Positions 1 through 64,000 of a stretch of 64,000 nt of DNA are shown in pieces. Made by a program: the position numbers and the translations under genes. A model generated the notes under the pieces. That model was not told the DNA's origin and made no database searches. It worked only from the letters and a program-made list of their open reading frames with translations. The DNA is from Roseomonas sp. (GTDB lineage: Bacteria > Pseudomonadota > Alphaproteobacteria > Acetobacterales > Acetobacteraceae): assembly GCA_020249435.1 (NCBI GenBank), contig JADCFQ010000020.1, forward strand, positions 20,522-84,521, written 5' to 3'. How positions within the stretch are numbered: position 1 is the stretch's first letter; the number at the start of each line of letters is the position of its first letter.

Positions 1-49
1 CCAGCCTGTGGCAAGATGGCGGGCGAACCTAGGAACAGGAGTCCCCGCC

Positions 50-466
50 ATGCCCCCCGTGCCCGATATCAGCCCCAAGGATACCTGGGATGCCTTGGCC
101 GCCGATCAGGACGCCGTGCTGATTGATGTGCGCACCGATGCGGAATGGAACTTTGTTGGCCTGCCGGACCTGATGGCACTTGGCAAGCAAGTCGTGCTGA
201 TTCCCTGGCAAATGTATCCCTCCATGCAGGTGAATGGCGGCTTTGCCGAGGATTTGCAGGCGGCGGGGCTGACGCCTGGGCAGAAGCTTTATTTCATCTG
301 CCGGTCGGGGGCGCGGTCTCAATCCGCGGGGCAGGCCGCGCAGGCGGCGGGCTTTGCCCACGCCTTCAATGTGGCGGATGGGTTTGAAGGCCCGGTGGAT
401 GGCGCAGGGCATCGCGGCAGTGCTGCCGGGTGGAAGGCATCCGGCTTGCCCTGGCGGCAGCGCTGA
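50..466 (+). CDS. Rhodanese-like domain sulfurtransferase
   Basis: LIDVRT..EW motif and active-site loop FICRSGARS; AGGAG upstream of ATG 50 (track starts at GTG 8). Confidence 0.85.
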   Translation: MPPVPDISPKDTWDALAADQDAVLIDVRTDAEWNFVGLPDLMALGKQVVLIPWQMYPSMQVNGGFAEDLQAAGLTPGQKLYFICRSGARSQSAGQAAQAAGFAHAFNVADGFEGPVDGAGHRGSAAGWKASGLPWRQR

Positions 467-481
467 ACCACGGCGTATCAG

Positions 482-1393
482 CTAAAAGGCAAAGAGGCTC
501 AGTATATCCTCAAGGCTGGCCGTGCCGGTCAGGATCACATCATCCCCCGCGCCGCCGAAAACGGTGTCATCGCCCCCCCAGACGGTGATGGTGTCATGCC
601 CATCACCACCCCAAGCCAGGTCGCGATCATCCCAGGCGTCAATCACATCATCGCCGACACCGCCTGCCAGCGTGTCATCACCATCGCCACCAATGAGCGT
701 ATCCGCACCATCGCCACCCGAGACACTGTCATTCCCGCGGTCGCTCAGCAGCCAATCATCGCCGGCATCGCCCGCGAGCACATCATCACCATCCTCGCTG
801 GTGACACTGTCATTGCCCGAGCCGCCAAAAATACGGTTGTGGCCAACCCCGCCCAAAAGACTATCGGCGCCATCACCGCCATCCAGCCAATCCTGCCCCT
901 CGGCGCCGAGCAGGGTTTCCGCAGCGGCGCCCGATGATAAGGTGTCATCGCCCGCGCCACCATCAGCGGCGCCGAGCATAACGCCAAGCCGCCCGTCAAA
1001 CAGGTCATCCCCGTCCGCTAGCAGCACCGCGCCTTCGATCAAACCGGCATTATGGACCTGATCCGCATAGGCGCTGCCGGTGATGGCGTAACGCCCATCC
1101 GTGGCATGGCCGCCTTCGGCAAGTGTCAGGAAAAGGCGATTGGTGATGGTGCCCTGGTTGTAAAGTTCAAAGCGCCATTCGGCTGAAATCGCGATATCAG
1201 CGGCGCTGACCACGCCCTGCTGCCACAGGATGCTCGGCGCAATTTCAGGCAGAGCTTGCGCGCCAAATTGCTGCATAGGGGCTTGGGGAGCGGCGAAATG
1301 AATGGCTCTGCCGTAATCCCAATCGCTTTCGAATAGCCCTGAAAGCGAATTGGTCTGTCCGGGGGCGAGAAGCAGCCGCGCGAAATTGATCAT
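482..1393 (-). CDS. RTX/hemolysin-type Ca2+-binding repeat protein
   Basis: Many GGxGxDxL nonapeptides (GGAGDDTL, GGDGADSL, GGSGNDSV, GGDGDDTL) in the C-terminal half; no signal peptide. Confidence 0.85.
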   Translation of the reverse strand: MINFARLLLAPGQTNSLSGLFESDWDYGRAIHFAAPQAPMQQFGAQALPEIAPSILWQQGVVSAADIAISAEWRFELYNQGTITNRLFLTLAEGGHATDGRYAITGSAYADQVHNAGLIEGAVLLADGDDLFDGRLGVMLGAADGGAGDDTLSSGAAAETLLGAEGQDWLDGGDGADSLLGGVGHNRIFGGSGNDSVTSEDGDDVLAGDAGDDWLLSDRGNDSVSGGDGADTLIGGDGDDTLAGGVGDDVIDAWDDRDLAWGGDGHDTITVWGGDDTVFGGAGDDVILTGTASLEDILSLFAF

Positions 1394-1693
1394 GGAACAC
1401 CCGCATGGCGGCCGGCCTGTCCCGAACCGGGGCGGCAGCCTTCACTGGGTGGGACCAGGATTGTCACGAATGGCTCCTTGAGCGTGTTATTCAGATGTCA
1501 TTAACATTCTTTGAAAAGAGATAAAAAACAAGCCTAAAATTCAATGCATCATTAAATATTTGGTCGGCCATAAACCTGAAGTTGAAAGTATTTTCTCCAT
1601 CTCGACTGTGGCGGTTTTCGATGCCTGCTGCGCTGCCCCTCCCTGGCAAAGCGCAGGCCGCCGAGGCATCATGTACCGGAAGGAGAAACGCCC

Positions 1694-2161
1694 ATGACCC
1701 CATTGCCCCTGCAATCCGAATATATGTTCCGCATGACGCTTGGCGTCGGCACCCCGCAAATGATCGGTGCGACTCGCAATGGCGAACTCCGCATCGTGCC
1801 GGTGACGGGTGGCACGGTTGTGGGGCCGAAGCTCACTGGCGAAATCATGCCGGGATCGGCGGCGGATTGGCTGCGCGTGGACCCCGATGGCTCGGCGCAG
1901 ATTGATGTGCGGCTGACCATTCGCGCTGCCTCCGGCAGCATGGTCTATGCCGCCTATAATGGCATTCGCCATGGCTCACCGGCAGCGCTGGCGAGGCTCG
2001 CGGCGGGTGAAACCCTTGACCCTTCCGAGATCTATTTTCGCACGCTGATCCGCTTTGAAACCGGCGCGGCTGATCTGGCTTGGATGAACAAGATCGTGGC
2101 TGTCGGTGTGGGCCAGCGCCCGCCAAGCGGGCCATGTTATGATGTCTACGCGGTGAAATAG
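1694..2161 (+). CDS. DUF3237-family protein
   Basis: 155 aa with LRIVPVTGG-x-V-x-GPKL-x-GEI-x-PG-x-AADW and YFRT-x-x-RFETG motifs; AGGAGA RBS. Confidence 0.75.
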   Translation: MTPLPLQSEYMFRMTLGVGTPQMIGATRNGELRIVPVTGGTVVGPKLTGEIMPGSAADWLRVDPDGSAQIDVRLTIRAASGSMVYAAYNGIRHGSPAALARLAAGETLDPSEIYFRTLIRFETGAADLAWMNKIVAVGVGQRPPSGPCYDVYAVK

Positions 2162-2172
2162 GCGGCGCCCCG

Positions 2173-2847
2173 TCAGCGCCGCGCGGCCAATTGCTTATTT
2201 TCAAGCCGGCTGAGCAAGCGCACCACGGGCCAAAGCAGAATAAAGTAAATGATCGCCGCCGCAACAATCGGCGATGCGTTATAGGTGACACTTTGCGCCT
2301 GCCGCGCCTGGAACAGCAATTCGGGCAGCGCTACGACTGATGCGATGGAGGTAAGCTTCACCACCTCCAGCGTATTGGAAATGAGATCAGGCAGCACATT
2401 GCGCACGGCCTGGGGCAACACAATGAAGCGCATGGTCTGCGCCGAAGTCAGCCCCGTGCTGCGTGCGGCTTCCACCTGGCCGCGGGGGACGCTTTCAATG
2501 CCGGCGCGCAGAATCTCGCCGTAATAGGCGCCAGTGTTCAGGAAAAACCCAATCGCCACCGCGCTCCAGGCGCTGATCTCGAGGCCCAGAAACGGCAGGC
2601 CGGCGAAGATAAAAATCAGCAGCACCAAAGGCGGCAAGGCGCGAAATGTATCCACCCAAACCCGGAGCGGCCAGCGCACCCAGGCATGGGGCAGGGTGGA
2701 CAGCACCGCCAGAATAATCCCCCCCAAAAGCCCGAGCGGCACCACCAGCAGCGACAGCAACAATGTGGCACGCAGCCCCTGCCAAAGAATGGGGGAGGCC
2801 TCGCGCATGATCTCCCAATTCAGAAAGGCTTCAAGGAAATCCTGCAT
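2173..2847 (-). CDS. Polar amino acid ABC transporter permease
   Basis: EAA motif (GQVEAARSTGLT), FRALPPLV, hydrophobic helices; operon context. Confidence 0.9.
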   Translation of the reverse strand: MQDFLEAFLNWEIMREASPILWQGLRATLLLSLLVVPLGLLGGIILAVLSTLPHAWVRWPLRVWVDTFRALPPLVLLIFIFAGLPFLGLEISAWSAVAIGFFLNTGAYYGEILRAGIESVPRGQVEAARSTGLTSAQTMRFIVLPQAVRNVLPDLISNTLEVVKLTSIASVVALPELLFQARQAQSVTYNASPIVAAAIIYFILLWPVVRLLSRLENKQLAARR

Positions 2848-2849
2848 GC

Positions 2850-3530
2850 TCAGCGCTTCCAGGCAAAGCGCGTTTCAATCCAGCGGCCCAGCAGGACCAC
2901 GGGAAAGAACAGCACCAGATAGGCCAGCGCGCCGAGTGTCAGCGGCGATGGGTTGAAGGAATGGGAAAGCCCGGAACTCGCCGCGCCCAGAATATCCGGC
3001 ACCGCCACCACGGAAGCGAGCGCCGTGCCCTTGGTAATCGCAATGGTGCGGTTCGTCAGCGGCGGAATGGTGAGCCGTAGCGCCTGCGGCAGCACCACAT
3101 AGCCCAGCGCTTGCAGGAAATTGAGCCCCGTGGAGCGCGCCGCTTCCCATTGCCCCTTTGGCACGCTGGTAATGCCGGCCCAGAAAATCTCCTCCGAAAA
3201 CGCCATCAGCACCAAAGTCAGCGCAAGCCAGGCAGAGGCAAAGCCGGAAAGCTCCATCCCCATGCTGGGCAGGCCAAAGAATAGCAGCACGATGATGACG
3301 AGCGGCGGCAGAGCGCGGAACAAATCCACCAGAAAAATAATCAGCCAATTGAGCGGCCGTACCTGAAGCGCACGCAGCACCGCCAGCGCAAGCCCAGCGA
3401 TCAACCCGGCGGCGATGATGCAAAGGGCGAGTACAATCGTCAGCCCAAAGCCTTCAATGATCTTCGGCAGGTATTGCGCCATGACGCGCGCATTGAAGAA
3501 GCTGTCGGTAAAGCGTTCCCAGCCGGTCAT
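2850..3530 (-). CDS. Polar amino acid ABC transporter permease
   Basis: EAA motif (GQWEAARSTGLN); paralogue of the neighbouring permease. Confidence 0.9.
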   Translation of the reverse strand: MTGWERFTDSFFNARVMAQYLPKIIEGFGLTIVLALCIIAAGLIAGLALAVLRALQVRPLNWLIIFLVDLFRALPPLVIIVLLFFGLPSMGMELSGFASAWLALTLVLMAFSEEIFWAGITSVPKGQWEAARSTGLNFLQALGYVVLPQALRLTIPPLTNRTIAITKGTALASVVAVPDILGAASSGLSHSFNPSPLTLGALAYLVLFFPVVLLGRWIETRFAWKR

Positions 3531-3536
3531 GATGGC

Positions 3537-4283
3537 TCAGTGCCGCTCAACCTGGCTGATGAAGGCGCGGAGCCTCTCATGGCGCGGTGCGCTGAAAATT
3601 TCGGCCGGTGGGCCTTGTTCCAGAATCTCGCCATCGGCCATGAAGACCACGCGATCCGCGGCGGCGCGGGCGAAGCTCATTTCATGGCTGACCACCACCA
3701 TGGTCATGCCGTCTTCGCGCAATTCGCGCATCACCGCCAGAACGCCGCCGACCAATTCCGGGTCAAGCGCGCTGGTCGGTTCATCAAACAGCATGACGCG
3801 CGGTTCAAGCGCGATGGACCGCGCAATGGCAACGCGCTGCTGCTGACCGCCGGAAAGCTGATTGGGGTAATGATCCGCACGATCCGCCAGATGCACGCGA
3901 TCCAAAGCGCGCTGCGCCCGTGCTTCGGCTTCTGCCTTGTCCAGCCCCTGCACCTTGCGGAGTGCGAGCATGACATTCCCAAGCGCCGTCATATGCGGAT
4001 AGAGGTTGAAGGATTGGAACACCATGCCAATCCGCTGCCGCGCCTTGTTGATATCCGTGCGCGCATCCAACATGTCTATGCCATCAACGATGATGGAACC
4101 GCTTGATGGTTCCTCCAACCGGTTCAGGCAGCGCAGCAGGGTGGATTTGCCGGACCCGGATGGCCCGATCACGAAGACAAGCTGGCGTTCTTCCACCGTG
4201 AAATCCACGCCCCGCAACACATGCAGGGCGCCGAAATGCTTATGGATGGCGCGCGCTTCAATAATGGGGCGGGCGGGGGTCAT
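3537..4283 (-). CDS. Polar amino acid ABC transporter ATP-binding protein (GlnQ-like)
   Basis: Walker A GPSGSGKS, signature LSGGQQQR, Walker B MLFDEPT; start could be 4283 or 4298. Confidence 0.92.
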   Translation of the reverse strand: MTPARPIIEARAIHKHFGALHVLRGVDFTVEERQLVFVIGPSGSGKSTLLRCLNRLEEPSSGSIIVDGIDMLDARTDINKARQRIGMVFQSFNLYPHMTALGNVMLALRKVQGLDKAEAEARAQRALDRVHLADRADHYPNQLSGGQQQRVAIARSIALEPRVMLFDEPTSALDPELVGGVLAVMRELREDGMTMVVVSHEMSFARAAADRVVFMADGEILEQGPPAEIFSAPRHERLRAFISQVERH

Positions 4284-4311
4284 GCCCGCCGCGCCCATAC
4301 GTTAAACGGCA

Positions 4312-5148
4312 TCAGCAGCGCGGATTCTGCGGCGTCGGGTCATAGCCCGGTAGATCGGGCGGACCATAGCCCGGGAATTCCATCACCTCTGCCTGATCCG
4401 GGCCCGGACGATTGCCAAACCATTTTTCGGAAAGCGTCGCAATGGTGCCATCGCGCTTCATGCAGGTCAGCACATCTTCCACCTGGTTGCGCATGGCGGC
4501 GCTATCCTTGCGGAAGGGTGTACCCCAATGCATGCGCGTACCGGGGAGCACGAAATCCGCGATGTATTGCGGCGTGCGAGACGCTGAATACCGCACCACC
4601 GTATTGCCGGACAGGTTGGCATAGGCGCGACCCTGGATCACCGCCTGCACCGCATCGGGCTGCGTATCAAAGGCAAGCAGGGTCAGGTTCAGGCGCTGCG
4701 CATTGGCCGTAACCCAGTTTTCATAGGGCGTGCCCTTGTTCACGCTGATGGTCTTGCCGCGCAGATCTTCCTCGGACTTGATCGGCGGCGTGCCGCGGCG
4801 GATGCCGAACTGCAATTCGGTCCAGATATAGCCTTCGGTGAACAGCAGCGCTTCGGCACGCGCCGGCGTGACCGTGGTCGGTGCGCAAAGGAAGTCGTAG
4901 CGCCCCGCATTCATGGCCGGAATAAGGCCGGAGAAGGACGCGCTTTCGATCACAATCTCCCGCCCCATCCGCTTCGCGACTTCGCGGAACAGGTCAATCT
5001 GGAACCCCTGCACGCCCCCCTGGAGCGAGGGGAAGGCATGGGGGGCGAAAGTGCCATCAACGCCGCAGCGGAGCGGCGGTTGCCCCTGGGCCAGGGCAGG
5101 GCCGGCAAGGGCAGCGGAAAGCAAGGCAGCGGCCAGGAAACGGCGCAT
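4312..5148 (-). CDS. Amino acid ABC transporter substrate-binding protein (SBP_bac_3 type)
   Basis: Signal peptide, GFQIDL, FSGLIPAM..GRYD; strong AAGGAGG RBS. Confidence 0.9.
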   Translation of the reverse strand: MRRFLAAALLSAALAGPALAQGQPPLRCGVDGTFAPHAFPSLQGGVQGFQIDLFREVAKRMGREIVIESASFSGLIPAMNAGRYDFLCAPTTVTPARAEALLFTEGYIWTELQFGIRRGTPPIKSEEDLRGKTISVNKGTPYENWVTANAQRLNLTLLAFDTQPDAVQAVIQGRAYANLSGNTVVRYSASRTPQYIADFVLPGTRMHWGTPFRKDSAAMRNQVEDVLTCMKRDGTIATLSEKWFGNRPGPDQAEVMEFPGYGPPDLPGYDPTPQNPRC

Positions 5149-5303
5149 GGGAACCTCCTTTTTTATGCATTCGGACTGGAGGACACTCTCAGATGTGGGG
5201 GCTTCTGTCCATGGCGGCTTGCCACGAAACTGCCTTGCTCTGGTCGCGCTGCTGCCCCGCTGGGCAGGTTTAAGAAAAGCCTGAACGATACGTGAGCAGG
5301 TAG

Positions 5304-5489
5304 ATGTTTGCCCTTGGATTGATTGGTGCTGGTGTGCTGTGTGATCTGGTGCTGGTAGCGCTTTTGCTGGGCGATGCCACGGCGCCAGCGCGTTTTTCGC
5401 ATGCTGCGGTGGCGCTGCTGGCGCTCTGCGGTGGTGGGTTGAAGCTTGGCGGCATGATGCTTTTGGAACCGCGCCGCCGGGCGGGGTGA
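5304..5489 (+). CDS. Small hypothetical membrane protein
   Basis: 61 aa with two hydrophobic stretches and a basic C-terminus; fills the gap between two minus-strand genes. Confidence 0.4.
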   Translation: MFALGLIGAGVLCDLVLVALLLGDATAPARFSHAAVALLALCGGGLKLGGMMLLEPRRRAG

Positions 5490-5503
5490 GGGGGTGCCCC
5501 GCG

Positions 5504-7642
5504 TCACAATTTGGCGAATTGATCCTTGAGGAACGCGTCCAAGGCCACGATCAGGCTTTTATCCGCGTAAAGCGCTTCCTTCCGCTGACCCAATTCTTCG
5601 CGCATGGCCTGGCGGCGTTCCGACTCCTGCCCCAGGGCAATAAGCTTCTGCACCATCTCATTCGTATCGCGCGCGATGGCGGATGGCATGCCCATCATTT
5701 GGAACATGGCATAGCTATGCCGCCCCCGCATGAAGGCGCCAGGGCAGGTAATGAGCGGCACGCCCGCTTCAGTGGCGCCGAGGGTGGTATTGCCGCCGCT
5801 CCAACCCAGTGAATCCACCAGCACATCCATCTGCCGCGTGAGGGCATCGAATTCTGCGCCATTCATGCGGGGCAGGAAAACCACATGCTCGGCGGCTGAA
5901 AGCCCCACCTTGGCGAAGGCGGCATCCAGGCGGGTGCGGGTAATGCCGGTCATATGCGGCGACATGCCTTCAATGAAGACGAACAGCGCCTTTGGCACCT
6001 CGGCCGCGATGCGCGGCAGAATGTCATCATAGCGCGGCAGGTATTTGAACAGCGATTGCAGGCAGCCATAAAGCACGCGCCCTTCGGGCAGCGGAAAATC
6101 CTTGGTCAGCGGCGCCGTGTTTCCAGGCTCCAAGTAAAGCGCCAGATTGGGCAGGCGGATTAGTTTCTCCGAATAATGCGAAGCGGCATCATCCGGTTCC
6201 ATCAGATCGCTCGATAAATAGAAATCCATCGCCGGCGAACCGCTGGTGACGGGGTGGCCCCAGGCGGTGAATTGAATGGGCGCGATGCGATGCAAGGAAA
6301 GAATGCGGCTTGAAGGTGTCATGCCGATATCGGGCAGCATGAGGAAATCCAGATCATCGGCACGCATGGCGGCGATGGTCTTGGCCAGGCTGCCCGCATC
6401 AAAGGAAAGCCGCCGATGTGTGCCCAATTCAGCAAAACCATCGGAAACATCATCATGTAGGCCGTGAAAGGCGTAAGAAAAGAACTGATAATCCGGCGGC
6501 AGATGCTTGAGCCAGGGCAGCGCCCAGCTTGATCCGTTATGGCGATAGAGATTTTCTGAAGCGATACCGAAACGGATGGGGCCTGGCTTGCGCGGTCCCT
6601 CTCGCGCTGGGCGATCAGGGATGGCCAGCATGTGCGTGAGGCAATCGGAAAGAAGCCGGTTCGGCTCAATATCGTTTTCCTGCTGATACGCGATGTAGAA
6701 GCCGTGTGAGCCATAAGCGACGGCCTTGAAGGCCGCCGATGCGGCGGCGCTCCGCGGGCAATCTTCAGCAAGCAGGTCATGAGCCCGGTGCAGTTCAGCG
6801 AGAAGTTCCCTACGCCTTTCACTGATTTCTGCCTCACTGTCATAAATGGCGGGTAGCAGATTTGCGGTATTCACTGCTGTACAGATTGCTTGGATGCGGT
6901 CTGCCTTTTTTTCTGTGGCAGTCATCAGTGTGATAGAACGCCTGAGTGCAATATCCGCTTCCTTCCTTCGGCCAAGCGCCCCCCAGGCTTGCCCCAGAAG
7001 CTTCTGCGGTTGTGGGTCATTCGGGCGGAGAGCAAGGGCGTTTTCGAAAGCTGTCAGTGCGTCCTCTGGCTTGCTCAATTCAAGCAAAATCTCGCCCTTG
7101 CGGAAATAAGCGGTGTGGTAATCGGGGCGTAACGCCAGGGCCTTGTCCAGGGCTTGCAGCGCAGCATGATATTCATGCCCGTCATAAAGTAAGGAAGCGT
7201 AATTGGCGTGGATCAGCGCATTGTCCGGTTGCAGCGCGATGGCGCGATGATAGCTTTCTCGTGCTTCCTTTGGGCGCTTTGCCTCTCGCAGCAAATTCGC
7301 GCGATTATGATGCGCGCTGGCGAAATCTGGCTTGGCCGCGATGGCTTTATCGAAACATTCCAGGGCTTCGTCGGTTTGCTCCAATTTTTGATACGCAATC
7401 CCGAGATTCGTCAGCACCGGTGCGTCATTGCCGCGCAGCGCCAAGGCGCGCCGGATCAGCTTGACCGCATCGCGATAGGCTTCCTGCTGCAAGGCCACCA
7501 CGCCACAAAGCTGCAGCGCGTTGAAGTTGCGCGGATCGCGCGCGATGATGCTTTCATATTTACGCCGCGCCTCCTTGAAATTGCCCTGCTGTTGCAAGGC
7601 AAGTGCGGCTTGCAGCATGGCAGCATGCGGGTCAGCCGCCAT
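5504..7642 (-). CDS. TPR-containing O-GlcNAc-transferase-like (GT41/SPINDLY family) protein
   Basis: About 7 N-terminal TPRs; C-terminal GT41-type motifs IQFTAWGHPVTSG, DFYLSSDLMEP, EKLIRLP, SGGNTT..GVPLIT. Confidence 0.8.
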   Translation of the reverse strand: MAADPHAAMLQAALALQQQGNFKEARRKYESIIARDPRNFNALQLCGVVALQQEAYRDAVKLIRRALALRGNDAPVLTNLGIAYQKLEQTDEALECFDKAIAAKPDFASAHHNRANLLREAKRPKEARESYHRAIALQPDNALIHANYASLLYDGHEYHAALQALDKALALRPDYHTAYFRKGEILLELSKPEDALTAFENALALRPNDPQPQKLLGQAWGALGRRKEADIALRRSITLMTATEKKADRIQAICTAVNTANLLPAIYDSEAEISERRRELLAELHRAHDLLAEDCPRSAAASAAFKAVAYGSHGFYIAYQQENDIEPNRLLSDCLTHMLAIPDRPAREGPRKPGPIRFGIASENLYRHNGSSWALPWLKHLPPDYQFFSYAFHGLHDDVSDGFAELGTHRRLSFDAGSLAKTIAAMRADDLDFLMLPDIGMTPSSRILSLHRIAPIQFTAWGHPVTSGSPAMDFYLSSDLMEPDDAASHYSEKLIRLPNLALYLEPGNTAPLTKDFPLPEGRVLYGCLQSLFKYLPRYDDILPRIAAEVPKALFVFIEGMSPHMTGITRTRLDAAFAKVGLSAAEHVVFLPRMNGAEFDALTRQMDVLVDSLGWSGGNTTLGATEAGVPLITCPGAFMRGRHSYAMFQMMGMPSAIARDTNEMVQKLIALGQESERRQAMREELGQRKEALYADKSLIVALDAFLKDQFAKL

Positions 7643-8341
7643 TCAACGCTCCACCCGCCTGTCATCCATGCCGCGAAACACGATCAACTCGCGCTTGGCA
7701 CGCTCCGCTTCGGGCAGCGCAAGCCAGGCCAAAAACTCCCCCATCACCCGCGCCGTGATGGTCGCGACATTATGGGCATGCGCCGCTTCCGGGCTGTACC
7801 AGCCAAGCTTTTCCAATTCGCCCGAACCTTTTATCTCCCCATGCACCGCTTCCGCCGGCGCCACCAAAAACCGCGCATGAAAGCGAATGGGCCGGCCCGT
7901 TGGCGTAATGGCGCGGCACAAATAATCCAAGGCGCCGAGCGCCGCCGCGACACCATCACCGCGCTTTTCGCCTAAAACGAGCCCGGTTTCCTCAAACAAT
8001 TCCCGCGCTGCTGCAATGCCAAGCGCGCGCGCCCGCGCTGGCGTCGCGCGCCGTTCCAGCAAGCGCCTGGGCTCCGCACGTAGCTCACTGATCGCAGGGC
8101 CGCGATGATCATCAGGATCAACGCGCCCACCGGGAAAGACCATCACATCAGGCATGAAGCGATGCCCGGCATGGCGCTTGCCCATCAGCAATTCTGGCCC
8201 TTTGCGGCTTTGGCGCCAGACAATCAGGCTGGAAGCATCGCGCGGGCGCGCGGTGCGGGCGCGCGGGCTCCGCTTGCCTTCAGCATCGGCACCACCGGGA
8301 TTATCGGCGGTCGGGTCTTCGCGACGCGGGCGGTCAGTCAA
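7643..8341 (-). CDS. NUDIX hydrolase
   Basis: FPGGRVD...AAARELFEETG Nudix box; probable TTG start at 8341 overlapping the nitroreductase stop (track extends to 8503). Confidence 0.85.
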   Translation of the reverse strand: MTDRPRREDPTADNPGGADAEGKRSPRARTARPRDASSLIVWRQSRKGPELLMGKRHAGHRFMPDVMVFPGGRVDPDDHRGPAISELRAEPRRLLERRATPARARALGIAAARELFEETGLVLGEKRGDGVAAALGALDYLCRAITPTGRPIRFHARFLVAPAEAVHGEIKGSGELEKLGWYSPEAAHAHNVATITARVMGEFLAWLALPEAERAKRELIVFRGMDDRRVER

Positions 8342-9146
8342 GGTCAAACCCCCGGCTCCGCAACCAGGCGCGGAAGCCAAAGCGCTCCGGCACCGATAAT
8401 TGACGCGCGGCGTTTTCGGACCAGGTGCAGCCTTCCGGCGCCGGCCCATGGATTTCCGGATAGCGCGGCTTTTGCCGAGGGCGCAGCGCATCATAAGCGT
8501 CAATGGCTTCCGCTTCCGCCGCGCTGGAATAGGCTTCGCGATGGATCACGACAGATGGCGGCAGGCGCTGCGTGATGTCATTGCGCGCTGCCGGCCAGCC
8601 GAGTGAAAGCCCCGCCACCGGATAAACCCCTTTCGGCAGCGCAAACAAAGGTGCCACTTTTTCGATATGGCTGCGCACATAGGAAATGGGGCAGGTGCCG
8701 AGCCCCGCTGCCTCAGCCGCCGCAATCGTGGCACCAAGCGCCAATGCCGCATCCACCGCCGTATTCAGGAAAGTGTCCATATTGTTGTTGGCGTGTTCGT
8801 GCCCATGGCGCGCGCAAGCGGCCTGGCCGCGCCGCATATCGCCGCAGAAAATCAGCAGCACCGGCGCATCCTTGATCCAGGGCATGGTGCCGATCCAATC
8901 GGCAACCTTGGCGATCTTTACCGGATCACGCGTCACGATGATCGAATATTGCTGCAAATCGGATTTGGAAGGTGCTGATTGCCCCGCCGCCAATACCGTA
9001 TCCAATAGCGCATCAGTCACTGCCTCAGCGGCATAGCGGCGCGTCACGCGCCGATCCAATAGCGCCGCAAGCGCGGGCGGAATCGCCTCGGGCGGGGTGA
9101 AGGGCAGGGCGCCGTAGCGGGCGCGGATCAGGTCTTCGGGCTTCAT
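8334..9146 (-). CDS. NfsA/Frp-like nitroreductase (flavin reductase)
   Basis: RRVTRRY, SAPSKSDLQQYSII, GLGTCPIS, RLP motifs; start MKPED at 9146. Confidence 0.85.
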   Translation of the reverse strand: MKPEDLIRARYGALPFTPPEAIPPALAALLDRRVTRRYAAEAVTDALLDTVLAAGQSAPSKSDLQQYSIIVTRDPVKIAKVADWIGTMPWIKDAPVLLIFCGDMRRGQAACARHGHEHANNNMDTFLNTAVDAALALGATIAAAEAAGLGTCPISYVRSHIEKVAPLFALPKGVYPVAGLSLGWPAARNDITQRLPPSVVIHREAYSSAAEAEAIDAYDALRPRQKPRYPEIHGPAPEGCTWSENAARQLSVPERFGFRAWLRSRGFDLD

Positions 9147-9171
9147 CACGCCAAACTGGCACCGCGCGGCA

Positions 9172-11229
9172 TCAAGGGGAAGCGGGCACCACCCAGGCAT
9201 CCGCCACCGTGACGCCCTGGCCTTCGGCAAGGATGATCAGCGGGTTGATTTCCGCCTCGGCCACGCCCGGATGGGCCGCGAGGCGCGATGCCGCCACCAC
9301 CGCGCGCGCCAGCGCATCCAAATCGCCGCGCGGCAGCCCGCGCCAGCCGGCGAGGGGTTTCAGCCCCTTCACCTCCGCGATCATGGCCCGCGCTTCTGCC
9401 TCATCCACCGGGGCGAGGCGAAGCGCCGTATCGCGGTGCAATTCCGCCATGATGCCGCCAGCGCCGACCAGGATGATGGGCCCTGCCTCCGGGTCTCGCC
9501 GGAAGCCGATGATCGCCTCAGCCAGGCCCTTCACCATGGGCTGCACCAAAAACCCAGTGATGCGCGCCGCCGGGGCGCGGGCCCTGACGCGTGTCAGCAT
9601 CGCAGAGGCCTCGGCCTCCAGCGCCACCGGATCGGGAATATTGAGCGCCACGCCAGCCACTTCTGTCTTATGCGCCAGATCGGGCGAGAGGATCTTGAGC
9701 GCCACAGGATAACGCAGCCCTGCGGGCACCGCATCGGGCGCGGCCATGACGGCAAAGGGGCTATCCAGGCCGAAAGCCGCGAAAAGCCGGCGCGCGTCAG
9801 CCTCATCAGGATGGGCCGGCGTGGTTTGGCTGATGGTGGGCGCTGCGGCCTCGGTGCGCGGCGCACGCCAATCGAAAAAGGCGCGGATCACATCGGCGCA
9901 GGATTCCGGCGTGCGGAAGGCAGGGATGCCGGCCTCTCCCAACAGCCGGAGCGACGCATCGGCCTGCGGCACCAGAAAGGCCGCGATGGGTTTGCCAAGC
10001 CCTGCCTTCACCGCGCCGGTAATTCCCGCCACCGCATCATGCGGGCGGAATTGCGCGGAAGACCCGACCACGGAAAGCACCATATCCGTGCCCGCATCGG
10101 CGGCGAGGGCTGAAAGCGCCGCCTCCACCTTATCGGCGCGCGTGCCCGCCAGCGTCACATCAATCATCCGCCCATGATGCGGCAGGCCAGCGGCTTCCAG
10201 CCCGGCCACGGCAGCGGCATCGGGCGGGCAGGTTTCAATGCCGACAACGCCCAAGGCATCCACCGCCATGGCACCACCACCACCCGTGGTGGTCATGACG
10301 GAAATGGTGCGTCGCGGATTGGCCAAGGGCTTCCGCCCAATGAACAAGGCAGGCGCTTCCAACAGCGCTTCAATCATCGTCACGCGCGCAATGCCATTGG
10401 CACGGAAGAAGGCATCCGCCGCCGCATCCGACCCCGCCAGCGCGCCCGTATGGCTGCCCGCCAGCTCCGCGCCGAAGCTTGAACGGCCAAGCTTGAAGGC
10501 AATGATCGGTTTGCCGAGTTCATGGGCGCGGCGCGCTGCGGCGGCGAGTTTTTCCGGCGCGCGAATCGCTTCCAGAAACAACAGCACCGCATCAACGCCC
10601 GGGTCTTCCACCAGCATGCCGGCGATTTCACTCGCGGTCAGATCGGCCTCATTGCCGGTGCCGATCAGATGCGAAAAGCCGATCCCGCGCGGTGCGCCGC
10701 GCGCCATGATGGCACCCATCATGGAACCGGATTGCGAAACGAGCGCGATGCGCCCGGCGGGCAGGCTATCGGCTTCCAGCGCCGCATTCACCGAACAGGC
10801 GGTGCGCGCGTTCAGATTGACCAGGCCCATGGAATTGGGGCCGAGCAGCCGCACCCCTGCCGCTTTCGCTGTCGCCAACAGTCTTTCCTGCAAGGCGCGG
10901 CCTTCCGGCCCGGCTTCGGCAAAACCATCAGCCAGAATGGCGGCGACAGGGATGCGCTTTTCGGCAACCGCTGCGATCTGCCCTTCCACATGCTGCGTAC
11001 CCAGCAGCAGATAAGCGAGATCAATCTCCCCCGGCACATCGGCCAGGCGCGGATAGGCGCGTTCGCCAAGGATGGTCTCTGCGCTTGGATTGATTGGGAA
11101 AAGCTCACCAGTAAAGCCATGCTTGCGCAGATAGACCTGCGCGCGCGCGGTCAGGCGCTTCGGGTCCGATGATCCGCCAATCAGCGCAATGCGGCGCGGG
11201 TTGAGCAGGGCAGAGGCAAGGCGATCCAT
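9172..11229 (-). CDS. ADP-forming acyl-CoA synthetase (acetate--CoA ligase family)
   Basis: CoA-binding N-terminus, LLGPNSMG, SQSG, phospho-His motif SHTGALAG, C-terminal ATP-grasp (PVALKI..HKTEVAGV, EINPL). Confidence 0.9.
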   Translation of the reverse strand: MDRLASALLNPRRIALIGGSSDPKRLTARAQVYLRKHGFTGELFPINPSAETILGERAYPRLADVPGEIDLAYLLLGTQHVEGQIAAVAEKRIPVAAILADGFAEAGPEGRALQERLLATAKAAGVRLLGPNSMGLVNLNARTACSVNAALEADSLPAGRIALVSQSGSMMGAIMARGAPRGIGFSHLIGTGNEADLTASEIAGMLVEDPGVDAVLLFLEAIRAPEKLAAAARRAHELGKPIIAFKLGRSSFGAELAGSHTGALAGSDAAADAFFRANGIARVTMIEALLEAPALFIGRKPLANPRRTISVMTTTGGGGAMAVDALGVVGIETCPPDAAAVAGLEAAGLPHHGRMIDVTLAGTRADKVEAALSALAADAGTDMVLSVVGSSAQFRPHDAVAGITGAVKAGLGKPIAAFLVPQADASLRLLGEAGIPAFRTPESCADVIRAFFDWRAPRTEAAAPTISQTTPAHPDEADARRLFAAFGLDSPFAVMAAPDAVPAGLRYPVALKILSPDLAHKTEVAGVALNIPDPVALEAEASAMLTRVRARAPAARITGFLVQPMVKGLAEAIIGFRRDPEAGPIILVGAGGIMAELHRDTALRLAPVDEAEARAMIAEVKGLKPLAGWRGLPRGDLDALARAVVAASRLAAHPGVAEAEINPLIILAEGQGVTVADAWVVPASP

Positions 11230-11241
11230 AAGGTCAATCCA

Positions 11242-11697
11242 TCAATTCAAGGCGGGGGCCACACAGCCCTCAGGTGGTTCGTCAGGTGGCGCGACATGCA
11301 GCGCCAGGAAGGCGATTTCTTGCGCGGTCTCCGGCAGGGTGTTCAAGCCGTGATCATGCAGCGAAACGCGCCCGGCTTGGATGCGTTCGCGCACCGCATG
11401 GCGCGCCAGCAATTCCCGCGTGGGGCGGATCAGCACGGCGCGATCCCCTTCCGGCACGCCATCCAGCCCGGCAAAGATGACCACTGCGGCGGGACGCGAC
11501 CAGGCAAGCCGCGCCGGCAATGGCCCAAGATGGCGCGCATTGGGCGCGAAGGCGCAGGCCGCCGCCGCATCAATCGCTTCCAGCGCACCGCTTGGCGGCA
11601 GGCGCTGCGCTGCCGCCAGAATCTCTGGCGGCGTGGCGGCTGCGCGCCCTGTTCCCAGGACGAGCAGCGCCAGCGCAGCGGAAAGGAACGGCTTCAG
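11242..11697 (-). CDS. Hypothetical exported protein, probable CTG start
   Basis: Track ORF 11242..11520 is open upstream in frame to CTG 11697, giving a signal peptide (LKPFLSAALALLVLGTGRAAA); the CTG overlaps the SDR stop (CTGA). Confidence 0.55.
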   Translation of the reverse strand: MKPFLSAALALLVLGTGRAAATPPEILAAAQRLPPSGALEAIDAAAACAFAPNARHLGPLPARLAWSRPAAVVIFAGLDGVPEGDRAVLIRPTRELLARHAVRERIQAGRVSLHDHGLNTLPETAQEIAFLALHVAPPDEPPEGCVAPALN

Positions 11698-12608
11698 ACC
11701 GGGTCCCAGCAGAAGACATCGCCGGAACGCTCAAGCGCCGAGAAAGCGGGCTTCAGCGCGGGCAGCGCATATTCTTCGATCATTTCCGGGGTCCAGCCTT
11801 CACTGCGGTGAATGCCGCGGATCGGGCGGGATTGGCTGTAGATGAAGATCTCATTCATCCGTGGCGAGAAGATTTGCCCCGTCACATCCTTCGCCGCATC
11901 GGAAGCAAGGAATACCGCGAGCGGCGCATTCTTATCCGGCGTCATGCGCATGATGCGTTCCACGCGGCGCTTTTGTTCCGGCGTTTCGGCAGGGATCGAG
12001 CCTGTCATGCGGCTCCAGGCGAAGGGGGCGATGCAATTGGACCGCACATTGAACCGCGCCATATCGAGTGCGATGGATTTGGACAGCGCCACAATGCCAA
12101 GCTTGGCCGCCGAGTAATTCGCCTGGCCGAAATTGCCGATCAGGCCCGAGGTGGACGACATATGCACATAAGCGCCCGATTGCTGGGCGCGGAAATGCGT
12201 CGCGGCGGCGCGGGAGACATAAAAGGACCCGGAAAGATGCACGGCAATCACGGCATCCCATTCTTCCGGCGTCATGCGATGGAAAATCTGGTCGCGCAGA
12301 ATGCCGGCATTATTCACAACAATATCAATGCGGCCGAAGTGATCCATGGCCGATTGCACGATCTTTTGCGCGCTCACCCAGGTGGCGACGCTATCGGTGC
12401 AGATTTCGGATGTGCCGCCGTTTTGGGCAATGATTGCCTTGGTTTGCTGCGCGGGCGTCGCATCCAGGCCTTCGCCTGACAGCGATGCGCCCACATCATT
12501 GATGATGACCTTGGCACCCTGGCCCGCCATCATAATGGCGATTTCCCGGCCAATCCCGTTCCCGGCGCCGGTGACAATGGCAACCTTACCTTCAAGCATA
12601 TTCGGCAT
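11694..12608 (-). CDS. Short-chain dehydrogenase/reductase
   Basis: TGAGNGIG, NNAG, YSAAK catalytic motif; AGGAGG RBS. Confidence 0.92.
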   Translation of the reverse strand: MPNMLEGKVAIVTGAGNGIGREIAIMMAGQGAKVIINDVGASLSGEGLDATPAQQTKAIIAQNGGTSEICTDSVATWVSAQKIVQSAMDHFGRIDIVVNNAGILRDQIFHRMTPEEWDAVIAVHLSGSFYVSRAAATHFRAQQSGAYVHMSSTSGLIGNFGQANYSAAKLGIVALSKSIALDMARFNVRSNCIAPFAWSRMTGSIPAETPEQKRRVERIMRMTPDKNAPLAVFLASDAAKDVTGQIFSPRMNEIFIYSQSRPIRGIHRSEGWTPEMIEEYALPALKPAFSALERSGDVFCWDPV

Positions 12609-12727
12609 GTGGCATTCCTCCTGCTTCTACACGGGCGGAGACTAGACCCGGCATGCCGGGCCGTGAAGCCGGGTTGCCGGTTTGGGCGCTGGCGCCTAGA
12701 TGGGGATTGTAACAAACGGGGTCAGCT

Positions 12728-13495
12728 GTGGCGTTGGTATCGCTTCAGGGCGTGGGCAAGGTGTTTTCGGGCCGGACAGGCGCCTGGGAAGCCGTGCGCG
12801 ATTTCTCCCTTGACCTGGCGGAGGGCGAGTTCTTCTGCCTGCTCGGCACCTCAGGCTGCGGCAAGACAACGGTGCTGAATATGGTGGCCGGATTTGAAGC
12901 ACCGACCGCCGGCAGCATCCTGCTGGATGGTGCGCCCGTAGAAGGACCTGGTGCTGATCGCGGCGTGGTGTTTCAGGGCCATGACAGCCTGTATGATTGG
13001 CTGACCGCGCTGGACAATATCGGCTTTGGCTTGCGGCTGCGCGGCATGGGCAAGGCCGAACGCCGCGCAAAGGCCGAACATTTTCTGCGTATGGTGGGCC
13101 TGAACGGGCAGGGGGCGAAGCACCCTTCGGAACTCTCGGGCGGCATGAAGCAGCGCATCCAGATTGCGCGTGCGCTGGCGAATGACCCGCGCATGCTGCT
13201 AATGGATGAACCCTTCGGCGCGCTGGATGCCATGACACGCGCGGTGCTGCAGGGCGAACTCAGCCGGATTTGGGCCGAGACCAAGAAGACCGTTCTGTTT
13301 ATCACGCATGATATTGAAGAAGCCTGCGCGCTCGCGACCCGCATCGGCGTGATGCGGCGCGGGCCGGGGGGCACGCTGAAGGCCATTGTACCGGTTGATT
13401 TGCCCTTCCCGCGCGAACGCACATCGGATGATTTCATGCGGGTCTTCCGCGATGTGCATGGCCTTATCCACGATGAGATTCACGGTGCGCACTGA
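12728..13495 (+). CDS. ABC transporter ATP-binding protein (TauB/SsuB/NitT family)
   Basis: GTSGCGKT, LSGGMKQR, LLMDEPFGALD, ITHD. Confidence 0.9.
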   Translation: MALVSLQGVGKVFSGRTGAWEAVRDFSLDLAEGEFFCLLGTSGCGKTTVLNMVAGFEAPTAGSILLDGAPVEGPGADRGVVFQGHDSLYDWLTALDNIGFGLRLRGMGKAERRAKAEHFLRMVGLNGQGAKHPSELSGGMKQRIQIARALANDPRMLLMDEPFGALDAMTRAVLQGELSRIWAETKKTVLFITHDIEEACALATRIGVMRRGPGGTLKAIVPVDLPFPRERTSDDFMRVFRDVHGLIHDEIHGAH

Positions 13496-14249
13496 ACGCC
13501 TGACCACCATTGCTGGCTATATCGCGGGCTTCGGCCTGCTGTTCCTGATTTGGCATCTGGCCGCCACCTATTTGGTGAAATCCACCCTGTTCCCGCCACC
13601 GGGCCCAGTGCTGGCACGCGGTTGGATGCTGATTGAAGATGGCATCCTCCAGGAACAAATCGTCGCATCGCTGAAGCGCATCGCGCAGGGGTTTCTGCTG
13701 GGATCGGCCATCGGCATCCCAGTCGGGCTCGCGATTGGGTCCTTCAAGCCGGTGCGCTGGCTGCTGGAACCCTGGACGGAATTCTTCCGCTTCATCCCGG
13801 CTGTCGCCATGATCACTGTTTCGGTGATCTGGTTTGGCATCGGTGAGGAAAGCAAGGTCTTTCTGATTGCCTATACCACCATCTTCGTTGTGATCATCTC
13901 AACCGCTGCCGGCGTGGGTGCGGTGGGGCGGGACAAGATACGCGCCGCGCAATGCCTCGGTGCCAATCGCTGGCAGGTATTTGGTCTGGTCGCGCTGCCG
14001 GCGACCGTGCCCTATATCCTGACGGGCATGCGGCTTGCCATGTCCAATGCCTTCGTCACCATCGTCGCGGCTGAGCTGATCGCTTCCAATGATGGGCTTG
14101 GCAAAATGCTCTGGGATGCCAGGCTTTTCATGCAGATTGAGGATATTTTTGTGGCGCTGGTCGCCCTTGGGCTGCTGGGCTTTGCGACCGATCGCAGTTT
14201 TCGCTTTCTGATCCGCGCCTTTGCGGGGCGCTTCAACGCAACCGTGTAA
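13473..14249 (+). CDS. ABC transporter permease (TauC/SsuC family)
   Basis: Hydrophobic helices, FRFIPAVA, IRAAQCLGA, AELIAS..GLG; start likely ATG 13473 or GTG 13485. Confidence 0.88.
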   Translation: MRFTVRTERLTTIAGYIAGFGLLFLIWHLAATYLVKSTLFPPPGPVLARGWMLIEDGILQEQIVASLKRIAQGFLLGSAIGIPVGLAIGSFKPVRWLLEPWTEFFRFIPAVAMITVSVIWFGIGEESKVFLIAYTTIFVVIISTAAGVGAVGRDKIRAAQCLGANRWQVFGLVALPATVPYILTGMRLAMSNAFVTIVAAELIASNDGLGKMLWDARLFMQIEDIFVALVALGLLGFATDRSFRFLIRAFAGRFNATV

Positions 14250-14263
14250 AGGGAGAATTCACC

Positions 14264-15223
14264 ATGCTTCGTCGTTCACTTCTGGCGCTGCCGGCCGCCG
14301 CTGCCGGCGCCTATATCCTGCCCGCTTCGGCGCAGGCACCCACCAAGATCACCATCGCGACCGGTGTGGATCCATCCTTCGCGCAATTCTACATCGCGAA
14401 GGAAGGTGGCTTCTTTGAACGCAATGGCCTGGATGTCACGGTGAATACCGGGCCTTCCGGCAGCGCGATGATTGCGTTTCTGATCGGCAATCAGATCAAT
14501 TCCGCCTATGGCGCCGAACAGGCCGGCGTTTCCGCCCATGTGCGAGATGCCAATGTGGTGGCCGTTGCCGAAGGTGTGGCGCTGATGCGCTGGCTTTCAG
14601 TCGTGGGCCGTGGTGTTGAGAATATGGAAGCGCTCAAGGGCAAGCGCGTTGGTGTGGCACGCGGCACGGGCAGCGAAACCTTCTGGCTTTCCGTTGTCTC
14701 CCGCCTTGGTCTCAACCAAGCCGATTACACCATCGTGAATGTCGAGGCGCCTGAGATGGTCGCCGCCATGGAACGCGGCAATATTGATGCCTTTGTCGTG
14801 TGGGAACCCTGGCCGACCCGCGGTACCCGCGCCATTCCAGGCAGCAAGATTCTGCTCAGCAACGACCAGATCGCGATTCAAAGCAATTACGTCTATGTCA
14901 ATAAGGGCTGGGCGGAAGCCAATCGCGCCACGACCGAAAGGCTCATGCGGTCCTTGGTGCAGGCAACCGAATTCGCCGCCAGCAATCGCGAACAGGCCGT
15001 GCAGCAGGTGGCGCGCTTCCTCCGCCAGGATCGTGCTTTCATCGCGGAGCTGATGGGCAAGGTCGAATATCGCATGAACCTGACCAGCGACAGTGTTGCC
15101 TTCATGCAGCGCGCGATTGATCAGCTGCGCGGCATGAACCGGCTGGATCGTCCCGTGACCACTGACCAGGTGATCTGGAAGGACCCGCTGGGCTGGGTTG
15201 CGCCGGATCGCGTGAAGATCTGA
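14264..15223 (+). CDS. ABC transporter substrate-binding protein (SsuA/NMT1-like)
   Basis: Signal peptide; LKGKRVGV, GNIDAFVVWEPW motifs. Confidence 0.85.
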   Translation: MLRRSLLALPAAAAGAYILPASAQAPTKITIATGVDPSFAQFYIAKEGGFFERNGLDVTVNTGPSGSAMIAFLIGNQINSAYGAEQAGVSAHVRDANVVAVAEGVALMRWLSVVGRGVENMEALKGKRVGVARGTGSETFWLSVVSRLGLNQADYTIVNVEAPEMVAAMERGNIDAFVVWEPWPTRGTRAIPGSKILLSNDQIAIQSNYVYVNKGWAEANRATTERLMRSLVQATEFAASNREQAVQQVARFLRQDRAFIAELMGKVEYRMNLTSDSVAFMQRAIDQLRGMNRLDRPVTTDQVIWKDPLGWVAPDRVKI

Positions 15224-15234
15224 GGCGCGGCTGC

Positions 15235-15690
15235 GTGGCGCTGCTGTTTCGCTGCGCCACGCCGGCGGATTTGCCCGCCATCATCGCGCTTTTGGCCGAT
15301 GACAGGCTGGGTCAGGGGCGAGAGGATGCCGCTGACCCACCGAACCCTGCCTACATTGCTGCCTTCGCCGCCATTTCCGCCGACGCCAATCAATATCTGG
15401 CGGTGGTGGAAGATGCCGGGCGCGTGATTGGCTGCCTGCAACTCAGTTTCATTCCAGGGCTTTCGCGTTTGGGAATGTGGCGCGGGCAGATTGAAGGCGT
15501 GCGCATTGCCGCCGACCGGCGCGGCGATGGGCTTGGTCGGCAAATGTTCGCCTGGGCTGTCGCGGAGTGTCGCGCGCGGGGTTGCGGGTTGGTGCAGCTT
15601 ACCACCGACAAGACCAGGCCCAAGGCGCGGCGCTTTTACGAAAGCCTTGGTTTTGTCGCGAGCCATGAGGGCATGAAGCTGGCGCTTTAG
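15235..15690 (+). CDS. GNAT family N-acetyltransferase
   Basis: IEGVRIAADRRGDGLG (motif A), VQLTTDKTR..A.RFYESLGF. Confidence 0.88.
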   Translation: MALLFRCATPADLPAIIALLADDRLGQGREDAADPPNPAYIAAFAAISADANQYLAVVEDAGRVIGCLQLSFIPGLSRLGMWRGQIEGVRIAADRRGDGLGRQMFAWAVAECRARGCGLVQLTTDKTRPKARRFYESLGFVASHEGMKLAL

Positions 15691-15791
15691 AGCGTGTTGC
15701 GTTCGCATGGGTTCACGCCACCCGCTCTACCTCGTTGTTTTCGAGCATCTTCACACGTTCAGATTTTCCATCTGAACGTGATCTGCTCTGG
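15687..15791. repeat. Two-hairpin palindromic intergenic element (CIR/RIME/Bru-RS-like)
   Basis: Ends TTAGAGC...GCTCTGG; arm 1 AGAGCG...CGCTCT; arm 2 GAGCA..CACGTTCAGAT-TTTCC-ATCTGAACGTG..TGCTC (perfect 11-bp stem); minus-strand linker GCTCGAAAACAACGAGGTAGAGC. Confidence 0.7.
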
Positions 15792-15798
15792 TTTGTGG

Positions 15799-16971
15799 TC
15801 AAGCGGCGCGGAGATGCCCAGGGTTGAACAGGCCTTCCGGGTCCAAGGCTTCCTTCACCCGCGCGCTGATCGCGGCGAGTGGCGCTGCCTCCGCAGGCAA
15901 GACCGGTACGGCAAGGCGTAGCGACTCCGGCGCGCGAAACAGCATCGTCGCGCCGGCTTCGGCCGCTGCCGCCGCGCTGATCGTGGCGTGATTGGTACTG
16001 CTGGGCGTAGCCGCGATCCAGACCAGCCCACCGCCCCAATCCAGCAGCACGCGACCACCAATCGCGCTTGCTGCGGCGGCGATGCACGGCCCGGCAGAGG
16101 GGCGCACCGACACGCGCCAGATGGCCTCATCTGCGCTGGCATTCAGCGGTTCAACTTCACGCATACTGCGCCAGAAGGCGCGACTTTCACCATCTTGCAG
16201 CACGCGTTGTGCGCCAAAATTATCCAGCATGGCGCATAGCTTTTCCATGCGATAGGTGACGGAGGCCGCAAAATCCTCAAGCCGCAACGCCGCGACCGCG
16301 TGATCCTGCGCCGGCAGTGCCGCCGCTGCGGAGACACCGAAGGGACTGCCAAGCCCAGCGGAAAGCGCGGCCACGGCGCTGGCAAGATCAGGCGCTTCGA
16401 TCAGCAGCGTCGCGCTGGTCTCGGGCGCCGGCAGCACCTTGAGCGTCACTTCCGTGATGACGCCAAGCGTGCCGTACGACCCAGATAAAAGCTTGCACAG
16501 ATCAAGCCCGGTCACGTTCTTGAGCACGCGCCCGCCGGAACGAATGGCCTCACCCGCGCCATTGATGAAGCGCAGCCCCAACACATGATCGCGCGTTGCC
16601 CCCCAGGCGATGCGTCGCGGTCCGGAAAGATTGGCGGCTACCACGCCACCAATGCTTGGCGGGGCTGAGGTGGCGAATATGCCGTTCAAATAGGGCGATT
16701 CGGCAATGAGCTGTTGGCCTTTCTCTGCGACGGTCGCTTCAATTTCAGCGAGAGGCGTGCCCGCGCGCGCGCTGATAATCAGCTCCGCTGGGCGATAGAG
16801 CGTAACGCCCGTAAGCGCGCGCGTGGAGACGCTGCGCGCGGCCTGCACGGGGCGCAGCATTCCGTGCTTTGAACCCTGCCCTTCAATGGCCAGCGGCTCA
16901 CGCGCCGCGCGCGCCGCCTGCACTGCGGCGATGATGCCGGCCTCGTCCATCGGTGTGATCGCGGTGTTCAT
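15799..16971 (-). CDS. glcE: Glycolate oxidase FAD-binding subunit GlcE
   Basis: YRPAELIISARAGTPL, SGPRRI..GATRDHVLG, GGRVLKNVTGLDL, LDWGGGLVW; coupled to glcD. Confidence 0.9.
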   Translation of the reverse strand: MNTAITPMDEAGIIAAVQAARAAREPLAIEGQGSKHGMLRPVQAARSVSTRALTGVTLYRPAELIISARAGTPLAEIEATVAEKGQQLIAESPYLNGIFATSAPPSIGGVVAANLSGPRRIAWGATRDHVLGLRFINGAGEAIRSGGRVLKNVTGLDLCKLLSGSYGTLGVITEVTLKVLPAPETSATLLIEAPDLASAVAALSAGLGSPFGVSAAAALPAQDHAVAALRLEDFAASVTYRMEKLCAMLDNFGAQRVLQDGESRAFWRSMREVEPLNASADEAIWRVSVRPSAGPCIAAAASAIGGRVLLDWGGGLVWIAATPSSTNHATISAAAAAEAGATMLFRAPESLRLAVPVLPAEAAPLAAISARVKEALDPEGLFNPGHLRAA

Positions 16972-18416
16972 TCGGCGGCGATCGCAGGCTGAAGCGCGCC
17001 TTGTAGCGGGAATACCTTGGCGGGGTTGAGCAACCAGGCGGGATCGAAGGCTGACTTGATGGCGCGCTGCTGCGTCAGTTCATGTTCCGCGAATTGCACA
17101 TTCATCAGATCACGCTTTTCCACGCCAACGCCATGCTCGCCCGTCAGGCAACCGCCGACTTCCACGCAAAGCTTCAGGATATCGGCGCCAAAGGCCTCCG
17201 CGCGGCGGAAACTATCAGCGTCATTCGCATCAAACATGATCAGCGGATGCAGATTGCCATCGCCGGCATGGAAGACATTGGCGACCTTCAAGCCGTATTC
17301 ATCGCTCATTTCGCCGATACGCTTCAACACATGCGGCAATTCGCTGGTCGGGATGGTGCCATCCATGCACAAATAATCCGGGCTGATGCGCCCAACGGCA
17401 CCAAAGGCACCCTTACGACCCTTCCAGATGGCCAGGCTTTGCTCAGCGGTCTCTGCGACCTTCAGGCTGATCGGATCAAACCGCGCGCAAATATCTTTTA
17501 TGCGCGCCAGCAGCGCGTCCTGCTCTGCTATGCTGCCTTCCACTTCAATGATCAGCATGGCTTCCGCATCCAAGGGATAGCCGGCATGCGCAAAGGCTTC
17601 GCAAGCATGGATGCAGGGCTTGTCCATGAATTCCAGCGCAACGGGGATAATGCCGCTGCCGATAATGGCATCCACGGCGGCCCCCGCAATTTCAATCGAG
17701 TTGAAGGCGGCGAGCATGGCGCGCGCCCCTTCTGCGCTGCGCAGGATGCGCACCGTCACTTCCGTGACAATGCCCAATTGACCTTCACTGCCGGTGATCA
17801 GCCCCAGCCAATCATAGCCTGCCGCATCCAGATAGGTGCCACCAATGTCAAGCACCTCGCCTTCAATGGTGACGAATTTCACACCGAGCAGATTATTCGC
17901 CGTCACGCCATATTTCAGGCAATGTGCGCCGCCGGAATTCATCATCACATTGCCGCCAATCATGCAGGCAAGCTGTGATGAGGGATCGGGTGCGTAGAAG
18001 AAACCCTTAGCCTCCACCGCCTTGGTGATGCCGATATTGGTCACACCCGCACCCACCACCGCGTAGCGATCCGCATAATTGATCTCGTGAATGGCATTAA
18101 GCCGCATGAGGCCAACCACCACCGCATCCGCCAAGGGCAGAGCGCCACCCGAAAGGCTGGTCCCCGCCCCGCGCGGCACCACACGAATGCCCTGTTCATG
18201 GCAATAACGCAGCACCGCCGCGACCTGTTCGGTTGAAGAAGGCAACACCACCGCAAGCGGTATTTGCCGATAGGCGGCCAGCCCATCGGTTTCATAAGGT
18301 TTAAGGCGAATACCCTCGGCAATCACGCCATCGCCTGGCACAAGCGCTTGGAGCGCCGCGACAATTTCTGCGCGGCGGGCGAGAATCTCAGGCTTCGGGG
18401 CGGGCAGGGGGATCAT
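16968..18416 (-). CDS. glcD: Glycolate oxidase subunit GlcD (FAD-linked oxidase)
   Basis: VPRGAGTSLSGGA, YAPDPSSQ, GGAHCLKYG, HAGDGNLHP, GEHGVG, NPAKVFP. Confidence 0.92.
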   Translation of the reverse strand: MIPLPAPKPEILARRAEIVAALQALVPGDGVIAEGIRLKPYETDGLAAYRQIPLAVVLPSSTEQVAAVLRYCHEQGIRVVPRGAGTSLSGGALPLADAVVVGLMRLNAIHEINYADRYAVVGAGVTNIGITKAVEAKGFFYAPDPSSQLACMIGGNVMMNSGGAHCLKYGVTANNLLGVKFVTIEGEVLDIGGTYLDAAGYDWLGLITGSEGQLGIVTEVTVRILRSAEGARAMLAAFNSIEIAGAAVDAIIGSGIIPVALEFMDKPCIHACEAFAHAGYPLDAEAMLIIEVEGSIAEQDALLARIKDICARFDPISLKVAETAEQSLAIWKGRKGAFGAVGRISPDYLCMDGTIPTSELPHVLKRIGEMSDEYGLKVANVFHAGDGNLHPLIMFDANDADSFRRAEAFGADILKLCVEVGGCLTGEHGVGVEKRDLMNVQFAEHELTQQRAIKSAFDPAWLLNPAKVFPLQGALQPAIAAE

Positions 18417-18482
18417 GGCGGTGTCCTGTGGCTGCGGCGAAAATGCACATCTGACCCGCCATGGGCAAGGGCCATGTCCACC

Positions 18483-20333
18483 TCAGCAGGCAATGCCCCT
18501 TTGGCGCAGCGCGGCAAGGACCTGCGCGGCGCAAGCTTCGGCACTGGAATCGCCCGTATGCAGGTGGATATCGGGGTTCTCAGGTGGTTCATAAGGGCTG
18601 CCAAGACCGGTAAAATTCGGGATCAAACCAGCCTTTGCCTTGGCGTAAAGCCCCTTAGGATCACGCGTGATGCAGGTTTCAATCGGTGCATCAACATGGA
18701 TTTCGACAAAATCTTCGGCGCCCACCAATTCACGTAGCATCTGCCGATCCGCCCGGAAGGGTGAAATGAAGGAAGCAAGCACGATAAGGCCAGCATCCAT
18801 CATCAGCTTGGCGACTTCGCCGGCACGGCGGATATTTTCAACGCGATCTGCAGCGGTGAAGCCGAGGTCTCGGCATAGCCCGTGGCGCAGATTATCGCCA
18901 TCCAGGCTGTAGCAATGCCGCCCGGCTGTGAACAGCGCCTGTTCCACGAGATTGGCAATGGTGGATTTGCCCGACCCTGACAGGCCCGTAAACCATAGAA
19001 GAAGTGGACGTTGGCCGTTTCGCTCCGCCCGCGCAGTTCGGTCAATGGTGAAGTCAGCGCGATGGATGTTGCTGGCACGCCGGAGCGCGTGGCGTATCAT
19101 GCCGGCTGCGACGGTTTCATGCGTGAAGCGATCCACCAGGATAAAGGCGCCAATTGCGCGATTTTCGCTGTATTTATCCAAGGCTACCGGCTTCAGGGTC
19201 GACAGGTGGCATAGCCCCAGATCATTCATCTGAAGCGTCCGCGCCGCCACATGATCCCCCGTGTTCACATCAATCCCATGCCTGAGAGACGTAACGCGCG
19301 CCTGGGTCCAATCCTGACTGATGCGGAGCAGATAATCCCGGCCCGGCAGCATTGGTTCAGCCCCCATCCAGAGAATATCAGCTGCGAATTGATCGGAAAC
19401 TTCGGGTGGTGCCTCTGGCGCGACCAGCAGGTCCCCGCGGGCGATATCAATTTCCTCATCAAGCGTCAGTGTCACAGCCTGTCCCGCATTTGCTTCAGCC
19501 AAATCGCCATCAGCAGTGACGATGCGTTGCACCTTGGCATTACGGCCACTACTGGCCACGCGGATATTCTGACCTGTCTTTACGTGCCCGGAAACAACGG
19601 TGCCGGCATAGCCGCGAAAATTGGCATCGGGCCGATTGACCCATTGTACCGGAAAGCGAAAGGGCTGGCCGGTCCCGTCTGATTGCACATCAATTTCTTC
19701 AAGATGCTGCAGCAGGCTTGGCCCATGATACCAGGCCATATTCCCCGAGGCACTGGTCACATTATCCCCCATGCGGGCGCTGAGCGGGATGGCGGTGACA
19801 TCAGTGAAATTGAGTTTTTCGGCAAAATCCTTGTAGGTATCAATAATGGCCGCGTAGCGATCAGCGTCGAAGCTGATCAGATCCATCTTGTTCACCGCAA
19901 GCACAAGATGCCGAATGCCAAGTAGCGAACAGATCAGCGAATGGCGCTTGCTTTGCGGCAGCAAGCCCTTGGAAGCATCAATCAGAATGATGGCGAGGGA
20001 AGCGGTTGAAGCCCCGGTCGCCATATTGCGCGTATATTGCTCATGGCCTGGCGTATCAGCGACAATAAAGCTGCGGCGTGATGTGGCAAAATAGCGATAG
20101 GCGACATCAATCGTAATGCCTTGCTGGCGCTCAGCCTCAAGCCCATCCAGCAGCAGGGCGAAATCAATATCCGCGCCGGTCGTGCCGTGGCGACGGCTAT
20201 CGCGGCTGAGCGCTGCCAGCGTATCGTCAAAAATCAGCCCGCATTCATGCAATAGCCGACCGATCAGGGTGGATTTGCCATCATCCACCGAACCGCAGGT
20301 AATGAAGCGTAACAAATCGCGTTGGGCTGACAT
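18483..20333 (-). CDS. cysNC: Bifunctional sulfate adenylyltransferase subunit 1 / APS kinase (CysN/CysC, NodQ-like)
   Basis: GTPase motifs CGSVDDGKST, ADTPGHEQY, NKMD; C-terminal kinase WFTGLSGSGKST, LDGDNLRHGL. Confidence 0.95.
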   Translation of the reverse strand: MSAQRDLLRFITCGSVDDGKSTLIGRLLHECGLIFDDTLAALSRDSRRHGTTGADIDFALLLDGLEAERQQGITIDVAYRYFATSRRSFIVADTPGHEQYTRNMATGASTASLAIILIDASKGLLPQSKRHSLICSLLGIRHLVLAVNKMDLISFDADRYAAIIDTYKDFAEKLNFTDVTAIPLSARMGDNVTSASGNMAWYHGPSLLQHLEEIDVQSDGTGQPFRFPVQWVNRPDANFRGYAGTVVSGHVKTGQNIRVASSGRNAKVQRIVTADGDLAEANAGQAVTLTLDEEIDIARGDLLVAPEAPPEVSDQFAADILWMGAEPMLPGRDYLLRISQDWTQARVTSLRHGIDVNTGDHVAARTLQMNDLGLCHLSTLKPVALDKYSENRAIGAFILVDRFTHETVAAGMIRHALRRASNIHRADFTIDRTARAERNGQRPLLLWFTGLSGSGKSTIANLVEQALFTAGRHCYSLDGDNLRHGLCRDLGFTAADRVENIRRAGEVAKLMMDAGLIVLASFISPFRADRQMLRELVGAEDFVEIHVDAPIETCITRDPKGLYAKAKAGLIPNFTGLGSPYEPPENPDIHLHTGDSSAEACAAQVLAALRQRGIAC

Positions 20334-21247
20334 CAGAAATAACCCTCACGCTTTTTGCGCTCCATTGAAGCTTCCGAGTCGCTGTCGATCAAACGACCTT
20401 CGCGTTCGCTGCTGCGCGCTGCGCGCATTTCCGCAATGATTTCGGCCAGGCTGGCCGCTGTGCTTTCAACCGCACCGGAAAGCGGGTAGCAGCCAAGGGT
20501 ACGGAAGCGGACCATTTTCGTCTCCGGCGCCTCACCCGGGTTTAGCGGCAGCCGTTCATCATCCAGCATGATCCAGGTACCGGCGCGGCGCACCACAGGG
20601 CGCGGTGCTGCAAAGTAAAGCGGCACAACCGGAATATCCTCAGCCGCGATGTAATCCCAGACATCATATTCAGTCCAATTCGAAAGGGGAAAAATGCGCA
20701 TGCTTTCCCCTTGATGGAGGCGTGTATTGAACAAGGACCATAATTCGGGCCGTTGCGCGCGCGGGTCCCAGACATGGCCGGGGCCGCGGAAGGAAAAGAT
20801 GCGTTCCTTCGCGCGGGATTTTTCCTCATCGCGGCGTGCCCCGCCAAAGGCGGCATCGAAGCCGTATTTGTCGAGAGCCTGGCGCAGCGCCTCGGTCTTC
20901 ATCACTTGCGTATGGAGTGCCGATCCCGATGCAATGGGGTTGATTCCGCGCGCCAAGCCTTCCTGATTGGCATGCACCAGTAATTCCAGCCCAAGCTGCT
21001 GCGCGATACTGTCACGAAAGTGGATCATCTCCTTGAACTTCCAAGTCGTATCAATATGCAGCAGCGGAAAAGGCGGCTTGCCCGGGAAGAAAGCCTTCAT
21101 GGCAAGATGCAGCAGCACGCCGCTATCCTTGCCGATGGAATAGAGCAGCACAGGTCGGCGGAAGGCCGCTGCACCTTCGCGCAGAATACCAATGGCCTCC
21201 GCTTCCAGGCGCGCCAGATGGGGGGTAAGGCGTCGTTTTACCGGCAT
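20333..21247 (-). CDS. cysD: Sulfate adenylyltransferase subunit 2
   Basis: [40 protein letters not shown]. Confidence 0.95.
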
Positions 21248-21288
21248 GACCTCAAAATAGCGCAGTGACCGCCGCTTTCAACTGCGCC

Positions 21289-22038
21289 TTATTTCGCGAG
21301 CCACCCACCATCAACCGGGAGCGCAATCCCAGTGGTGAAGCTTGCCGTATCACTCGCCAGATAAAGCACGCCATCGGCCACTTCTTCCGGCCTGCCAAAA
21401 CGCCCCATGGCATGCCGGGCACGAGACGCCGCGCGCGCCGCTTCCGGATCAGCGCGCCGGCCCATGCTGCGTGAAAGGAGCGGCGTATCAATGGCACCCG
21501 GCACAATCGCATTCACGCGAATGTTATCGGCCACAAAATCAAGCGCCATGACGCGCGTCAGGCTCAATATCGCACCCTTGGCGGCGATATAGGCGCTATT
21601 GCCAGCCCCGCCCGCGATGGCGAGTTGCGATCCTGTGGTGATGATCGCCCCGCCACCTTGGCGCTTCATGGCCGGGATGACAGCGCGCGCCCAAAGCCAG
21701 GTGCCGCCAACATGCACGCGAAATACTGCATCCCAATCCTCGGGCTTCGTGTCCAGCACCGTACCGCCCGTAGAAAACCCCGCAGCCGCAAACAGAATAT
21801 CAATGCGCCCATAATGCTGGAGTATGGCCGCCGCATCCTCATCCGCAGCACCTGGGGCGCCAACATCGGAAACACGCGTCAATGCGCCACCAATGAGCTT
21901 CGCGGTTTCCTCAACCGCTGCCGCATCGCGATCCACCAGCGCAAGCTTGGCACCTTCTTGCGCAAATAGCACAGCGGTTGCGCGACCAATGCCAGAACCG
22001 GCGCCGGTGATGACCGCGATCTTATCCTTCAAACGCAT
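21289..22038 (-). CDS. Short-chain dehydrogenase/reductase
   Basis: TGAGSGIG, YIAAK, GRFGRPEEVA, VDGGW; AGGAGG RBS before ATG 22038. Confidence 0.9.
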   Translation of the reverse strand: MRLKDKIAVITGAGSGIGRATAVLFAQEGAKLALVDRDAAAVEETAKLIGGALTRVSDVGAPGAADEDAAAILQHYGRIDILFAAAGFSTGGTVLDTKPEDWDAVFRVHVGGTWLWARAVIPAMKRQGGGAIITTGSQLAIAGGAGNSAYIAAKGAILSLTRVMALDFVADNIRVNAIVPGAIDTPLLSRSMGRRADPEAARAASRARHAMGRFGRPEEVADGVLYLASDTASFTTGIALPVDGGWLAK

Positions 22039-22054
22039 GGTATCCTCCTGAATT

Positions 22055-22999
22055 TTATGTTGAGGCAGGCAAGCGCTTGGCATCGCGCCGCTGTTCATAG
22101 GCTTTGGCGTGCAAGAAGGCTGCCTCATGCAAGGCACTGGGCAACCCATGGCGCCGCGCGGCTTCCAACAGAAAGCCCAGGATATGATCCGCTTCAATCC
22201 GCCCGCCAGCTTCCAAATCACGCAGCATGGAGGCCGTGTAAGCGCTGGCGCCATCGCCAAAGACGCCGCGATATTGCTGCATGAAGGTATCGCTCATTGG
22301 GAAGCCTTCAGCCGCCGCGATCGCCGCATTCGCTTCCAGAATGCCATGCATAAAGCCGATACCATTGGGAGCGCGCGCGATCTCACCGACATTGGCGCGC
22401 ATCAGCACGGTGCAGATGGCGCTGGTGCCAAGATGCACCAGCTTTTCCCACATCTGCGCCATGATGTTGGGCACGGCGGTTGCCACCATGCCGGGTGCTG
22501 CGCCGAAGGCGGCAGCGATGGCCTCAACCCGTGTGCTCATGCCGCCGGCAATTTCGCCAAAGGTCAGCCAGCGCCAATCATTCAAATGCCGGATCGTGCC
22601 ATCGGGTGCCAGGCCCGCTTGAATCTTGGCAAGGCCACCAAGCACACGCTCCACCCCAAAGGCGCGTTGCAGGGTTTCGATGTGGCTGATGCCGTTCAGC
22701 ACAGGCAGGATGGCGGTGCGCGCATCCACGGCGGGGCGGATGGTCTCAATCGCCTCCGCCAAATCATAAGCCTTGCAAGTCAACAGCAGCACATCCCAGC
22801 CGGGTTGCAGCGCATCAGGCGTGATGGTTGTCACCTCGGCCTGATAATCGCCAAGGCTGCTTGAAATCCGTAACCCATCACGGGCGAGTGCGGCGGCGCG
22901 TGCGGGACGTACCAGAAAGCAAGGGTCAAGCCCCGCCTGGTGCAAACGCCCGCCAAAATAGCCACCCAAGGCGCCCGCGCCCAAAATCAAAATCCGCAT
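22055..22999 (-). CDS. panE: Ketopantoate reductase family protein (2-dehydropantoate 2-reductase)
   Basis: ILGAGALG, CKAYDL, LNG, WEK, SMLRDL..G..IEAD. Confidence 0.85.
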   Translation of the reverse strand: MRILILGAGALGGYFGGRLHQAGLDPCFLVRPARAAALARDGLRISSSLGDYQAEVTTITPDALQPGWDVLLLTCKAYDLAEAIETIRPAVDARTAILPVLNGISHIETLQRAFGVERVLGGLAKIQAGLAPDGTIRHLNDWRWLTFGEIAGGMSTRVEAIAAAFGAAPGMVATAVPNIMAQMWEKLVHLGTSAICTVLMRANVGEIARAPNGIGFMHGILEANAAIAAAEGFPMSDTFMQQYRGVFGDGASAYTASMLRDLEAGGRIEADHILGFLLEAARRHGLPSALHEAAFLHAKAYEQRRDAKRLPAST

Positions 23000-23128
23000 C
23001 CGACCCTCATGCCAAGCAAGGCCGCAAGGTTAGCGCAAAGCGCCGGCCCTGCGAATGCCAGCCGGCCCCGTTACCCAAGCATGGATTTCGGGACATGCAG
23101 GTTGCGAAAACCCTGCTATGCTGTCCCG

Positions 23129-24739
23129 ATGCGGAAATGGCTGATTGCCCTTGTTGTTGTGCTTGGTGCCGGCGCTGCCTGGTGGGCGGCGGGCTTGCCG
23201 CGCCCTGGTTTCCTGGAAGCAGATGGCCGCGCTGGCGTGCCCAAGCTTCGCACTGCCACGCTTGATCGCGGGTCCATTACCGCCGTGGTGGCGGCAACAG
23301 GCACAGTGAATCCAGTGACGCTGGTGCAGGTAGGCAGCCAATTATCCGGCCAGATTCGCGAATTGCTGGCGGATTTCAATTCCAAGGTCACCGCCGATCA
23401 GCCGATTGCACAATTGGATACCGCAACGCTTGAAGCCCGTCGCGCGGCGGCCGAGGCCGATGTGCATGCCGCCGCTGCGCAAATCACCGTTTCTCGCGCG
23501 CAGGCGGAACGCGCGGTGGCGGATCACGCGCAAGCGAAGGCACAGATCGAAGCGGTGCGCGCCGCACTTCTGGGCGCCGAGGCCAGCCTGCGCGATGCCG
23601 AGGTTGAAGCCGCGCGCACCGCAGAATTGCGCGCCCGCGGCGTGGGCACGGAACGTGAGGCCCTGCGCGCCGGCTTCACCGCTGATCGGCTGCGCGCTGC
23701 AGTGGCGCAGGCTCAGGCGGATATTTCGCGCGCCGATGCCGCGTTGCTTGCGGCTGAGGCTGCGGCCCGCACCGCGGATGCCCAGGTGGAAGCCGCCATT
23801 GCCGCGCGCGAACAAAGGGTGGCGCAGCTTCGTCAGGTGGCGGTGGATCTGCGTAACGCCACGATCAAATCACCGATTGATGGCGTTGTTGTCTCTCGCA
23901 ATATTGATGTCGGGCAAACTGTCGCGGCGTCTTTCCAATCCCCCATCCTGTTCCAGATCGCCGCCAGCCTGGATGAGATGGAAGTCCATGCGACAGTGGA
24001 TGAAGCCGATATCGGCCGCGTGCGTGCAGGCCAGGAAGTGACCTTCACTGTCGCCTCCTACCCCAATGAAACTTTGCGTGGCCGTGTGAAGGAAATCCGC
24101 CTGGCAGCGACCACGGTACAGAATGTGGTGACCTATACGGTCGTGGTGAATACCTCCAATACCTCTGGCCGATTGCTGCCAGGCATGACAGCGACTTTGC
24201 GCATCATTACCGATATCCGCAATGATGTCTTGCGTGTGCCGAATGCAGCGCTGCGGTGGCGACCGGCGGGTAGTGCCGCCACTCCAGGCAGTGCGGCACA
24301 AACACAAGGTGGTGGCCAGCAGATGGACCAGGCGCTGGCGCAGCTTTCGGATTTGACTGAGGCGCAGCGCACGGAAATTGAAGCCGCGCGCGCGGAAATG
24401 CGCTCCCGTATGGCGGCGCTCCCGCAGGACCCGGATGCGCGGCGCCAGCAGGCACAAGCGGCACGCCAGCGCCTGATTGCGCGGTTGAATGCGGTACTCA
24501 CGCCAGATCAGCGCGCACGCCTTGCAGCACTTCGCGGCAATGCCGCCGCTGGTCAGGCGGGCACCGTTTGGGTGCAGGAAGGTGAGGCGCCGCCGCGCGC
24601 CATACAGCTGCGCATTGGCCTGACCGATGGCAGTGTCACTGAAATCATCAGCGGCGATATCGCGGAAGGGATCGCGGTGGTCATCGGCCAGGAACGCGCC
24701 GGTGCTGCCCCGGCTTCCGCCGCGCGGCGGCTTTTCTGA
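23129..24739 (+). CDS. MacA-like efflux periplasmic adaptor subunit
   Basis: N-terminal TM anchor, VQVGSQLSGQI, coiled-coil hairpin, IKSPIDGVV, GQTVAAS, VDEADIGRV, LLPGMTA; start ATG 23129. Confidence 0.88.
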   Translation: MRKWLIALVVVLGAGAAWWAAGLPRPGFLEADGRAGVPKLRTATLDRGSITAVVAATGTVNPVTLVQVGSQLSGQIRELLADFNSKVTADQPIAQLDTATLEARRAAAEADVHAAAAQITVSRAQAERAVADHAQAKAQIEAVRAALLGAEASLRDAEVEAARTAELRARGVGTEREALRAGFTADRLRAAVAQAQADISRADAALLAAEAAARTADAQVEAAIAAREQRVAQLRQVAVDLRNATIKSPIDGVVVSRNIDVGQTVAASFQSPILFQIAASLDEMEVHATVDEADIGRVRAGQEVTFTVASYPNETLRGRVKEIRLAATTVQNVVTYTVVVNTSNTSGRLLPGMTATLRIITDIRNDVLRVPNAALRWRPAGSAATPGSAAQTQGGGQQMDQALAQLSDLTEAQRTEIEAARAEMRSRMAALPQDPDARRQQAQAARQRLIARLNAVLTPDQRARLAALRGNAAAGQAGTVWVQEGEAPPRAIQLRIGLTDGSVTEIISGDIAEGIAVVIGQERAGAAPASAARRLF

Positions 24740-24743
24740 TTCC

Positions 24744-25484
24744 ATGACGGCCTTGATTGAAACCAGCGGCCTCACCAAGCATTACCCAGCCGGTGAGGGC
24801 GTGGTTGCCGCGTTGCAGGATGTTTCGCTTTCCATCGCACCGGGGCGCTTTGTCGCCGCCATGGGGCCATCGGGGTCTGGCAAATCCACCTTCCTCAATC
24901 TGATCGGTTGCCTGGATCGCGCGACGCGCGGCAGCTATCGCCTGATGGGTGAGGAGGTTGAGGCACTTTCCCATGACCGGCTGGCTGATCTTCGCAGTCG
25001 GCGTCTGGGTTTTGTCTTTCAATCCTTCAATTTGCTGCCGCGTGCGGATGCGCTTGCCAATGTTGAACTGCCACTGATTTATCGCGGCATGCCCCGGCGC
25101 CAGCGGCGCGAACGTGCGGCGGCGGCGCTGGCGGCGGTGGGCCTTGCGGATCGCATGCATCATCGCCCGACGCAGCTTTCCGGCGGTCAGCAGCAGCGCG
25201 TTGCGATTGCGCGCGCCATTGTCGGCAGCCCGGATTTGATACTGGCGGATGAACCGACCGGCGCCCTTGATACGCGCACCGGGCTTTCCATCATGGCGCT
25301 GTTTCAGGCGCTCAATCGTGACGGTGTCGGCATTCTGATGGTGACGCATGATGCGGATGTGGCGCGCTTTGCCGGACGCGTCTTGCGCTTTCGCGATGGG
25401 CGTTTGATTACGGATGAAACGCAGCCCGCCGCCGATGCCGCTGCCGCGCTGGCTGCCCTGCCGGAAGCGGATGCTGCTGCATGA
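24744..25484 (+). CDS. ABC transporter ATP-binding protein (MacB/LolD-like)
   Basis: [31 protein letters not shown]. Confidence 0.92.
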
Positions 25485-26758
25485 GTGCGACCCTGCCGCC
25501 CATCACCGTAACCGCCAGGCGCGGCATTGATGTGCTGGAAGCCTTGCGCGGCGCGTTATCAGCGCTTTCGGCGAATCTGTTGCGTTCCATCCTGACGGCG
25601 CTTGGCATTTTCATTGGTGTTGCTGCGGTAATCGCGACCGTCGCGGTGGGGGAGGGCGCGCGGCGCCAGGTGCTGGCGCAGATCCAGTCTCTGGGTGCCA
25701 ATCTGCTGATCGTCTGGGGTGGCAGCGCCACCATGGGCGGCGTGCGGCTTGGTGCGGGTGGGCGTTCCAACCTTTCCTGGGATGATGCGGCGGCGATTGC
25801 GCGTGAGATTCCGGAAGTGCAGGTGGCAGCCGGTTCCATTCGTCAGACCTTCCAGGTTGTGGCCGGCAATCAGAACTGGTCCACCACCGTATTGGCGACC
25901 GAACCCGATTATTTCATCGCCCATGAATGGGTCGCCGATAGCGGGCGCCTGTTCTCGCCTGAAGAAGCCGCCAGCGGACGTAAGGTCGTGATCCTGGGTG
26001 CGACTGTGGCGGAGATGCTCTTCGCCGAAGAAGATCCCGTCGGGCGTGAGATTCGCATTCGCCAAACGCCTTTTGAGGTGATTGGCGTCATGGCGCGCAA
26101 GGGCCAGAATCCAATGGGCCAGGATCAGGATGACACGGTTTTCGTGCCCTATTGGACCGCACGGCGCAGCGTGATGGGCGCATCGCGCGCCAATGCGCGG
26201 CAGGTCGGCGTGATTTCCGTGAAGGTGCATGAAGGTGAGGATATGGCGGCAGCCGAGGACGCCATTCGCGCCCTGATGCGCCAGCGCCATCGCGTCGCGG
26301 CCAATGAACCGGATAGTGTTTCCATCCGCAATCTTTCCGATATCCAGGCGACGCGTGATGCCTCGGCGCGCACCCTCTCGGCCTTGCTTGCCTCTGTTGC
26401 GGCAGTGTCGCTGCTGGTGGGCGGCATTGGCGTGATGAATATCATGCTGGTGAGCGTGACAGAGCGCACGCGCGAAATTGGCCTCAGGCTCGCGATTGGG
26501 GCGCGACGACGCGATGTGCTGGCGCAATTCCTGTTGGAAGCGGTGATGCTGGCGCTATTGGGTGGCGCGGCTGGCGTGTTGGCGGGCATGGCGCTGTCGC
26601 ATATTCTGGCCGATGTGGCCGGCTGGCCGGTGCTGGTCCGGGCCGATGCGGTCCTGATTGCCGTTGGCGTTTCGGCGCTGACCGGCCTTTTCTTTGGCTT
26701 CTGGCCAGCACGCCGTGCCGCGCATTTGGACCCGATTACGGCACTCCGGCACGAATAA
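25481..26758 (+). CDS. ABC transporter permease (MacB/FtsX family)
   Basis: RSILTALGIFIGVAAV, GGIGVMNIMLVSVTERTREIGLR, QFLLEA, LDPITALRHE. Confidence 0.92.
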   Translation: MSATLPPITVTARRGIDVLEALRGALSALSANLLRSILTALGIFIGVAAVIATVAVGEGARRQVLAQIQSLGANLLIVWGGSATMGGVRLGAGGRSNLSWDDAAAIAREIPEVQVAAGSIRQTFQVVAGNQNWSTTVLATEPDYFIAHEWVADSGRLFSPEEAASGRKVVILGATVAEMLFAEEDPVGREIRIRQTPFEVIGVMARKGQNPMGQDQDDTVFVPYWTARRSVMGASRANARQVGVISVKVHEGEDMAAAEDAIRALMRQRHRVAANEPDSVSIRNLSDIQATRDASARTLSALLASVAAVSLLVGGIGVMNIMLVSVTERTREIGLRLAIGARRRDVLAQFLLEAVMLALLGGAAGVLAGMALSHILADVAGWPVLVRADAVLIAVGVSALTGLFFGFWPARRAAHLDPITALRHE

Positions 26759-26820
26759 CCCCCTTCCGTTCCGGCGCGGCGCGCGGCAGGATCAGGCAGA
26801 AGCCAATCAAGGGGAAAGCC

Positions 26821-27747
26821 ATGACCAAGGTCATCATCACCTGCGCCGTGACGGGTGCGATCCACACGCCTTCCATGTCGGATTACCTGCCGATCACGCC
26901 GAAGGAAATTGCGGAACAATCCATCGCTGCCGCGGAAGCAGGCGCTTCCATCATCCATTTGCATGCGCGTGACCCGCAAAATGGTCAGCCGACGCCGGAC
27001 CCGAAGGTGTTCATGCAATTCCTGCCCGTCATCAAGCAATCCACTGACGCGGTGATCAATATCACCACCGGCGGTGGGCTTGGTATGACTTTGGATGAAA
27101 GGCTGGCGGCGCCTTTGCTGGCGAAGCCTGAAATGTGCAGCCTGAATATGGGGTCCATGAATTTCAACATCGCGCCATCAGCGGCGCGCGTGAAGAAGTT
27201 CAAAAATGATTGGGAAAAGCCCTATCTGGAAGGCACGACCAATTACATATTCCGCAATACCTTCCAGGATATCGAACAGGTCGTGGAGCGGCTCGGCAAG
27301 GCGCATGGCACGCGCTTTGAATTTGAATGTTACGATGTTGGGCATTTGTACAATCTGGCCCATATGCTGGACCGCAAGATTGTTGAGCCGCCGCTATTCA
27401 CCCAAACCATTTTTGGCATTCTGGGTGGCATTGGTGCGGAACCACGCAACCTGATGTTCATGAAGGAAACGGCGGATCGGCTTTTCGGCAAGGATTATGT
27501 CTGGTCGGTGCTGGCGGCGGGGCGCAACCAGATGCCCTTCACCACCATGGCCGGCATGTTGGGTGGCAATGTGCGCGTTGGGCTGGAAGATAGCCTCTGG
27601 CTCGGCAAGGGCGTGCAGGCGAAATCCAATGCCGAACAGGTCGCGAAAATCCGCCGCATCCTGGAAGAGCTCAGCCTGGAAATCGCGACACCGGCGGAAG
27701 CACGCCAAATGCTGAAGCTCAAGGGCGGTGATCTCGTCGGTTTCTGA
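26821..27747 (+). CDS. Beta-keto acid cleavage enzyme (BKACE / DUF849)
   Basis: KVIITCAVTG, HLHAR, CSLNMGS, FECYD, GGNVRVGLED. Confidence 0.92.
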   Translation: MTKVIITCAVTGAIHTPSMSDYLPITPKEIAEQSIAAAEAGASIIHLHARDPQNGQPTPDPKVFMQFLPVIKQSTDAVINITTGGGLGMTLDERLAAPLLAKPEMCSLNMGSMNFNIAPSAARVKKFKNDWEKPYLEGTTNYIFRNTFQDIEQVVERLGKAHGTRFEFECYDVGHLYNLAHMLDRKIVEPPLFTQTIFGILGGIGAEPRNLMFMKETADRLFGKDYVWSVLAAGRNQMPFTTMAGMLGGNVRVGLEDSLWLGKGVQAKSNAEQVAKIRRILEELSLEIATPAEARQMLKLKGGDLVGF

Positions 27748-27773
27748 AGCAAAAAATTCGGGAGGGCCGCGCC

Positions 27774-29450
27774 ATGGCCGAAAAATACACCGTCGCCGAT
27801 CTGGTCGCGGAATTCCTGCCGCAAGTGGGTGTTTCCACCGTCTTTGGCATTGTGTCCGTGCATAATATTCCGATGCTGGATGCGATCGGCCAGCGCAATC
27901 GCCTGCGCTATGTGAAGGCGCGTGGTGAGATGGGCGGCGCGCATATGGCCGATGCCTATGCGCGCGTCACCGGCCATTTGGGCGTGATTTTCACCAGCAC
28001 GGGCCCCGGCATGGCCAATGCCATTCCGGGTTTGGTGGAAGCGCGCTTTGCCGGGAGCCCCGTGCTGCATATCACTGGGCAGACCGCCACGCGTTTCATT
28101 GATCGTGATGTTGGCACGGTGCATGACGTGCCGGGACAAACCCAGGCACTCGCGGCGGTGTGCAAGGCAGCCTATCGCGTGCGCAGCGCCAATGAGGCGT
28201 TTGGCGTGCTGGTGCGTGCAGCGGCGGAAGCGCTTTCCGCGCCGCGCGGCCCGGTTTCGGTTGAAATCCCGATTGATTTGCAACGTACGCTCATCCCTCG
28301 GCCTGCGGGGCTGGATGCGCTAGTGCTGCCCATCACCGCACCCTTGCCGCCCAATCCAGCAGAATTGGATGAGGCGGTGGCGATTCTCTCCAAGGCCAAG
28401 CGCCCGATGTTGTGGCTTGGCAATGGCGCGAAGCAGGCGGGCGCGGAAGCGGCGCGGCTGATGGCGCTCGGCTTTGGTGCTGTCTCTTCCTGGAATGGTC
28501 GTGGCATTATTCCGGAAGATCACCCCATGACGCTCGGTGCGTTGCACGGCAATGGATCGCCGCGCGTGCAGGAATTCTATGGCTCGGTGGATGCCATGCT
28601 GGTCGTGGGATCACGGCTGCGCGGGCATGAGACGATGGATTTCAACATGAAGCTGCCGCAAACGCTGATCCGCGTGGATGGCGATGCGGCGGCCAATGGG
28701 CGCGGCTATGCTTCCTCGCTTTTTCTGCATGGTGATGCGGCTTTGACTATGGCGGCACTGGCGGATCGGCTCGCGGGCAAGATGGCGGTTGATCCGGGTT
28801 TTGCGGCTGATTTCGCTGCGCTGAAATCGCGTGCCGGTCAGGAATATCGCGAAACGCTTGGCCCTTATCAGGGCTTTCCGGATGCGGTGCGCGCCGCGCT
28901 GCCGCGTGATGGCGTTTGGGTGCGTGACATCACCATTTCAAACTCCACCTGGGGCAATCGCATTTTCCCGATTTATGACCCGCGCAATGCAGTGCATCCG
29001 GTGGGTGCCGCGATTGGGCCTGGCCTCGCGCTTGGTATCGGCGCCGCGCTTGGCGCTGGTGGGCGCAAGACCATCACCATGGTGGGTGATGGCGGCTTCG
29101 CGCTTGGCATGAATGAGTTGTGGGCCGCAACACAGGAAAAAGCCGAATTGGTCACCATGGTCATGAATGATCGCGGCTATGGCGTAATTCGTCACATCCA
29201 GGATGCGCTCGCTGATGGGCGCTTGTTTGGCGATGATATTTTGAACCCGAATCTGGAAGGCCTGGCTGCCTTGGCCGGCATGCCCTTCTTCCGCATCAGC
29301 AAGGCTGAGGAAGTGACCGATGTGCTGAAAAAGGCGCTCGCGGTTTCTGGCCCTGCGCTGGTGGAGGTTGACATGATCGCGATCGGCCCATTCCCGCCCT
29401 ATGCGCCCTTCAACACCATGGGCAAGCATGCGGAACGTGCGGCGCGTTGA
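27774..29450 (+). CDS. Thiamine-pyrophosphate-dependent enzyme (acetolactate synthase/decarboxylase family)
   Basis: FGIVSVHNIP, ARGEMGG, STGPG, TPP motif GDGG..(x24)..N. Confidence 0.9.
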   Translation: MAEKYTVADLVAEFLPQVGVSTVFGIVSVHNIPMLDAIGQRNRLRYVKARGEMGGAHMADAYARVTGHLGVIFTSTGPGMANAIPGLVEARFAGSPVLHITGQTATRFIDRDVGTVHDVPGQTQALAAVCKAAYRVRSANEAFGVLVRAAAEALSAPRGPVSVEIPIDLQRTLIPRPAGLDALVLPITAPLPPNPAELDEAVAILSKAKRPMLWLGNGAKQAGAEAARLMALGFGAVSSWNGRGIIPEDHPMTLGALHGNGSPRVQEFYGSVDAMLVVGSRLRGHETMDFNMKLPQTLIRVDGDAAANGRGYASSLFLHGDAALTMAALADRLAGKMAVDPGFAADFAALKSRAGQEYRETLGPYQGFPDAVRAALPRDGVWVRDITISNSTWGNRIFPIYDPRNAVHPVGAAIGPGLALGIGAALGAGGRKTITMVGDGGFALGMNELWAATQEKAELVTMVMNDRGYGVIRHIQDALADGRLFGDDILNPNLEGLAALAGMPFFRISKAEEVTDVLKKALAVSGPALVEVDMIAIGPFPPYAPFNTMGKHAERAAR

Positions 29451-30196
29451 TGATGAAAGAAGCGCAGATCATTTCGCATCGCGGCGGTGCTTATCTTTGG
29501 CCAGAGAATAGCCTGCTCGCCTTCCGCCAAAGCCTGAACTTGCCGGTGGAAGTTCTGGAATGCGATGTGCACCCCTCCGCCGATGGCGTGCCCATGGTGC
29601 ATCATGATGCGACCCTGGAACGCATGACGGACTTGGCCGGGCCATTGGTGGCACGCAGCGCCGCTGAACTTGGCAAGGCGCGGTTTCGCGGCGCGCCGGG
29701 GGAAGGCATCCCGACACTCGCCGCGCTGGCGCGGCTTGTGGCGCCCAGCGACAAATTGCTGCGCGTGGAAGTGAAGGGCGACCGCGATCACAAGCCCTAT
29801 CCGGATTTTCTGCCGTGCGTGCTTGGTGTGCTGGAAGCGGAGGGCATGCTGACACGGACCATCATCATCGCCTTTCATGGCGGCACGGCAGCGGCTGCAG
29901 CGCAGGAAAAGCGGCTGGCGGGCGCGATTTGGCTGGTGAATAGCGCCATTCTGGCAAGCCTTGGGCCGGATGCCTGCATGGCGGCAGCGCGCGCGCTTGG
30001 CGTGACGGGATGCGAATGTTCCATGGGTGATGTCACACCCGCCTTCATTGCGGCGGCGCGCAAGGCGGGCCTCACCACCGGTGTCTGGGCGGCCAATCAT
30101 CGTGCCGAGATTGAGAAAGCGCTTGACCTTGGCATGGATGCCTTCGCCACCGATGATCCGCCGCTCGCGATTGAACTCAGAAAGGCGCGCGGCTGA
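29447..30196 (+). CDS. Glycerophosphodiester phosphodiesterase family protein
   Basis: ISHRGG, PENSL.AF, LECDV, HHDATLERMT, VEVK, ATDDP. Confidence 0.88.
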   Translation: MMMKEAQIISHRGGAYLWPENSLLAFRQSLNLPVEVLECDVHPSADGVPMVHHDATLERMTDLAGPLVARSAAELGKARFRGAPGEGIPTLAALARLVAPSDKLLRVEVKGDRDHKPYPDFLPCVLGVLEAEGMLTRTIIIAFHGGTAAAAAQEKRLAGAIWLVNSAILASLGPDACMAAARALGVTGCECSMGDVTPAFIAAARKAGLTTGVWAANHRAEIEKALDLGMDAFATDDPPLAIELRKARG

Positions 30197-31347
30197 TGCG
30201 CATTGCTGCGCTTGATTTTCTTGGGGTGAATGTCACGCCCAAGACCAATTGGTGTTTTGTTTTGCTGCGGCTGGAAGATGGCCGGTCTGGCATTGGCGAA
30301 ATCACGCTTTCGGATCACGAGGCGCTGCTGGCAGCGGAAGTCGCGCGGCTTTCGGCAGCGCTGAAGGGGCAGGATGCCAGTGCGCGCAATCGGCTCGCGC
30401 GGTTATTGCCACATGCGCCGGCGGGCCTTGTTGCACATACGGTGATCTCCGGTCTCGAACAGGCGCTGTGGGATGTGGCGGGGCAGGAAGCGGGCCATCC
30501 CATCCATGCCATGTTGGGTGGCGCCTTGCGCGAGAATGTGCCGCTTTACGCCAATATCAATCGCGGCGCATCGCCGCGCACGCCCGCCGGTTTTGCTGAT
30601 GCCGCAAAGCGCGCGGTGGCGGCCGGTTTTCGCGCGGTGAAACTGGCACCTTTTGAACCCATGGTCTGGGAAGATGCGGCGGAGCCATCACAACGCGCGG
30701 CCTATGCCGAAGGTCTTGCGCGCATCGCCGCAGTGCGGGATGCGGTAGGTGGCACTATTGATGTCATGGTGGACGCGCATTGGCGCTTTTCGCCCGGTGG
30801 CGCGGCGGCGCTGATCCGTGATGTCGCGCCCTTCAACCTGTTCTGGCTGGAATGCCCGGTCGCTGAGGCCAATCACCCGGCCATTACCAGGCTGCGCGGC
30901 ATGGCGAATGATCGCGGCATGCGCTTGGCTGGCGCTGAAACCCTTGCCGGGCTTGGCGCCTATCGTCGCATCATCGAAGCCGGCTGCTATGACGTGCTGA
31001 TGCCTGATATCAAATATGCCGGCGGGCATGAGGAAATTCACCGCATCGCTGCCCTTGCCCATACGGCGGGGATTGAGATTGCGCCGCATAACCCAACAGG
31101 CCCGATCTGCCACGCGCATTCCGTGCATCTGTGCGCGACTTTGCCCAATCTTTTGCCGCTGGAAGTGCAATTCGGCGAAACGGAGCGTTTCTTCACCATG
31201 ATCACTGGCCATGATTTGCGCTTTCAACAGGGCAACGCTGGCCTTTCGCAAACACCAGGCCTTGGCGTGCAGCTTGATGAGGCTGGCGCGCGGCTTTCCC
31301 CCTGGCAGCCCATGGCGCAGCCCTGGCTGGACCCGAGGCTCGGCTGA
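30196..31347 (+). CDS. Mandelate racemase/enolase-superfamily acid-sugar dehydratase (DgoD-like)
   Basis: EQALWD, metal ligands VDAH/WLECP/GAETL, MPDI, APHNP.GP. Confidence 0.85.
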   Translation: MRIAALDFLGVNVTPKTNWCFVLLRLEDGRSGIGEITLSDHEALLAAEVARLSAALKGQDASARNRLARLLPHAPAGLVAHTVISGLEQALWDVAGQEAGHPIHAMLGGALRENVPLYANINRGASPRTPAGFADAAKRAVAAGFRAVKLAPFEPMVWEDAAEPSQRAAYAEGLARIAAVRDAVGGTIDVMVDAHWRFSPGGAAALIRDVAPFNLFWLECPVAEANHPAITRLRGMANDRGMRLAGAETLAGLGAYRRIIEAGCYDVLMPDIKYAGGHEEIHRIAALAHTAGIEIAPHNPTGPICHAHSVHLCATLPNLLPLEVQFGETERFFTMITGHDLRFQQGNAGLSQTPGLGVQLDEAGARLSPWQPMAQPWLDPRLG

Positions 31348-32252
31348 TGCCGCTTTGGGTTGCCGCCACTGTCACCGCTGCGCTGTTTCAAACATGGCGC
31401 ACTGCCTTGCAGCAAAGGCTGCGCGGGCAGCTTTCCGTCAATGCCGCTGCTGTGGTGCGCTATCTCTATGGTGTGCCCGTCGGCATGGCGCTGGTCGGGC
31501 TCTATCTGCTGATTTTCGGTGGCGCGCTATCCGCGCCGGCACCGATGTTTTTCCTCTACGCTGCCCTCGGCGGGCTTGGGCAGATCATCGGTACCAATCT
31601 GCTCATTATGTCCTTCGCGCATCGCGGTTTTGCCGTCGGCACCGCTTACGCCAAGACGGAGGCAGTGCAGGCGGCCTTTCTGGCGCTTTTGCTGCTGGGT
31701 GAGAATTTCGCGCCGCTCGCCTGGGCGGGCATTGCGGTTTCGGTGGCGGGGACGCTTTATCTCTCGCTCGCCGGGCGTGTTGGATCAGTCGGGGAAATGC
31801 TGCGCGCGACAGTGCAGCCCGCAGCGCTTTGCGGCCTTGGTGCCGGCTTTGCCTTCGCGCTTTGCGCGCTCGCGATCCGCGCGGCGACGCAGGAATTGCA
31901 GGGGCCGGATGTGGTGCTGCGCGCGCTTGAAACCCTGGTGGTCATCAATGTCATGCAGACCATCATGCAGGGTGGCTGGCTGGTGCTGCGCGAACGTGAA
32001 AGTGTGCGCGCGGTTTTCTCCACCTGGCGTTCATCCGCGCAGGTGGGCGCGCTTTCGGCCTGCGGTTCCGCCTGTTGGTTCACGGGCTTCGCACTTGCAC
32101 CCGTGGCACTAGTCCGCGCGGTAGGTCAGGTCGAGATCCTGTTCACGCTGCTCTTCAGCAAGTTCTTTTTGAAGGAAAAGATGAAGCGCAGCGATATCAT
32201 CGGTGCGCTTGCGGTGGTGGCGGGCGTGGTGCTGGTACTGATCGGGCGCTGA
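31347..32252 (+). CDS. DMT/EamA family transporter
   Basis: About 10 hydrophobic helices in two repeats; coupled to the upstream gene. Confidence 0.8.
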   Translation: MPLWVAATVTAALFQTWRTALQQRLRGQLSVNAAAVVRYLYGVPVGMALVGLYLLIFGGALSAPAPMFFLYAALGGLGQIIGTNLLIMSFAHRGFAVGTAYAKTEAVQAAFLALLLLGENFAPLAWAGIAVSVAGTLYLSLAGRVGSVGEMLRATVQPAALCGLGAGFAFALCALAIRAATQELQGPDVVLRALETLVVINVMQTIMQGGWLVLRERESVRAVFSTWRSSAQVGALSACGSACWFTGFALAPVALVRAVGQVEILFTLLFSKFFLKEKMKRSDIIGALAVVAGVVLVLIGR

Positions 32253-33272
32253 TTACGCCGTGAACATTGCCCGGATCGCCGCCTGATCCACCGCAGCGAT
32301 GCTGGCCGGCTGCCATTGCGGCTTGTGGTCCTTATCCACCAGCACGGCGCGTACGCCTTCGCGAAAATCCGGGTGGTCATTCACGACTACGCGCGTCAGC
32401 GCCAATTCCATCGCAAGACACCCGGCCAGATCACGCTTGGCGCCTCGGCTGAGCAATTCATGCGTCACAAACAGCGATGTGGGGGAGGCGTGATGCAAAA
32501 TGCCAAGCTGTTCACGCGCCCAATCCGTGCCTTCCGCTTGCAATGCCGCGATGATGGCAGGGATGGACCCCGCGCCGAAGCAGCGATCAATCGCCGCGCG
32601 ATGAGGCGCGAAGCTTGCCTCTGGCGCCGCTTCGCAAAACCGCGCCACCGCGCCGATATCGCCCGCAACCAGTGCAGCGCGCAAAGCTGGCAGCGCTTCC
32701 CGCGTCGTGAAATGCGTGGCCAACCCAGCATGCACCGCATCGGCGCCATTCAACCGCGCACCGGTCAGCGCGAGCCACATGCCAAGCGCGCCTGGCAGGC
32801 GCGGCAGCACGAAGGATGTGCCAACATCCGGAAATAGCGCAATCGCGGTTTCCGGCATGGCGAACATTGCGTGGTTGGTGACGATGCGATGGCTGCCATG
32901 CACCGAAACGCCAATGCCGCCACCCATGCAAACGCCATCAATCAGGCTGACCCATGGCTTGCCGAAATCAGCGATGCCGGCATTCACGGCATATTCTTCC
33001 GAGAAAAACGCCTCTACCGCCGCGCGATCACCCGCAACCGCGGCCGCGCGCACAGCACGCACATCACCACCGGCGCAAAAGGCGCGCCCACCTGCACCTT
33101 CCAGCAGCACAAGCTTCACTGCCGGATCATGGCGCCAATCACGAATGGCGGCAGCGAAGCCACGGATCATATCCTGATTGAGCGCATTCAGCGCCTTGGG
33201 GCGGTTCATCAGAATGGTGCCCGCCGCGCCTTCACGCGAGGCAATCAGGCTGGCTTCGGTGGCTTCGGTCAT
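32253..33272 (-). CDS. 3-hydroxyisobutyryl-CoA hydrolase-like crotonase
   Basis: NRPKALNALN, AFCAGGD, MGGGIG, MPETAIALFPDVG, DFREGVRA.LVDKD..P.W. Confidence 0.88.
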   Translation of the reverse strand: MTEATEASLIASREGAAGTILMNRPKALNALNQDMIRGFAAAIRDWRHDPAVKLVLLEGAGGRAFCAGGDVRAVRAAAVAGDRAAVEAFFSEEYAVNAGIADFGKPWVSLIDGVCMGGGIGVSVHGSHRIVTNHAMFAMPETAIALFPDVGTSFVLPRLPGALGMWLALTGARLNGADAVHAGLATHFTTREALPALRAALVAGDIGAVARFCEAAPEASFAPHRAAIDRCFGAGSIPAIIAALQAEGTDWAREQLGILHHASPTSLFVTHELLSRGAKRDLAGCLAMELALTRVVVNDHPDFREGVRAVLVDKDHKPQWQPASIAAVDQAAIRAMFTA

Positions 33273-33357
33273 GGAAAAATCCCTCGCGGCGATGAGAAAA
33301 AACTTTTGAGGCTTATTCATCGTGATGGTAGCCTGAGCGAAACCTTGAGGAAAAGCC

Positions 33358-34338
33358 ATGCCAGGAATTTTTCGACGCTCATTATTGGTGGGGGCTTCAA
33401 GCGCGGCCTTTGCCAATGGCCGCGGTCATGCCCAAACGCCGACCTGGCCAACCAAATCTATCCGCCTGGTCGTTCCCTTTACACCAGCAGGCGCGACGGA
33501 TTTGCTGGCGCGCATCCTTGCGGATACGGCGGCGCGTGCGCTTGGTCAGCCGATCATTGTCGAAAATCGTCCCGGAGCAGGCGGCAATATTGGCACCGCC
33601 ATGGTCGCTACCGCGCCTGCCGATGGCTATACGGTCTTGATTGTTGATCCTGGTGCTGTGGCCATCAGCCCCTCTGTTCCGCCTGGCGTTCCCTATGATC
33701 CTTTGCGGGATTTTGAGGCGGTGACGCAGTTGGTGAATTCGGCAACGGCCTTTGTGGCGAGGGCCAATTTGCCGGCGAGAGACCTTAGATCAGTCATTGA
33801 ACTTGCGCGTGCGGCGCCACAGAAACTCAGCTGCGGAACTGTGGGTCAGAATAGCACGACGCACCTCGCCATGATGCTTTTTGAGAAACTTGCAGGCGTA
33901 TCGCTGCTGCATGTTCCCTATACCGGTGCCAGTCCCGCGATGACCGATCTCCTGGGTGGAAGGATTGATCTTGCTTTCGTGGGCGGGGCCGGCGCTGCGG
34001 GACATATTCGTGAAGGTAGGCTGCTTGGCCTTGCTGTCACCACCGCCAATCCTGCGCCTGGATTGCCCGATGTGCCACCTATGGCAACTGTTCTACCCGA
34101 ATATGATGCGGCAGGCTGGTTTTGCCTGCTCGTACCGCGTGGAACGCCAGCCTTTGCGATCCAAAAACTGCATCAGGCCTTTGCCGGCGCCCTGCGTACG
34201 GAGGAGGTACAAAAGGCGCTCGCACAAAGCGCCTTCGAAGCCGTTGGTTCCTCGCCCGAGGAATTCGCTGCAAGACTGCGTCGCGATATTGCGCGCTATG
34301 CCGAGCTATTGCGCACGGCAGGCGCGCAGACGCGCTGA
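33358..34338 (+). CDS. Tripartite tricarboxylate transporter substrate-binding protein (Bug/TctC)
   Basis: Tat-like leader, WPTKSIRLVVPF.PAG.TD, ENRPGAGG.IG, HVPY.G. Confidence 0.9.
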   Translation: MPGIFRRSLLVGASSAAFANGRGHAQTPTWPTKSIRLVVPFTPAGATDLLARILADTAARALGQPIIVENRPGAGGNIGTAMVATAPADGYTVLIVDPGAVAISPSVPPGVPYDPLRDFEAVTQLVNSATAFVARANLPARDLRSVIELARAAPQKLSCGTVGQNSTTHLAMMLFEKLAGVSLLHVPYTGASPAMTDLLGGRIDLAFVGGAGAAGHIREGRLLGLAVTTANPAPGLPDVPPMATVLPEYDAAGWFCLLVPRGTPAFAIQKLHQAFAGALRTEEVQKALAQSAFEAVGSSPEEFAARLRRDIARYAELLRTAGAQTR

Positions 34339-34347
34339 CTCGAAGCC

Positions 34348-35325
34348 TTACTCCGGCTTCAATTGCACACTCGCCACAAGGTCACGGATTTTCGCAGCCT
34401 GGGCACGCACCATGGCGCCGAAGCTTTCGGAATCAGACCCCACGGCTTCCGCGCCCACTTCGTCGCAGCGCTTGATGAATTCCGGCTGCGCTGCGGCGGC
34501 AGCGATTTCGCGTTGCAGCCGCGCCATGATCGGCGCAGGCGTGCGCGCCGGGGCGAAGAAGCCGTTCCAGCCTTCCAATTCCAATGAGGCAAAACCCTGT
34601 TCGCGCACGGTCGGCACATCGGGCAGCACCTTGGCGCGCTTGGATGCGGTGGTGGCCAGCCCCTTCAGCGCACCGGCGCGCACATGGCCGAAGCAGGTGG
34701 AGATTTGATCGCCGCCGAATTGCACGCGCCCTGCGATCAATTCCTGAATCATCGGCGCCGCGCCACGGAAGGGCACGTGTTCCATCGCGATGCCGGCATC
34801 GCGCTTCAGCACTTCACCCACCATATTCATGAAAGACCCCGGCCCGGTGGAGCCATAGAAGGGCGGCGATGATTGCGCCTTCGCCCAACCGATAAAGCCC
34901 TGCAAATCGGTGACCGGCACGCCAGGATTGGCCAGGATGACCAGCGGCACGTTGGCGCCAAGCGACAGCGGCGCGAAATCTCGTTCAATGTCATGCGGCG
35001 GGCGTCCCGCGAGCGTCATCGCCGCCGTCGTCGTCGGGAAGGTGATGTTATGCATCAGCAGCGTATAGCCATCCGGTGCTGCCTTCGCGACAACATCAGC
35101 GCCAATCGAACCGCCACCGCCGCCGCGATTTTCCACCACAACGGATTGACCCATTGTTTCGGTCATGCGCTGCGCGAAAAGCCGCGCGAGCAAATCCGTG
35201 GTCCCGCCGGCGGGGAAGGGCACAATGATGCGAATGGGCCGCGTTGGAAAATCCTGCGCACGCAGCGTCACCGGTGCCGCCAGCACAGCACCCGCAACCA
35301 AGACCTGACGACGATTGAACTTCAT
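34348..35325 (-). CDS. Tripartite tricarboxylate transporter substrate-binding protein (Bug/TctC)
   Basis: FPTRPIRIIVPFPAGGTTD, ENRGGGGG.IG, HVPFRG, LPDVPT; start MKFNRR at 35325. Confidence 0.9.
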   Translation of the reverse strand: MKFNRRQVLVAGAVLAAPVTLRAQDFPTRPIRIIVPFPAGGTTDLLARLFAQRMTETMGQSVVVENRGGGGGSIGADVVAKAAPDGYTLLMHNITFPTTTAAMTLAGRPPHDIERDFAPLSLGANVPLVILANPGVPVTDLQGFIGWAKAQSSPPFYGSTGPGSFMNMVGEVLKRDAGIAMEHVPFRGAAPMIQELIAGRVQFGGDQISTCFGHVRAGALKGLATTASKRAKVLPDVPTVREQGFASLELEGWNGFFAPARTPAPIMARLQREIAAAAAQPEFIKRCDEVGAEAVGSDSESFGAMVRAQAAKIRDLVASVQLKPE

Positions 35326-35383
35326 TCCCGGTTCCTTCCCTTGTTCAAGTTGCAGGAACCGTAACCCGAACCTACGCCCGGCC

Positions 35384-36796
35384 TCAATGCCCCGCATTGG
35401 CGCCGGAGAAATCCGGCACCGCCAGGCCACTCGCCGTGATCTGATGCGCCAGATCGGCCTGCAGCCGTTCAAGCCCGGCCTCACTGGAGGCTTCCACACG
35501 GGCGACCAGCACGGCCTGGGTATTGGAAGCACGCAGCAGCCACCAGCCATCATCGGTCAGCACGCGCACGCCATCCACATCCTGCACCTTGGCACCGGCG
35601 GCGGCGAGGCGTTCCTTCACTTCGCGCACCACTTCAAACTTGCGCGCTTCCGTGCAGTCAAACCGAAGTTCCGGCGTATTGATCACTTGCGGTAGCGCTT
35701 CACGCAGCGCGGAAAGCGGGCCGGCCAGACGAGCGACAATGCCAAGCAGCCGCACGGCAGAATACGGCGCATCATCAAAGCCGTACCATTTATCGGCAAA
35801 GAAAATGTGGCCCGACATTTCCCCCGCCAGCGGGCTACCCGTCTCCGCCATTTTCGCCTTGATCAGCGAATGGCCGGTCTTCCACATCAAGGGCTGCCCG
35901 CCTGCCTTGGCGATTTCATCGAACAGCACTTGCGATGCCTTCACATCGGCGATGATCGTCGCACCTGGCTTCGCCTTCAGCACATCGCGTGCGAGTACGA
36001 TCATCAATTGGTCGCCAAACAGCACATGGCCTTCATTATCAACAATGCCGATACGGTCCCCATCGCCATCAAAGGCAATGCCAAGATCAGCGCCTTCGCG
36101 CGCCACGGCGGCAATCAATTGCTCAAGATTTTTCGGCACGGTTGGGTCTGGGTGATGGTTCGGGAAGCGCCCATCCACCTCGGCATTGATCACCATGTGA
36201 TGCCCCGGCAGTCGCGCTGCCAAAGCCTTCACAATCGGCCCGGCCGAGCCATTGCCCGGATCCCACACCACTTTCAACGCGCGGTCCCCGCCATCCCAAT
36301 CCTGCAGCACCCGATCTGCATAGCGCGTTGCGATATCAACAGCGCGGTCACTGCCGGCGGCTTCCGGCACCACATCACCTTCCGCGGCCATGCGGCCAAT
36401 TTGCTGGATCTGCGTGCCGTAGAAGGGCTTCTTGCCGATCATCATCTTGAAGCCGTTATAGTCCGGCGGATTATGGCTGCCGGTCACCATGGCCGCACCA
36501 TCGGCTTCCAGCGCATAGGCCGCGTAATAGAGCATCGGCGTCGCGCAAAGCCCAATCCGCACCACTTCCAAGCCGCAGGCGCGCAAGCCCGCCACAAGCT
36601 GCGCTTCCATCTCGGGCGAATGCAGCCGGCCATCATAACCAACGGCCACGCGCGTGCCGCCGCCTCGGCTGACAATGCTGCCAAAGCAGCGGCCAATGGC
36701 ATAGGCATCTTCCGGGTTCAAAGTTTTGCCGACAATGCCGCGAATATCATATTCGCGCAGCACGGTGGGGTCGAAGCGATGATTGAATCCGGTCAT
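35384..36796 (-). CDS. Phosphomannomutase/phosphoglucomutase (AlgC-like)
   Basis: REYDIRG, phosphoserine loop TGSHNP, metal loop FDGDGDR, GEMSGH, RASNTQ. Confidence 0.93.
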
Positions 36797-36808
36797 GGTC
36801 AGGGCTCT

Positions 36809-38113
36809 CTAGGGGCGGCCAATGGATGAATAGGTAAATCCAGCAGCGCGCATCGCCACCGGGTCCCAGATATTGCGAAGGTCGAGCACAATACTGCCCT
36901 TCATGGCGGATTTCAGGCGATCCGGCGCCAGCGCCCGAAATTCATTCCATTCCGTCAGCACCACCAGTGCATCCGCCCCTTCTGCTGCACCCAAAGGGCT
37001 ATCGGCATAATGCACCGCCTGGGGCAGCACCTGGCGCGCATGGCCGGGCTGCGGATCAAAAGCCCGCAGCACCACCCCCGCGGCCGCCAGCTTGGGCAGG
37101 ATCACGAGTGATGGCGCATCGCGCATGTCATCCGTTTCCGGCTTGAAGGTGAGGCCGAGCACCGCAACGGTCTTGCCCGCTGGGTTTGGCCCAAGCGCAG
37201 CCAGGATGCGATCCGCCATTTGCGCCTTGCGCGCCTCATTCACCGCAATGGTCGCTTCCACGAGCTTGAGCGGCGCGCCCGCATCCTGCGCGGTATGGGC
37301 CAATGCCAGCGTATCCTTGGGGAAGCAGGAACCACCATAACCGGGACCGGGATGGAGGAATTTCCGCCCGATCCGGCCATCAAGGCCCATGCCGCGCGCC
37401 ACATCATGCACATCGGCGCCCACCTTTTCGCAAAGATCGGCGATTTCATTGATGAAGGTGATCTTGGTCGCAAGGAAGGCATTGGCGGCGTATTTGATGA
37501 GCTCTGCGGTTTCCAGGCTGGTGGCCAATACCGGCGTTTCAATCAGATAGAGCGGGCGATAAAGCCGCCTCAGCACCGCCAAGCCCTGTTCATCCTCGGT
37601 GCCGATCACCACGCGATCCGGGCGCATGAAATCGCCAATCGCGCTGCCTTCGCGCAAAAATTCAGGGTTGGACGCAACGCTGATGGCCAGATCAGGCCGC
37701 ACGCGCCTCACAATCGCGCGCACTTCCCGCCCGGTGCCAACCGGCACGGTGGATTTCGTCACCAGCACCAGGGGGCCGGTTGCGGCGCGCGCCACTTCCT
37801 CAGCGGCGGCATAGACATAGGAAAGATCGGCATGGCCATCGCCGCGCCTGGTTGGCGTGCCAACCGCGAGGAAAACCGCCTCAGCCCCGGCAATGGCGGT
37901 TTTCAGATCGGTGGTGAAGCCAAGCCGCCCGGCGGCGACATTTTCTGCAACCAGCTTATCGAGGCCTGGTTCATAGATCGGCATGCGCCCTTCATGCAGC
38001 GCGGTGATCTTGGCGGGGTCCAGGTCCATCACCGTGACATCCACGCCGAATTCCGCGAAGCAGGCGCCGGAAACCAGGCCGACATAGCCGGCGCCGATCA
38101 TGGCGATGCGCAT
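36809..38113 (-). CDS. ugd: UDP-glucose 6-dehydrogenase
   Basis: IGAGYVGL, VGTP, KSTVPVG, NPEFLREG, GYGGSCFPKD. Confidence 0.93.
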   Translation of the reverse strand: MRIAMIGAGYVGLVSGACFAEFGVDVTVMDLDPAKITALHEGRMPIYEPGLDKLVAENVAAGRLGFTTDLKTAIAGAEAVFLAVGTPTRRGDGHADLSYVYAAAEEVARAATGPLVLVTKSTVPVGTGREVRAIVRRVRPDLAISVASNPEFLREGSAIGDFMRPDRVVIGTEDEQGLAVLRRLYRPLYLIETPVLATSLETAELIKYAANAFLATKITFINEIADLCEKVGADVHDVARGMGLDGRIGRKFLHPGPGYGGSCFPKDTLALAHTAQDAGAPLKLVEATIAVNEARKAQMADRILAALGPNPAGKTVAVLGLTFKPETDDMRDAPSLVILPKLAAAGVVLRAFDPQPGHARQVLPQAVHYADSPLGAAEGADALVVLTEWNEFRALAPDRLKSAMKGSIVLDLRNIWDPVAMRAAGFTYSSIGRP

Positions 38114-38176
38114 GGTGCTCTCCTTAAAGCTGAAGCGCGCCTGCAATGGCGCGGCAGGCCATGGCTGGCAAGGGGT

Positions 38177-40141
38177 TCAAGCGGATTCTGGCCCTTCGCC
38201 GCCATGGGGCAGCAGGGGGCGCAGGCTTTCCAGATCGCGTTCCGCCCGGCAGACCAGATAGCGCGGCGCAGCGCCATCCGGCTCCAGCGGCAGCGCGGTC
38301 AGGCCGATATCGCTGTAAATACGCAATAATTCCGGGCCGACGCGCCAAAAGGCCGGGTCAACCTGGGCCGCTTCGCAAAGATCCCGGAAGCGCCAAATGG
38401 CGGAAACCCTGTCCCGCGCTTCCCCCATCGGGTCGCCCAAGGCCAGCCACACGCCATCGCGCTTCAGGAAGGCAAAACCCGCCCGGCCCGCTTCGCCAAA
38501 CACCGCCCCGTCAGCGGCGGAAAGCGCGGGGGCCATGGCGCCGAGTGCCAAAAGCTTCTCCCGCACCGGCTCCCCATAGGGCAGTATCGGTGGGCGGGCG
38601 GGCAGCAGCAGCCGAAACGCCGCGACCAGCAGCAGCACTGCCGCCAAGGCAACCGTGAAGCGGAGCGATTCCGGCGCCTCTGCCGCCAGCACCACCCCCC
38701 ACCAGGAACGGTCAGCAACTTCGCTCTGATAGGCAACGGTCGCGAGCGTCAGGCCGCAAATTGCCCCGGCGGCGAGGGCGCCCAGGCCCTCGGCGGACAC
38801 AGCTTCCCCGATCAGGCGCGCATGGCGGTAAAAGGCGCCGCGTGCGGTCATCAGCAGCAGCGGCACCAATAGAAAGGCCGCGATCAGCCAAAGCGGTTCC
38901 CCGCGCAGCACCAGAATCAGCGCGCCATTTGCCAGCAGAACCACTGAGGCCCACCAGGCCAGCACCAGCCGCCGCACCAGCCCATAAGCGGCCGCCAGGA
39001 GCAGCGACCCCACAACGGAAGCGGCAAAATGGCTGGCGGCTTCTTCCAGAAAATCCGGCACGGGGCCAAGCAGGCTTGGCTTGGGCGGCAGGGCGCCGAT
39101 GAAAATCAGCACCAGGGCGGCCAGCCCGGTCAGGCCCGCCAGCGCCGGCACTTCAAAGGAAACCGCAATCCCGCGATCAGGTGCCAGCCGCGCGACCAGC
39201 TTGCGGCGTTGGCTGACTTCAAACCCCGCGAATAGCGCGCCGGCCAGGAAAAGCGGGATGATGTAGTAAAACAGCCGAAACAGCAGCAGCGCGCCGACAA
39301 TGGCGGGCGTTGGCATATAGCCCGCCAGCGCAAACAGGATGGCGCCATCAAAAACGCCAATGCCGCCCGGCACATTGGCCGCCAGCCCCGCCATGTAAGC
39401 GGCGATGTAAATCCCCAGAAAATGCAGAAAGCCAAGCCCTTCCGCCGGCGGCAGCAGCGCGAAGAAAATCATGGCGGTCACGGCAACATCGGCGGTTGCT
39501 AGCGCCACCTGGGCCAGCGCAATGCGAAAGCCGGGCAGGTCAATCTCATGCCCGAAAAGCCGGAGATGCGGCACAAAGCGCGCCAGCACGACATAGGTGA
39601 TGACAATCGCCCAACACCCAATGCCGAGCAGCGGCAAAATCCAGCGCGGCGCGCCGGGCCCGAGGAAGGTCAGCAGCTCCGGTTCCAGCACCAGGACCAA
39701 CCCGGCAATGGCAAAACCGCCAAGCCCGAAAGTGAGCGAGGTAATGGCAATGACCTTGGCAATCGCAACCGGTGCCAGCCCCCAACTGGCATAGAAGCGA
39801 TAGCGCACCGCCGCGCCAGAAACCGTCGCCACGCCGATATTATTCGCGAGCGAATAGGCGCAGAAGGAAGCGAGCAAGGATCGCCGCCAGGAAACCGGAT
39901 GCCCAGCATAGATGGACCCCAACCGATCATAGGCCGACAGCAACAAATAGGCGCCAAGTGTGCAGCCCGCCGCCAACCAAAGTGCCGCAGGTGGTGTCGC
40001 ATGCAGCGCGGTTTGGATATCCCGCCAGGACAGGCCACGAAATTCGCGCTGCACCACGTAAAGCGCGCCCACCAGCAGGATCAGCCCGAAACAGGTCGGG
40101 CCGTAGCGTTTCAGCAGGGATATGATCCCCTGCCGTGTCAC
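38177..40141 (-). CDS. MprF/LpiA-like membrane protein (flippase domain plus shortened cytoplasmic domain)
   Basis: [31 protein letters not shown], then LALGDP.G and PAFWRV..IYSDIGL; terminates soon after. Confidence 0.8.
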
Positions 40142-41760
40142 GCGCCTGCACTCTCCGCCCGCGCGAGCGCGGTTTCAATCAGGCCAATGGTGCCGGCCAC
40201 GCCATAAAGCGCGATGAAGCCGCCAAAGCGCGGGCCTTCTTCCTGGCCGAGCAGCACCTGATACAGCGCATTGAACCAGGCGCGGGACACACCCATGCGG
40301 CCATCCTTATTGGCTTCCAAAAACGGCTCTCGCCGCCCGGCATCAAACACCAGATCCTGCGCGGCCTTGGCACGTTCTTCTGCCGGCATGGCTTCCAAAT
40401 CCGCTGCGCGATCACGCAGCGCGACCATCAGCGCGGTCAGTGCCTCACGCTCTGCCTCGGATGGGTTGCGGAAGCGCTTCATGGGCGCCACGAAATCCCG
40501 GTAATAGGCGACCGCATAAGTCACCAACTTGCCGAGCAAGGGCTGCATTGCCGGTGTTGCGCCCGGCGCATAGCGCGCCAGAAAACCCCAGAGCAGATCA
40601 GGGTCATCGGCATTCACCACACTCGCCAGATTGAGCAGCATGGTGAAGGAAACCGGTGATTCCGGGTCATTCGGTGCGGCACCGCGATGGATATGCCAGG
40701 CCGGATTGGCGGCATCCGGCGCGGTGCGGAGCCGCGTGCGGTTTTGCAGATATTCATCCACGGCGCGCGGGATTTGATCGAAATAAAGCCGCTTCGCGCG
40801 CTGCGGCTGGTTATACATGAATTGCGAAAGGCTTTCCGGCGGCGCATAGCGCAGCCATTCTTCAATTGTCAGGCCATTGCCCTTGGATTTGGAAATTTTC
40901 TGCCCCTGCTCATCCAGGAAATGCTCGTAAGTGAAGCCTTCTGGCGGCGGGCCACCCAACACGCGGCAGATCGCGGAAGATAGCCGGACGCTATCAATCA
41001 AATCCTTGCCGGACATTTCGTAATCAACGCCAAGCGCATACCAGCGGAGCGCCCAATCCGCCTTCCATTGCGCCTTGCAATGCCCGCCGGTGATGCGCGT
41101 GCCGAATTTCTCCCCGCTGTCAGGATCACGCCACACCAGCATGTCCTGATCCGGCCGCACCTCATCCATCGGCACCTGCATCACGACGCCGGTTTTCGGG
41201 TGAATGGGCAGGAAGGGTGAATAGGTGGCGCGGCGATCAGGCCCGAGTGTCGGCAGGATCACTTCCAGCACCTTGGCGTGGTTTTCCGCCATCCTCAGCA
41301 GCGCCGCATCAAACTTGCCGGAACGGTAGTAATCAGATGATGACGCAAATTCATAATCAAAGCCAAAGGCATCCAGAAAGGCGCGCAGCCGCGCATTATT
41401 GTGGTGCCCGAAGCTTTCATGCGTGCCGAAAGGGTCCGGAATGGCCGTGACTGGCCGGCCGATATGCGCCGCCAGCATCTCCTTATTCGGCACATTATCC
41501 GGCACCTTGCGCAGCCCATCCATGTCGTCACTGAAGGCGATCAGGCGCGAAGGAAGCCCCGTGAGCTGCGTGAAGGCGTGCCTGATCCAACTGGTGCGCG
41601 CCACTTCGCCGAAAGTGCCGATATGCGGCAGGCCGGAAGGGCCATAGCCGGTTTCGAACAGCGCCGATTTTTTGCCGGAAGCGGCCAGACGGGTCGCGAC
41701 CTTGCGCGCCTCCTCAAAGGGCCAGGCCTTCACGGCGGAGAAATCAGCGGCGGCGGACAT
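40138..41760 (-). CDS. lysS: Lysine--tRNA ligase, class I
   Basis: [15 protein letters not shown] (HIGH-like), WRADW-like [17 protein letters not shown] (KMSKS-like), GPRFGGFI. Confidence 0.95.
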
Positions 41761-41908
41761 GGGTAATGGCGATCCCTTGGCAGTGAGCAGGCCCCGCTTA
41801 TAGGCAGCCCGCGCCCAGGTGGCGAGGCCCAAGCCCTGCGGCCTGTTCCATCTTTGTGCTTTCTGCGTTAAACCGCCCGCTTCCAAGCTTTACCACAGGA
41901 AAATTGCA

Positions 41909-42907
41909 ATGCGTGTTGGCGTGATTGGGGCCTCCGGTGCGGTGGGCCGCGAATTGGTGGATGTTCTGGGGCGTCGGGCTTTTCCGATGACCTCACTCAG
42001 GCTTTTTGCCTCTGCCCGCAGCGCCGGCAATAAACTGAAAACCCCTTTGGGTGAGGCCGAGATCGAAACCTTCAGCGATGCCGCCATGCGTGATTTGGAT
42101 TTGGCGCTGCTCGCGGTCTCGGGTGATTTCGCCAAGGCCCATGCGCCGGCCATGGTGGCGGCGGGGGTGCATGTGGTGGATAATTCCTCTGCGTTCCGGC
42201 TGCAGGATGATGTGCCGCTGGTGGTGCCGGAAGTGAATGCGGGTGCCATTGGCGGCGCCAAGCTGATCGCGAACCCCAATTGCACCACGGCGATTCTGGT
42301 GGTCGCTTTGGAACCGCTGCGTCAGGCTTTCGGCCTGAAGCGCGTGATTGTCTCCACCTACCAGGCGGCCTCCGGCGCCGGGGCGGAAGGCATGACGGAA
42401 TTGGAACGCGAAACCCGCCGCGTGCTGGTGGAGGGTGCCAAGCCAGGGCATGAGGTGTTCCGCTACCCGCTGCCCTTCAACGTCATTCCGCAAATCGATA
42501 GCTTCCAGCCCAATGGCTATACGCGAGAGGAAATGAAGGTGGTTTGGGAAAGCCGGAAGATCATGGGCATGCCCGATCTGCCGATTTCCTGCACCGCGGT
42601 GCGCATCCCAACCTTCCGCGTGCATGCCGAAGCGGTGACGATTGAAACCGAACGCCCCGTCACGCCGGAAGCCGCGCGCGAAGTGCTGCGCAAGGCCGCT
42701 GGCGTGAAGGTGGTGGATGACCCGGAAGCAGGGCTCTATCCCATGCCGCTGACCGCGACGGGCCAGGATGATGTGGAAGCCGGGCGCATCCGCGCCAATC
42801 CGGTGTTTGGGGATCGGGGCCTCGATTTCTTCCTCTGTGGTGATCAATTGCTGAAGGGTGCAGCCCTGAACGCGGTGCAAATCGCCGAAAGGCTGCGCGC
42901 AGCGTGA
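41909..42907 (+). CDS. asd: Aspartate-semialdehyde dehydrogenase
   Basis: GASGAVG, DNSSAFR, catalytic NPNCTT, STYQAASGAG, DQLLKGAALNAVQIAE. Confidence 0.95.
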   Translation: MRVGVIGASGAVGRELVDVLGRRAFPMTSLRLFASARSAGNKLKTPLGEAEIETFSDAAMRDLDLALLAVSGDFAKAHAPAMVAAGVHVVDNSSAFRLQDDVPLVVPEVNAGAIGGAKLIANPNCTTAILVVALEPLRQAFGLKRVIVSTYQAASGAGAEGMTELERETRRVLVEGAKPGHEVFRYPLPFNVIPQIDSFQPNGYTREEMKVVWESRKIMGMPDLPISCTAVRIPTFRVHAEAVTIETERPVTPEAAREVLRKAAGVKVVDDPEAGLYPMPLTATGQDDVEAGRIRANPVFGDRGLDFFLCGDQLLKGAALNAVQIAERLRAA

Positions 42908-42940
42908 GGCAGGGGCTGCGCGCCCTTCCGCCTGAACCGC

Positions 42941-45733
42941 ATGGCTGAAAAGCCCGCCGCACCGCGTTTGCTCTTGCCGGAAGTGCCCGCTTTGGTGGCG
43001 GGGCAGGGGCGCGCGGTGGTGTTGGATACCGATGGCAGCATCGAAACACTGTCGGCGCGCATAGCGGCGGCACGCTTGACTGAAGCCGCGCCCCTGCTGG
43101 TGCATGCGCCCGCGACAGCGCGACGCCTTGGCGTGCCAGGCATTGCCCCGGCGCATGACCTGCTGGAACTATTTGCCTTCGCCTTGCCCGCCGCATCCTG
43201 CGCACCGACACCGCGCGGCCTTGCCTTGGCGCTTGGCCTGCCAGCGCCGCGTGATGATGAGGCAGCGGTGGCATTGCTGCCCGATATCGCCACCGAATTA
43301 CTGCGGCGGCTCGCGGATGATCGCGCCACGCCACTTAACCGAGATGCTGCAAGCCTCGCGGCCCGCATGGGTGAGGCGGGTTGGCCCTGGGCGCGTTCGG
43401 TGCTGGCAGCACTTGGTGCGCCCGCCGCGCGTTCGGGGATGGAGGGTTTGCGCGTCTGGCGCCGTCTGCCGGAATGGGAGGAAGCCGCGCCTGGCAATCC
43501 GCCCTCCTCCTTCGGGATCGAACCGCAGGAAGCGCGCACAAGGCTCGCGCAGATATTGGGCGAAGGCGCGGAACAGCGCCCGCAACAGGCGGATTATGCC
43601 TCGGCTGCCGCAGCAGCCTTTGCACCGCGGGAAGATCAGGGCGCGCCGGCGCTGGTATTGGCGGAGGCCGGCACGGGCACGGGCAAGACACTCGGCTATG
43701 TGGCGCCGGCCAGTCTTTGGGCGGAACGCAATGGCGCGCCGGTGTGGATTTCGACCTTCACGCGCAATCTGCAGCGCCAGATAGATCAGGAAACCGCGCG
43801 ACTTTTTCCCGATACTGAGGAACGTCGCCGCCGCGTGGTGCTGCGCAAGGGGCGTGAGAATTACCTTTGTCTGCTGAACCTGGAAGATGCGCTCGGCTTT
43901 TCCGCCATGCCGGGGCAGGGGGTGGCGCTTGGCTTGGTGGCGCGCTGGGCGGCGGCGACGCGTGATGGCGATTTGCTGGGCGGTGATTTTCCTGGCTGGC
44001 TCTCGGAATTGTTTGGCACCAACACGATCATGCCGCTCGCGGATCGGCGCGGTGAGTGCATCCATGCTGCCTGCCCGCATTACCGCAAATGCTTTGTCGA
44101 ACATTCCATCCGCCGAGCGCGCGGCGCTTCCATTGTCATTGCCAATCACGCGCTGGTGATGATCCAGGCGGCACTGGGTGGTGGTGAGGATGGCCGCGCG
44201 CTCCGCTTGGTGTTCGATGAAGGCCATCATTTGTTTGATGCCGCCGATAGCGCCTTTTCCGCCGATTTGACGGGCGCGGAAATGGCGGAGCTGCGCCGCT
44301 GGTTGCTGGGCGCGGAAGGCGGGCGTTCCCGCGCACGCGGGCTGAAGCGGCGCTTGGAAGAATTGGTCGGCGAAAAGCCGGAATTGCAGGCGCCCCTGGA
44401 CGCGGCCTTGCAAGCGGCGCGCGCCTTGCCCGCAGGTGGCTGGTCTGGCCGGCTGACCGATGAAGCCGCGCTTGATCTGGTGGGCGCCCCCGCCAATCCG
44501 GCTGAGGCGTTTTTGCGCGCCGTGCGCCGGCAAGTGCGCGCGCGCAATGCCGAAGCCGAGGAAGCCGGGCTTTACGATGCGGAATGTGATCTTTTCCCGC
44601 TGAACACGGATATGGCGGAAATCGCCAGCGCCTTGGAACGTGCGCTGCAACGCCTGGAAGCGCCCGTGCGGCATTTGCGCGAAAAGCTGCTGGCGCGCAT
44701 GGAAGATGAAGCGGCCGAGATTGAAAGCGCTGATCGGCTGCGGATTGAAGCGATTTGCGGTTCACTCGAACGCCGCGTGCTGATGCCGCTTGGCGCCTGG
44801 CGCGCGATGCTGACACGGATTGGCGGCGAGGAACCCGCACCTGGCGCGCGGCCCGATATGGTGGATTGGCTTTCGATTGAACGGCGCGGCGGGCAGGATG
44901 CTGATGCGGGCATGCACCGCCATTGGCTTGATCCGACCATCCCCTTCGCGATGCAGGTGGCCGCGCCCGCGCATGGCGTGCTGATCACCTCGGCCACCTT
45001 GCGCGATGCTGCCGAGGCTGAGGATGACGATCCCGAAGCCGCCTGGCGCGAAGCGGAAGGCCGCACGGGGGCGGCGCATCTGCCGCTGCCTGCGATTCGC
45101 GCCGCCGTGGCTTCACCTTTTGATTATGCGGCGCGCACGCGCTGCATTGTGGTGACGGATGTCGCACGGGAGAACACCGCGCAAGTGGCGGGTGCCATGC
45201 GCGAATTGTTCCTGGCATCTGGCGGCGGCGCGCTTGGGCTTTTCACTGCCATTCGCCGCCTGCGCGATGTGCATGGCCGTATCGCCCCTGCCTTGGAAGA
45301 AGCAGGTCTGCCGCTTTACGCGCAGCATATTGACGCCATGGATAATGCCACTTTGGTGGATGTGTTTCGTGCCGAGGAAAATTCCTGCCTGCTTGGCACG
45401 GATGCGATGCGTGATGGCGTGGATGTGCCGGGGCGTTCCTTGCGCCTGCTGGTGTTTGATCGTGTGCCCTGGCCGCGGCCGAGCATTCTGCACCGCGAAA
45501 GGCGCCTGCATTTATCCGAAGGCAGGCCCAAGGATTATGATGACCGCATCACGCGCCATAGGCTGCGTCAGGCTTTCGGGCGGTTGATTAGACGCGCCGA
45601 TGACAAGGGCGTGTTTGTGATGCTCGATCGGTCCTGCCCATCGCGGTTATTGGCGGGGCTACCATCTGGCGTTTTGCTGCGCCGCATGGGGTTGGCTGAT
45701 GCGGCGCGCGAAATACGAGAATTTCTCGGTTAG
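42941..45733 (+). CDS. DinG/XPD-family ATP-dependent DNA helicase
   Basis: EAGTGTGKT, KGRENYLC, Fe-S cysteines (C..ECIHAACPHYRKC), DEGHH, SATL, QAFGRLIR. Confidence 0.9.
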   Translation: MAEKPAAPRLLLPEVPALVAGQGRAVVLDTDGSIETLSARIAAARLTEAAPLLVHAPATARRLGVPGIAPAHDLLELFAFALPAASCAPTPRGLALALGLPAPRDDEAAVALLPDIATELLRRLADDRATPLNRDAASLAARMGEAGWPWARSVLAALGAPAARSGMEGLRVWRRLPEWEEAAPGNPPSSFGIEPQEARTRLAQILGEGAEQRPQQADYASAAAAAFAPREDQGAPALVLAEAGTGTGKTLGYVAPASLWAERNGAPVWISTFTRNLQRQIDQETARLFPDTEERRRRVVLRKGRENYLCLLNLEDALGFSAMPGQGVALGLVARWAAATRDGDLLGGDFPGWLSELFGTNTIMPLADRRGECIHAACPHYRKCFVEHSIRRARGASIVIANHALVMIQAALGGGEDGRALRLVFDEGHHLFDAADSAFSADLTGAEMAELRRWLLGAEGGRSRARGLKRRLEELVGEKPELQAPLDAALQAARALPAGGWSGRLTDEAALDLVGAPANPAEAFLRAVRRQVRARNAEAEEAGLYDAECDLFPLNTDMAEIASALERALQRLEAPVRHLREKLLARMEDEAAEIESADRLRIEAICGSLERRVLMPLGAWRAMLTRIGGEEPAPGARPDMVDWLSIERRGGQDADAGMHRHWLDPTIPFAMQVAAPAHGVLITSATLRDAAEAEDDDPEAAWREAEGRTGAAHLPLPAIRAAVASPFDYAARTRCIVVTDVARENTAQVAGAMRELFLASGGGALGLFTAIRRLRDVHGRIAPALEEAGLPLYAQHIDAMDNATLVDVFRAEENSCLLGTDAMRDGVDVPGRSLRLLVFDRVPWPRPSILHRERRLHLSEGRPKDYDDRITRHRLRQAFGRLIRRADDKGVFVMLDRSCPSRLLAGLPSGVLLRRMGLADAAREIREFLG

Positions 45734-46527
45734 TCCTGTTCTATTTCGGGCAACCGATACCGATCCGCCGGATCATTCCAGCCCTTGAAATTCGGCGCGC
45801 GTTTTTCGGCGAAGGCTGCACGGCTTTCCAGCAAATCGGATTTGTCGCCATGCTCATGCAGCTTGGCGGCCAGGCGTTGTTGCGCTTGCGTTGGCGCCGG
45901 GCGCATGCGGCGCATCATATGGATGGTATTGACGCGCGCGGCAGGCGGCAGGGTCAGCATATGCCGCGCCATTTCAAGCGCTGTTTCCTTCAGCGCTTCC
46001 GGCTCCACAAGCCGATTGACAAAGCCAAGCTGATAAAAGCGTTCTGCCGTAAAGCGAAAACCAAGCGCCATTTCCATCGCGACGGGATAGGCAAGGTTTG
46101 CAAGATGCCCGTGATTATAGCCACCCAATAGCCAGCGCTTTGCCTCGGACACTTCGAAAATCGCGGTATTGGCGGCGACGCGCAAATCGGTTCGCTCCAC
46201 CAGCATGAAGCCGCCGCCCATGGCAAAGCCATTCACCGCGGCAATCACAGGCTTTTCCAAAGCGCCGGCATTGAAGGGGTCTTCCATGTCAATGCGCCGC
46301 CCGCCGGGGCTTTTATCGGCGAGCGATTCCTTCATATCCTCGCCCGCGCAAAAGCCGCGCCCGGTGCCGGTCAGGATGGCAACTTCAAGGTTAGGGTCGG
46401 TGCGAAACGCTGTCCAGATGCGCGCCAATTCCAGGCGCATTTCATGGTTCAGCGCATTGAGCCGCTCAGGCCGGTTCATGCGCACGACCAGAATTTGCCC
46501 ATGGGTTTCGGTTTCAACAACGGCCAT
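45730..46527 (-). CDS. Enoyl-CoA hydratase/isomerase
   Basis: NRPERLNALN, FCAGED, KPVIAAVNG.AMGGG, AFAEKRAPNFKG. Confidence 0.9.
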   Translation of the reverse strand: MAVVETETHGQILVVRMNRPERLNALNHEMRLELARIWTAFRTDPNLEVAILTGTGRGFCAGEDMKESLADKSPGGRRIDMEDPFNAGALEKPVIAAVNGFAMGGGFMLVERTDLRVAANTAIFEVSEAKRWLLGGYNHGHLANLAYPVAMEMALGFRFTAERFYQLGFVNRLVEPEALKETALEMARHMLTLPPAARVNTIHMMRRMRPAPTQAQQRLAAKLHEHGDKSDLLESRAAFAEKRAPNFKGWNDPADRYRLPEIEQD

Positions 46528-46646
46528 GACATTCCCCTTTGGATTTTCCGCATGATGGGCGGGGAGGGGGGCTCTGGGAAGGGGCATTTCCCAAGCCCTG
46601 CTTCCTGTTCTAGCCTTGCCCCATAACCCTTCCAGGCAGGAAACCC

Positions 46647-47525
46647 ATGCGCAAACTCACCATTGGCGATGTCACCATCACCAGCATCATCGAACGCGAT
46701 GGCCCCTGGCGCGCGCCGGGGCAGATGTTCCCCAATGCGCCGGCGGACCAGATCGAAGCGACATTGAAGGAGCTGGAGCCTGAGACTTACGATGTCGCCT
46801 CCGGCAAGATGGTGATCACCTATCAGACCTATGTCGTGCGCACGCCGCGCCATACGATTCTGGTGGATACCTGCACCGGCGAAGACAAGGGCTATCCCGC
46901 GCCGATGGATTTCCCGAAGCAGCCCTGGCTTGATGGCCTGAAGGCGGAAGGGCTTTCCTTCAACGATATTGATTACGTTATGTGCACCCATCTGCATATT
47001 GACCATTCCGGCTGGAATACCGTGCTGCGTGATGGCCGCTGGGTGCCGACCTTCCCGCGCGCCAAATATGTTTTCCACAAGCGCGAATATGCCGCTTGGG
47101 AGGCTTCAACCAAGGCCGGCGAAACCCGCCCCGGTGGCGGCGGTTCGGTCTTCACCATGAATTGCGAACCCGTGGTGGCGGCAGGCCAGGCCATGCTGGT
47201 GGATGATGATTTCAGCCTGGATGACTGCATCACCATCGAACCCACACCGGGCCACACGCCCTGCCATTGCTGCGTGCATATCAAAAGCCGCGGCCAGCAT
47301 GCGGTGATCACCGGCGATCTGATGCATCACGCGCTGCAAATCCACCGGCCTTCCTGGTCCACCATGTTCTGCTGGGACCCGAATGAGGCTGCCGATAGCC
47401 GTACCCGCTTCCTGGGCAATGTTGCCGATACCGACACCAAGATTTTGCCGATCCATTTCCCCAATCCTTCGGTCGGGCGCGTGGAATCGAATGGAGATCG
47501 CTTCCGCTGGCGCTATATGCGCTGA
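46647..47525 (+). CDS. Metallo-beta-lactamase fold hydrolase
   Basis: HLHIDHSG metal motif, PGHTP, GDLMH, HF. Confidence 0.9.
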   Translation: MRKLTIGDVTITSIIERDGPWRAPGQMFPNAPADQIEATLKELEPETYDVASGKMVITYQTYVVRTPRHTILVDTCTGEDKGYPAPMDFPKQPWLDGLKAEGLSFNDIDYVMCTHLHIDHSGWNTVLRDGRWVPTFPRAKYVFHKREYAAWEASTKAGETRPGGGGSVFTMNCEPVVAAGQAMLVDDDFSLDDCITIEPTPGHTPCHCCVHIKSRGQHAVITGDLMHHALQIHRPSWSTMFCWDPNEAADSRTRFLGNVADTDTKILPIHFPNPSVGRVESNGDRFRWRYMR

Positions 47526-47528
47526 CCC

Positions 47529-48731
47529 ATGAGCATCCCGCCGCTGCAGGGCCTGCGCGTGCTGGATTTGGCGCGCGTTTTGGCCTGCCCCTTTTCGGCA
47601 ATGATCCTGGCCGAATTGGGCGCGGAAGTGATCAAGGTGGAGCAACCCGGCAGCGGCGATGAAAGCCGTTCTTATGAACCGGTAGCGGAACGGAATGGCC
47701 AGCGTGACAGCGCCTATTTCTTCGCCTGCAATCGCGGCAAGCGCAGTGTCACGGTCAATCTGCGCCATAAGGATGGTCAGGCGCTGGTGCGTGATCTGAT
47801 CCGCCATTGCGATGCGGTGGTCGAGAATTTCCCGACCGGCACGCTGAAGCGTTACGGGCTGGATTGGGAAGCTTTGCGTGCCATCAATCCGCGCCTGGTG
47901 ATGCTGTCCTGCACTGGCTTTGGTCAGACCGGGCCTTACGCGAAGCGCAAAGGCTATGACACGGTGTTTCAGGCCATGTCGGGCTTGCTGGCGCTGACTG
48001 GGGAAAGGGGCGGCGGGCCGGTGAAGCCCGGGCTGCCGATTGCTGACCTGACATCGGGGCTTTGGATCACGATTGGTTTGCTCGCGGCGCTCCGCGGGCG
48101 TGATGCAACGGGGCAGGGCGCCTATATTGATTTTTCAATGCTGGATGGGCAGGTGGCGTTGTTGACCTCGGCCGCCGCGCGTTTCTTTGCACTGAATGAG
48201 GTGCCGCCGCGCTTGGGCACGGAACATCCGGGCCGCGTGCCAACCGCATCCTTCAAATGTTCCGATGGGCGGTTTCTGCACATTACCTGTTCCGATCAGC
48301 ATTGGGCGCCGCTCTGCCACGCGCTCGGTCTTGCAGAATTGGGCGCTGATCCAGCCCTGCAAGCCAATGCGGAGCGTGTGGCGCAGCGCGAACGCGTCAT
48401 GGCCGGCATTACGGCAGCGATGGCGAAACTCACGCGCGCGGAAGCGGTCGCCCTTTTGGATGCAGCGGACGTGCCGAATGGCCCGGTGCTGACCATTGAT
48501 GAAACCTTTGCTGATCCACACGTGCAGGCGCGCGGTTCAGTCGGTGAATTCACGCATCCCTTGCTTGGTGCCTTTCCCGCCTTGCGCTTGCCCTATCGCT
48601 TCGATGGTTTGGCGGACCCTGAAATACAGCGCCCTCCCCTGCTGGGGGAGGATACGGAAGCCGTGCTACGCGATTTGTTGCAGTATTCACCAGCGCAAAT
48701 CGAAACGCTGCGGGCAGAAGGCGCGATATGA
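47529..48731 (+). CDS. CaiB/BaiF (family III) CoA-transferase
   Basis: GLRVLDL, LGAEVIKVE, NRGKRS, ENF, TGFGQTGP, GYD, PPLLGE.T. Confidence 0.92.
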   Translation: MSIPPLQGLRVLDLARVLACPFSAMILAELGAEVIKVEQPGSGDESRSYEPVAERNGQRDSAYFFACNRGKRSVTVNLRHKDGQALVRDLIRHCDAVVENFPTGTLKRYGLDWEALRAINPRLVMLSCTGFGQTGPYAKRKGYDTVFQAMSGLLALTGERGGGPVKPGLPIADLTSGLWITIGLLAALRGRDATGQGAYIDFSMLDGQVALLTSAAARFFALNEVPPRLGTEHPGRVPTASFKCSDGRFLHITCSDQHWAPLCHALGLAELGADPALQANAERVAQRERVMAGITAAMAKLTRAEAVALLDAADVPNGPVLTIDETFADPHVQARGSVGEFTHPLLGAFPALRLPYRFDGLADPEIQRPPLLGEDTEAVLRDLLQYSPAQIETLRAEGAI

Positions 48732-49462
48732 CGGACGCCGTTTTATATGAATGCAATGATGGTTTAGCGCTCATCACGCTCAACCGGCCAGAGGCGCGCA
48801 ATGCGCTCAATAGCGCCATGTGCGAAGCGCTGTTGGCCGCCACGCGCCGTGCGCGGGAAGATGGCGCGCGCTGCGTGCTGGTGCAGGCGGTGGGCAGCGT
48901 GTTTTGCGCGGGCGCGGACCTCAAGGAACGGCAAGGCATGGGCGATGACGCAGTGCGCGCGCGGCGCCTGAAAGCCTTCGCCGCCTATGAAGCGGTGGAA
49001 CGCCTGCCCATGCCGGCCATCGCCGTGGTCGAAGGCCCTGCCGTTGGATCAGGTGTTGAAATCGCTGCCGGGTGTGATTTCATCATCGCCACACCTGCCG
49101 CTTCCTTCCGCACCCCGGAAGCGCTATGGGGCACCGTCGGCGCCACGCAACGCCTGCCGCGCATTATCGGCAAAAGACTGGCCAAGGATTTGATGTTCAC
49201 GGGCCGCGCGCTTGGCGCCGAAGAAGCGCGCGCAGCCGGGCTCGTTTCGCGCGTTGTGGCGCCAGAGGCTTTGGCGGCATGCATCACGGAAATCACCACC
49301 ACCATCCTGAAAGCACCACCCAGCGCCATGGCACTTGCGAAGCGCTGCGTGGATGAGGGGCTTGAACGCGACCCGCGCGGCGCACTCGCCACCGAAATCA
49401 TGGCCATTGAGGAAAGCTTGGCCGCCGCAGAATGGCGCAAGAAAATGCAGGGATTCGGCTGA
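48728..49462 (+). CDS. Enoyl-CoA hydratase/isomerase
   Basis: NRPEARNALN, FCAGADLKE, ATQRLPRIIG. Confidence 0.88.
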   Translation: MTDAVLYECNDGLALITLNRPEARNALNSAMCEALLAATRRAREDGARCVLVQAVGSVFCAGADLKERQGMGDDAVRARRLKAFAAYEAVERLPMPAIAVVEGPAVGSGVEIAAGCDFIIATPAASFRTPEALWGTVGATQRLPRIIGKRLAKDLMFTGRALGAEEARAAGLVSRVVAPEALAACITEITTTILKAPPSAMALAKRCVDEGLERDPRGALATEIMAIEESLAAAEWRKKMQGFG

Positions 49463-49585
49463 GGCATACCGCCTGGACCATAAGGCACGCCAAGCCCTGC
49501 CGCGCCGGGCCAGCAAAAGCAGGCTGGACAGGGCAGGGGCGCTTCGCTAGGAACAGGGCTCTGGAGAGGCTGCGGCTTCGCCAGG

Positions 49586-49661
49586 GCCCAGATAGCTCAG
49601 TTGGTAGAGCATGCGACTGAAAATCGCAGTGTCGCTGGTTCGATTCCGGCTCTGGGCACCA
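49586..49661 (+). tRNA. tRNA-Phe (GAA)
   Basis: 76 nt cloverleaf: acceptor GCCCAGA/TCTGGGC, D-arm TAGCTCAGTTGGTAGAGC, anticodon loop CTGAAAA, T-loop TTCGATT, encoded CCA. Confidence 0.98.
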
Positions 49662-49665
49662 TTTC
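49644..49665 (+). repeat. att core, tRNA side (TTCCGGCTCTGGGCACCATTTC)
   Basis: Identical to 53548-53569; spans the end of the T-loop to just past CCA. Confidence 0.93.
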
Positions 49666-49715
49666 AATGCCCTAGCGCGTTGAAATCAAACGATTTCCAA
49701 AATCTCAGGGCGATT

Positions 49716-49736
49716 TCCCCCACACCCTCCCCCACA
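49716..49736 (+). promoter_or_regulatory. Putative integrase arm-type sites (TCCCCCACA x2)
   Basis: Direct repeats at 49716 and 49728 (12-bp period); the same pair occurs at 53397/53409. Confidence 0.65.
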
Positions 49737-49921
49737 CTTGGCGCCCGGTAGGGGTGGGGAAGGCTCCCCCGCGCGCGTGTTTTGTAGGCCGGGAAATTGC
49801 GCCTCAGTCACCCGCGCGCGCGTGTTTTCCGGCCTTCCCGCGCCCCGCGCGCGCGTAGGTTGCCTGCCATGGGCGCCGGTTCCGCCTCCGCGCGCGAGGT
49901 TTCGTGGGGCGGTGGGGCGCT

Positions 49922-50821
49922 TCAATGCTTCGGGCAGGGCAAGCCAAGCCATGCGGCGGCCTCGGCTACCACCGGCCTTACATCGGCCTCGAAGGCATCC
50001 CACAAGGCGTGATGTTCGGGCGGGCTTTCGTCCCCGGTTTCCGGCAAGGCTTCGCGCCTCAGGGCCAGCGCGTCTAGTCGCGTGAATAGGCGCAGCGCTT
50101 CGGCCTCGCCACCGGCAAGGCGCCGTTGCAGGGCTTCCGATAAGCGCCAGGCGGCGTGATGTTCATCCGTCTTTCGGAGTTCCATACCACGGGCGCACCA
50201 CTCCCACTTATCGCGCAAGCCCGGCTTTATGCCGATGCTGCGCCACGTTATCAGGCGATGAACCCGCGCCACCGCTTCGGGCGAGACTGACAAGCCCGCG
50301 CTCCGGGCGGCCTCGGCTATCTTGGCGGCTTCGCGCTTCCCCTCTTCCAGGGCGAAGCGATATCCGGCCAAGTCTGAGCGATAGGCGTAAAGCTGCGCCA
50401 TGCGCTTTTTGCTTTCCGCTTCGCACCATTCCAAAAGCTGCGCCAGCGGTGGGAGCGTTTTCAGGGTTCGGCGCGCGCGTTGCGCCACCGCCCGCACAAT
50501 ATCGGCGCTGTATTCGGCCAAATCTTCGCCAGCGGCGGCGGCATAGGCTTCGGCGGTTATGCGCGCGTTCGGGAAAACCCCTACCAAGTGCCGCGCCACG
50601 TTTTCGGCGTAGTGTTGCCGGGCCTCGGCTTCATCCGGGTTTTCTTGCGCGGCGCGCCATGCCTCAAGCTGCGCCAGCGTGTTTTTCGCCACCTGCAGAA
50701 TATCCGGGTCTTCCAATTCATCCGGGGAAAGGCGCTCAGGCTTGCCGGTTTCTTCATCGCCCCAAAAATCCGGCGTCTTCGGAAATGTGGGAAGGGCTGG
50801 CGCGGTTTGTTTCTTCGTCAT
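49922..50821 (-). CDS. Hypothetical protein with a phage replicative-helicase-loader/inhibitor-like central region
   Basis: Segment VFPNA..AYAAAAGEDLAEYSADIVRAVAQRARRTLKTLPPLAQLLEWC; immediately downstream of the initiator-like gene; AGGGGG RBS before ATG 50821. Confidence 0.55.
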   Translation of the reverse strand: MTKKQTAPALPTFPKTPDFWGDEETGKPERLSPDELEDPDILQVAKNTLAQLEAWRAAQENPDEAEARQHYAENVARHLVGVFPNARITAEAYAAAAGEDLAEYSADIVRAVAQRARRTLKTLPPLAQLLEWCEAESKKRMAQLYAYRSDLAGYRFALEEGKREAAKIAEAARSAGLSVSPEAVARVHRLITWRSIGIKPGLRDKWEWCARGMELRKTDEHHAAWRLSEALQRRLAGGEAEALRLFTRLDALALRREALPETGDESPPEHHALWDAFEADVRPVVAEAAAWLGLPCPKH

Positions 50822-50831
50822 TTCGCGCCCC

Positions 50832-51356
50832 CTATATCCGGCTCGGGATGGAAGGCTTGCGCTTGCGCTTACTGCCAGCGCCAGCGCGCGGCGCGTCAGC
50901 AAAGCGCGCGTTAGCGCTGGTATACGGTTTCCCTACATTTTCATTACGGGATACCTGTTCGGGGGGTTGTAGAGCGCCCATTAAGGGCGCTCTGTGGCGC
51001 CCATCTAGGGGGCTGTAGGGCGCCCATGTGGGGCGCTCTGTGGCGCCCATTGCATCGATGTGCCCCGATACTTGCCCCGATAGCTCCGGCGCTGCGAGGG
51101 CGTATCCTTTCGCCCTTGATCGCGAAGGCGCGGGCGCAATGAAGCCCCGTTCTTCCAGGCCGCGAAGCGCGCGGCGGATTGTGCGGCGCTCCATCCGGAG
51201 CATTTCGGAGAGGCCCCGGCTTGAAGGCCAGGCCGCACCGCGCGCCTCGTTAAAATGTTCGGCAATCGCCACCGCCACCGCCAATTCGGCAAGCGTGGGG
51301 CGAGGATCAGCGGCGGCAACGGCGCGAAGCCATGCAAACCTTGTCGCAATCGACAT
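50832..51356 (-). CDS. HTH (HTH_36-like) phage replication-initiator-like protein
   Basis: AWPSSRGLSEMLRMERRTIRRALRGLEERGFI winged-HTH followed by a low-complexity region carrying DNA repeats. Confidence 0.7.
   Translation of the reverse strand: MSIATRFAWLRAVAAADPRPTLAELAVAVAIAEHFNEARGAAWPSSRGLSEMLRMERRTIRRALRGLEERGFIAPAPSRSRAKGYALAAPELSGQVSGHIDAMGATERPTWAPYSPLDGRHRAPLMGALQPPEQVSRNENVGKPYTSANARFADAPRAGAGSKRKRKPSIPSRI
50959..51050. repeat. Four 23-bp iteron-like repeats (putative origin)
   Basis: GCGCCCAT core at 50974, 50997, 51020, 51043; unit GGG(C/G)G(C/T)-N6-GCGCCC-AT. Confidence 0.8.
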
Positions 51357-51472
51357 AGGCGGCAATCCTTTGGGAAGGCCCCTTGCCAGCCGTGCCGCGA
51401 ATTGCTACTTTTCTTTGTGACGCAAAGACTTTTCGCAATTCTAGCCGCGCCTTGGCAACAGGGCGCGGTTCT

Positions 51473-51550
51473 CTATTGGGCGAAGCGCAGCAAGCCCGCG
51501 AGGGCCAGTAATGCGAGGGGCGCGGCAATCCATGCAATGCGGGCCATCAT
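51473..51550 (-). CDS. 25-aa hydrophobic micro-protein (MMARIAWIAAPLALLALAGLLRFAQ)
   Basis: ATG overlaps the Xis-like stop (ATGA); single TM-like helix. Confidence 0.45.
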   Translation of the reverse strand: MMARIAWIAAPLALLALAGLLRFAQ

Positions 51551-51750
51551 GGCGCCACCTTGAGGAATTGGCGTAGCGAATCGCCCGCGACCATCATGCG
51601 GCCACCGCAACGAAAAAGGCGCAAGGCGCCCTCTTTTCCTCGGCGGCGAAGGGTGGAAGGCGACAAGCCGGAAATCCGGCAAGCTTGCCTGAGGGTGAAG
51701 GAAAGGGCGCCCGGATGGGGCGCGGGCGCATCAGCGCGCAATCGTGGCAT
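51547..51750 (-). CDS. Excisionase/AlpA-like HTH DNA-binding protein
   Basis: FTLRQACRISGLSPSTLRRRGKEGAL...GGRMMV..DSLRQFL; GAGG before ATG 51750 (track GTG 51786). Confidence 0.75.
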   Translation of the reverse strand: MPRLRADAPAPHPGALSFTLRQACRISGLSPSTLRRRGKEGALRLFRCGGRMMVAGDSLRQFLKVAP

Positions 51751-51893
51751 GGGGTGCCTCGCGAGAAAGGGTTTGGGATGTCTCACGCTTTCGGTGCGCG
51801 GAACCTTTTCTCGCGTGTAGCGCCACGCGGCGGCGGGTCTATCTCACATGTAAGGCCATGCGGCGGCCAGGCGCCATGTGCGCTTGGCGTATT

Positions 51894-51921
51894 ATTATCA
51901 CTACGCGCCAACGCTGCGCAA
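51894..51921 (-). promoter_or_regulatory. Possible sigma70 promoter for the xis-rep operon
   Basis: Minus-strand TTGCGC-N16-GATAAT in the AT-richer int/xis spacer. Confidence 0.35.
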
Positions 51922-52010
51922 GTGTTTTCGTGCGTCTATTTCGTATTTCTCATTTAACGCGCCGTAAAGTTTCCAATACGCGGTTTTCGTTTCTCACCGG
52001 CTCTTAACAA

Positions 52011-53363
52011 TCACCGCACGGCGTTTCGCGCTTCGCCAATGTTCACCACCGGCGCGGCGGGCGTGACGCAATGGCGGCCCCATTGTTCCATCAGCCCTAC
52101 GCGGCGCTCGAATAAATCACTCCGGCGATACCGCCCGGCTACCTTGCTTGCGTCTTCATGCGCCAGCGCCTTTTCGGCGGCGTCCCGTTCCCCAGGGTGG
52201 CAATCATCGCACCATGTCCGGAAGCTTGCGCGCCAGCCGTGCGGCACCACCGGGCGCCCGGTGGGATCAACCCATTGCGGGCCATCCTTGCCTTCATTCA
52301 TGCGCCGGATCACGGCAGAAAGCGCCATATCCGTAAAGGGGCCGGTTCGGGATATGTTCGGGAATATCCAGCTATCGCCCGCAATCCGGGCCAGCTTGGG
52401 CAATTCGCCCGGCGCCACCGTCACGCCATGCGCCAGCCCATAGGCGCGGCATAAGGTTTCCAGCATGGCGGAAGATAGCGGGACGCGGTGGGGCGCGGGT
52501 TCGGAAAGGTTGCGGCCTTTCATCACCAAGCCCGGCACGGTTAGAACGGCTTGGCCCCCATCGAAGCTAATCCAATTCCAGCGCAGCGCGCGCGCTTCAC
52601 CGGATCGAAGGGCGCTTAGGGCGGCGAAGCGCAGCGCCACCGGGGCTAGGCCGGGCATCTTGTCCAAGGCTTCGAAAAATCCGGGCGCTTGGCGCCATGG
52701 CAGGGCAGGATGGCCTCGCTCCCCGGCTTGTTGCGTCAAGCCAAGGTGGCGCAAAATCCGAACATCGGCGGCGGTGGCATCGGCGCCCCATCCTTGCGCG
52801 GCGGCATAGCGCAAAACGGCGCCAATTCTGCGAAGCGTTTTGCGGGCGATAATCGGCTTTTTATGCCAGATCGGTTCTAGCGCATCCTTCACCATTTCCC
52901 GCGTGATGCTCGCCACCGGCTGTTTCATCAGCGGCGCGGCATGTAGTTTCAGGCTCGATTCCCACATATGCGCCGTGCGGGCGTTCTTCCATGAAGGCGC
53001 CTCGGCCTTAATCACCGCCTCGGCTACATTGGCGAAGACGCGGCGCTCGGCCTCTTCCTCGGCCTTGCGGGCGGTTTCCAGGGCCTTTGCAGCGGCACGG
53101 CGGGCCTTCACCGGATCAGCACCGCCAAGGGCTTCACGGCGGGCGGCAAGGGCCTTTATGCGGGCTTGGGCAAGTGTCACGGCAGGCCAGGGGCCAAGCC
53201 CCATGTCCCGGCGCTTTCCGGCAACCATAACGCGGGCCAGCCATACCTTTGCGCCGCTCGGCACGATTTCTAGCAAAAGCCCGCCCCCATCGCTCAGGCG
53301 GTATTTCCCGGCGCGGGGCTTGGCGGCTTCAACCGTCTTTGCGTCTAACTTTCCGTTCGGCAT
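52011..53363 (-). CDS. int: P4-type tyrosine integrase with arm-binding (DUF4102-like) N-domain
   Basis: N-terminal LSDGGGLLL...MGLGPWPAVTLAQAR; catalytic R (LRSGE), K (MK), HGWR, LAH, Y (GRY) all present. Confidence 0.95.
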   Translation of the reverse strand: MPNGKLDAKTVEAAKPRAGKYRLSDGGGLLLEIVPSGAKVWLARVMVAGKRRDMGLGPWPAVTLAQARIKALAARREALGGADPVKARRAAAKALETARKAEEEAERRVFANVAEAVIKAEAPSWKNARTAHMWESSLKLHAAPLMKQPVASITREMVKDALEPIWHKKPIIARKTLRRIGAVLRYAAAQGWGADATAADVRILRHLGLTQQAGERGHPALPWRQAPGFFEALDKMPGLAPVALRFAALSALRSGEARALRWNWISFDGGQAVLTVPGLVMKGRNLSEPAPHRVPLSSAMLETLCRAYGLAHGVTVAPGELPKLARIAGDSWIFPNISRTGPFTDMALSAVIRRMNEGKDGPQWVDPTGRPVVPHGWRASFRTWCDDCHPGERDAAEKALAHEDASKVAGRYRRSDLFERRVGLMEQWGRHCVTPAAPVVNIGEARNAVR

Positions 53364-53396
53364 GGCGCGGCCTCATAGGGTGGAACCATCAATTCT

Positions 53397-53417
53397 TCCC
53401 CCACAATATCCCCCACA
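53397..53417 (+). promoter_or_regulatory. Putative integrase arm-type sites (TCCCCCACA x2)
   Basis: Direct repeats at 53397 and 53409, upstream of int; match the left-arm pair. Confidence 0.65.
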
Positions 53418-53547
53418 ATCGGCCCTTGCAATGCCAAAACGGTTCTAAGCGTGTCAAAATGTGTTTTTCTTTGTGTTTCTAAGGAAAAACTGCGAATTTT
53501 CAGGCTGATTTCAGGGCGGTTTGAAACGGCTTGAAAGGGCAAAATGG

Positions 53548-53569
53548 TTCCGGCTCTGGGCACCATTTC
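53548..53569 (+). repeat. att core, distal side (duplicated tRNA-Phe 3' end)
   Basis: TTCCGGCTCTGGGCACCATTTC, identical to 49644-49665. Confidence 0.93.
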
Positions 53570-53618
53570 CCCTGAAAACCCGAAAATTAATCAGGCATGG
53601 CGATTGCTACGCCCAACC

Positions 53619-53671
53619 GGGGGCGCTGCCCCCGTACCCCCGCCGGGGTAACCGTGTTACCCCGGACCCCG
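53619..53671. repeat. REP-like tandem GC-rich hairpins
   Basis: GGGGGC-GCT-GCCCCC-GTACCCCCG followed by GGGGTAAC-CGT-GTTACCCC-GGACCCCG. Confidence 0.55.
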
Positions 53672-53704
53672 CCGATACGGGCGCGAGAGATCGGAGCAAA
53701 GCGC

Positions 53705-55036
53705 ATGAACCAGAGCCAGGGCACCAAAGCGCCTCATCGAATTGTCGTCGTTGGTGGCGGGGCTGCGGGGTTGGAACTCGTCACCCGGCTTGGCCACCGC
53801 TATGCCCGGACAGGTGAGGCCGAGGTCACGCTTGTCGAACGCGCCCGCACCCATCTGTGGAAGCCGCTGCTGCATGCAGTTGCAGCGGGCAGCCTCGATC
53901 GGGACCGGCATGAACTGCATTACCTGCGCCAGGCCCATAACCACCACTTCACCTATCGCTTCGGGCCCATGACCGGTCTTGACCGGGAAGCGCGCGAAGT
54001 CCTGGTCGGCGCCACGATTGACGATGAAGGCCGCCAGGTGACGCCACCAAGCCGCGTGCCCTATGACACGCTCGTGATCTGCATCGGCAGTGTGACCAAT
54101 GATTTCGGCACGCCAGGGGCGGCGGAACACGCCGTGCCACTGGAAAATGTTGCGCAAGCAAGCCGTTTTCATCGCCGCCTGGTCAATGCATGCCTGCGCG
54201 CCAATAGCCAATCCGAACCGGTGCGCCCCGGCCAGCTTCATGTGGCTATCATCGGCGCGGGGGCTACCGGCACGGAATTGGCCGCTGAACTGCACCGCAC
54301 GCTGCGCGCCGTCGTCGCCTATGGCTTGGACAAGATTGACCCGGCACGCGATGTCCGCATCCGGCTGATTGAAGCGGCGTCGCGCATCCTGCCCGCACTG
54401 CCCGAACGCATCTCCGCCGCCACCGCAAAACTACTGGAAGATCTGGGCGTAGAAGTGCTGGCCGGCCGCCGCGTTGCCGAAGTGCGTGCCGATGGCGTTG
54501 TGCTGGCCGATGGCGCGGTGATCCCGGGCGAGCTTGTGGTCTGGGCCGCCGGCGTGAAAGGCCCAGCCGTGCTCCGCAATATCGGCGGGCTTGAAACCAC
54601 GGCGACAGATCAGTTGGTCGTATTGCCGACCCTGCAAACCACGCGTGACCCGGACATTTTCGCCCTTGGCGATTGCGCCGCCTGCCCGCGCCCCGATGGC
54701 AAGGGCAATCTGCCGCCGCGCGCCCAGGCCGCGCATCAACAGGCAACGCATCTTTTCCGCCAGATTGACCGCAAAATCCGCGGGCAGGAAGTTGAGCCCT
54801 TTGCCTATCGCGATTTCGGATCGCTGGTCTCGCTTGGGAAATACTCAACCGTCGGCAGTCTGATGGGCTTTTTGGTTGGGCGCAGCATGTTCATCGAAGG
54901 CTATTTTGCGCGGATGATGTATCGGTCCTTGTACAAGATGCACCAGACCGCGCTGCATGGGCATGCGCCGGTGCTGTGGAAGACACTGGTCGGGCTCATT
55001 GCGGATCGCGGGCAGCCGCAGGTGAAGCTGCATTGA
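53705..55036 (+). CDS. ndh: Type II NADH:quinone oxidoreductase
   Basis: Two dinucleotide-binding motifs (VVGGGAAG; IIGAGATGTELAAEL), WAAGVK, FALGDCA, AQAAHQQA, DFGSLVSLG. Confidence 0.9.
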   Translation: MNQSQGTKAPHRIVVVGGGAAGLELVTRLGHRYARTGEAEVTLVERARTHLWKPLLHAVAAGSLDRDRHELHYLRQAHNHHFTYRFGPMTGLDREAREVLVGATIDDEGRQVTPPSRVPYDTLVICIGSVTNDFGTPGAAEHAVPLENVAQASRFHRRLVNACLRANSQSEPVRPGQLHVAIIGAGATGTELAAELHRTLRAVVAYGLDKIDPARDVRIRLIEAASRILPALPERISAATAKLLEDLGVEVLAGRRVAEVRADGVVLADGAVIPGELVVWAAGVKGPAVLRNIGGLETTATDQLVVLPTLQTTRDPDIFALGDCAACPRPDGKGNLPPRAQAAHQQATHLFRQIDRKIRGQEVEPFAYRDFGSLVSLGKYSTVGSLMGFLVGRSMFIEGYFARMMYRSLYKMHQTALHGHAPVLWKTLVGLIADRGQPQVKLH

Positions 55037-55066
55037 GGTAATTGGGCGCTGCCCGCCTTTCCCAAA

Positions 55067-55092
55067 CACGAAAAGGGGGCCAAAGCCCCCTT
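55067..55092 (-). terminator. Rho-independent terminator of rpmJ (possibly bidirectional)
   Basis: Minus strand AAGGGGGC-TTTG-GCCCCCTT followed by TTCGTGTTT. Confidence 0.7.
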
Positions 55093-55136
55093 CCGCAACG
55101 CCCAGCGCTACCCCGCAGGCCGAAGCCCGCTCCGCC

Positions 55137-55262
55137 TCAGCCCTGGCGGGCCTTCAGGCGCGGATTCTTCTTGTTGATCACGTAGACGCGACCGCGGCGG
55201 CGTACCACAACGCAGTTCTTGTCTCGGGTCTTGGCGGTCTTCAGCGAGTTACGAATTTTCAT
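55137..55262 (-). CDS. rpmJ: 50S ribosomal protein L36 (type B, zinc-independent)
   Basis: Manual translation [41 protein letters not shown] (41 aa); below the track length cutoff. Confidence 0.97.
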
Positions 55263-55286
55263 TGGTCTAACCTTTCGAAGGCGCGG

Positions 55287-55315
55287 CTTCTAAGCGGGGC
55301 GGGGGGCCAAGTCAA
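55287..55315 (-). promoter_or_regulatory. Putative sigma70 promoter of rpmJ
   Basis: Minus-strand TTGACT-N17-TAGAAG, about 25 nt upstream of the ATG. Confidence 0.55.
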
Positions 55316-55327
55316 CCCATCGCCCCC

Positions 55328-56545
55328 CTATTCGGCGGCGCGGCGTTCCTCATCCATCATGCGCATGAACCCATCGCGGGTTTGGGGCAGTTTGCGGCCC
55401 ATGATCTGTTCGGCAACCTGGGTACGGAGTACCTGTGCCGTGCCACCGGCAATGGCGAACATGCGTGCATCGCGCAAATAGCGCTCCATCGGGTTGTCGC
55501 GCGAATAGCCTGCCGCACCCCAGACCTGCAAAGCCTGGTTGGTCACGCGGATTGCCATCTCGCCGGCCAATACCTTGGCTTGCGCGGCAGCCAGCCGATC
55601 CGGAAAGCCATTCGGCCCGGCACTTTTCGCCGCGCGCCACACCATGGCGCGGGCCGCTTCCACTTCAATGGACATATCCGCCAGCATCCAGGCAAGGCCC
55701 TGGAATTCGCCAATCGGCCGACCGAATTGGCGGCGGGTCTGCGCACGCTCCAGCGCATGTTCATAAGCCCCGGCGGCCAGCCCAAGCGCCACTGTCGCCG
55801 CCCCCACGCGCTGGCCATTATAGGCATCAATCAGCCGGCCAAAGCCCCGCGCCCAGCCGCCAGGTGGCCTCAGCACCATGCTATCGGCCACTTCCAGCCC
55901 GGCGATTTCCGTCTCGGCTTCCGGCATCCCGCAAAGACCGAGGGAGGGGATGCGCTTAAAGCTGATCCCGGGCGGCGGGCCGTCACCGTTGCGTACCACG
56001 AGAAAGCCGCCAATCCCCTGATCGCGCCCATCTTCAATCACACGCGCGAAGATCAGATGCAGCCGGGAAACCCCGCCGCCCGTGATCCAGGTCTTGCGCC
56101 CATTGATCACCCATGTATCGCCATGGCGCACCGCGCGCGTGGTCATCTCAGTCGCGGCCGAGCCCGCTTCCGGTTCCGTGATCAGAATGGCGGGCTTGTC
56201 GCCGGCAAGCACCAGATCGGCGGCGATGCGCTTTTGCGCGTCTGTCCCATAGGCCATGATGGCGCCAATCGCGCCCATATTGGCTTCCACCGCGATGCGG
56301 CCACAAACTGCGCAGGCTTTGGAAAATTCCTCAATCACCAGGGCGGCGTCGAAGTAATCGCCCCCTGGCCCACCCCAGGCGCGCGGTACGGTCAGGCCCG
56401 TGAAGCCCGCTTCCGCCATGCGCTTCACCATGGGCCAGGGATAGGCGCCGGAGCGATCAGTCTTGGCAGCCTGGGCGGCGGCCTCGCGCGCCAATTCCCG
56501 TGCCCGGTCGCGCAGCCTTGCCTGTTCGGGGGTCAAGCCATCCAT
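55328..56545 (-). CDS. Acyl-CoA dehydrogenase
   Basis: ITEPEAGS, INGRKTWITGG, QFGRPIGEFQG, GAAGYSRDNPMERYLRDAR, IAGGT. Confidence 0.92.
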   Translation of the reverse strand: MDGLTPEQARLRDRARELAREAAAQAAKTDRSGAYPWPMVKRMAEAGFTGLTVPRAWGGPGGDYFDAALVIEEFSKACAVCGRIAVEANMGAIGAIMAYGTDAQKRIAADLVLAGDKPAILITEPEAGSAATEMTTRAVRHGDTWVINGRKTWITGGGVSRLHLIFARVIEDGRDQGIGGFLVVRNGDGPPPGISFKRIPSLGLCGMPEAETEIAGLEVADSMVLRPPGGWARGFGRLIDAYNGQRVGAATVALGLAAGAYEHALERAQTRRQFGRPIGEFQGLAWMLADMSIEVEAARAMVWRAAKSAGPNGFPDRLAAAQAKVLAGEMAIRVTNQALQVWGAAGYSRDNPMERYLRDARMFAIAGGTAQVLRTQVAEQIMGRKLPQTRDGFMRMMDEERRAAE

Positions 56546-56555
56546 GATGAGAACC

Positions 56556-57332
56556 TTATGAAAGACGCGCTTCGATGACCGCAGCGGCCGCGCGATCCAG
56601 TTTGAGCGCCTTGGCGAAATCATCAAGCCAGGCGCGCTCGGCGGCGGCGATTTCTCCCGCGCCAACCACAGCGGCGGCGTAAAGCTGTGCGGCCAGCATG
56701 GGGTCGCTCGCCAGCTTGGCCAAAGCTGCGGGGGCTAGGGGCTTGTCGAAATCGGCTAGCACCTTGTCGCGCGAGGCGGGGCTGAGGCCCGCGCCATCCA
56801 ATTGCGCGGCGATGCGCCCGCGTTCTTCGGCATCAATCGCGCCATCGGCCTTGGCGGCGGCGATCATGGCGCGGAGCATCAGCAAAGCCTCGGCGGTCTC
56901 CGCGCTGGCTTCCTGTTCGGGTGGGGGGGTGACGGGCGCCCAGGGGTCTGCGGTGGGTTTTGCGGCGCCGGGTGCATTCCCCCAAGGGCTGGCGCTGGCG
57001 GGCGCATCCTTCAACCCGCCCTGGCCGGGGGCTTTTTTCACCGGCGCTGTGCCGGTGGGGGCTTGGCGCGACGGCCCCGCCCAATCGAAACCGCCGCCGC
57101 CCTTGCTGGGGGAGGATGTTGGCCGCGGCGCTGGAGCAGCCGGGGCTGGCGCGCTCTGGCTCTGGCGCAGCGCTTCAATCGCAATGCCAGCCAGCCCCGC
57201 CAAGGCGCGCCCAAGCTGCGCATTGCCGGCGGGGGAACGCCTTGTGCCGAAGCCGGCAGGGCTGCGCCGTCGAGGCGCCGCACCACGACCCAATACAGCC
57301 CCTATCAGCTGCCCAAGATCGAACCCGGCCAT
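56556..57332 (-). CDS. DUF533 / TerB-like protein
   Basis: C-terminal LLMLRAMIAAAKADGAIDAEER..I, QLYAAA, ERAWLDDFAKALKLD; long P/A/S/G linker. Confidence 0.75.
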   Translation of the reverse strand: MAGFDLGQLIGAVLGRGAAPRRRSPAGFGTRRSPAGNAQLGRALAGLAGIAIEALRQSQSAPAPAAPAPRPTSSPSKGGGGFDWAGPSRQAPTGTAPVKKAPGQGGLKDAPASASPWGNAPGAAKPTADPWAPVTPPPEQEASAETAEALLMLRAMIAAAKADGAIDAEERGRIAAQLDGAGLSPASRDKVLADFDKPLAPAALAKLASDPMLAAQLYAAAVVGAGEIAAAERAWLDDFAKALKLDRAAAAVIEARLS

Positions 57333-57357
57333 GCGAAGCCCTCCCTGAAAAGCAGCA

Positions 57358-58263
57358 TTACAAATCCTGCATCACCGCGGCAATCGCGGGTGCGAGGGCG
57401 CGGAATTCTTCGGCCCTTGGGCTGCGCGCGCGCCAAGCAAGGCCGATGCGCCGGCTGGTCCCGTTTTCCAGCGGGCGCGTCACCAGCCCGGTCCCTACGA
57501 GCACGCCACCGGCCACGGCCAGGCGCGGCAATAGCGTAATTCCAAGCCCGCTCGCGGCCATTTGCACAAGTGTGTGGAGCGAGGTTGCGGAAAATTCCTC
57601 CGCCGCCAAAGCTCCGGAAAGCCCGCAGGCGGAAAGCGCATGATCGCGGAGGCAATGGCCATCCTGCAGCAGCAAAAGTTTTTCATCCATCAGCACCTTT
57701 GGCGCAATACTGGTGCGCGCGGCCAAAGGGTGATCTTCCGGGCAGGCCAGCAGAAACGGGTCTTCGGCGATGCTGAGTGTCTCCGCTGCCCCGCAATCGC
57801 AGGGGAGTGCCAATAGCAGCAGATCAAGCCGGCCGGATTCCAAAGCCTCCACCAGCCTTTCGGTCAAATCCTCACGCAACCAAGGACGCAGGCGCGGGAA
57901 ATCGGCGCGCAGTCGGGGCATCAGGCGGGGCAGCAGAAAGGGGCTGATGGTTGGGATCACACCGAGGCGGATCGGTCCCGAAAGTGGTTCCCGCGCGGCG
58001 GTCGCGGTTTCCACGCAGCTATTGAGCGCTGCCAATGCAACGCGCGCGCGCTGGATCAGTTCCGCCCCCAGCGGCGTGAAGACGGGCTTCTTGGCGCCGG
58101 TCCGTTCCAGGATCGCGGCATCCAATTGGCGTTCGAGTGCGATCATGCCCGCCGAAAGCGTGGATTGCGTGACGCCACAGGCCGAAGCGGCACGGCCAAA
58201 ATGCTCATATTCGGCGAGTGCCACCAGATAGCGAAGCTGTTGCGGCGTAGGCAGCGCGATCAT
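57358..58263 (-). CDS. oxyR: OxyR (hydrogen-peroxide-inducible LysR regulator)
   Basis: LysR HTH; redox cysteine pair GHCLRDHALSAC; ATSLHTLVQM.ASG.GITLLP. Confidence 0.88.
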   Translation of the reverse strand: MIALPTPQQLRYLVALAEYEHFGRAASACGVTQSTLSAGMIALERQLDAAILERTGAKKPVFTPLGAELIQRARVALAALNSCVETATAAREPLSGPIRLGVIPTISPFLLPRLMPRLRADFPRLRPWLREDLTERLVEALESGRLDLLLLALPCDCGAAETLSIAEDPFLLACPEDHPLAARTSIAPKVLMDEKLLLLQDGHCLRDHALSACGLSGALAAEEFSATSLHTLVQMAASGLGITLLPRLAVAGGVLVGTGLVTRPLENGTSRRIGLAWRARSPRAEEFRALAPAIAAVMQDL

Positions 58264-58293
58264 CGAATATTCCGATTTATAATCAAAGCTTAT
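58262..58293. promoter_or_regulatory. Tandem LysR-type (T-N11-A) dyads over the oxyR start; probable autoregulatory site
   Basis: ATCG-N7-CGAT (58262-58276) and ATAA-N7-TTAT (58279-58293). Confidence 0.55.
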
Positions 58294-58388
58294 CTGGCGG
58301 TACTAGCCATGCGCAAGTCACTGACGAAAGCCCCCTGCCCCAAAATGCCTTGGACAGTCTGATGAGGGCGCCGTCGTCGCACGCGTGG

Positions 58389-58748
58389 TCAACGACGTAC
58401 CCAGCGTTCCTGGCCAAGCCTGGTCCCGCCGGCATAGGTCCAGATACCGGACCAGACACCATTTTCATTGACAAGCAGAACGAGCCCGGTGTCGTTGCCT
58501 GACCGATAGCTGACCGTGATAAAAGCATCATCGCCAATGCCGGTGCCAAGATAACGCTGCCCGTCAATCACCCAGGTAACGCGCAGCGTATCGCCTGTCG
58601 GCACGACCTCGACCGTGCCGCTATAGGCCCCTCCGTCTGGGGTGCGGCCTTCCACATTGTAGCGGCCAACAACGCTTTTCTGCGCCGCAGCGCCGCCCCC
58701 GAGCGCCATAAGAATGGGCAACGCCAGCAGCAAGCGTTTCTTGATCAT
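58389..58748 (-). CDS. Hypothetical secreted small beta-barrel protein
   Basis: Signal peptide followed by alternating beta-strand pattern (GRYNVEG..YSGTVEV..VTW..YLGTG..WSGIW). Confidence 0.7.
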   Translation of the reverse strand: MIKKRLLLALPILMALGGGAAAQKSVVGRYNVEGRTPDGGAYSGTVEVVPTGDTLRVTWVIDGQRYLGTGIGDDAFITVSYRSGNDTGLVLLVNENGVWSGIWTYAGGTRLGQERWVRR

Positions 58749-58821
58749 CGGGTCGCTCCTGTTTTCCTGCCATCAGAGATAAGCGTCCCAAGCTGTCGGG
58801 CAAGCCGCGATGGAGCGCGAT

Positions 58822-60063
58822 TCAATACCGCCCCGGAGCATAGGGCTTGGGGTCAATGAAGGGCGCTTCGCCCATCATCATCTCCGCGACCAGCCGCCCG
58901 GTCGTCGGGCCCAGCGTAAAGCCCTGATGCGCGTGGCCAAAGGCGCACCAGGCGCCTGCATGCCCGGGCAGGGGGCCAATGATCGGCAGCATATCGGGCG
59001 TACACGGCCTGACCCCCATCCAAGGATCATCTTCCACCGCCTCCGCCAGGGGCAGTAGCTTCCGCGCGAGTGGTTCCGCGCGGGCCAATTGCACCGGGGT
59101 TTTCGGTGCGTCATCGGGTGCGAATTCAGCGCCCGTTGTCAGCCTGACACCGGCGCGCATCGGCACCAGCACAAAGCCGCTATCGGCATCCAGAAAACCG
59201 TGATTGAGCACCGCATTGCCCTGCATGCGGTAATGGCGGTGATAGCCGCGCTTGCCGAAAAGCGGCGGCGCATAGCCGAAGCGGCGCGTGAGTTTTGCGG
59301 AAGCGGAGCCAAGCGCCACGACAATCTGTTCTGCTTCCCGCGCGCCATCTGCGCTTTGCACGCGCCAGTCTGCGCCATGGCGTTCCAGGCTCATGGCATC
59401 GCCGCGCAGAATTTGCCCGCCGGCTTCGGTGAAGCGCTTGGCATAGAATAGCGTCAGCGCCTGCGGGTCACTCACCGAAAGCGGATCGGTCCAATGAATG
59501 GCGCCAAGGCGCTTCACCAGCAAATGGGGTTCAGCCGCCGCAAGCCCAGCTTGATCGAGCAGCGCGTAATTCACGCCCTGTTCGCGCTTCAGCATTTCGG
59601 CTTCGGCAATGGCAGCGTTCAAGGCTGTTTGGTTGTTGTAAAGCCGCATCCAGCCAATCGGGCGGAGCAGCGCTTCGGCCTCGGTCCCGCGTGTGAGCGC
59701 CATATGTTCATCAATGCAGGTCACGATCAGCCGCGCATAGGCTTCCGCAATGGGCCGATAGCGTGATGGCGCTGAATGCCACCAATATTTGAACAAGGGC
59801 GCGGCAAGATTAAGCAGCGCGGATGGATGATAGGAAGCATCCACCGATCGGTTCTGCGCCATGCGCCAAAGTGTTGCGATATCGCGCGGGAAGGGGTGCG
59901 GATAGACGGCTTCGCGCTGGATCAAGCCTGCGTTGCCAAAGGATGCGCCTTCGCCAGGCGGCGCGCGGTCCAGCACCACCACCTGCGCGCCACGGCGTTG
60001 CAAATGCAGAGCGATGGAAACGCCGACCATGCCGGCGCCCAGCACGATCACGGATCGTGACAT
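58822..60063 (-). CDS. FAD-dependent D-amino-acid dehydrogenase (DadA-like)
   Basis: VLGAGMVG, ASFGNAG, GKRGYH, WMGVRPCTPDMLPIIG, GHAHQGFTLGP.TG. Confidence 0.9.
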   Translation of the reverse strand: MSRSVIVLGAGMVGVSIALHLQRRGAQVVVLDRAPPGEGASFGNAGLIQREAVYPHPFPRDIATLWRMAQNRSVDASYHPSALLNLAAPLFKYWWHSAPSRYRPIAEAYARLIVTCIDEHMALTRGTEAEALLRPIGWMRLYNNQTALNAAIAEAEMLKREQGVNYALLDQAGLAAAEPHLLVKRLGAIHWTDPLSVSDPQALTLFYAKRFTEAGGQILRGDAMSLERHGADWRVQSADGAREAEQIVVALGSASAKLTRRFGYAPPLFGKRGYHRHYRMQGNAVLNHGFLDADSGFVLVPMRAGVRLTTGAEFAPDDAPKTPVQLARAEPLARKLLPLAEAVEDDPWMGVRPCTPDMLPIIGPLPGHAGAWCAFGHAHQGFTLGPTTGRLVAEMMMGEAPFIDPKPYAPGRY

Positions 60064-60102
60064 TCTTCTTCTTCCTGTCTCACGCGCCCCGGCGCTTCAT
60101 GA

Positions 60103-60471
60103 TCACACGTCCTTAGTCTCAAATTCCGCCGGACCCGTGATTTCGATCAATTCCAGATCTTCCGAATGCGCGACTTCGCGATGCTTCACCAAGGGCGGCT
60201 GATAGCAGCTATCGCCGGCGCGAAATTCCTTGACGCCAATATCCTCATATTCAAAGCGCACCCAGCCCTTCAGCACATAGAACATCTGAAACTTCAGATT
60301 ATGCGTGTGCCATTGCCCGGTGGCATGGGCGCCCGGAATGGCGCGAATGACATGCGCGCCAAAGGCGCCATCAGTGGCACCCTTGATGCCAAGATCACGA
60401 TATTCGAAAAACGGGCGCAGCCCGCGGATGAATTCGGAACCTTCGGCATGGCTGGTGGTTGTGGTGGTCAT
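60103..60471 (-). CDS. Cupin domain protein
   Basis: WHTHNL.FQMFYVLKGW.RFEY, GDSCYQPP..KHRE. Confidence 0.85.
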   Translation of the reverse strand: MTTTTTSHAEGSEFIRGLRPFFEYRDLGIKGATDGAFGAHVIRAIPGAHATGQWHTHNLKFQMFYVLKGWVRFEYEDIGVKEFRAGDSCYQPPLVKHREVAHSEDLELIEITGPAEFETKDV

Positions 60472-60484
60472 GGCTTGTGATCCT

Positions 60485-61111
60485 TCAAGCAAGCGGCAGC
60501 GCCACATGGCGCGTAAAGCCGGGACGTGTCAGCAGCGTATCATAATAGCGGCGGAGATTTGGCAGGTTCGGACGTTCGATGGGCAGCACATGCCAGCGAT
60601 GCACCCAGCAACCGAGTGTCAGGTCGGCCAGCGTCAGCGCATTGCCACACAAAAAGCGCTGCCCTTCGAGTTTCTTTTCAATGATGCTCCAAAGTCGGCC
60701 CGCCTCATCGCGCGCCTTGGCTTCCGCCTTCCAATCGCGTTCCGGTTCCGGCAGGCGCACATGGGTGAAGAAAATCGTCACCATCGGCGCCGTCAGATGC
60801 CCAAGCGTCCAATCCATCCAGGTTTCAACCGCCGCCCTTTGGCGCGGATTGCGCGGATAAATCGGGCTATCCGGCGCTTCGGTGTTGCACAAATACCGGC
60901 AAATCGTGTTGCTTTCCCACAGCGCCCAGCCATCTTCTTCCTGCAAGGTCGGCACCAGGCCCATCGGGTTCATGGCGCGGTATTCCGGTTCCTTGGTGCG
61001 GCCAAAGGCGCCGCCGGCATCTATCCTTTCATAGGACAGGCCGAGCTCTTCCATCAGCCACAGCACCTTCATCACATTGCTGGAACTGGTCCGGCCCCAA
61101 AGCTTGCGCAT
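60485..61111 (-). CDS. Glutathione S-transferase (GstB-like)
   Basis: WGRTSSSNVMKV, NPMGLVPTL, WESNTICRYL, LTLADL. Confidence 0.92.
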   Translation of the reverse strand: MRKLWGRTSSSNVMKVLWLMEELGLSYERIDAGGAFGRTKEPEYRAMNPMGLVPTLQEEDGWALWESNTICRYLCNTEAPDSPIYPRNPRQRAAVETWMDWTLGHLTAPMVTIFFTHVRLPEPERDWKAEAKARDEAGRLWSIIEKKLEGQRFLCGNALTLADLTLGCWVHRWHVLPIERPNLPNLRRYYDTLLTRPGFTRHVALPLA

Positions 61112-61201
61112 GGCTTTTCTCCCTTGCCTTGCATCAGCCTAAAGCCCTCAGCGAGACGGGTCCAGTTGCAAGCGCCGCCGCGGCGCGCAATCTCTCTCCC
61201 C

Positions 61202-61678
61202 ATGAAGCGCGCTTTGATCATCCTGGCCCTGGCCACCGCCGCACCGCTCTTGGCCCAGGCCAGCGAGACCTGGCTTGGGCTCGCGCCATGCGAGCTGTGC
61301 CTGTGGCAGCGCCTTCCCTATTGGGCGGTGGCGGGTCTGGCGGCTTTGGCCCTGGCGCTGCCGCGTTTCGCTGGGGTGCTGCTCAGCCTGGCGGGCTTGG
61401 CCGCCATTGCCTCCGGCCTGTTGGGCGGGTTTCATCTCGGGGTGGAGCAAGGCTTTTGGCCCTCACCGCTTGCGGGCTGCAAGGCCGCGACGGCAGGCGG
61501 GGCAATGAGCATTGAGGATATGCTGAAAAGCCTGGCCCCAACCCCGAACAAGCCCTGCGATGCGCCGGCTTTTCTGATCCCTGGCCTTCCCATTTCGATG
61601 GCGGCAATGAATATGGTGTATGGTTTGGGCCTTGGGGCGCTTTCCCTCGGCCTCGCCCGGCAAGGAGCAAGAGCATGA
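61202..61678 (+). CDS. dsbB: Disulfide bond formation protein B
   Basis: PCELCLWQR motif, TM helices, HLGVEQG.W, second Cys pair; true start 61202 within the track ORF 60305..61678. Confidence 0.88.
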   Translation: MKRALIILALATAAPLLAQASETWLGLAPCELCLWQRLPYWAVAGLAALALALPRFAGVLLSLAGLAAIASGLLGGFHLGVEQGFWPSPLAGCKAATAGGAMSIEDMLKSLAPTPNKPCDAPAFLIPGLPISMAAMNMVYGLGLGALSLGLARQGARA

Positions 61679-62229
61679 CGCAGAAAACCGCCGAATACCG
61701 CCTGCCCGGCGACCCCACGGCGCGTGAGGTGGTGGAACGCACCATCCGCGTGGATCATGCCGGCGAATATGGTGCCAAGCGCATTTATGAGGGCCAATTG
61801 GCCGTATTGGGCCGCACCAAATACGGCCCAGTGATCGAACATATGAAGGCGCAGGAACAGGTCCATCTGGACACCTTCTCTCGCCTGATTGGCGAACGCC
61901 ATGTGCGCCCGACGGCGCTGCTGCCCTTCTGGCATGTCGCGGGCTTCGCGCTTGGGGCGGCGACCGCGCTGCTTGGCCATCGCGGCGCGATGGCCTGCAC
62001 GGTTGCTGTCGAAGAAGCGATTGATGAGCATTACCGCGCGCAGGAAGACATGCTTGGTGATGATGAGGCGGAACTGCGCGCCGATATCGCCCGCTTCCGT
62101 GCCGAGGAGCTGGAACATCGCGATACGGGGCTGGAACACGAAGCAGAACAGGCGCCGGCCTATCGGCTGCTGAGCGCCGCAATCAAGACCGGCTGCAAAA
62201 TCGCCATCAAAATCAGTGAGCGCGTGTGA
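61675..62229 (+). CDS. coq7: Demethoxyubiquinone hydroxylase (di-iron)
   Basis: IRVDHAGEYGA..IY.GQ, QEQVHL, RPTALLPFW, VEEAIDEHY, EELEHRD. Confidence 0.92.
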   Translation: MTQKTAEYRLPGDPTAREVVERTIRVDHAGEYGAKRIYEGQLAVLGRTKYGPVIEHMKAQEQVHLDTFSRLIGERHVRPTALLPFWHVAGFALGAATALLGHRGAMACTVAVEEAIDEHYRAQEDMLGDDEAELRADIARFRAEELEHRDTGLEHEAEQAPAYRLLSAAIKTGCKIAIKISERV

Positions 62230-62996
62230 TGCGCCGCGCCGCATGCGCCCTGCTTCTTGCCTTGGCCGTACTGGGTTGTGCGGAGCGGGCTTTGCCGCCG
62301 GAAGCGCAGCCGGTGAGCCAAGCGCCCGTCCCGGATGTGACGATCACCCCGCTTTATCCCGATAGCATGCCCGGACCGCCTGGGCCGGGGGGCGTTGCCG
62401 TAGCGCCGGCCCAGCCATCGGAGAGAACGCAAGCGGTGGCGGCACGCCTGCCCCTACGCGTCGGCCCCTGGGTGCGCGCTGTCGGCCCACCCGATGAAGG
62501 CGCCATTGCGCGCAATGGGCTGAGCCAGCTTTTCGTCCGCTATACCCTGCCCGGCCAAGGAAGCTGGGCCACGGTTGCGGTGAATGATCACGGCGTGGAA
62601 GTGCCGGATGGCTTTGCCTCGGCCGCCGTAGCCGCCGGTTATGAAGCGAGCAAGGCGAGCGTACGCAACAGCGCGCCGGGCGGTGTCGCGCGCATGCGCT
62701 TGGTCTGGATTCCAGATGCACCTACGCAACGCTGCGTGACGGGCCGCGTGGTCATGCAAGGCCAGGGCACGCTGCATGTGGCGTGCTCCACCGGCGTTGC
62801 CGGACAGGAATTGCGCGTGCGCGCGACGGCGGCTTTTCGCCCCGGCGATTCCGGGCGGCTATTCGAATTGGAAGGCGAAGTGGCGCGGCTGATTGCGGAG
62901 GTAACACGCGCCGCCGCCGGGCTTCGGCCGAACCCCGGCCTGCGGTCAGACGGGCGTGTTTTTATTCCACGGTTTGGTGCTGAGGCGGTGTTGTAG
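62226..62996 (+). CDS. Hypothetical lipoprotein
   Basis: Lipobox VLG-C after a basic/hydrophobic leader; overlaps the coq7 stop. Confidence 0.65.
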   Translation: MMRRAACALLLALAVLGCAERALPPEAQPVSQAPVPDVTITPLYPDSMPGPPGPGGVAVAPAQPSERTQAVAARLPLRVGPWVRAVGPPDEGAIARNGLSQLFVRYTLPGQGSWATVAVNDHGVEVPDGFASAAVAAGYEASKASVRNSAPGGVARMRLVWIPDAPTQRCVTGRVVMQGQGTLHVACSTGVAGQELRVRATAAFRPGDSGRLFELEGEVARLIAEVTRAAAGLRPNPGLRSDGRVFIPRFGAEAVL

Positions 62997-63004
62997 CGGG
63001 GGCT

Positions 63005-63640
63005 TTAGCCGCCACGCTGCATCAGGGCCGCCACATCGCGATCCCGCGCATCTTCGCTATTACCCAAGCCTTCCACCACGCCATGCCTATCCTGTTCCGG
63101 ACGGTTCTGGCTGAGTTTGCGCTTGCCGATCAGCGTTGCGATTTCCATGCGCAGCCCGACAATGCCCTTGAGCTGCGAGGCAATGAAATCCCCCGGCGCA
63201 TCATCCACTGCCCATGGCGTGGCGCGCGGCGCTTCGTGGTGATTGGTCAGCCGATCCACCAGCGCATGCAACCGCGCGGCATCCTCAAACACCTCAACCA
63301 CGCCAATGGCATGCACGGCCACATAATTCCAGGTCGGCACAACCTTCCCGTGTTCCTTCTTGGAGGCATAAAAGGATGGCGAGACATAAGCCTCCGGCCC
63401 CATGAAAATGGCGCGCGCACGGCCTGCGGCGGCAAGCGCGCGCCAGTGAGGGTTGGCCTTGGCCAGATGGCCGTAGAGCGTGCCATGCGGCCCTTCACCG
63501 GCGGCGAATTGCAGTGGCAAATGGGTCGCTTCCGGCACGCCATCTGCCCCCGCGCTCACCAGGATCGCAAGCCGCGCCTCACGCAGAATGGCGTGCAGGA
63601 TTTCGGGGCGGTCTTCGCGAAACAAGGGCGGGTTATACAT
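63005..63640 (-). CDS. FMN-binding negative transcriptional regulator (PaiB family)
   Basis: MYNPPLF, ATHLP, GHLAKANPHW, AYVSPSFY, VPTWNY.AVH, KRKLSQNR. Confidence 0.9.
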   Translation of the reverse strand: MYNPPLFREDRPEILHAILREARLAILVSAGADGVPEATHLPLQFAAGEGPHGTLYGHLAKANPHWRALAAAGRARAIFMGPEAYVSPSFYASKKEHGKVVPTWNYVAVHAIGVVEVFEDAARLHALVDRLTNHHEAPRATPWAVDDAPGDFIASQLKGIVGLRMEIATLIGKRKLSQNRPEQDRHGVVEGLGNSEDARDRDVAALMQRGG

Positions 63641-63700
63641 GCCGGGTCTTCTCCTGAGAGGAATGTCTGATAGCCTGTTTGGTGATTGGGAGAAAGCCAA

Positions 63701-64000
63701 ATGTTCGAAGAACTGATCCGCCTGAGCGCCACGGAAGCCGCAGCCAGGCTGAAAGCGCACGATATCACGCCGCTTGACCTGATTGACGCTGCCGAGGCGC
63801 GCATTGCCGCGGTGGATGGCGCCGTGAATGCGCTCCCCACACTCTGCCTTGATCGCGCCCGCGACCATGCCCGCGCGCTGATGGCGGGCAAGCGCCGCGA
63901 AGCGGAACATGAAGCCGGTTGGCTTGGCGGTATCCCCGTTGCCATCAAGGATCTCGCGGAAGTGGCTGGCGTGCGCACCACCTATGGCAGCCCGATCTTC
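63701..64000 (+). CDS. Amidase family protein (5' part, runs off the window)
   Basis: MFEELIRLSATEA..., VNALPT, GIPVAIKDL.EVAGVRTTYGS amidase N-terminus. Confidence 0.88.
   Translation, partial: MFEELIRLSATEAAARLKAHDITPLDLIDAAEARIAAVDGAVNALPTLCLDRARDHARALMAGKRREAEHEAGWLGGIPVAIKDLAEVAGVRTTYGSPIF

Follow-up and report, generated by a model that had tools for sequence, protein, structure and literature searches.

Insertion site and boundaries

What is the compact segment that lies between two copies of a 22-bp sequence at a tRNA-Phe gene of Roseomonas sp.: a phage satellite, a plasmid-like replicon, or the remains of a prophage? The window is the whole stretch of DNA that was analysed, 64,000 nt long (GCA_020249435.1 JADCFQ010000020.1:20522-84521), and all coordinates are positions in it. 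An earlier note on this DNA had described a 22-bp att sequence perfectly duplicated at a distance of 3,904 bp and matched arm-type repeats at both ends, and both are present as described:

49586..49661, + strand: tRNA-Phe(GAA), the integration target (ARAGORN; Rfam RF00005, 71.7 bits)
49644..49665: attL core, 22-bp direct repeat TTCCGGCTCTGGGCACCATTTC, perfect
49715..49742: arm-type site pair, tRNA-proximal arm (TTCCCCCACAcccTCCCCCACA)
53396..53423: arm-type site pair, int-proximal arm
53548..53569: attR core, second perfect copy of the 22-bp TTCCGGCTCTGGGCACCATTTC

The two att copies are identical at 22/22 bp, the distance being counted from start to start. The final 18 nt of the tRNA-Phe lie within the first copy, and the 3' end of the gene is rebuilt by the element's own att copy. 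The arm-type sites are tandem decamers, TTCCCCCACA n4 TCCCCCACA, found at both ends of the element and kept at both arms of three siblings (L005, L019 and L032). When the two flanks are joined in silico they align at 85-87% identity to the congeners G031, G028 and G019, which represent the empty attB. Because the joined flanks match three congeneric genomes without a break, the insertion is beyond chance, and the comparison shows that it went precisely into the 3' end of tRNA-Phe.

Gene content of the element

The element contains five genes on one strand, in the order int, HTH_17, a 25-aa peptide, an HTH_36 initiator and a 299-aa gene called here X, all free of stops and frameshifts:

52011..53363, - strand: P4-type tyrosine integrase, 450 aa (Pfam, PHROG, catalytic residues)
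51751..52010: intergenic stretch that separates int from the HTH_17 operon, with a lower G+C
51547..51750, - strand: HTH_17 (AlpA/Xis/MerR-like) small DNA-binding protein, 67 aa (Pfam HTH_17, phrog_66)
51473..51550, - strand: hydrophobic micro-peptide ORF, 25 aa (MMARIAWIAAPLALLALAGLLRFAQ), which overlaps the HTH_17 stop codon
50832..51356, - strand: HTH_36 winged-helix initiator-like gene, 174 aa from ATG (177 aa from TTG at 51365)
50959..51050: array of four iterons of 23 bp (gene strand: ATGGGCGCCnnAnAGCnCCC nnn), candidate origin within the initiator gene
50925..50958: relatively A+T-rich patch beside the iterons (GAACAGGTATCCCGTAATGAAAATGTAGGG)
49922..50821, - strand: gene X, 299 aa, mostly helical, conserved partner of the initiator
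49755..49890: empty slot after X, a GC-rich, strongly structured spacer of about 135 bp, at which homology to L005 and L019 breaks

The integrase has the arm-binding N-terminal domain, core-binding domain and catalytic domain of a tyrosine recombinase, with Arm-DNA-bind_3 (5.9e-21), Phage_int_M (3.2e-17) and Phage_integrase (1.3e-6) all over the Pfam cut-off and a match to phrog_1 at E 1.2e-35; the NCBIfam model PRK09692 gives a partial match of 71.9 bits, its cut-off being 434. All residues of the R-K-H-R-H-Y set are there (R253, K282, H375, R378, H402 and Y412). The HTH_17 protein is a candidate excisionase or activator, judging by its matches to Pfam (E 5.3e-5, 23.8 bits, under the 27-bit cut-off) and to the excisionases of phrog_66 (E 0.008). 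Peptides of 25-29 aa similar to the micro-peptide are equally placed in L005, L019/L020, L032, L034 and L035. The intergenic stretch at 51751-52010 is presumed to be regulatory; a scan for sigma-70 promoters gave no consensus and nothing over chance.

The HTH_36 domain is over the Pfam cut-off (E 3.4e-7), and the protein matches PHROG families annotated as O-like replication initiation at E 2.9e-7 to 1e-3. The four iterons fall within the 3' half of its gene. Their position and 23-bp period are kept in seven lineages (L005, L019, L022, L026, L032, L034 and L035), although the identity of X drops to 36-50% between them; the iteron sequence itself is lineage-specific. The A+T-rich patch at 50925-50958 is a candidate unwinding region, and the motif GAACAGGTA..TCCCG adjoins the iterons in L022 too.

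X always lies directly 3' of HTH_36, with a gap of about 10 nt or a 4-nt overlap. It has no match in Pfam (E <= 1), PHROGs, NCBIfam or PADLOC. The AlphaFold2 model of X is confident (pLDDT 89.7), and Foldseek returned nothing significant for it, the best matches being at E 1.2 in PDB and E 0.01 in BFVD, where G39P or replisome-organiser proteins appear at E 0.5-3 only. A profile search of PDB gave a chance match only. Searching 1.84 billion representatives with the X profile found only 73 clusters, with no informative fused domain except an occasional PcrA/UvrD Tudor domain. When X was compared with P-like helicase loaders, of the Phage_lambda_P or G39P type, it gave no Pfam match at E <= 1 and an hhalign probability of 7% against lambda P.

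Most of what the earlier note said of the genes stands: an integrase with all its catalytic residues, a compact and undamaged one-strand cassette, an HTH initiator with internal iterons, which are real and prove to be conserved, and a micro-peptide, which proves to have counterparts in sibling elements. The term 'loader-like' for X was overstated, since its sole basis is gene order together with non-significant fold and profile hints, from which we infer that X may be a replication accessory or loader. The note had also reported that capsid, terminase, primase-helicase and conjugation genes are absent, and searches of the element against Pfam, PHROGs, NCBIfam and PADLOC agree, with no match to capsid, terminase, primase, helicase or relaxase. 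The window copy likewise has no packaging gene and no recognisable pac or cos site.

Siblings and mobility

Copies with 88-95% identity to the element occupy tRNA-Thr or a different tRNA-Phe context. The G025 element (88% identical) is in tRNA-Thr(TGT) with its own 17-bp duplication, and the copies L019 and L020, from metagenome-assembled genomes, are also in tRNA-Thr. L032 is in tRNA-Phe with the same att core (about 21-22 bp) and a different distal flank; its integrase is 93.6% identical in protein (94.6% in nucleotides across int), and its middle module is different. Integrases that are 87-89% identical in protein aim at different tRNA genes, and the changes that distinguish the differently targeted ones cluster in the core-binding domain. 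Related integrases with different tRNA targets are thus part of the material that the family offers.

The dN/dS values are 0.27 for int, 0.03 for HTH_17 (against L005), 0.34 for HTH_36 and 0.32 for X, indicating purifying selection. The empty sites, the siblings in other sites and these ratios (0.03-0.34) confirm that the segment is a mobile element and not prophage debris, as had been argued earlier from its intact ends and genes. The small contigs of the family were considered as evidence of free circles, and this was rejected for L032, L035, L034, L021 and L005, which have no terminal overlap; L031 alone has one.

A family of elements and the slot after X

The backbone is that of a rare, unannotated and undescribed family of 3.9-6 kb elements, found in Roseomonas-like Acetobacteraceae and freshwater Alphaproteobacteria, and the window copy is its smallest known member. 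A search of IMG/VR found no small family member, only the 7.8-kb L030 and the L031 contig of about 10.6-10.7 kb; searches of the phage and plasmid collections found none either, with no match to X in 72,556 plasmid records. The suggestion of a new family is borne out by the signature protein X, which is without a match in the four profile collections.

The slot that follows X is where the members differ. In the window copy and one metagenomic sibling it is empty; L032 is, beside the window copy, the second variant without a small terminase (TerS). The window spacer has a fold energy of -60 kcal/mol and no second copy in the genome. In other siblings the slot holds a small-terminase gene, with or without a lipoprotein gene, and across four lineages it is filled by phage packaging or head genes: an Sf6-type TerS, an NV1-type TerS, a prohead protease, or a full head module with TerL. 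Sf6_terminase is found in L022-L025. Siblings L005 and L019-L021 carry a small terminase; the post-X protein of 128-143 aa matches by profile two small terminases of solved structure, 7joq (E 9e-6) and 6w7t (E 2.4e-4), and in phage contigs of about 36 kb its homologues immediately precede TerL. BLASTP found no similarity between the 128/143-aa proteins and the Sf6-type TerS, and the two are unrelated types. L026 has a prohead-protease-like gene in the slot (phrog_4523, E 8e-20). L031 is a circular contig in which the HTH_36-X pair is accompanied by TerL, portal, protease, capsid and HNH genes and from which tail genes are absent. The family backbone is thus joined repeatedly to phage packaging or head genes and never to conjugation genes.

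The missing terminase listed in the earlier note is limited to the window copy and one sibling and is not a trait of the family. The nearest siblings (88-90% nucleotide identity) encode TerS where the window copy has its spacer of about 135 bp.

Nature of the element

The phage-satellite lifestyle proposed earlier is the best reading, given that in relatives this backbone is accompanied by small terminases, a prohead protease or an entire head module. The element probably belongs to a new satellite family of the PICI/PICMI kind with a lambda-O-like replicon, as a minimal member that lacks TerS, and most likely it is a miniature phage parasite whose replication origin is lambda-like. The P4-type integrase would bind the paired arm sites and the core, and together with the HTH_17 protein would excise the element in circular form. 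The winged-helix protein HTH_36 is predicted to bind the four 23-bp iterons in its own gene, as lambda O does, and with the co-translated 299-aa X would start replication using host enzymes; the dependence on host DnaB put forward in the earlier note is conjectural. The amplified DNA would then be packaged by a helper phage. In the sibling elements their own small terminase may redirect helper packaging; the terminase-less window copy might be packaged via the TerS of the helper or as headful concatemers in the manner of PICMIs, or might be a poorly transmissible derivative.

A gene transfer agent or a resident prophage was considered as the helper and rejected for this genome: a profile search of it found no HK97- or RcGTA-type capsid (PF05065) and no TerL_ATPase (PF03354), and tblastn with the TerL, portal, capsid and TerS genes of the related phages L031, L041 and L043 found no match. 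The gene transfer agent named in the earlier note is therefore an unlikely helper, and since these searches detected no helper in the genome, any helper would be an incoming phage.

The lack of TerS and of a resident helper could also mean that the window copy is stranded: that it still excises or replicates, has lost the small terminase that its nearest siblings have in place of the spacer, is packaged inefficiently and is inherited mainly vertically. This we consider unlikely. All its genes are intact and under purifying selection, and PICMIs transfer without TerS (PMC10803314). Moreover, the TerS-less L032, also in tRNA-Phe, differs in its distal flank and its middle module, which means that after TerS was lost this form spread or recombined. 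Slightly less likely again is an integrative, plasmid-like mini-replicon that is not a satellite and moves by an oriT mimic, vesicles, transformation or generalised transduction. The window copy does hold only integration and replication functions, with no phage hallmark gene and no helper beside it. However, it has no relaxase, coupling protein or recognisable oriT, such as would mark an integrative mobilisable or conjugative element, X is without a counterpart among the plasmid records, and the ties of the backbone are to phage genes and not to conjugation genes. The presence of an integrase and a lambda-like replication layout might finally suggest a remnant left by internal deletion of a full prophage, which is very improbable. 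The att sites are perfect and the genes complete, and the relatives are either 3.9-6 kb long and bounded by two att sites or, in one case, the 10.6-kb head-only form without a tail; the idea is rejected because a search for a full-prophage relative found none.

The satellite reading can be taken further, more tentatively and as something less likely than not: no functional phage satellite seen so far may be smaller than this 3.9-kb element, and its family may be the first satellite family recognised in Alphaproteobacteria. It would have been reduced to an integrase, an AlpA-like switch, a micro-peptide and an iteron replicon of the lambda-O kind whose partner protein is new, an incoming helper would package it via the helper's TerS or as headful concatemers, and the siblings would show step-wise gain and loss of two unrelated TerS, a protease or a head module.

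Phage satellites have been described chiefly in Gammaproteobacteria, Firmicutes and a few Actinobacteria. The main text of the SatelliteFinder survey gives 0 occurrences for Alphaproteobacteria (PMC10085698), and with the present family the range of satellites would come to include Acetobacteraceae and freshwater Alphaproteobacteria. The lower size limit known for satellites would also drop, from about 6 kb (PICMI) to 3.9 kb, and their replication modules would be joined by one that known satellites do not use, namely an iteron initiator with an uncharacterised partner. The family forms a natural series, in which a single backbone is bare or carries one of two TerS types, a protease or an entire head module, and so lends itself to studying how hijacking functions are acquired and lost by satellites.

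Comparison with known systems

The replication module most resembles that of lambda (NC_001416), where the iterons are within O and P overlaps the O stop codon. Both have four dyad-like iterons spaced at about 20-23 bp in the gene of an initiator, here one with a winged-helix domain whose binding is predicted from sequence; in both an A+T-richer patch lies beside the iterons, and the next gene begins at or over the initiator stop. The proteins themselves differ: O (299 aa) has no BLASTP similarity to the 174-aa HTH_36 protein, and lambda P and X gave only the 7% probability noted above.

The relative L031 resembles a cf-PICI in layout, its circular contig of 10.6 kb combining HTH_36-X with genes for TerL, HNH, portal, protease and capsid and having no tail genes, whereas all head and terminase genes are missing from the window element. 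Gram-negative PICIs have the layout int, alpA, pri-rep, capsid morphogenesis and terS, with a median of 9.5 kb (PMC10085698). The family shares their order and single orientation, with an integrase, a putative AlpA-type regulator, a replication module and, in siblings, a far-end small terminase, and the element shares their P4-type integrase. By the SatelliteFinder definition of a PICI (PMC10085698), the element has the integrase and lacks the primase-replicase, the capsid-morphogenesis gene and the small terminase, while for the regulator (AlpA, MerR or Stl) it has the HTH_17 match of 23.8 bits against the 27-bit cut-off (E 5.3e-5). The family differs further in its size (3.9-6 kb), in its tRNA integration and in X, which is absent from PICIs.

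PICMIs (phage-inducible chromosomal minimalist islands), described from Vibrionaceae, integrate next to fis, have the core genes int, alpA and prim, excise when a helper induces them and are packaged as concatemers (PMC10803314). They are about 6 kb long, belong to Gammaproteobacteria and replicate with a primase; the element is 3.9 kb, has siblings with TerS, lies in tRNA-Phe, and has no primase, using instead an iteron-type HTH_36 protein (binding predicted) and X. It therefore falls outside the PICMI definition by site and by gene content. In PICMIs an integrase, alpA and a replication gene are sufficient, TerS being absent (PMC10803314), and in this the two are alike: both are very small and have their genes on one strand, with int and an AlpA-like gene (a candidate one here) first and a replication gene after them, and both lack TerS, capsid-remodelling genes and a resident helper, keeping only the functions of excision and replication.

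Ends and mobility of the element

The element is bounded by a perfect direct repeat, the first copy of which covers the 3' end of a tRNA-Phe gene, and all of the long ORFs between the two copies lie on the minus strand.

Features of the element (position in the window, strand, description)
49586-49661, plus: tRNA-Phe(GAA), the sole tRNA found in the window (ARAGORN)
49644-49665 and 53548-53569: perfect 22-bp att direct repeat, TTCCGGCTCTGGGCACCATTTC, 3,904 bp apart (repeat finder)
One pair near each end: arm-type tandem decamers, TTCCCCCACA n4 TCCCCCACA (repeat finder)
49922-50821, minus: X, 299 aa, starting 10 nt past the HTH_36 stop
50832-51356, minus: HTH_36 winged-helix protein, above the Pfam cut-off, matching several PHROG 'replication initiation / O-like' families
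50959-51050: four 23-bp iterons inside the 3' half of the HTH_36 gene, adjoining a relatively A+T-rich patch
51473-51550, minus: 25-aa hydrophobic ORF, overlapping the HTH_17 stop codon
Best start ATG at 51750, minus: HTH_17 small protein, 67 aa (Pfam domain search)
52011-53363, minus: integrase, 450 aa, with Arm-DNA-bind_3, Phage_int_M and Phage_integrase domains (phrog_1, 1.2e-35)

The features that the earlier note had read directly from the DNA (att repeat, integrase, arm repeats, one-strand cassette and iterons) are all present. The catalytic residues of the integrase are intact (R253, K282, H375, R378, H402 and Y412), and the G+C content of the element is similar to that of its flanks. 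The predicted empty-site junction has a left flank ending ...GGTTCGATTCCGGCTCTGGGCACCATTTC joined to CCCTGAAAACCCGAAAATTAATC, and the predicted circle junction is ...GGCAAAATGG + TTCCGGCTCTGGGCACCATTTC + AATGCCCTAGCGCGTTG.

Three congeneric genomes, G031, G028 and G019, were used as the empty-site comparison. When the flanks are joined in silico (left to 49665, right from 53570), they align unbroken to all three over 1.9 kb at 85-87% identity, and therefore the tRNA-Phe adjoins the NADH-dehydrogenase-like gene there, this being the empty attB. A further genome of the same genus, G025, carries a copy whose nucleotide identity to that of the window is 88% between the att site and the end of X; it sits in tRNA-Thr(TGT) and has a 17-bp duplication of its own, TGGTGCCGGGTGAGGGA. 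Copies in tRNA-Thr are also found on two Roseomonas-labelled MAG contigs (L019 and L020), and the metagenome contig L032 has a version of 4.5 kb that shares its flanking tRNA-Phe core with the window copy and whose distal flank is unrelated to that of the window. Between the window and G025 copies, dN/dS is 0.27 for int, 0.03 for HTH_17, 0.34 for HTH_36 and 0.32 for X. At the level of sequence, integration in a tRNA 3' end with target duplication is evident, as is the conservation of the arm sites, and all of the genes are under purifying selection. Because of the empty sites in three congeners, the copies elsewhere and the dN/dS values of 0.03-0.34, the element is mobile and under selection, and the earlier proposal that it is not a product of random prophage decay is borne out.

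G025 contig C209 (L028, CAMCZJ010000209.1) is titled 'MAG: Asaia bogorensis'. Its GTDB genus is that of the window genome and the nearest protein matches are labelled Roseomonas sp., and the title is probably wrong or outdated.

Integrase specificity and small genes

The integrases of the window (52011-53363), L032 (293-1648), L005 (the G025 sibling element, 393-1748) and L019 (4724-6079) were compared. They are 87-89% identical as proteins, yet have different tRNA targets, with a Phe core AAATGGTGCCCAGAGCCGGAA or a Thr core TGGTGCCGGGTGAGGGA. The Phe and Thr types are separated by 21 substitutions, nine of which are concentrated in the core-binding (Phage_int_M) domain, at residues 109-112 and 159-174. 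They form a natural pair for the study of core-specificity switching.

Directly 3' of HTH_17, a single-helix hydrophobic peptide of 25-29 aa is found in six lineages of the family: the window (51473-51550, minus), L019 (7266), L020 (2605), L032 (2848-2937), L034 (4149) and L035 (2881-2970). These peptides have a common core of the type xPLAxLxLAGxL. On this comparison the peptide is probably a real gene, with a small membrane toxin, an exclusion factor and a regulatory peptide as possible roles.

Two siblings have two extra genes, of 77 aa and 182-185 aa, between int and HTH_17 (L020, 1533-2316; L032, 1763-2555), which are absent from the window copy. Their proteins have no match in Pfam or PADLOC, and are possibly accessory or defence cargo.

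Gene order and candidate origin

The gene order of the family, on one strand, is P4-type integrase, small genes including one of HTH_17 type, HTH_36 and X, with X directly 3' of the HTH_36 gene wherever the context is available. The earlier note had suggested a search for the same order elsewhere, and the backbone does recur in sibling contigs, including L005, L019, L022, L032 and L034. Where both ends are visible, the elements measure 3.9 kb (window), 4.5 kb (L032), 4.7 kb (L005), ~5.1 kb (L019) and ~6.0 kb (L034); L035 is possibly ~5.25 kb, its flanking repeat being weak.

An iteron array with the same 23-bp period and the same position in the HTH_36 gene is found in L005, L019, L022, L026, L032, L034 and L035; no iterons were found inside the HTH_36 gene of L031, an IMG/VR contig. 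The iteron sequence differs by lineage, every unit being a GGGGG-N8-CCCCC-like dyad. Since period and position are kept and sequence is not, the array is likely to have a DNA-level function that co-evolves with its binding protein, and this points to a replication origin. Across the sequences compared, the location of iterons within the initiator gene is conserved and the HTH_36 and X genes are tightly coupled. The arrangement in phage lambda is the same: its initiator gene, O, contains four iterons, and P overlaps the O stop codon. For the lambda O/P-style replicon proposed earlier, the O side has support in the internal iterons and the O-like PHROG matches; profile comparison showed no likeness of X to P (7% probability, see below).

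Protein X

Searches of Pfam, PHROGs, NCBIfam and PADLOC gave no match for X. It falls in 23 clusters in a 5.8-billion-protein collection, and a profile search of 1.84 billion representatives gave 73 clusters at 50% identity. X was found in 2 of 185,579 species representatives, and had no match among 50,697 phage records or 72,556 plasmid records. Judged from these collections, the family is rare.

The AF2 model, a confident one (pLDDT 89.7), predicts a mainly helical protein with one β-hairpin. Fold searches gave nothing significant in the PDB (best E 1.2), and the best BFVD match, an uncharacterised phage protein, was non-significant (E 0.01); G39P-like, replisome-organiser and lambda-P-like BFVD entries scored E 0.5-3 only. 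With hhalign, the probability against lambda P was 7%, the sole aligned stretch being KTLPPLAQLLEWCEAE, the most conserved motif of X, against PFLPSPGQFVAWCREE of lambda P. The description of X as loader-like in the earlier note therefore finds no significant fold or profile relative behind it.

Some X homologues (P0015, P0020, P0022 and P0025; L026, 10001-11089) have a C-terminal PcrA/UvrD Tudor domain, a domain that tethers these helicases to RNA polymerase, which hints that X may be linked to transcription at the origin.

Packaging and head genes after X

What follows X varies, and across the family this slot is repeatedly occupied by phage packaging or head genes. The freshwater-lake contigs L022-L025, in which X is 47% identical, have a small subunit of the Sf6_terminase type (166 aa) there. 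A protein of 128-143 aa occupies the slot in the nearest siblings (L005 and L019-L021); the profile built from its homologues hits two small terminases of solved structure, 7joq (NV1, E 9e-6) and 6w7t (E 2.4e-4), across the oligomerisation core. A 124-aa homologue of this small terminase (TerS), with ~60% identity to the siblings' protein, is present in metagenomic phage contigs of ~31-37 kb (L041, 10001-11636; L042, 7986-9621), where it follows an HNH gene and overlaps a Terminase_6N large subunit just downstream. This phage lineage is a candidate source of helpers for the TerS-bearing siblings. Downstream of X, L026 and L027 encode, among others, a protein resembling prohead proteases (phrog_4523, E 7.7e-20) and one that matches TerS weakly.

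L031 (IMGVR_UViG_3300049135_000109, 1-10745) has genes for large terminase (TerL), HNH, portal, protease and major capsid proteins, while tail genes are absent; it encodes a Rep3 initiator as well as the HTH_36-X pair, two initiator systems in all, and it was assembled as a ~10.6-kb circle on the basis of a 127-bp terminal overlap. Its layout resembles that of a capsid-forming PICI (cf-PICI). On gene content, the family is linked to TerS and head genes.

In the window copy and L032 the slot is empty. Homology between window and siblings stops after the X stop, at ~49880-49890, and restarts at ~49754 (L005) or ~49783 (L019), with a GC-rich structured spacer of ~100-135 bp in place of the siblings' TerS gene.

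The spacer at 49755-49870 has a predicted fold of -60 kcal/mol and is unique in the genome; it contains two direct repeats ending CGCGCGCGTGTTTT, resembling plus-strand terminators just downstream of the tRNA. In L005, the TerS gene is followed by an 88-aa lipoprotein-like ORF (4376-4642), with weak matches to an Rz-like spanin and to lipoprotein NF038104 (E ~0.06).

Proposed lifestyle and alternatives

Because the slot after X repeatedly holds packaging and head genes, the best reading of the element is that it is a phage satellite. Int and HTH_17 would excise it (in PICMIs, AlpA induces excision), HTH_36 would bind the iterons and, together with X, recruit the host replication machinery, and a helper phage would package the replicated product. 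This mechanism is weakest in the part assigned to X. The lack of TerS in the window copy favours a stranded TerS-less derivative, but its genes are intact, and L032 provides a second TerS-less variant in another context and with a different middle module, so that we consider this unlikely. An integrative mini-replicon that is no satellite is somewhat less likely still; the element has neither conjugation features nor plasmid relatives. A prophage remnant is very improbable, as no full-prophage relative was found.

For the satellite reading a helper is needed. The window genome (99% complete, 62 contigs) was searched for two families, the PF05065 (HK97/RcGTA-type) capsid and PF03354 TerL, and has neither; in tblastn, the terminase, portal and capsid genes of L031, L041 and L043 likewise had no match in it, and its only P4-type integrase is the one described here. 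A resident prophage or RcGTA-type helper is therefore unlikely, which tells against the gene transfer agent offered earlier as a helper. If a helper exists, it would be a phage that comes from outside, perhaps one of the L041 type, which shares the NV1-like TerS family. The absence of a helper from the genome is a gap in the satellite case, not evidence for it.

Comparison with known satellites

The PICI core consists of integrase, regulator, primase-replicase, capsid morphogenesis and TerS (PMC10085698). The TerS-bearing siblings resemble a Gram-negative PICI, with int, an AlpA-like gene, a replication module and TerS on one strand, whereas the window element departs from the PICI definition in three features, namely primase-replicase, capsid morphogenesis and TerS. 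PICMIs get by with int, alpA and prim alone, and virulent helpers package them as concatemers (PMC10803314); they are a precedent for a satellite without TerS, as in the window copy, which differs from them in the fis integration site and the primase. The element is thus similar to both in layout and presumed lifestyle, and should be filed as neither. It is best described as a member of a new family of small satellites that combine a lambda-O-like iteron replicon with a partner protein specific to the family, and the window copy is the minimal form. The family makes a natural series of gain and loss, and what would be new in it, compared with known satellites, is the host clade, the smallest size so far and the replication module.

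Follow-up and report, generated by a model that had tools for sequence, protein, structure and literature searches.

A candidate replication origin within the winged-helix gene of a 3.9-kb integrative island of Roseomonas

Why should a short gene for a DNA-binding protein carry, within its own coding sequence, a regular array of dyad-symmetric DNA repeats? The question is raised by a locus in a 64-kb stretch of Roseomonas sp. DNA (64,000 nucleotides, the window hereafter, whose numbering we use), for which an initial annotation had proposed four units with a 23-bp period, placed in an initiator gene according to the layout of the lambda origin. The units are indeed there, both in the sequence itself and by Tandem Repeats Finder, at 50959-51050 (minus strand), inside an open reading frame as claimed (50832-51365, minus strand), where they occupy codons 106-136, in the 3' half of the gene. 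In gene-strand order, u1 lies at 51028-51050, u2 at 51005-51027, u3 at 50982-51004 and u4 at 50959-50981. Tandem Repeats Finder describes the array with a period of 23 (3.4 copies, 76% matches) as well as with a period of 46 (1.9 copies, 88% matches), which bears out the A-B-A-B alternation reported for this window. The self-match at period 23 reaches 49 of 69 bases, the highest score in the real 64-kb window; since 200 first-order Markov simulations of the window gave at most 39 at this period, and 43 across periods 10-60, a chance origin of the array can be rejected. The hyphenated dyad that had been ascribed to every unit is perfect in two of them (GGGCGC-N6-GCGCCC) and imperfect in the two others, with one arm mismatch in one and two in the other. 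A PWM scan of the 64 kb found the array to be the sole cluster of such sites, with none elsewhere. The two flanking copies of TGCCCCGATA announced at 51061 and 51073 are also present (51061-51070 and 51073-51082); they form a 12-bp in-frame coding repeat (51061-51082, forward strand) that is probably a linker duplication and is confined to the closest relatives (three copies in lineage L001, but absent from L007 and from loci further removed). Both this pair and the A-B-A-B alternation are lineage-specific and not general features.

Next to the array on the gene strand comes a conserved low-GC stem-loop of 30 nt (50926-50955, minus strand; identified by covariation and as a GC minimum), a candidate unwinding or priming element that reads GGTATCCC-GTA-[AT GAAA AT]-GTA-GGGAAACC. 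The AT-richer patch of the initial annotation holds as far as base composition is concerned (the 36-mer at 50920 has 42% GC, against 62%, and belongs to the lowest 1.4% of 36-mers in the window), but it is a conserved, structured element and not a plain AT tract, a local GC minimum of about 30-36 bp only. Its pairing is kept in 85% of cells, versus 41-54% in five of six slid registers and 4.8% in the sixth; six of its nine pairs have changed on both sides, and none of 500 shuffles matches this. On the 3' side of the hairpin, a DNA alignment of 13 loci revealed a conserved GC-rich block, GCTAACGCGCGCT..GCTGACGC..CGCGCGCTGGCGC (50876-50918, minus strand).

This layout is shared by relatives. We compared 15 related lineages (47-92% protein identity), and all 15 keep the array in one common register, which ends with ...CCCCGA immediately before ACAGGTA, with a low-GC hairpin next. 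Four 23-bp units are present in 14 of them and a single unit in the L024 assembly, where 69 bp of the array are missing in frame. The half-sites are lineage-specific (GGGCGC/GCGCCC, GGGGG/CCCCC, ATGGCGC/GCGCCAT or GGCGGG/CCCGCC), and their differences follow the protein subgroups, with dyad pairing nevertheless kept in 86% of cells (versus 43-60% in slid registers), 25 two-sided changes, and none of 500 shuffles doing as well. A remote branch has unrelated 24-bp units (TGGCCC..GGGCCA) and a hairpin at the same place, upstream of a homologue of the next gene, which we call X. The module (the HTH_36 gene, named after its Pfam domain, and X) is rare: it occurs in single copy in its own genome and in only 2 of the 301 genomes of a family survey. 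Related islands are located at tRNA-Phe, tRNA-Thr and tRNA-Glu. The module also occurs on a circle of 10.6 kb that encodes capsid, portal, protease, HNH and TerL and in which a small terminase was not identified. In two circular relatives (L023 and L024), X is followed immediately by a Rep3-type initiator of canonical kind, complete with iterons, so that the HTH_36-X module is not their sole candidate replicon.

Is this conservation that of a protein or that of a DNA element? The 23-bp period is not a multiple of 3, so identical DNA is read in three frames, which allowed us to reject a coding repeat; the GA, AP and GR residues that look "conserved" in the alignment are the motif GGCGCC read in different frames. 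Divergence at the three codon positions is 0.30/0.25/0.58 in the N-terminal domain, a normal coding signature, and 0.34/0.36/0.38 in the iteron region, 0.15/0.25/0.27 in the hairpin region and 0.38/0.38/0.39 in the tail. In the AF2 model, residues 1-92 are folded (pLDDT 83-93; 51081-51356, minus strand) and residues 95-177 disordered. Only the N-terminal 92 residues of the HTH_36 protein evolve as protein. The lack of a codon-position signature together with the predicted disorder over iterons, hairpin and tail places the constraint there on the DNA: what is conserved in iterons, hairpin and GC-rich block is the DNA and not the protein. The frame remains open through the array, until a stop that overlaps the ribosome-binding site of X.

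The HTH_36 gene itself (50832-51356, minus strand) encodes 174 aa from its likely start, the ATG at 51356, the frame being open up to a TTG at 51365. The protein scores 30.4 bits against Pfam HTH_36 (PF13730; gathering cut-off 25 bits) and thus belongs to this family, as do 16 of 17 homologues according to precomputed assignments; homologues are 164-186 aa long. It matches PHROGs of the "replication initiation / O-like" kind with E-values down to 2.9e-7 (3.6e-5 to 3.8e-4 for those labelled "O-like"), the "replication initiation" labels of these PHROGs, and of the phage C72C1 protein discussed below, being computational. Its fold is a generic winged helix, and the solved structures closest to it, whether by sequence or by fold, are the regulators MarR, GntR, PerR and CodY and the centromere binder TubR. 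No match to Phage_rep_O (PF04492) appeared at E <= 0.1, and the family profile aligned to lambda O with an hhalign probability of 0.06%, so membership in the lambda O family was rejected. A Rep3/RepA-type initiator (WH1-WH2) was rejected as well, the protein having a single winged helix at residues 1-92 and no Rep3 match. The proposed lambda-ori layout stands in one respect, an in-gene array with a low-GC element that recurs in relatives, and fails in another, the protein being outside the lambda O family.

Gene X (49922-50821, minus strand) is the very next gene after HTH_36 at every locus but L026, where X is absent. It encodes an orphan all-alpha protein of 299 aa, and its start is configured for translational coupling, since the TAG stop of the upstream HTH_36 frame lies inside the Shine-Dalgarno sequence of X. 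Searches of Pfam, PHROG and NCBIfam gave no match to X, nor did Pfam, lambda P family PF06992 included, across 63 family members; the AF2 model is confident (pLDDT 89.7), yet sequence and fold searches of the PDB matched no solved structure, and no NTPase fold is apparent. The family is small (75 clusters among 1.8 billion proteins). Its most conserved motif shows a weak profile-profile match to residues 81-114 of lambda P (33 columns, hhalign 36%, E 3.8e-4), and there are weak viral-fold matches to a replisome organiser, G39P and P proteins, whereas hhalign found no similarity of X to lambda O or to the C-terminal part of the C72C1 protein. Some X members carry a PcrA/UvrD Tudor domain, and in L026 this domain is fused straight to the HTH protein. 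By tblastn, GenBank phages yielded one weak match for the HTH_36 protein and zero for X.

These genes belong to a 3.9-kb integrative island (49644-53569) at a tRNA-Phe (GAA) gene, its integration target (49586-49661, forward strand; ARAGORN, and 71.7 bits with the Rfam tRNA model). The attL core, a 22-bp exact direct repeat (family D3) corresponding to the 3' end of tRNA-Phe (49644-49665, forward strand), is 100% identical to the attR core at 53548-53569 (forward strand), and in a genome of the same genus (G005) the site is empty, the island flanks being 25 bp apart. Each island end has two copies of TCCCCCACA, 12 bp apart, as probable arm-type integrase sites (left arm 49716-49736, right arm 53397-53417, both forward strand); four of the five copies in the 64-kb window are at these two ends, for a chance expectation of 0.32. 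The island has four genes, all on one strand: a P4-type tyrosine integrase of 450 aa (52011-53363, minus strand; Arm-DNA-bind_3, Phage_int_M and Phage_integrase domains, PHROG 1), a small HTH_17/AlpA-like gene (51547-51786, minus strand), the HTH_36 gene and X. The AlpA-like protein is a probable excisionase or regulator (Pfam HTH_17 at E 5.3e-5, under the cut-off; PHROG 66, excisionase, E 0.008), and HTH_17 genes occupy the same position in relatives. The three integrase domains, the direct repeats at the tRNA 3' end and the empty site in a relative mark the island as a tRNA-targeting element. It has no packaging or partition genes; of the features of phage satellites (PICI and capsid-forming PICI) it shows an integrase, an AlpA-like gene and a candidate replicon, without a packaging gene.

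From these sequence comparisons, we think it fairly likely that the array is a lambda-ori-like replication origin of the excised 3.9-kb island, built from parts unlike those of lambda. The integrase and the AlpA-like protein would excise the island as a circle; dimers of the winged-helix protein would occupy the four dyads, as lambda O dimers do on the iterons of gene O, and the resulting nucleoprotein complex would strain and open the adjacent low-GC hairpin region. X, which would be made by translational coupling from the same transcript as the HTH_36 protein, could be an adaptor in place of both the C-terminal half of O and P, recruiting helicase and replisome of the host or, in the variants with a Tudor domain, RNA polymerase. 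The frame across the origin would be kept open so that ribosomes reach X, the peptide itself being unimportant. Several points speak against this proposal: the winged helix is generic and its matches are to transcription factors; no plasmid in PLSDB has either protein; L023 and L024 have a Rep3 replicon, and L024 a single unit; the low-GC patch measures some 30-36 bp; the Tudor fusions would equally fit a transcription factor; and the link between X and lambda P is weak.

The best surviving rival is that the array is an operator, from which a winged-helix transcription factor would govern either X expression or the island's state, possibly by attracting RNA polymerase to the dyads or obstructing it there, with no role in replication. 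We regard this as unlikely, if far from negligible. In its favour, the domain has, as said above, regulators as its closest solved relatives, X starts 110-230 bp downstream of the dyads, L023 and L024 possess their own Rep3 and iteron replicon, and PcrA/UvrD-type Tudor domains are found on some X members and on the HTH protein of L026. In the PcrA and UvrD helicases, these domains bind RNA polymerase. The generic fold, the lack of lambda O membership, the separate Rep3 replicon and the hairpin form of the presumed unwinding region all leave room for such a role. However, no unit-like site occurs in promoters or intergenic regions of the island or the window, a sigma-70 scan of the island predicted no promoter, either between the array and X or elsewhere, and X is arranged for translational coupling and not for a promoter of its own. 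Moreover, four phased dyads with a covarying hairpin within a coding region would be an unusual form of operator, and in the nearest phage homologue, annotated as a replication initiator, an AT-rich tract comes after just such an array.

A different version of the replication scenario, which we hold to be improbable, sees the module as a minimal replicon that needs no primase and is assisted by a transcript. Bound to its four dyads, the winged-helix protein would keep RNA polymerase in place or stall it, the PcrA/UvrD-type Tudor domain, which occurs as a fusion to either X or the HTH protein, would provide the link to the polymerase, and the transcript or the displaced hairpin strand would give a primer or a point of helicase entry, in a manner resembling initiation of the pAMbeta1 or ColE1 type. 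X would then be a new kind of loader with only one motif in common with lambda P, and origin function would dictate the 3' half of the gene, the peptide being a by-product kept in frame for coupling only.

The dyads and hairpin might also act as mRNA stem-loops in stability, processing or the flow of ribosomes into X, which seems to us highly improbable. Two-sided changes do preserve pairing in dyads and hairpin; on the sense strand the hairpin loop is rich in G and A, with GTA/GTA flanks capable of sheared G·A pairing; and both the conserved open frame and the coupling of X suggest that the region is transcribed and translated. But each locus uses one lineage-specific half-site across all its units, as expected for a single protein reader, and independent hairpins would not require a common half-site. 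Where symmetry is broken, this is mostly by C·C-type mismatches at the centre of the 6-bp stems, G·U pairs being rare (6 of 312 cells), translating ribosomes would melt such stems, and Rfam has no family at threshold over the array, where a search at E <= 1 gave sub-threshold noise only (RsmW, 26 bits for a gathering score of 52). Least probable of all is another cis-acting site, to which the winged-helix protein, as adaptor, would dock a machinery of packaging (pac-like), of partition (centromere-like) or of helper-sensing. Pac sites in small-terminase genes and phased-repeat centromeres are established layouts, TubR is among the fold matches, and the 10.6-kb circle sets the module among capsid, portal, protease, HNH and TerL genes, none of its genes being identified as a small terminase. 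Against this reading, the HTH_36 protein lacks any domain for oligomerisation or TerL binding, and the C-terminal half of its chain is predicted to be disordered and shows no constraint; an NTPase fold is missing from X, the 3.9-kb island has neither packaging nor partition genes, and the PHROGs matched are those of replication initiators and not of terminases.

Should the array prove to be an origin, the island, with its four genes in 3.9 kb, would rank among the smallest elements described that integrate, excise and replicate; a winged-helix protein with an in-gene origin and the orphan X would constitute an uncharacterised two-gene replicon, and the lambda principle, an origin in the initiator gene, would extend to an unrelated DNA-binding domain. 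X would be a candidate for a new helicase-loader or RNA-polymerase adaptor, and GC-rich Alphaproteobacteria could gain a compact replicon in a 1.5-kb fragment. In the operator case, we would be dealing with an ordinary regulator whose sites are oddly placed. The two-gene core is common to Acetobacteraceae tRNA islands and to a small capsid-encoding circular element, and the 3' half of the gene is an unusually clean example of a coding sequence set by DNA function and not by protein.

How does the locus compare with known systems? In the lambda record, four 18-bp iterons, spaced by 20, 24 and 23 bp, occupy codons 117-145 of O. The likeness lies in four dyad iterons about 20-24 bp apart in an initiator gene (here a putative one), right after the part for the DNA-binding domain, then a lower-GC region and a palindrome, and a second gene immediately next, the X motif weakly resembling lambda P residues 81-114. 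Unlike lambda, the N-terminal domain is HTH_36 and not Phage_rep_O, with no detectable similarity to O; the chain ends in a disordered tail where O has a C-terminal loader-binding domain; the low-GC element is a 30-nt covarying hairpin and not a 40-bp AT tract; and its carrier is no phage but an island of 3.9 kb. Another parallel is the HTH_36-type "replication initiation protein" of phage C72C1 (OQ984150.1, PHROG 270), a function known by computational annotation only, whose N-terminal winged helix is homologous to ours (hhalign 96.7%; 35% identity across 66 columns, with a common NxxRGxAWP motif). Its gene likewise contains, right after the winged helix, about four dyad iterons (24 bp) and then AT-rich TAACAATAA in three copies. 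It differs in being one chain of 275 aa with a C-terminal domain, whereas here the chain stops and a separate, unrelated protein of 299 aa follows.

Among integrative elements, SGI1, PICI/SaPI and PLE replicate after excision from an iteron oriV beside a rep gene. The replication of SGI1 is the title subject of one paper (PMC7433901). PIMEs are int-alpA-rep-iteron islands that replicate after excision and have four iterons beside repA (bioRxiv 10.64898/2026.01.12.698999). The Roseomonas island resembles these elements in its module (integrase, AlpA-type regulator, putative rep gene and candidate iteron origin within the island). Those elements, however, are 10-40 kb long, have RepA/Rep3 or primase-helicase initiators and an origin outside coding sequence, and carry mobilisation or packaging genes, whereas the four genes of our island include neither kind. 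As regards plasmids, those of PLSDB gave no tblastn match to the HTH_36 protein or to X. HTH_36 Rep proteins do drive iteron plasmids in Alphaproteobacteria, namely pAES7, pMARC3 and pMOS2 of Paracoccus, and homologues have been reported in Acetobacter and Acidiphilium (PMC3832669); what these plasmids would share with the island is an HTH_36 domain in an initiator that works with iteron-like repeats.

The array described in the initial annotation is confirmed: the plus strand carries four contiguous units at an exact 23-bp period at 50959-51050 (on the gene, or minus, strand ATGGGCGCCACAGAGCGCCCCAC, ATGGGCGCCCTACAGCCCCCTAG, ATGGGCGCCACAGAGCGCCCTTA and ATGGGCGCTCTACAACCCCCCGA), and the sequence, Tandem Repeats Finder and Markov simulations all bear this out. 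The period-23 self-match, 49 of 69 bases, is the highest of periods 10-60 across the whole window, and 200 first-order Markov simulations of it gave at most 39 for period 23 and 43 for any period. Tandem Repeats Finder calls both a period of 23 (3.4 copies, 76% matches) and a period of 46 (1.9 copies, 88%), so that the A-B-A-B alternation claimed earlier is genuine in the window. The hyphenated dyad GGGCGC-N6-GCGCCC, formerly ascribed to each unit, is perfect in two of the four and has one arm mismatch in another and two in the last; what is rare in such a GC-rich window is the phased cluster, not the motif by itself. When both strands of the 64 kb were scanned with a position-weight matrix made from the units, which themselves score 29-34 bits, nothing else exceeded 12 bits. 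Elsewhere, GGGCGCCCGGATGGGGCGC at 51704-51723, within the HTH_17 ORF, resembles a unit-unit junction (85% to 51017-51036); on the minus strand it is also predicted as a terminator-like stem, and by the same scan it is not a full unit.

The 3.9-kb integrative island that bears the array is a discrete insertion, since its flanks are only 25 bp apart in a genome of the same genus. The last 18 bases of tRNA-Phe (49586-49661) and 4 more form the attL-side repeat (49644-49665), of which the attR-side repeat (53548-53569) is an exact copy. Between them lie four genes, all on the minus strand, encoding an integrase of 450 aa (Arm-DNA-bind_3, Phage_int_M and Phage_integrase domains), an HTH_17/AlpA-like protein of 79 aa, the array-bearing ORF of 177 aa (Pfam HTH_36, 30.4 bits against a cut-off of 25) and protein X, 299 aa, which has no family match. 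Just inside both island ends TCCCCCACA occurs twice, 12 bp apart; these are four of the window's five copies, where 0.32 are expected, and the pairs are probable arm-type integrase sites. Adjoining them, between the integrase start and attR, the island's lowest-GC 36-mer (53454-53489, 25% GC) probably acts as the promoter of int or, within attP, as an IHF-type bending region. A CCCGCGCGCGCGTGTTTT-like element, consisting on the plus strand of self-complementary CGCGCGCG and then a run of T, stands in three copies at 49761-49856, in the interval from attL to where gene X ends; the copies may be terminators against read-through from tRNA-Phe. The module is present in 2 of the 301 genomes of the family surveyed; related islands are inserted at tRNA-Phe, tRNA-Thr and tRNA-Glu, and the hosts named in the related records are Acetobacteraceae-type Alphaproteobacteria (Asaia, Dankookia, Falsiroseomonas, Belnapia).

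All homologues of the HTH protein are 164-186 aa long, with an X homologue encoded directly after them and an integrase before, variable small genes lying between. We compared the DNA of 15 lineages (the window and loci L001-L005, L007, L010, L011, L013, L019-L021, L023 and L026) and, as a sixteenth locus, L024, a sibling of L023. Exactly four 23-bp units in a common register are found in 15 of the 16, and the arrays end in CCCCGA followed by ACAGGTA (ACAAGTA in L013, ACATGCA in L026) and then a like stem-loop. The half-sites differ lineage by lineage: GGGCGC/GCGCCC in the window, L001 and L007; GGGGG/CCCCC in L011 and in two units each of L002 and L019; ATGGCGC/GCGCCAT in L003, L010, L013, L021 and L023; GGCGGG/CCCGCC in L004. 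An alignment of 13 sequences shows the dyad to be kept: of its six pairs per unit, 86% of cells are complementary, a share that drops to 43-60% once the partner is slid by 1-3 columns; two-sided changes number 25, and none of 500 shuffles matched these values. The half-site type follows the subgroups of the HTH protein (recognition helix and wing); this correlation, confounded by shared descent, fits recognition of the units by this protein.

The 3' half of the HTH_36 gene is constrained at the level of DNA rather than protein. Pairwise divergence at codon positions 1, 2 and 3 is 0.30, 0.25 and 0.58 in the N-terminal domain, a normal coding signature, and 0.34, 0.36 and 0.38 in the iterons, 0.15, 0.25 and 0.27 in the hairpin and 0.38, 0.38 and 0.39 in the tail; in the AlphaFold model residues 1-92 form a winged helix with confidence (pLDDT 83-93) and residues 95-177 are disordered. 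The 23-bp period, not being divisible by 3, puts the units into three reading frames, which accounts for the GA/AP/GR residues that look "conserved" when the proteins are aligned. The frame is nonetheless open in every lineage and its stop codon overlaps or abuts the Shine-Dalgarno of X (e.g. TAGGAGG), and we infer that translation across the array is retained for coupling to X.

The AT-richer patch noted beside the array is real (42% GC versus 62%, the lowest 1.4% of 36-mers); on the alignments, however, it is a conserved hairpin, which reads on the gene strand (50926-50955) GGTATCCC-GTA-AT-GAAA-AT-GTA-GGGAAACC, is followed by a GC-rich conserved block and keeps its shape in all loci. Over an ungapped 28-nt alignment of 14 lineages its pairing holds in 85% of cells, against 41-54% in five of six slid registers and 4.8% in the sixth, and two-sided changes occur at 6 of the 9 pairs, equalled by none of 500 shuffles. 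The two TGCCCCGATA copies are likewise present (51061-51070 and 51073-51082), as a 12-bp in-frame duplication (peptide SGQV/SGHI); L001 has three copies, L007 and more distant loci none, and the pair is probably slippage within a disordered linker rather than a conserved site.

We think, with fair but not high confidence, that array and hairpin form the origin used by the island once excised: its own winged-helix protein would bind the array and X would serve there as adaptor. The support for this mechanism reaches as far as sequence anatomy. That the array is instead an operator array we consider unlikely, and we keep this alternative mainly because of L024 (1-10745, IMG/VR UViG_3300049135_000109), whose 127-bp terminal repeat makes it a 10.6-kb circle. 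Beside the HTH_36-X module it has genes for capsid, portal, prohead protease, HNH and TerL, the last split across the ends, but also one for a Rep3-type initiator, so that the module is not its only candidate replicon. L023 has its X match at 5389-6213 and, further downstream, three GTGAGTGATTGGGGG iterons (6333-6402), placed where L024 has the intergenic region between X and Rep3. The ORFs scanned contained no integrase gene, and the circle has the look of an alphaproteobacterial element, either a capsid-forming satellite or a mini phage-plasmid; the module is thus carried by small genomes of a phage-like or satellite-like kind. Where L023, from a separate sample, has four units, L024 has one; the difference is 69 bp between two identical units, the frame being kept, and is either a true recombination product or an assembly collapse. 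A role of the array as mRNA structure seems to us improbable, and a different kind of docking site (a pac site, say, or a centromere) marginally more so.

As to the putative adaptor, X is predicted as all-alpha with one beta-hairpin pair (pLDDT 89.7), has no fold match in the PDB and belongs to a small family (75 clusters in a set of 1.8 billion representatives). The motif best conserved in it, RARRT-LKTLPPLAQLLEW, can be aligned with residues 81-114 of the lambda loader P (RVARRQNRPFLPSPGQFVAWC) at a probability of only 36%, and none of the matches of X among viral folds (replisome organiser, G39P, P proteins) reaches significance. A PcrA/UvrD-type Tudor domain forms the C-terminal end of several members of the family. 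In L026 (1483-2334; genome G172, contig 370) four units and hairpin are kept and no X gene follows; here a 283-aa HTH_36 ORF runs through units, hairpin and a proline-rich linker into such a Tudor domain, a fusion that links HTH protein and X functionally and suggests a common partner, possibly RNA polymerase.

The HTH protein has the fold of a generic winged helix; among solved structures it is best matched by the regulators MarR, PerR and CodY and by TubR. The PHROGs matched, by the N-domain only and with E values between 2.9e-7 and about 7e-3, are labelled "replication initiation protein" or "replication initiation O-like". The lambda-ori-like layout first proposed stands in so far as iterons lie in the gene with a low-GC region adjoining, that region being a hairpin; lambda, by its own record, has four 18-bp iterons spaced 20, 24 and 23 bp in codons 117-145 of O. 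The protein itself falls outside the O family, having neither a Phage_rep_O match in Pfam nor an hhalign match to lambda O. HTH_36 Rep proteins drive iteron plasmids of Paracoccus and have homologues in Acetobacter and Acidiphilium (PMC3832669). In L032 (1761-1960), from a remote branch of the module with int, HTH_17, a protein of 186 aa and an X about 25% identical, the gene upstream of X again holds dyad units; these have a length of 24 bp and an unrelated sequence (TGGCCC..GGGCCA) and are followed, in the 3' half of the gene as in the window's module, by a low-GC inverted repeat GGGTCTC/GAGACCC. The DNA-binding protein reaches 47% by hhalign, so that this architecture predates its sequence similarity. 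The proposed origin has the layout of lambda ori and of HTH_36-type phage initiators, and the closest homologous analogue is the initiator type of phage C72C1 (OQ984150.1), whose computationally annotated "replication initiation protein" matches our family profile by hhalign (96.7% probability, 35% identity, 66 columns) and whose 275-aa gene shares the architecture of the HTH_36 gene, with about four dyad units (TGACAC..GTGTCA, 24-bp period) right after the winged helix and then an AT-rich tract of three TAACAATAA.
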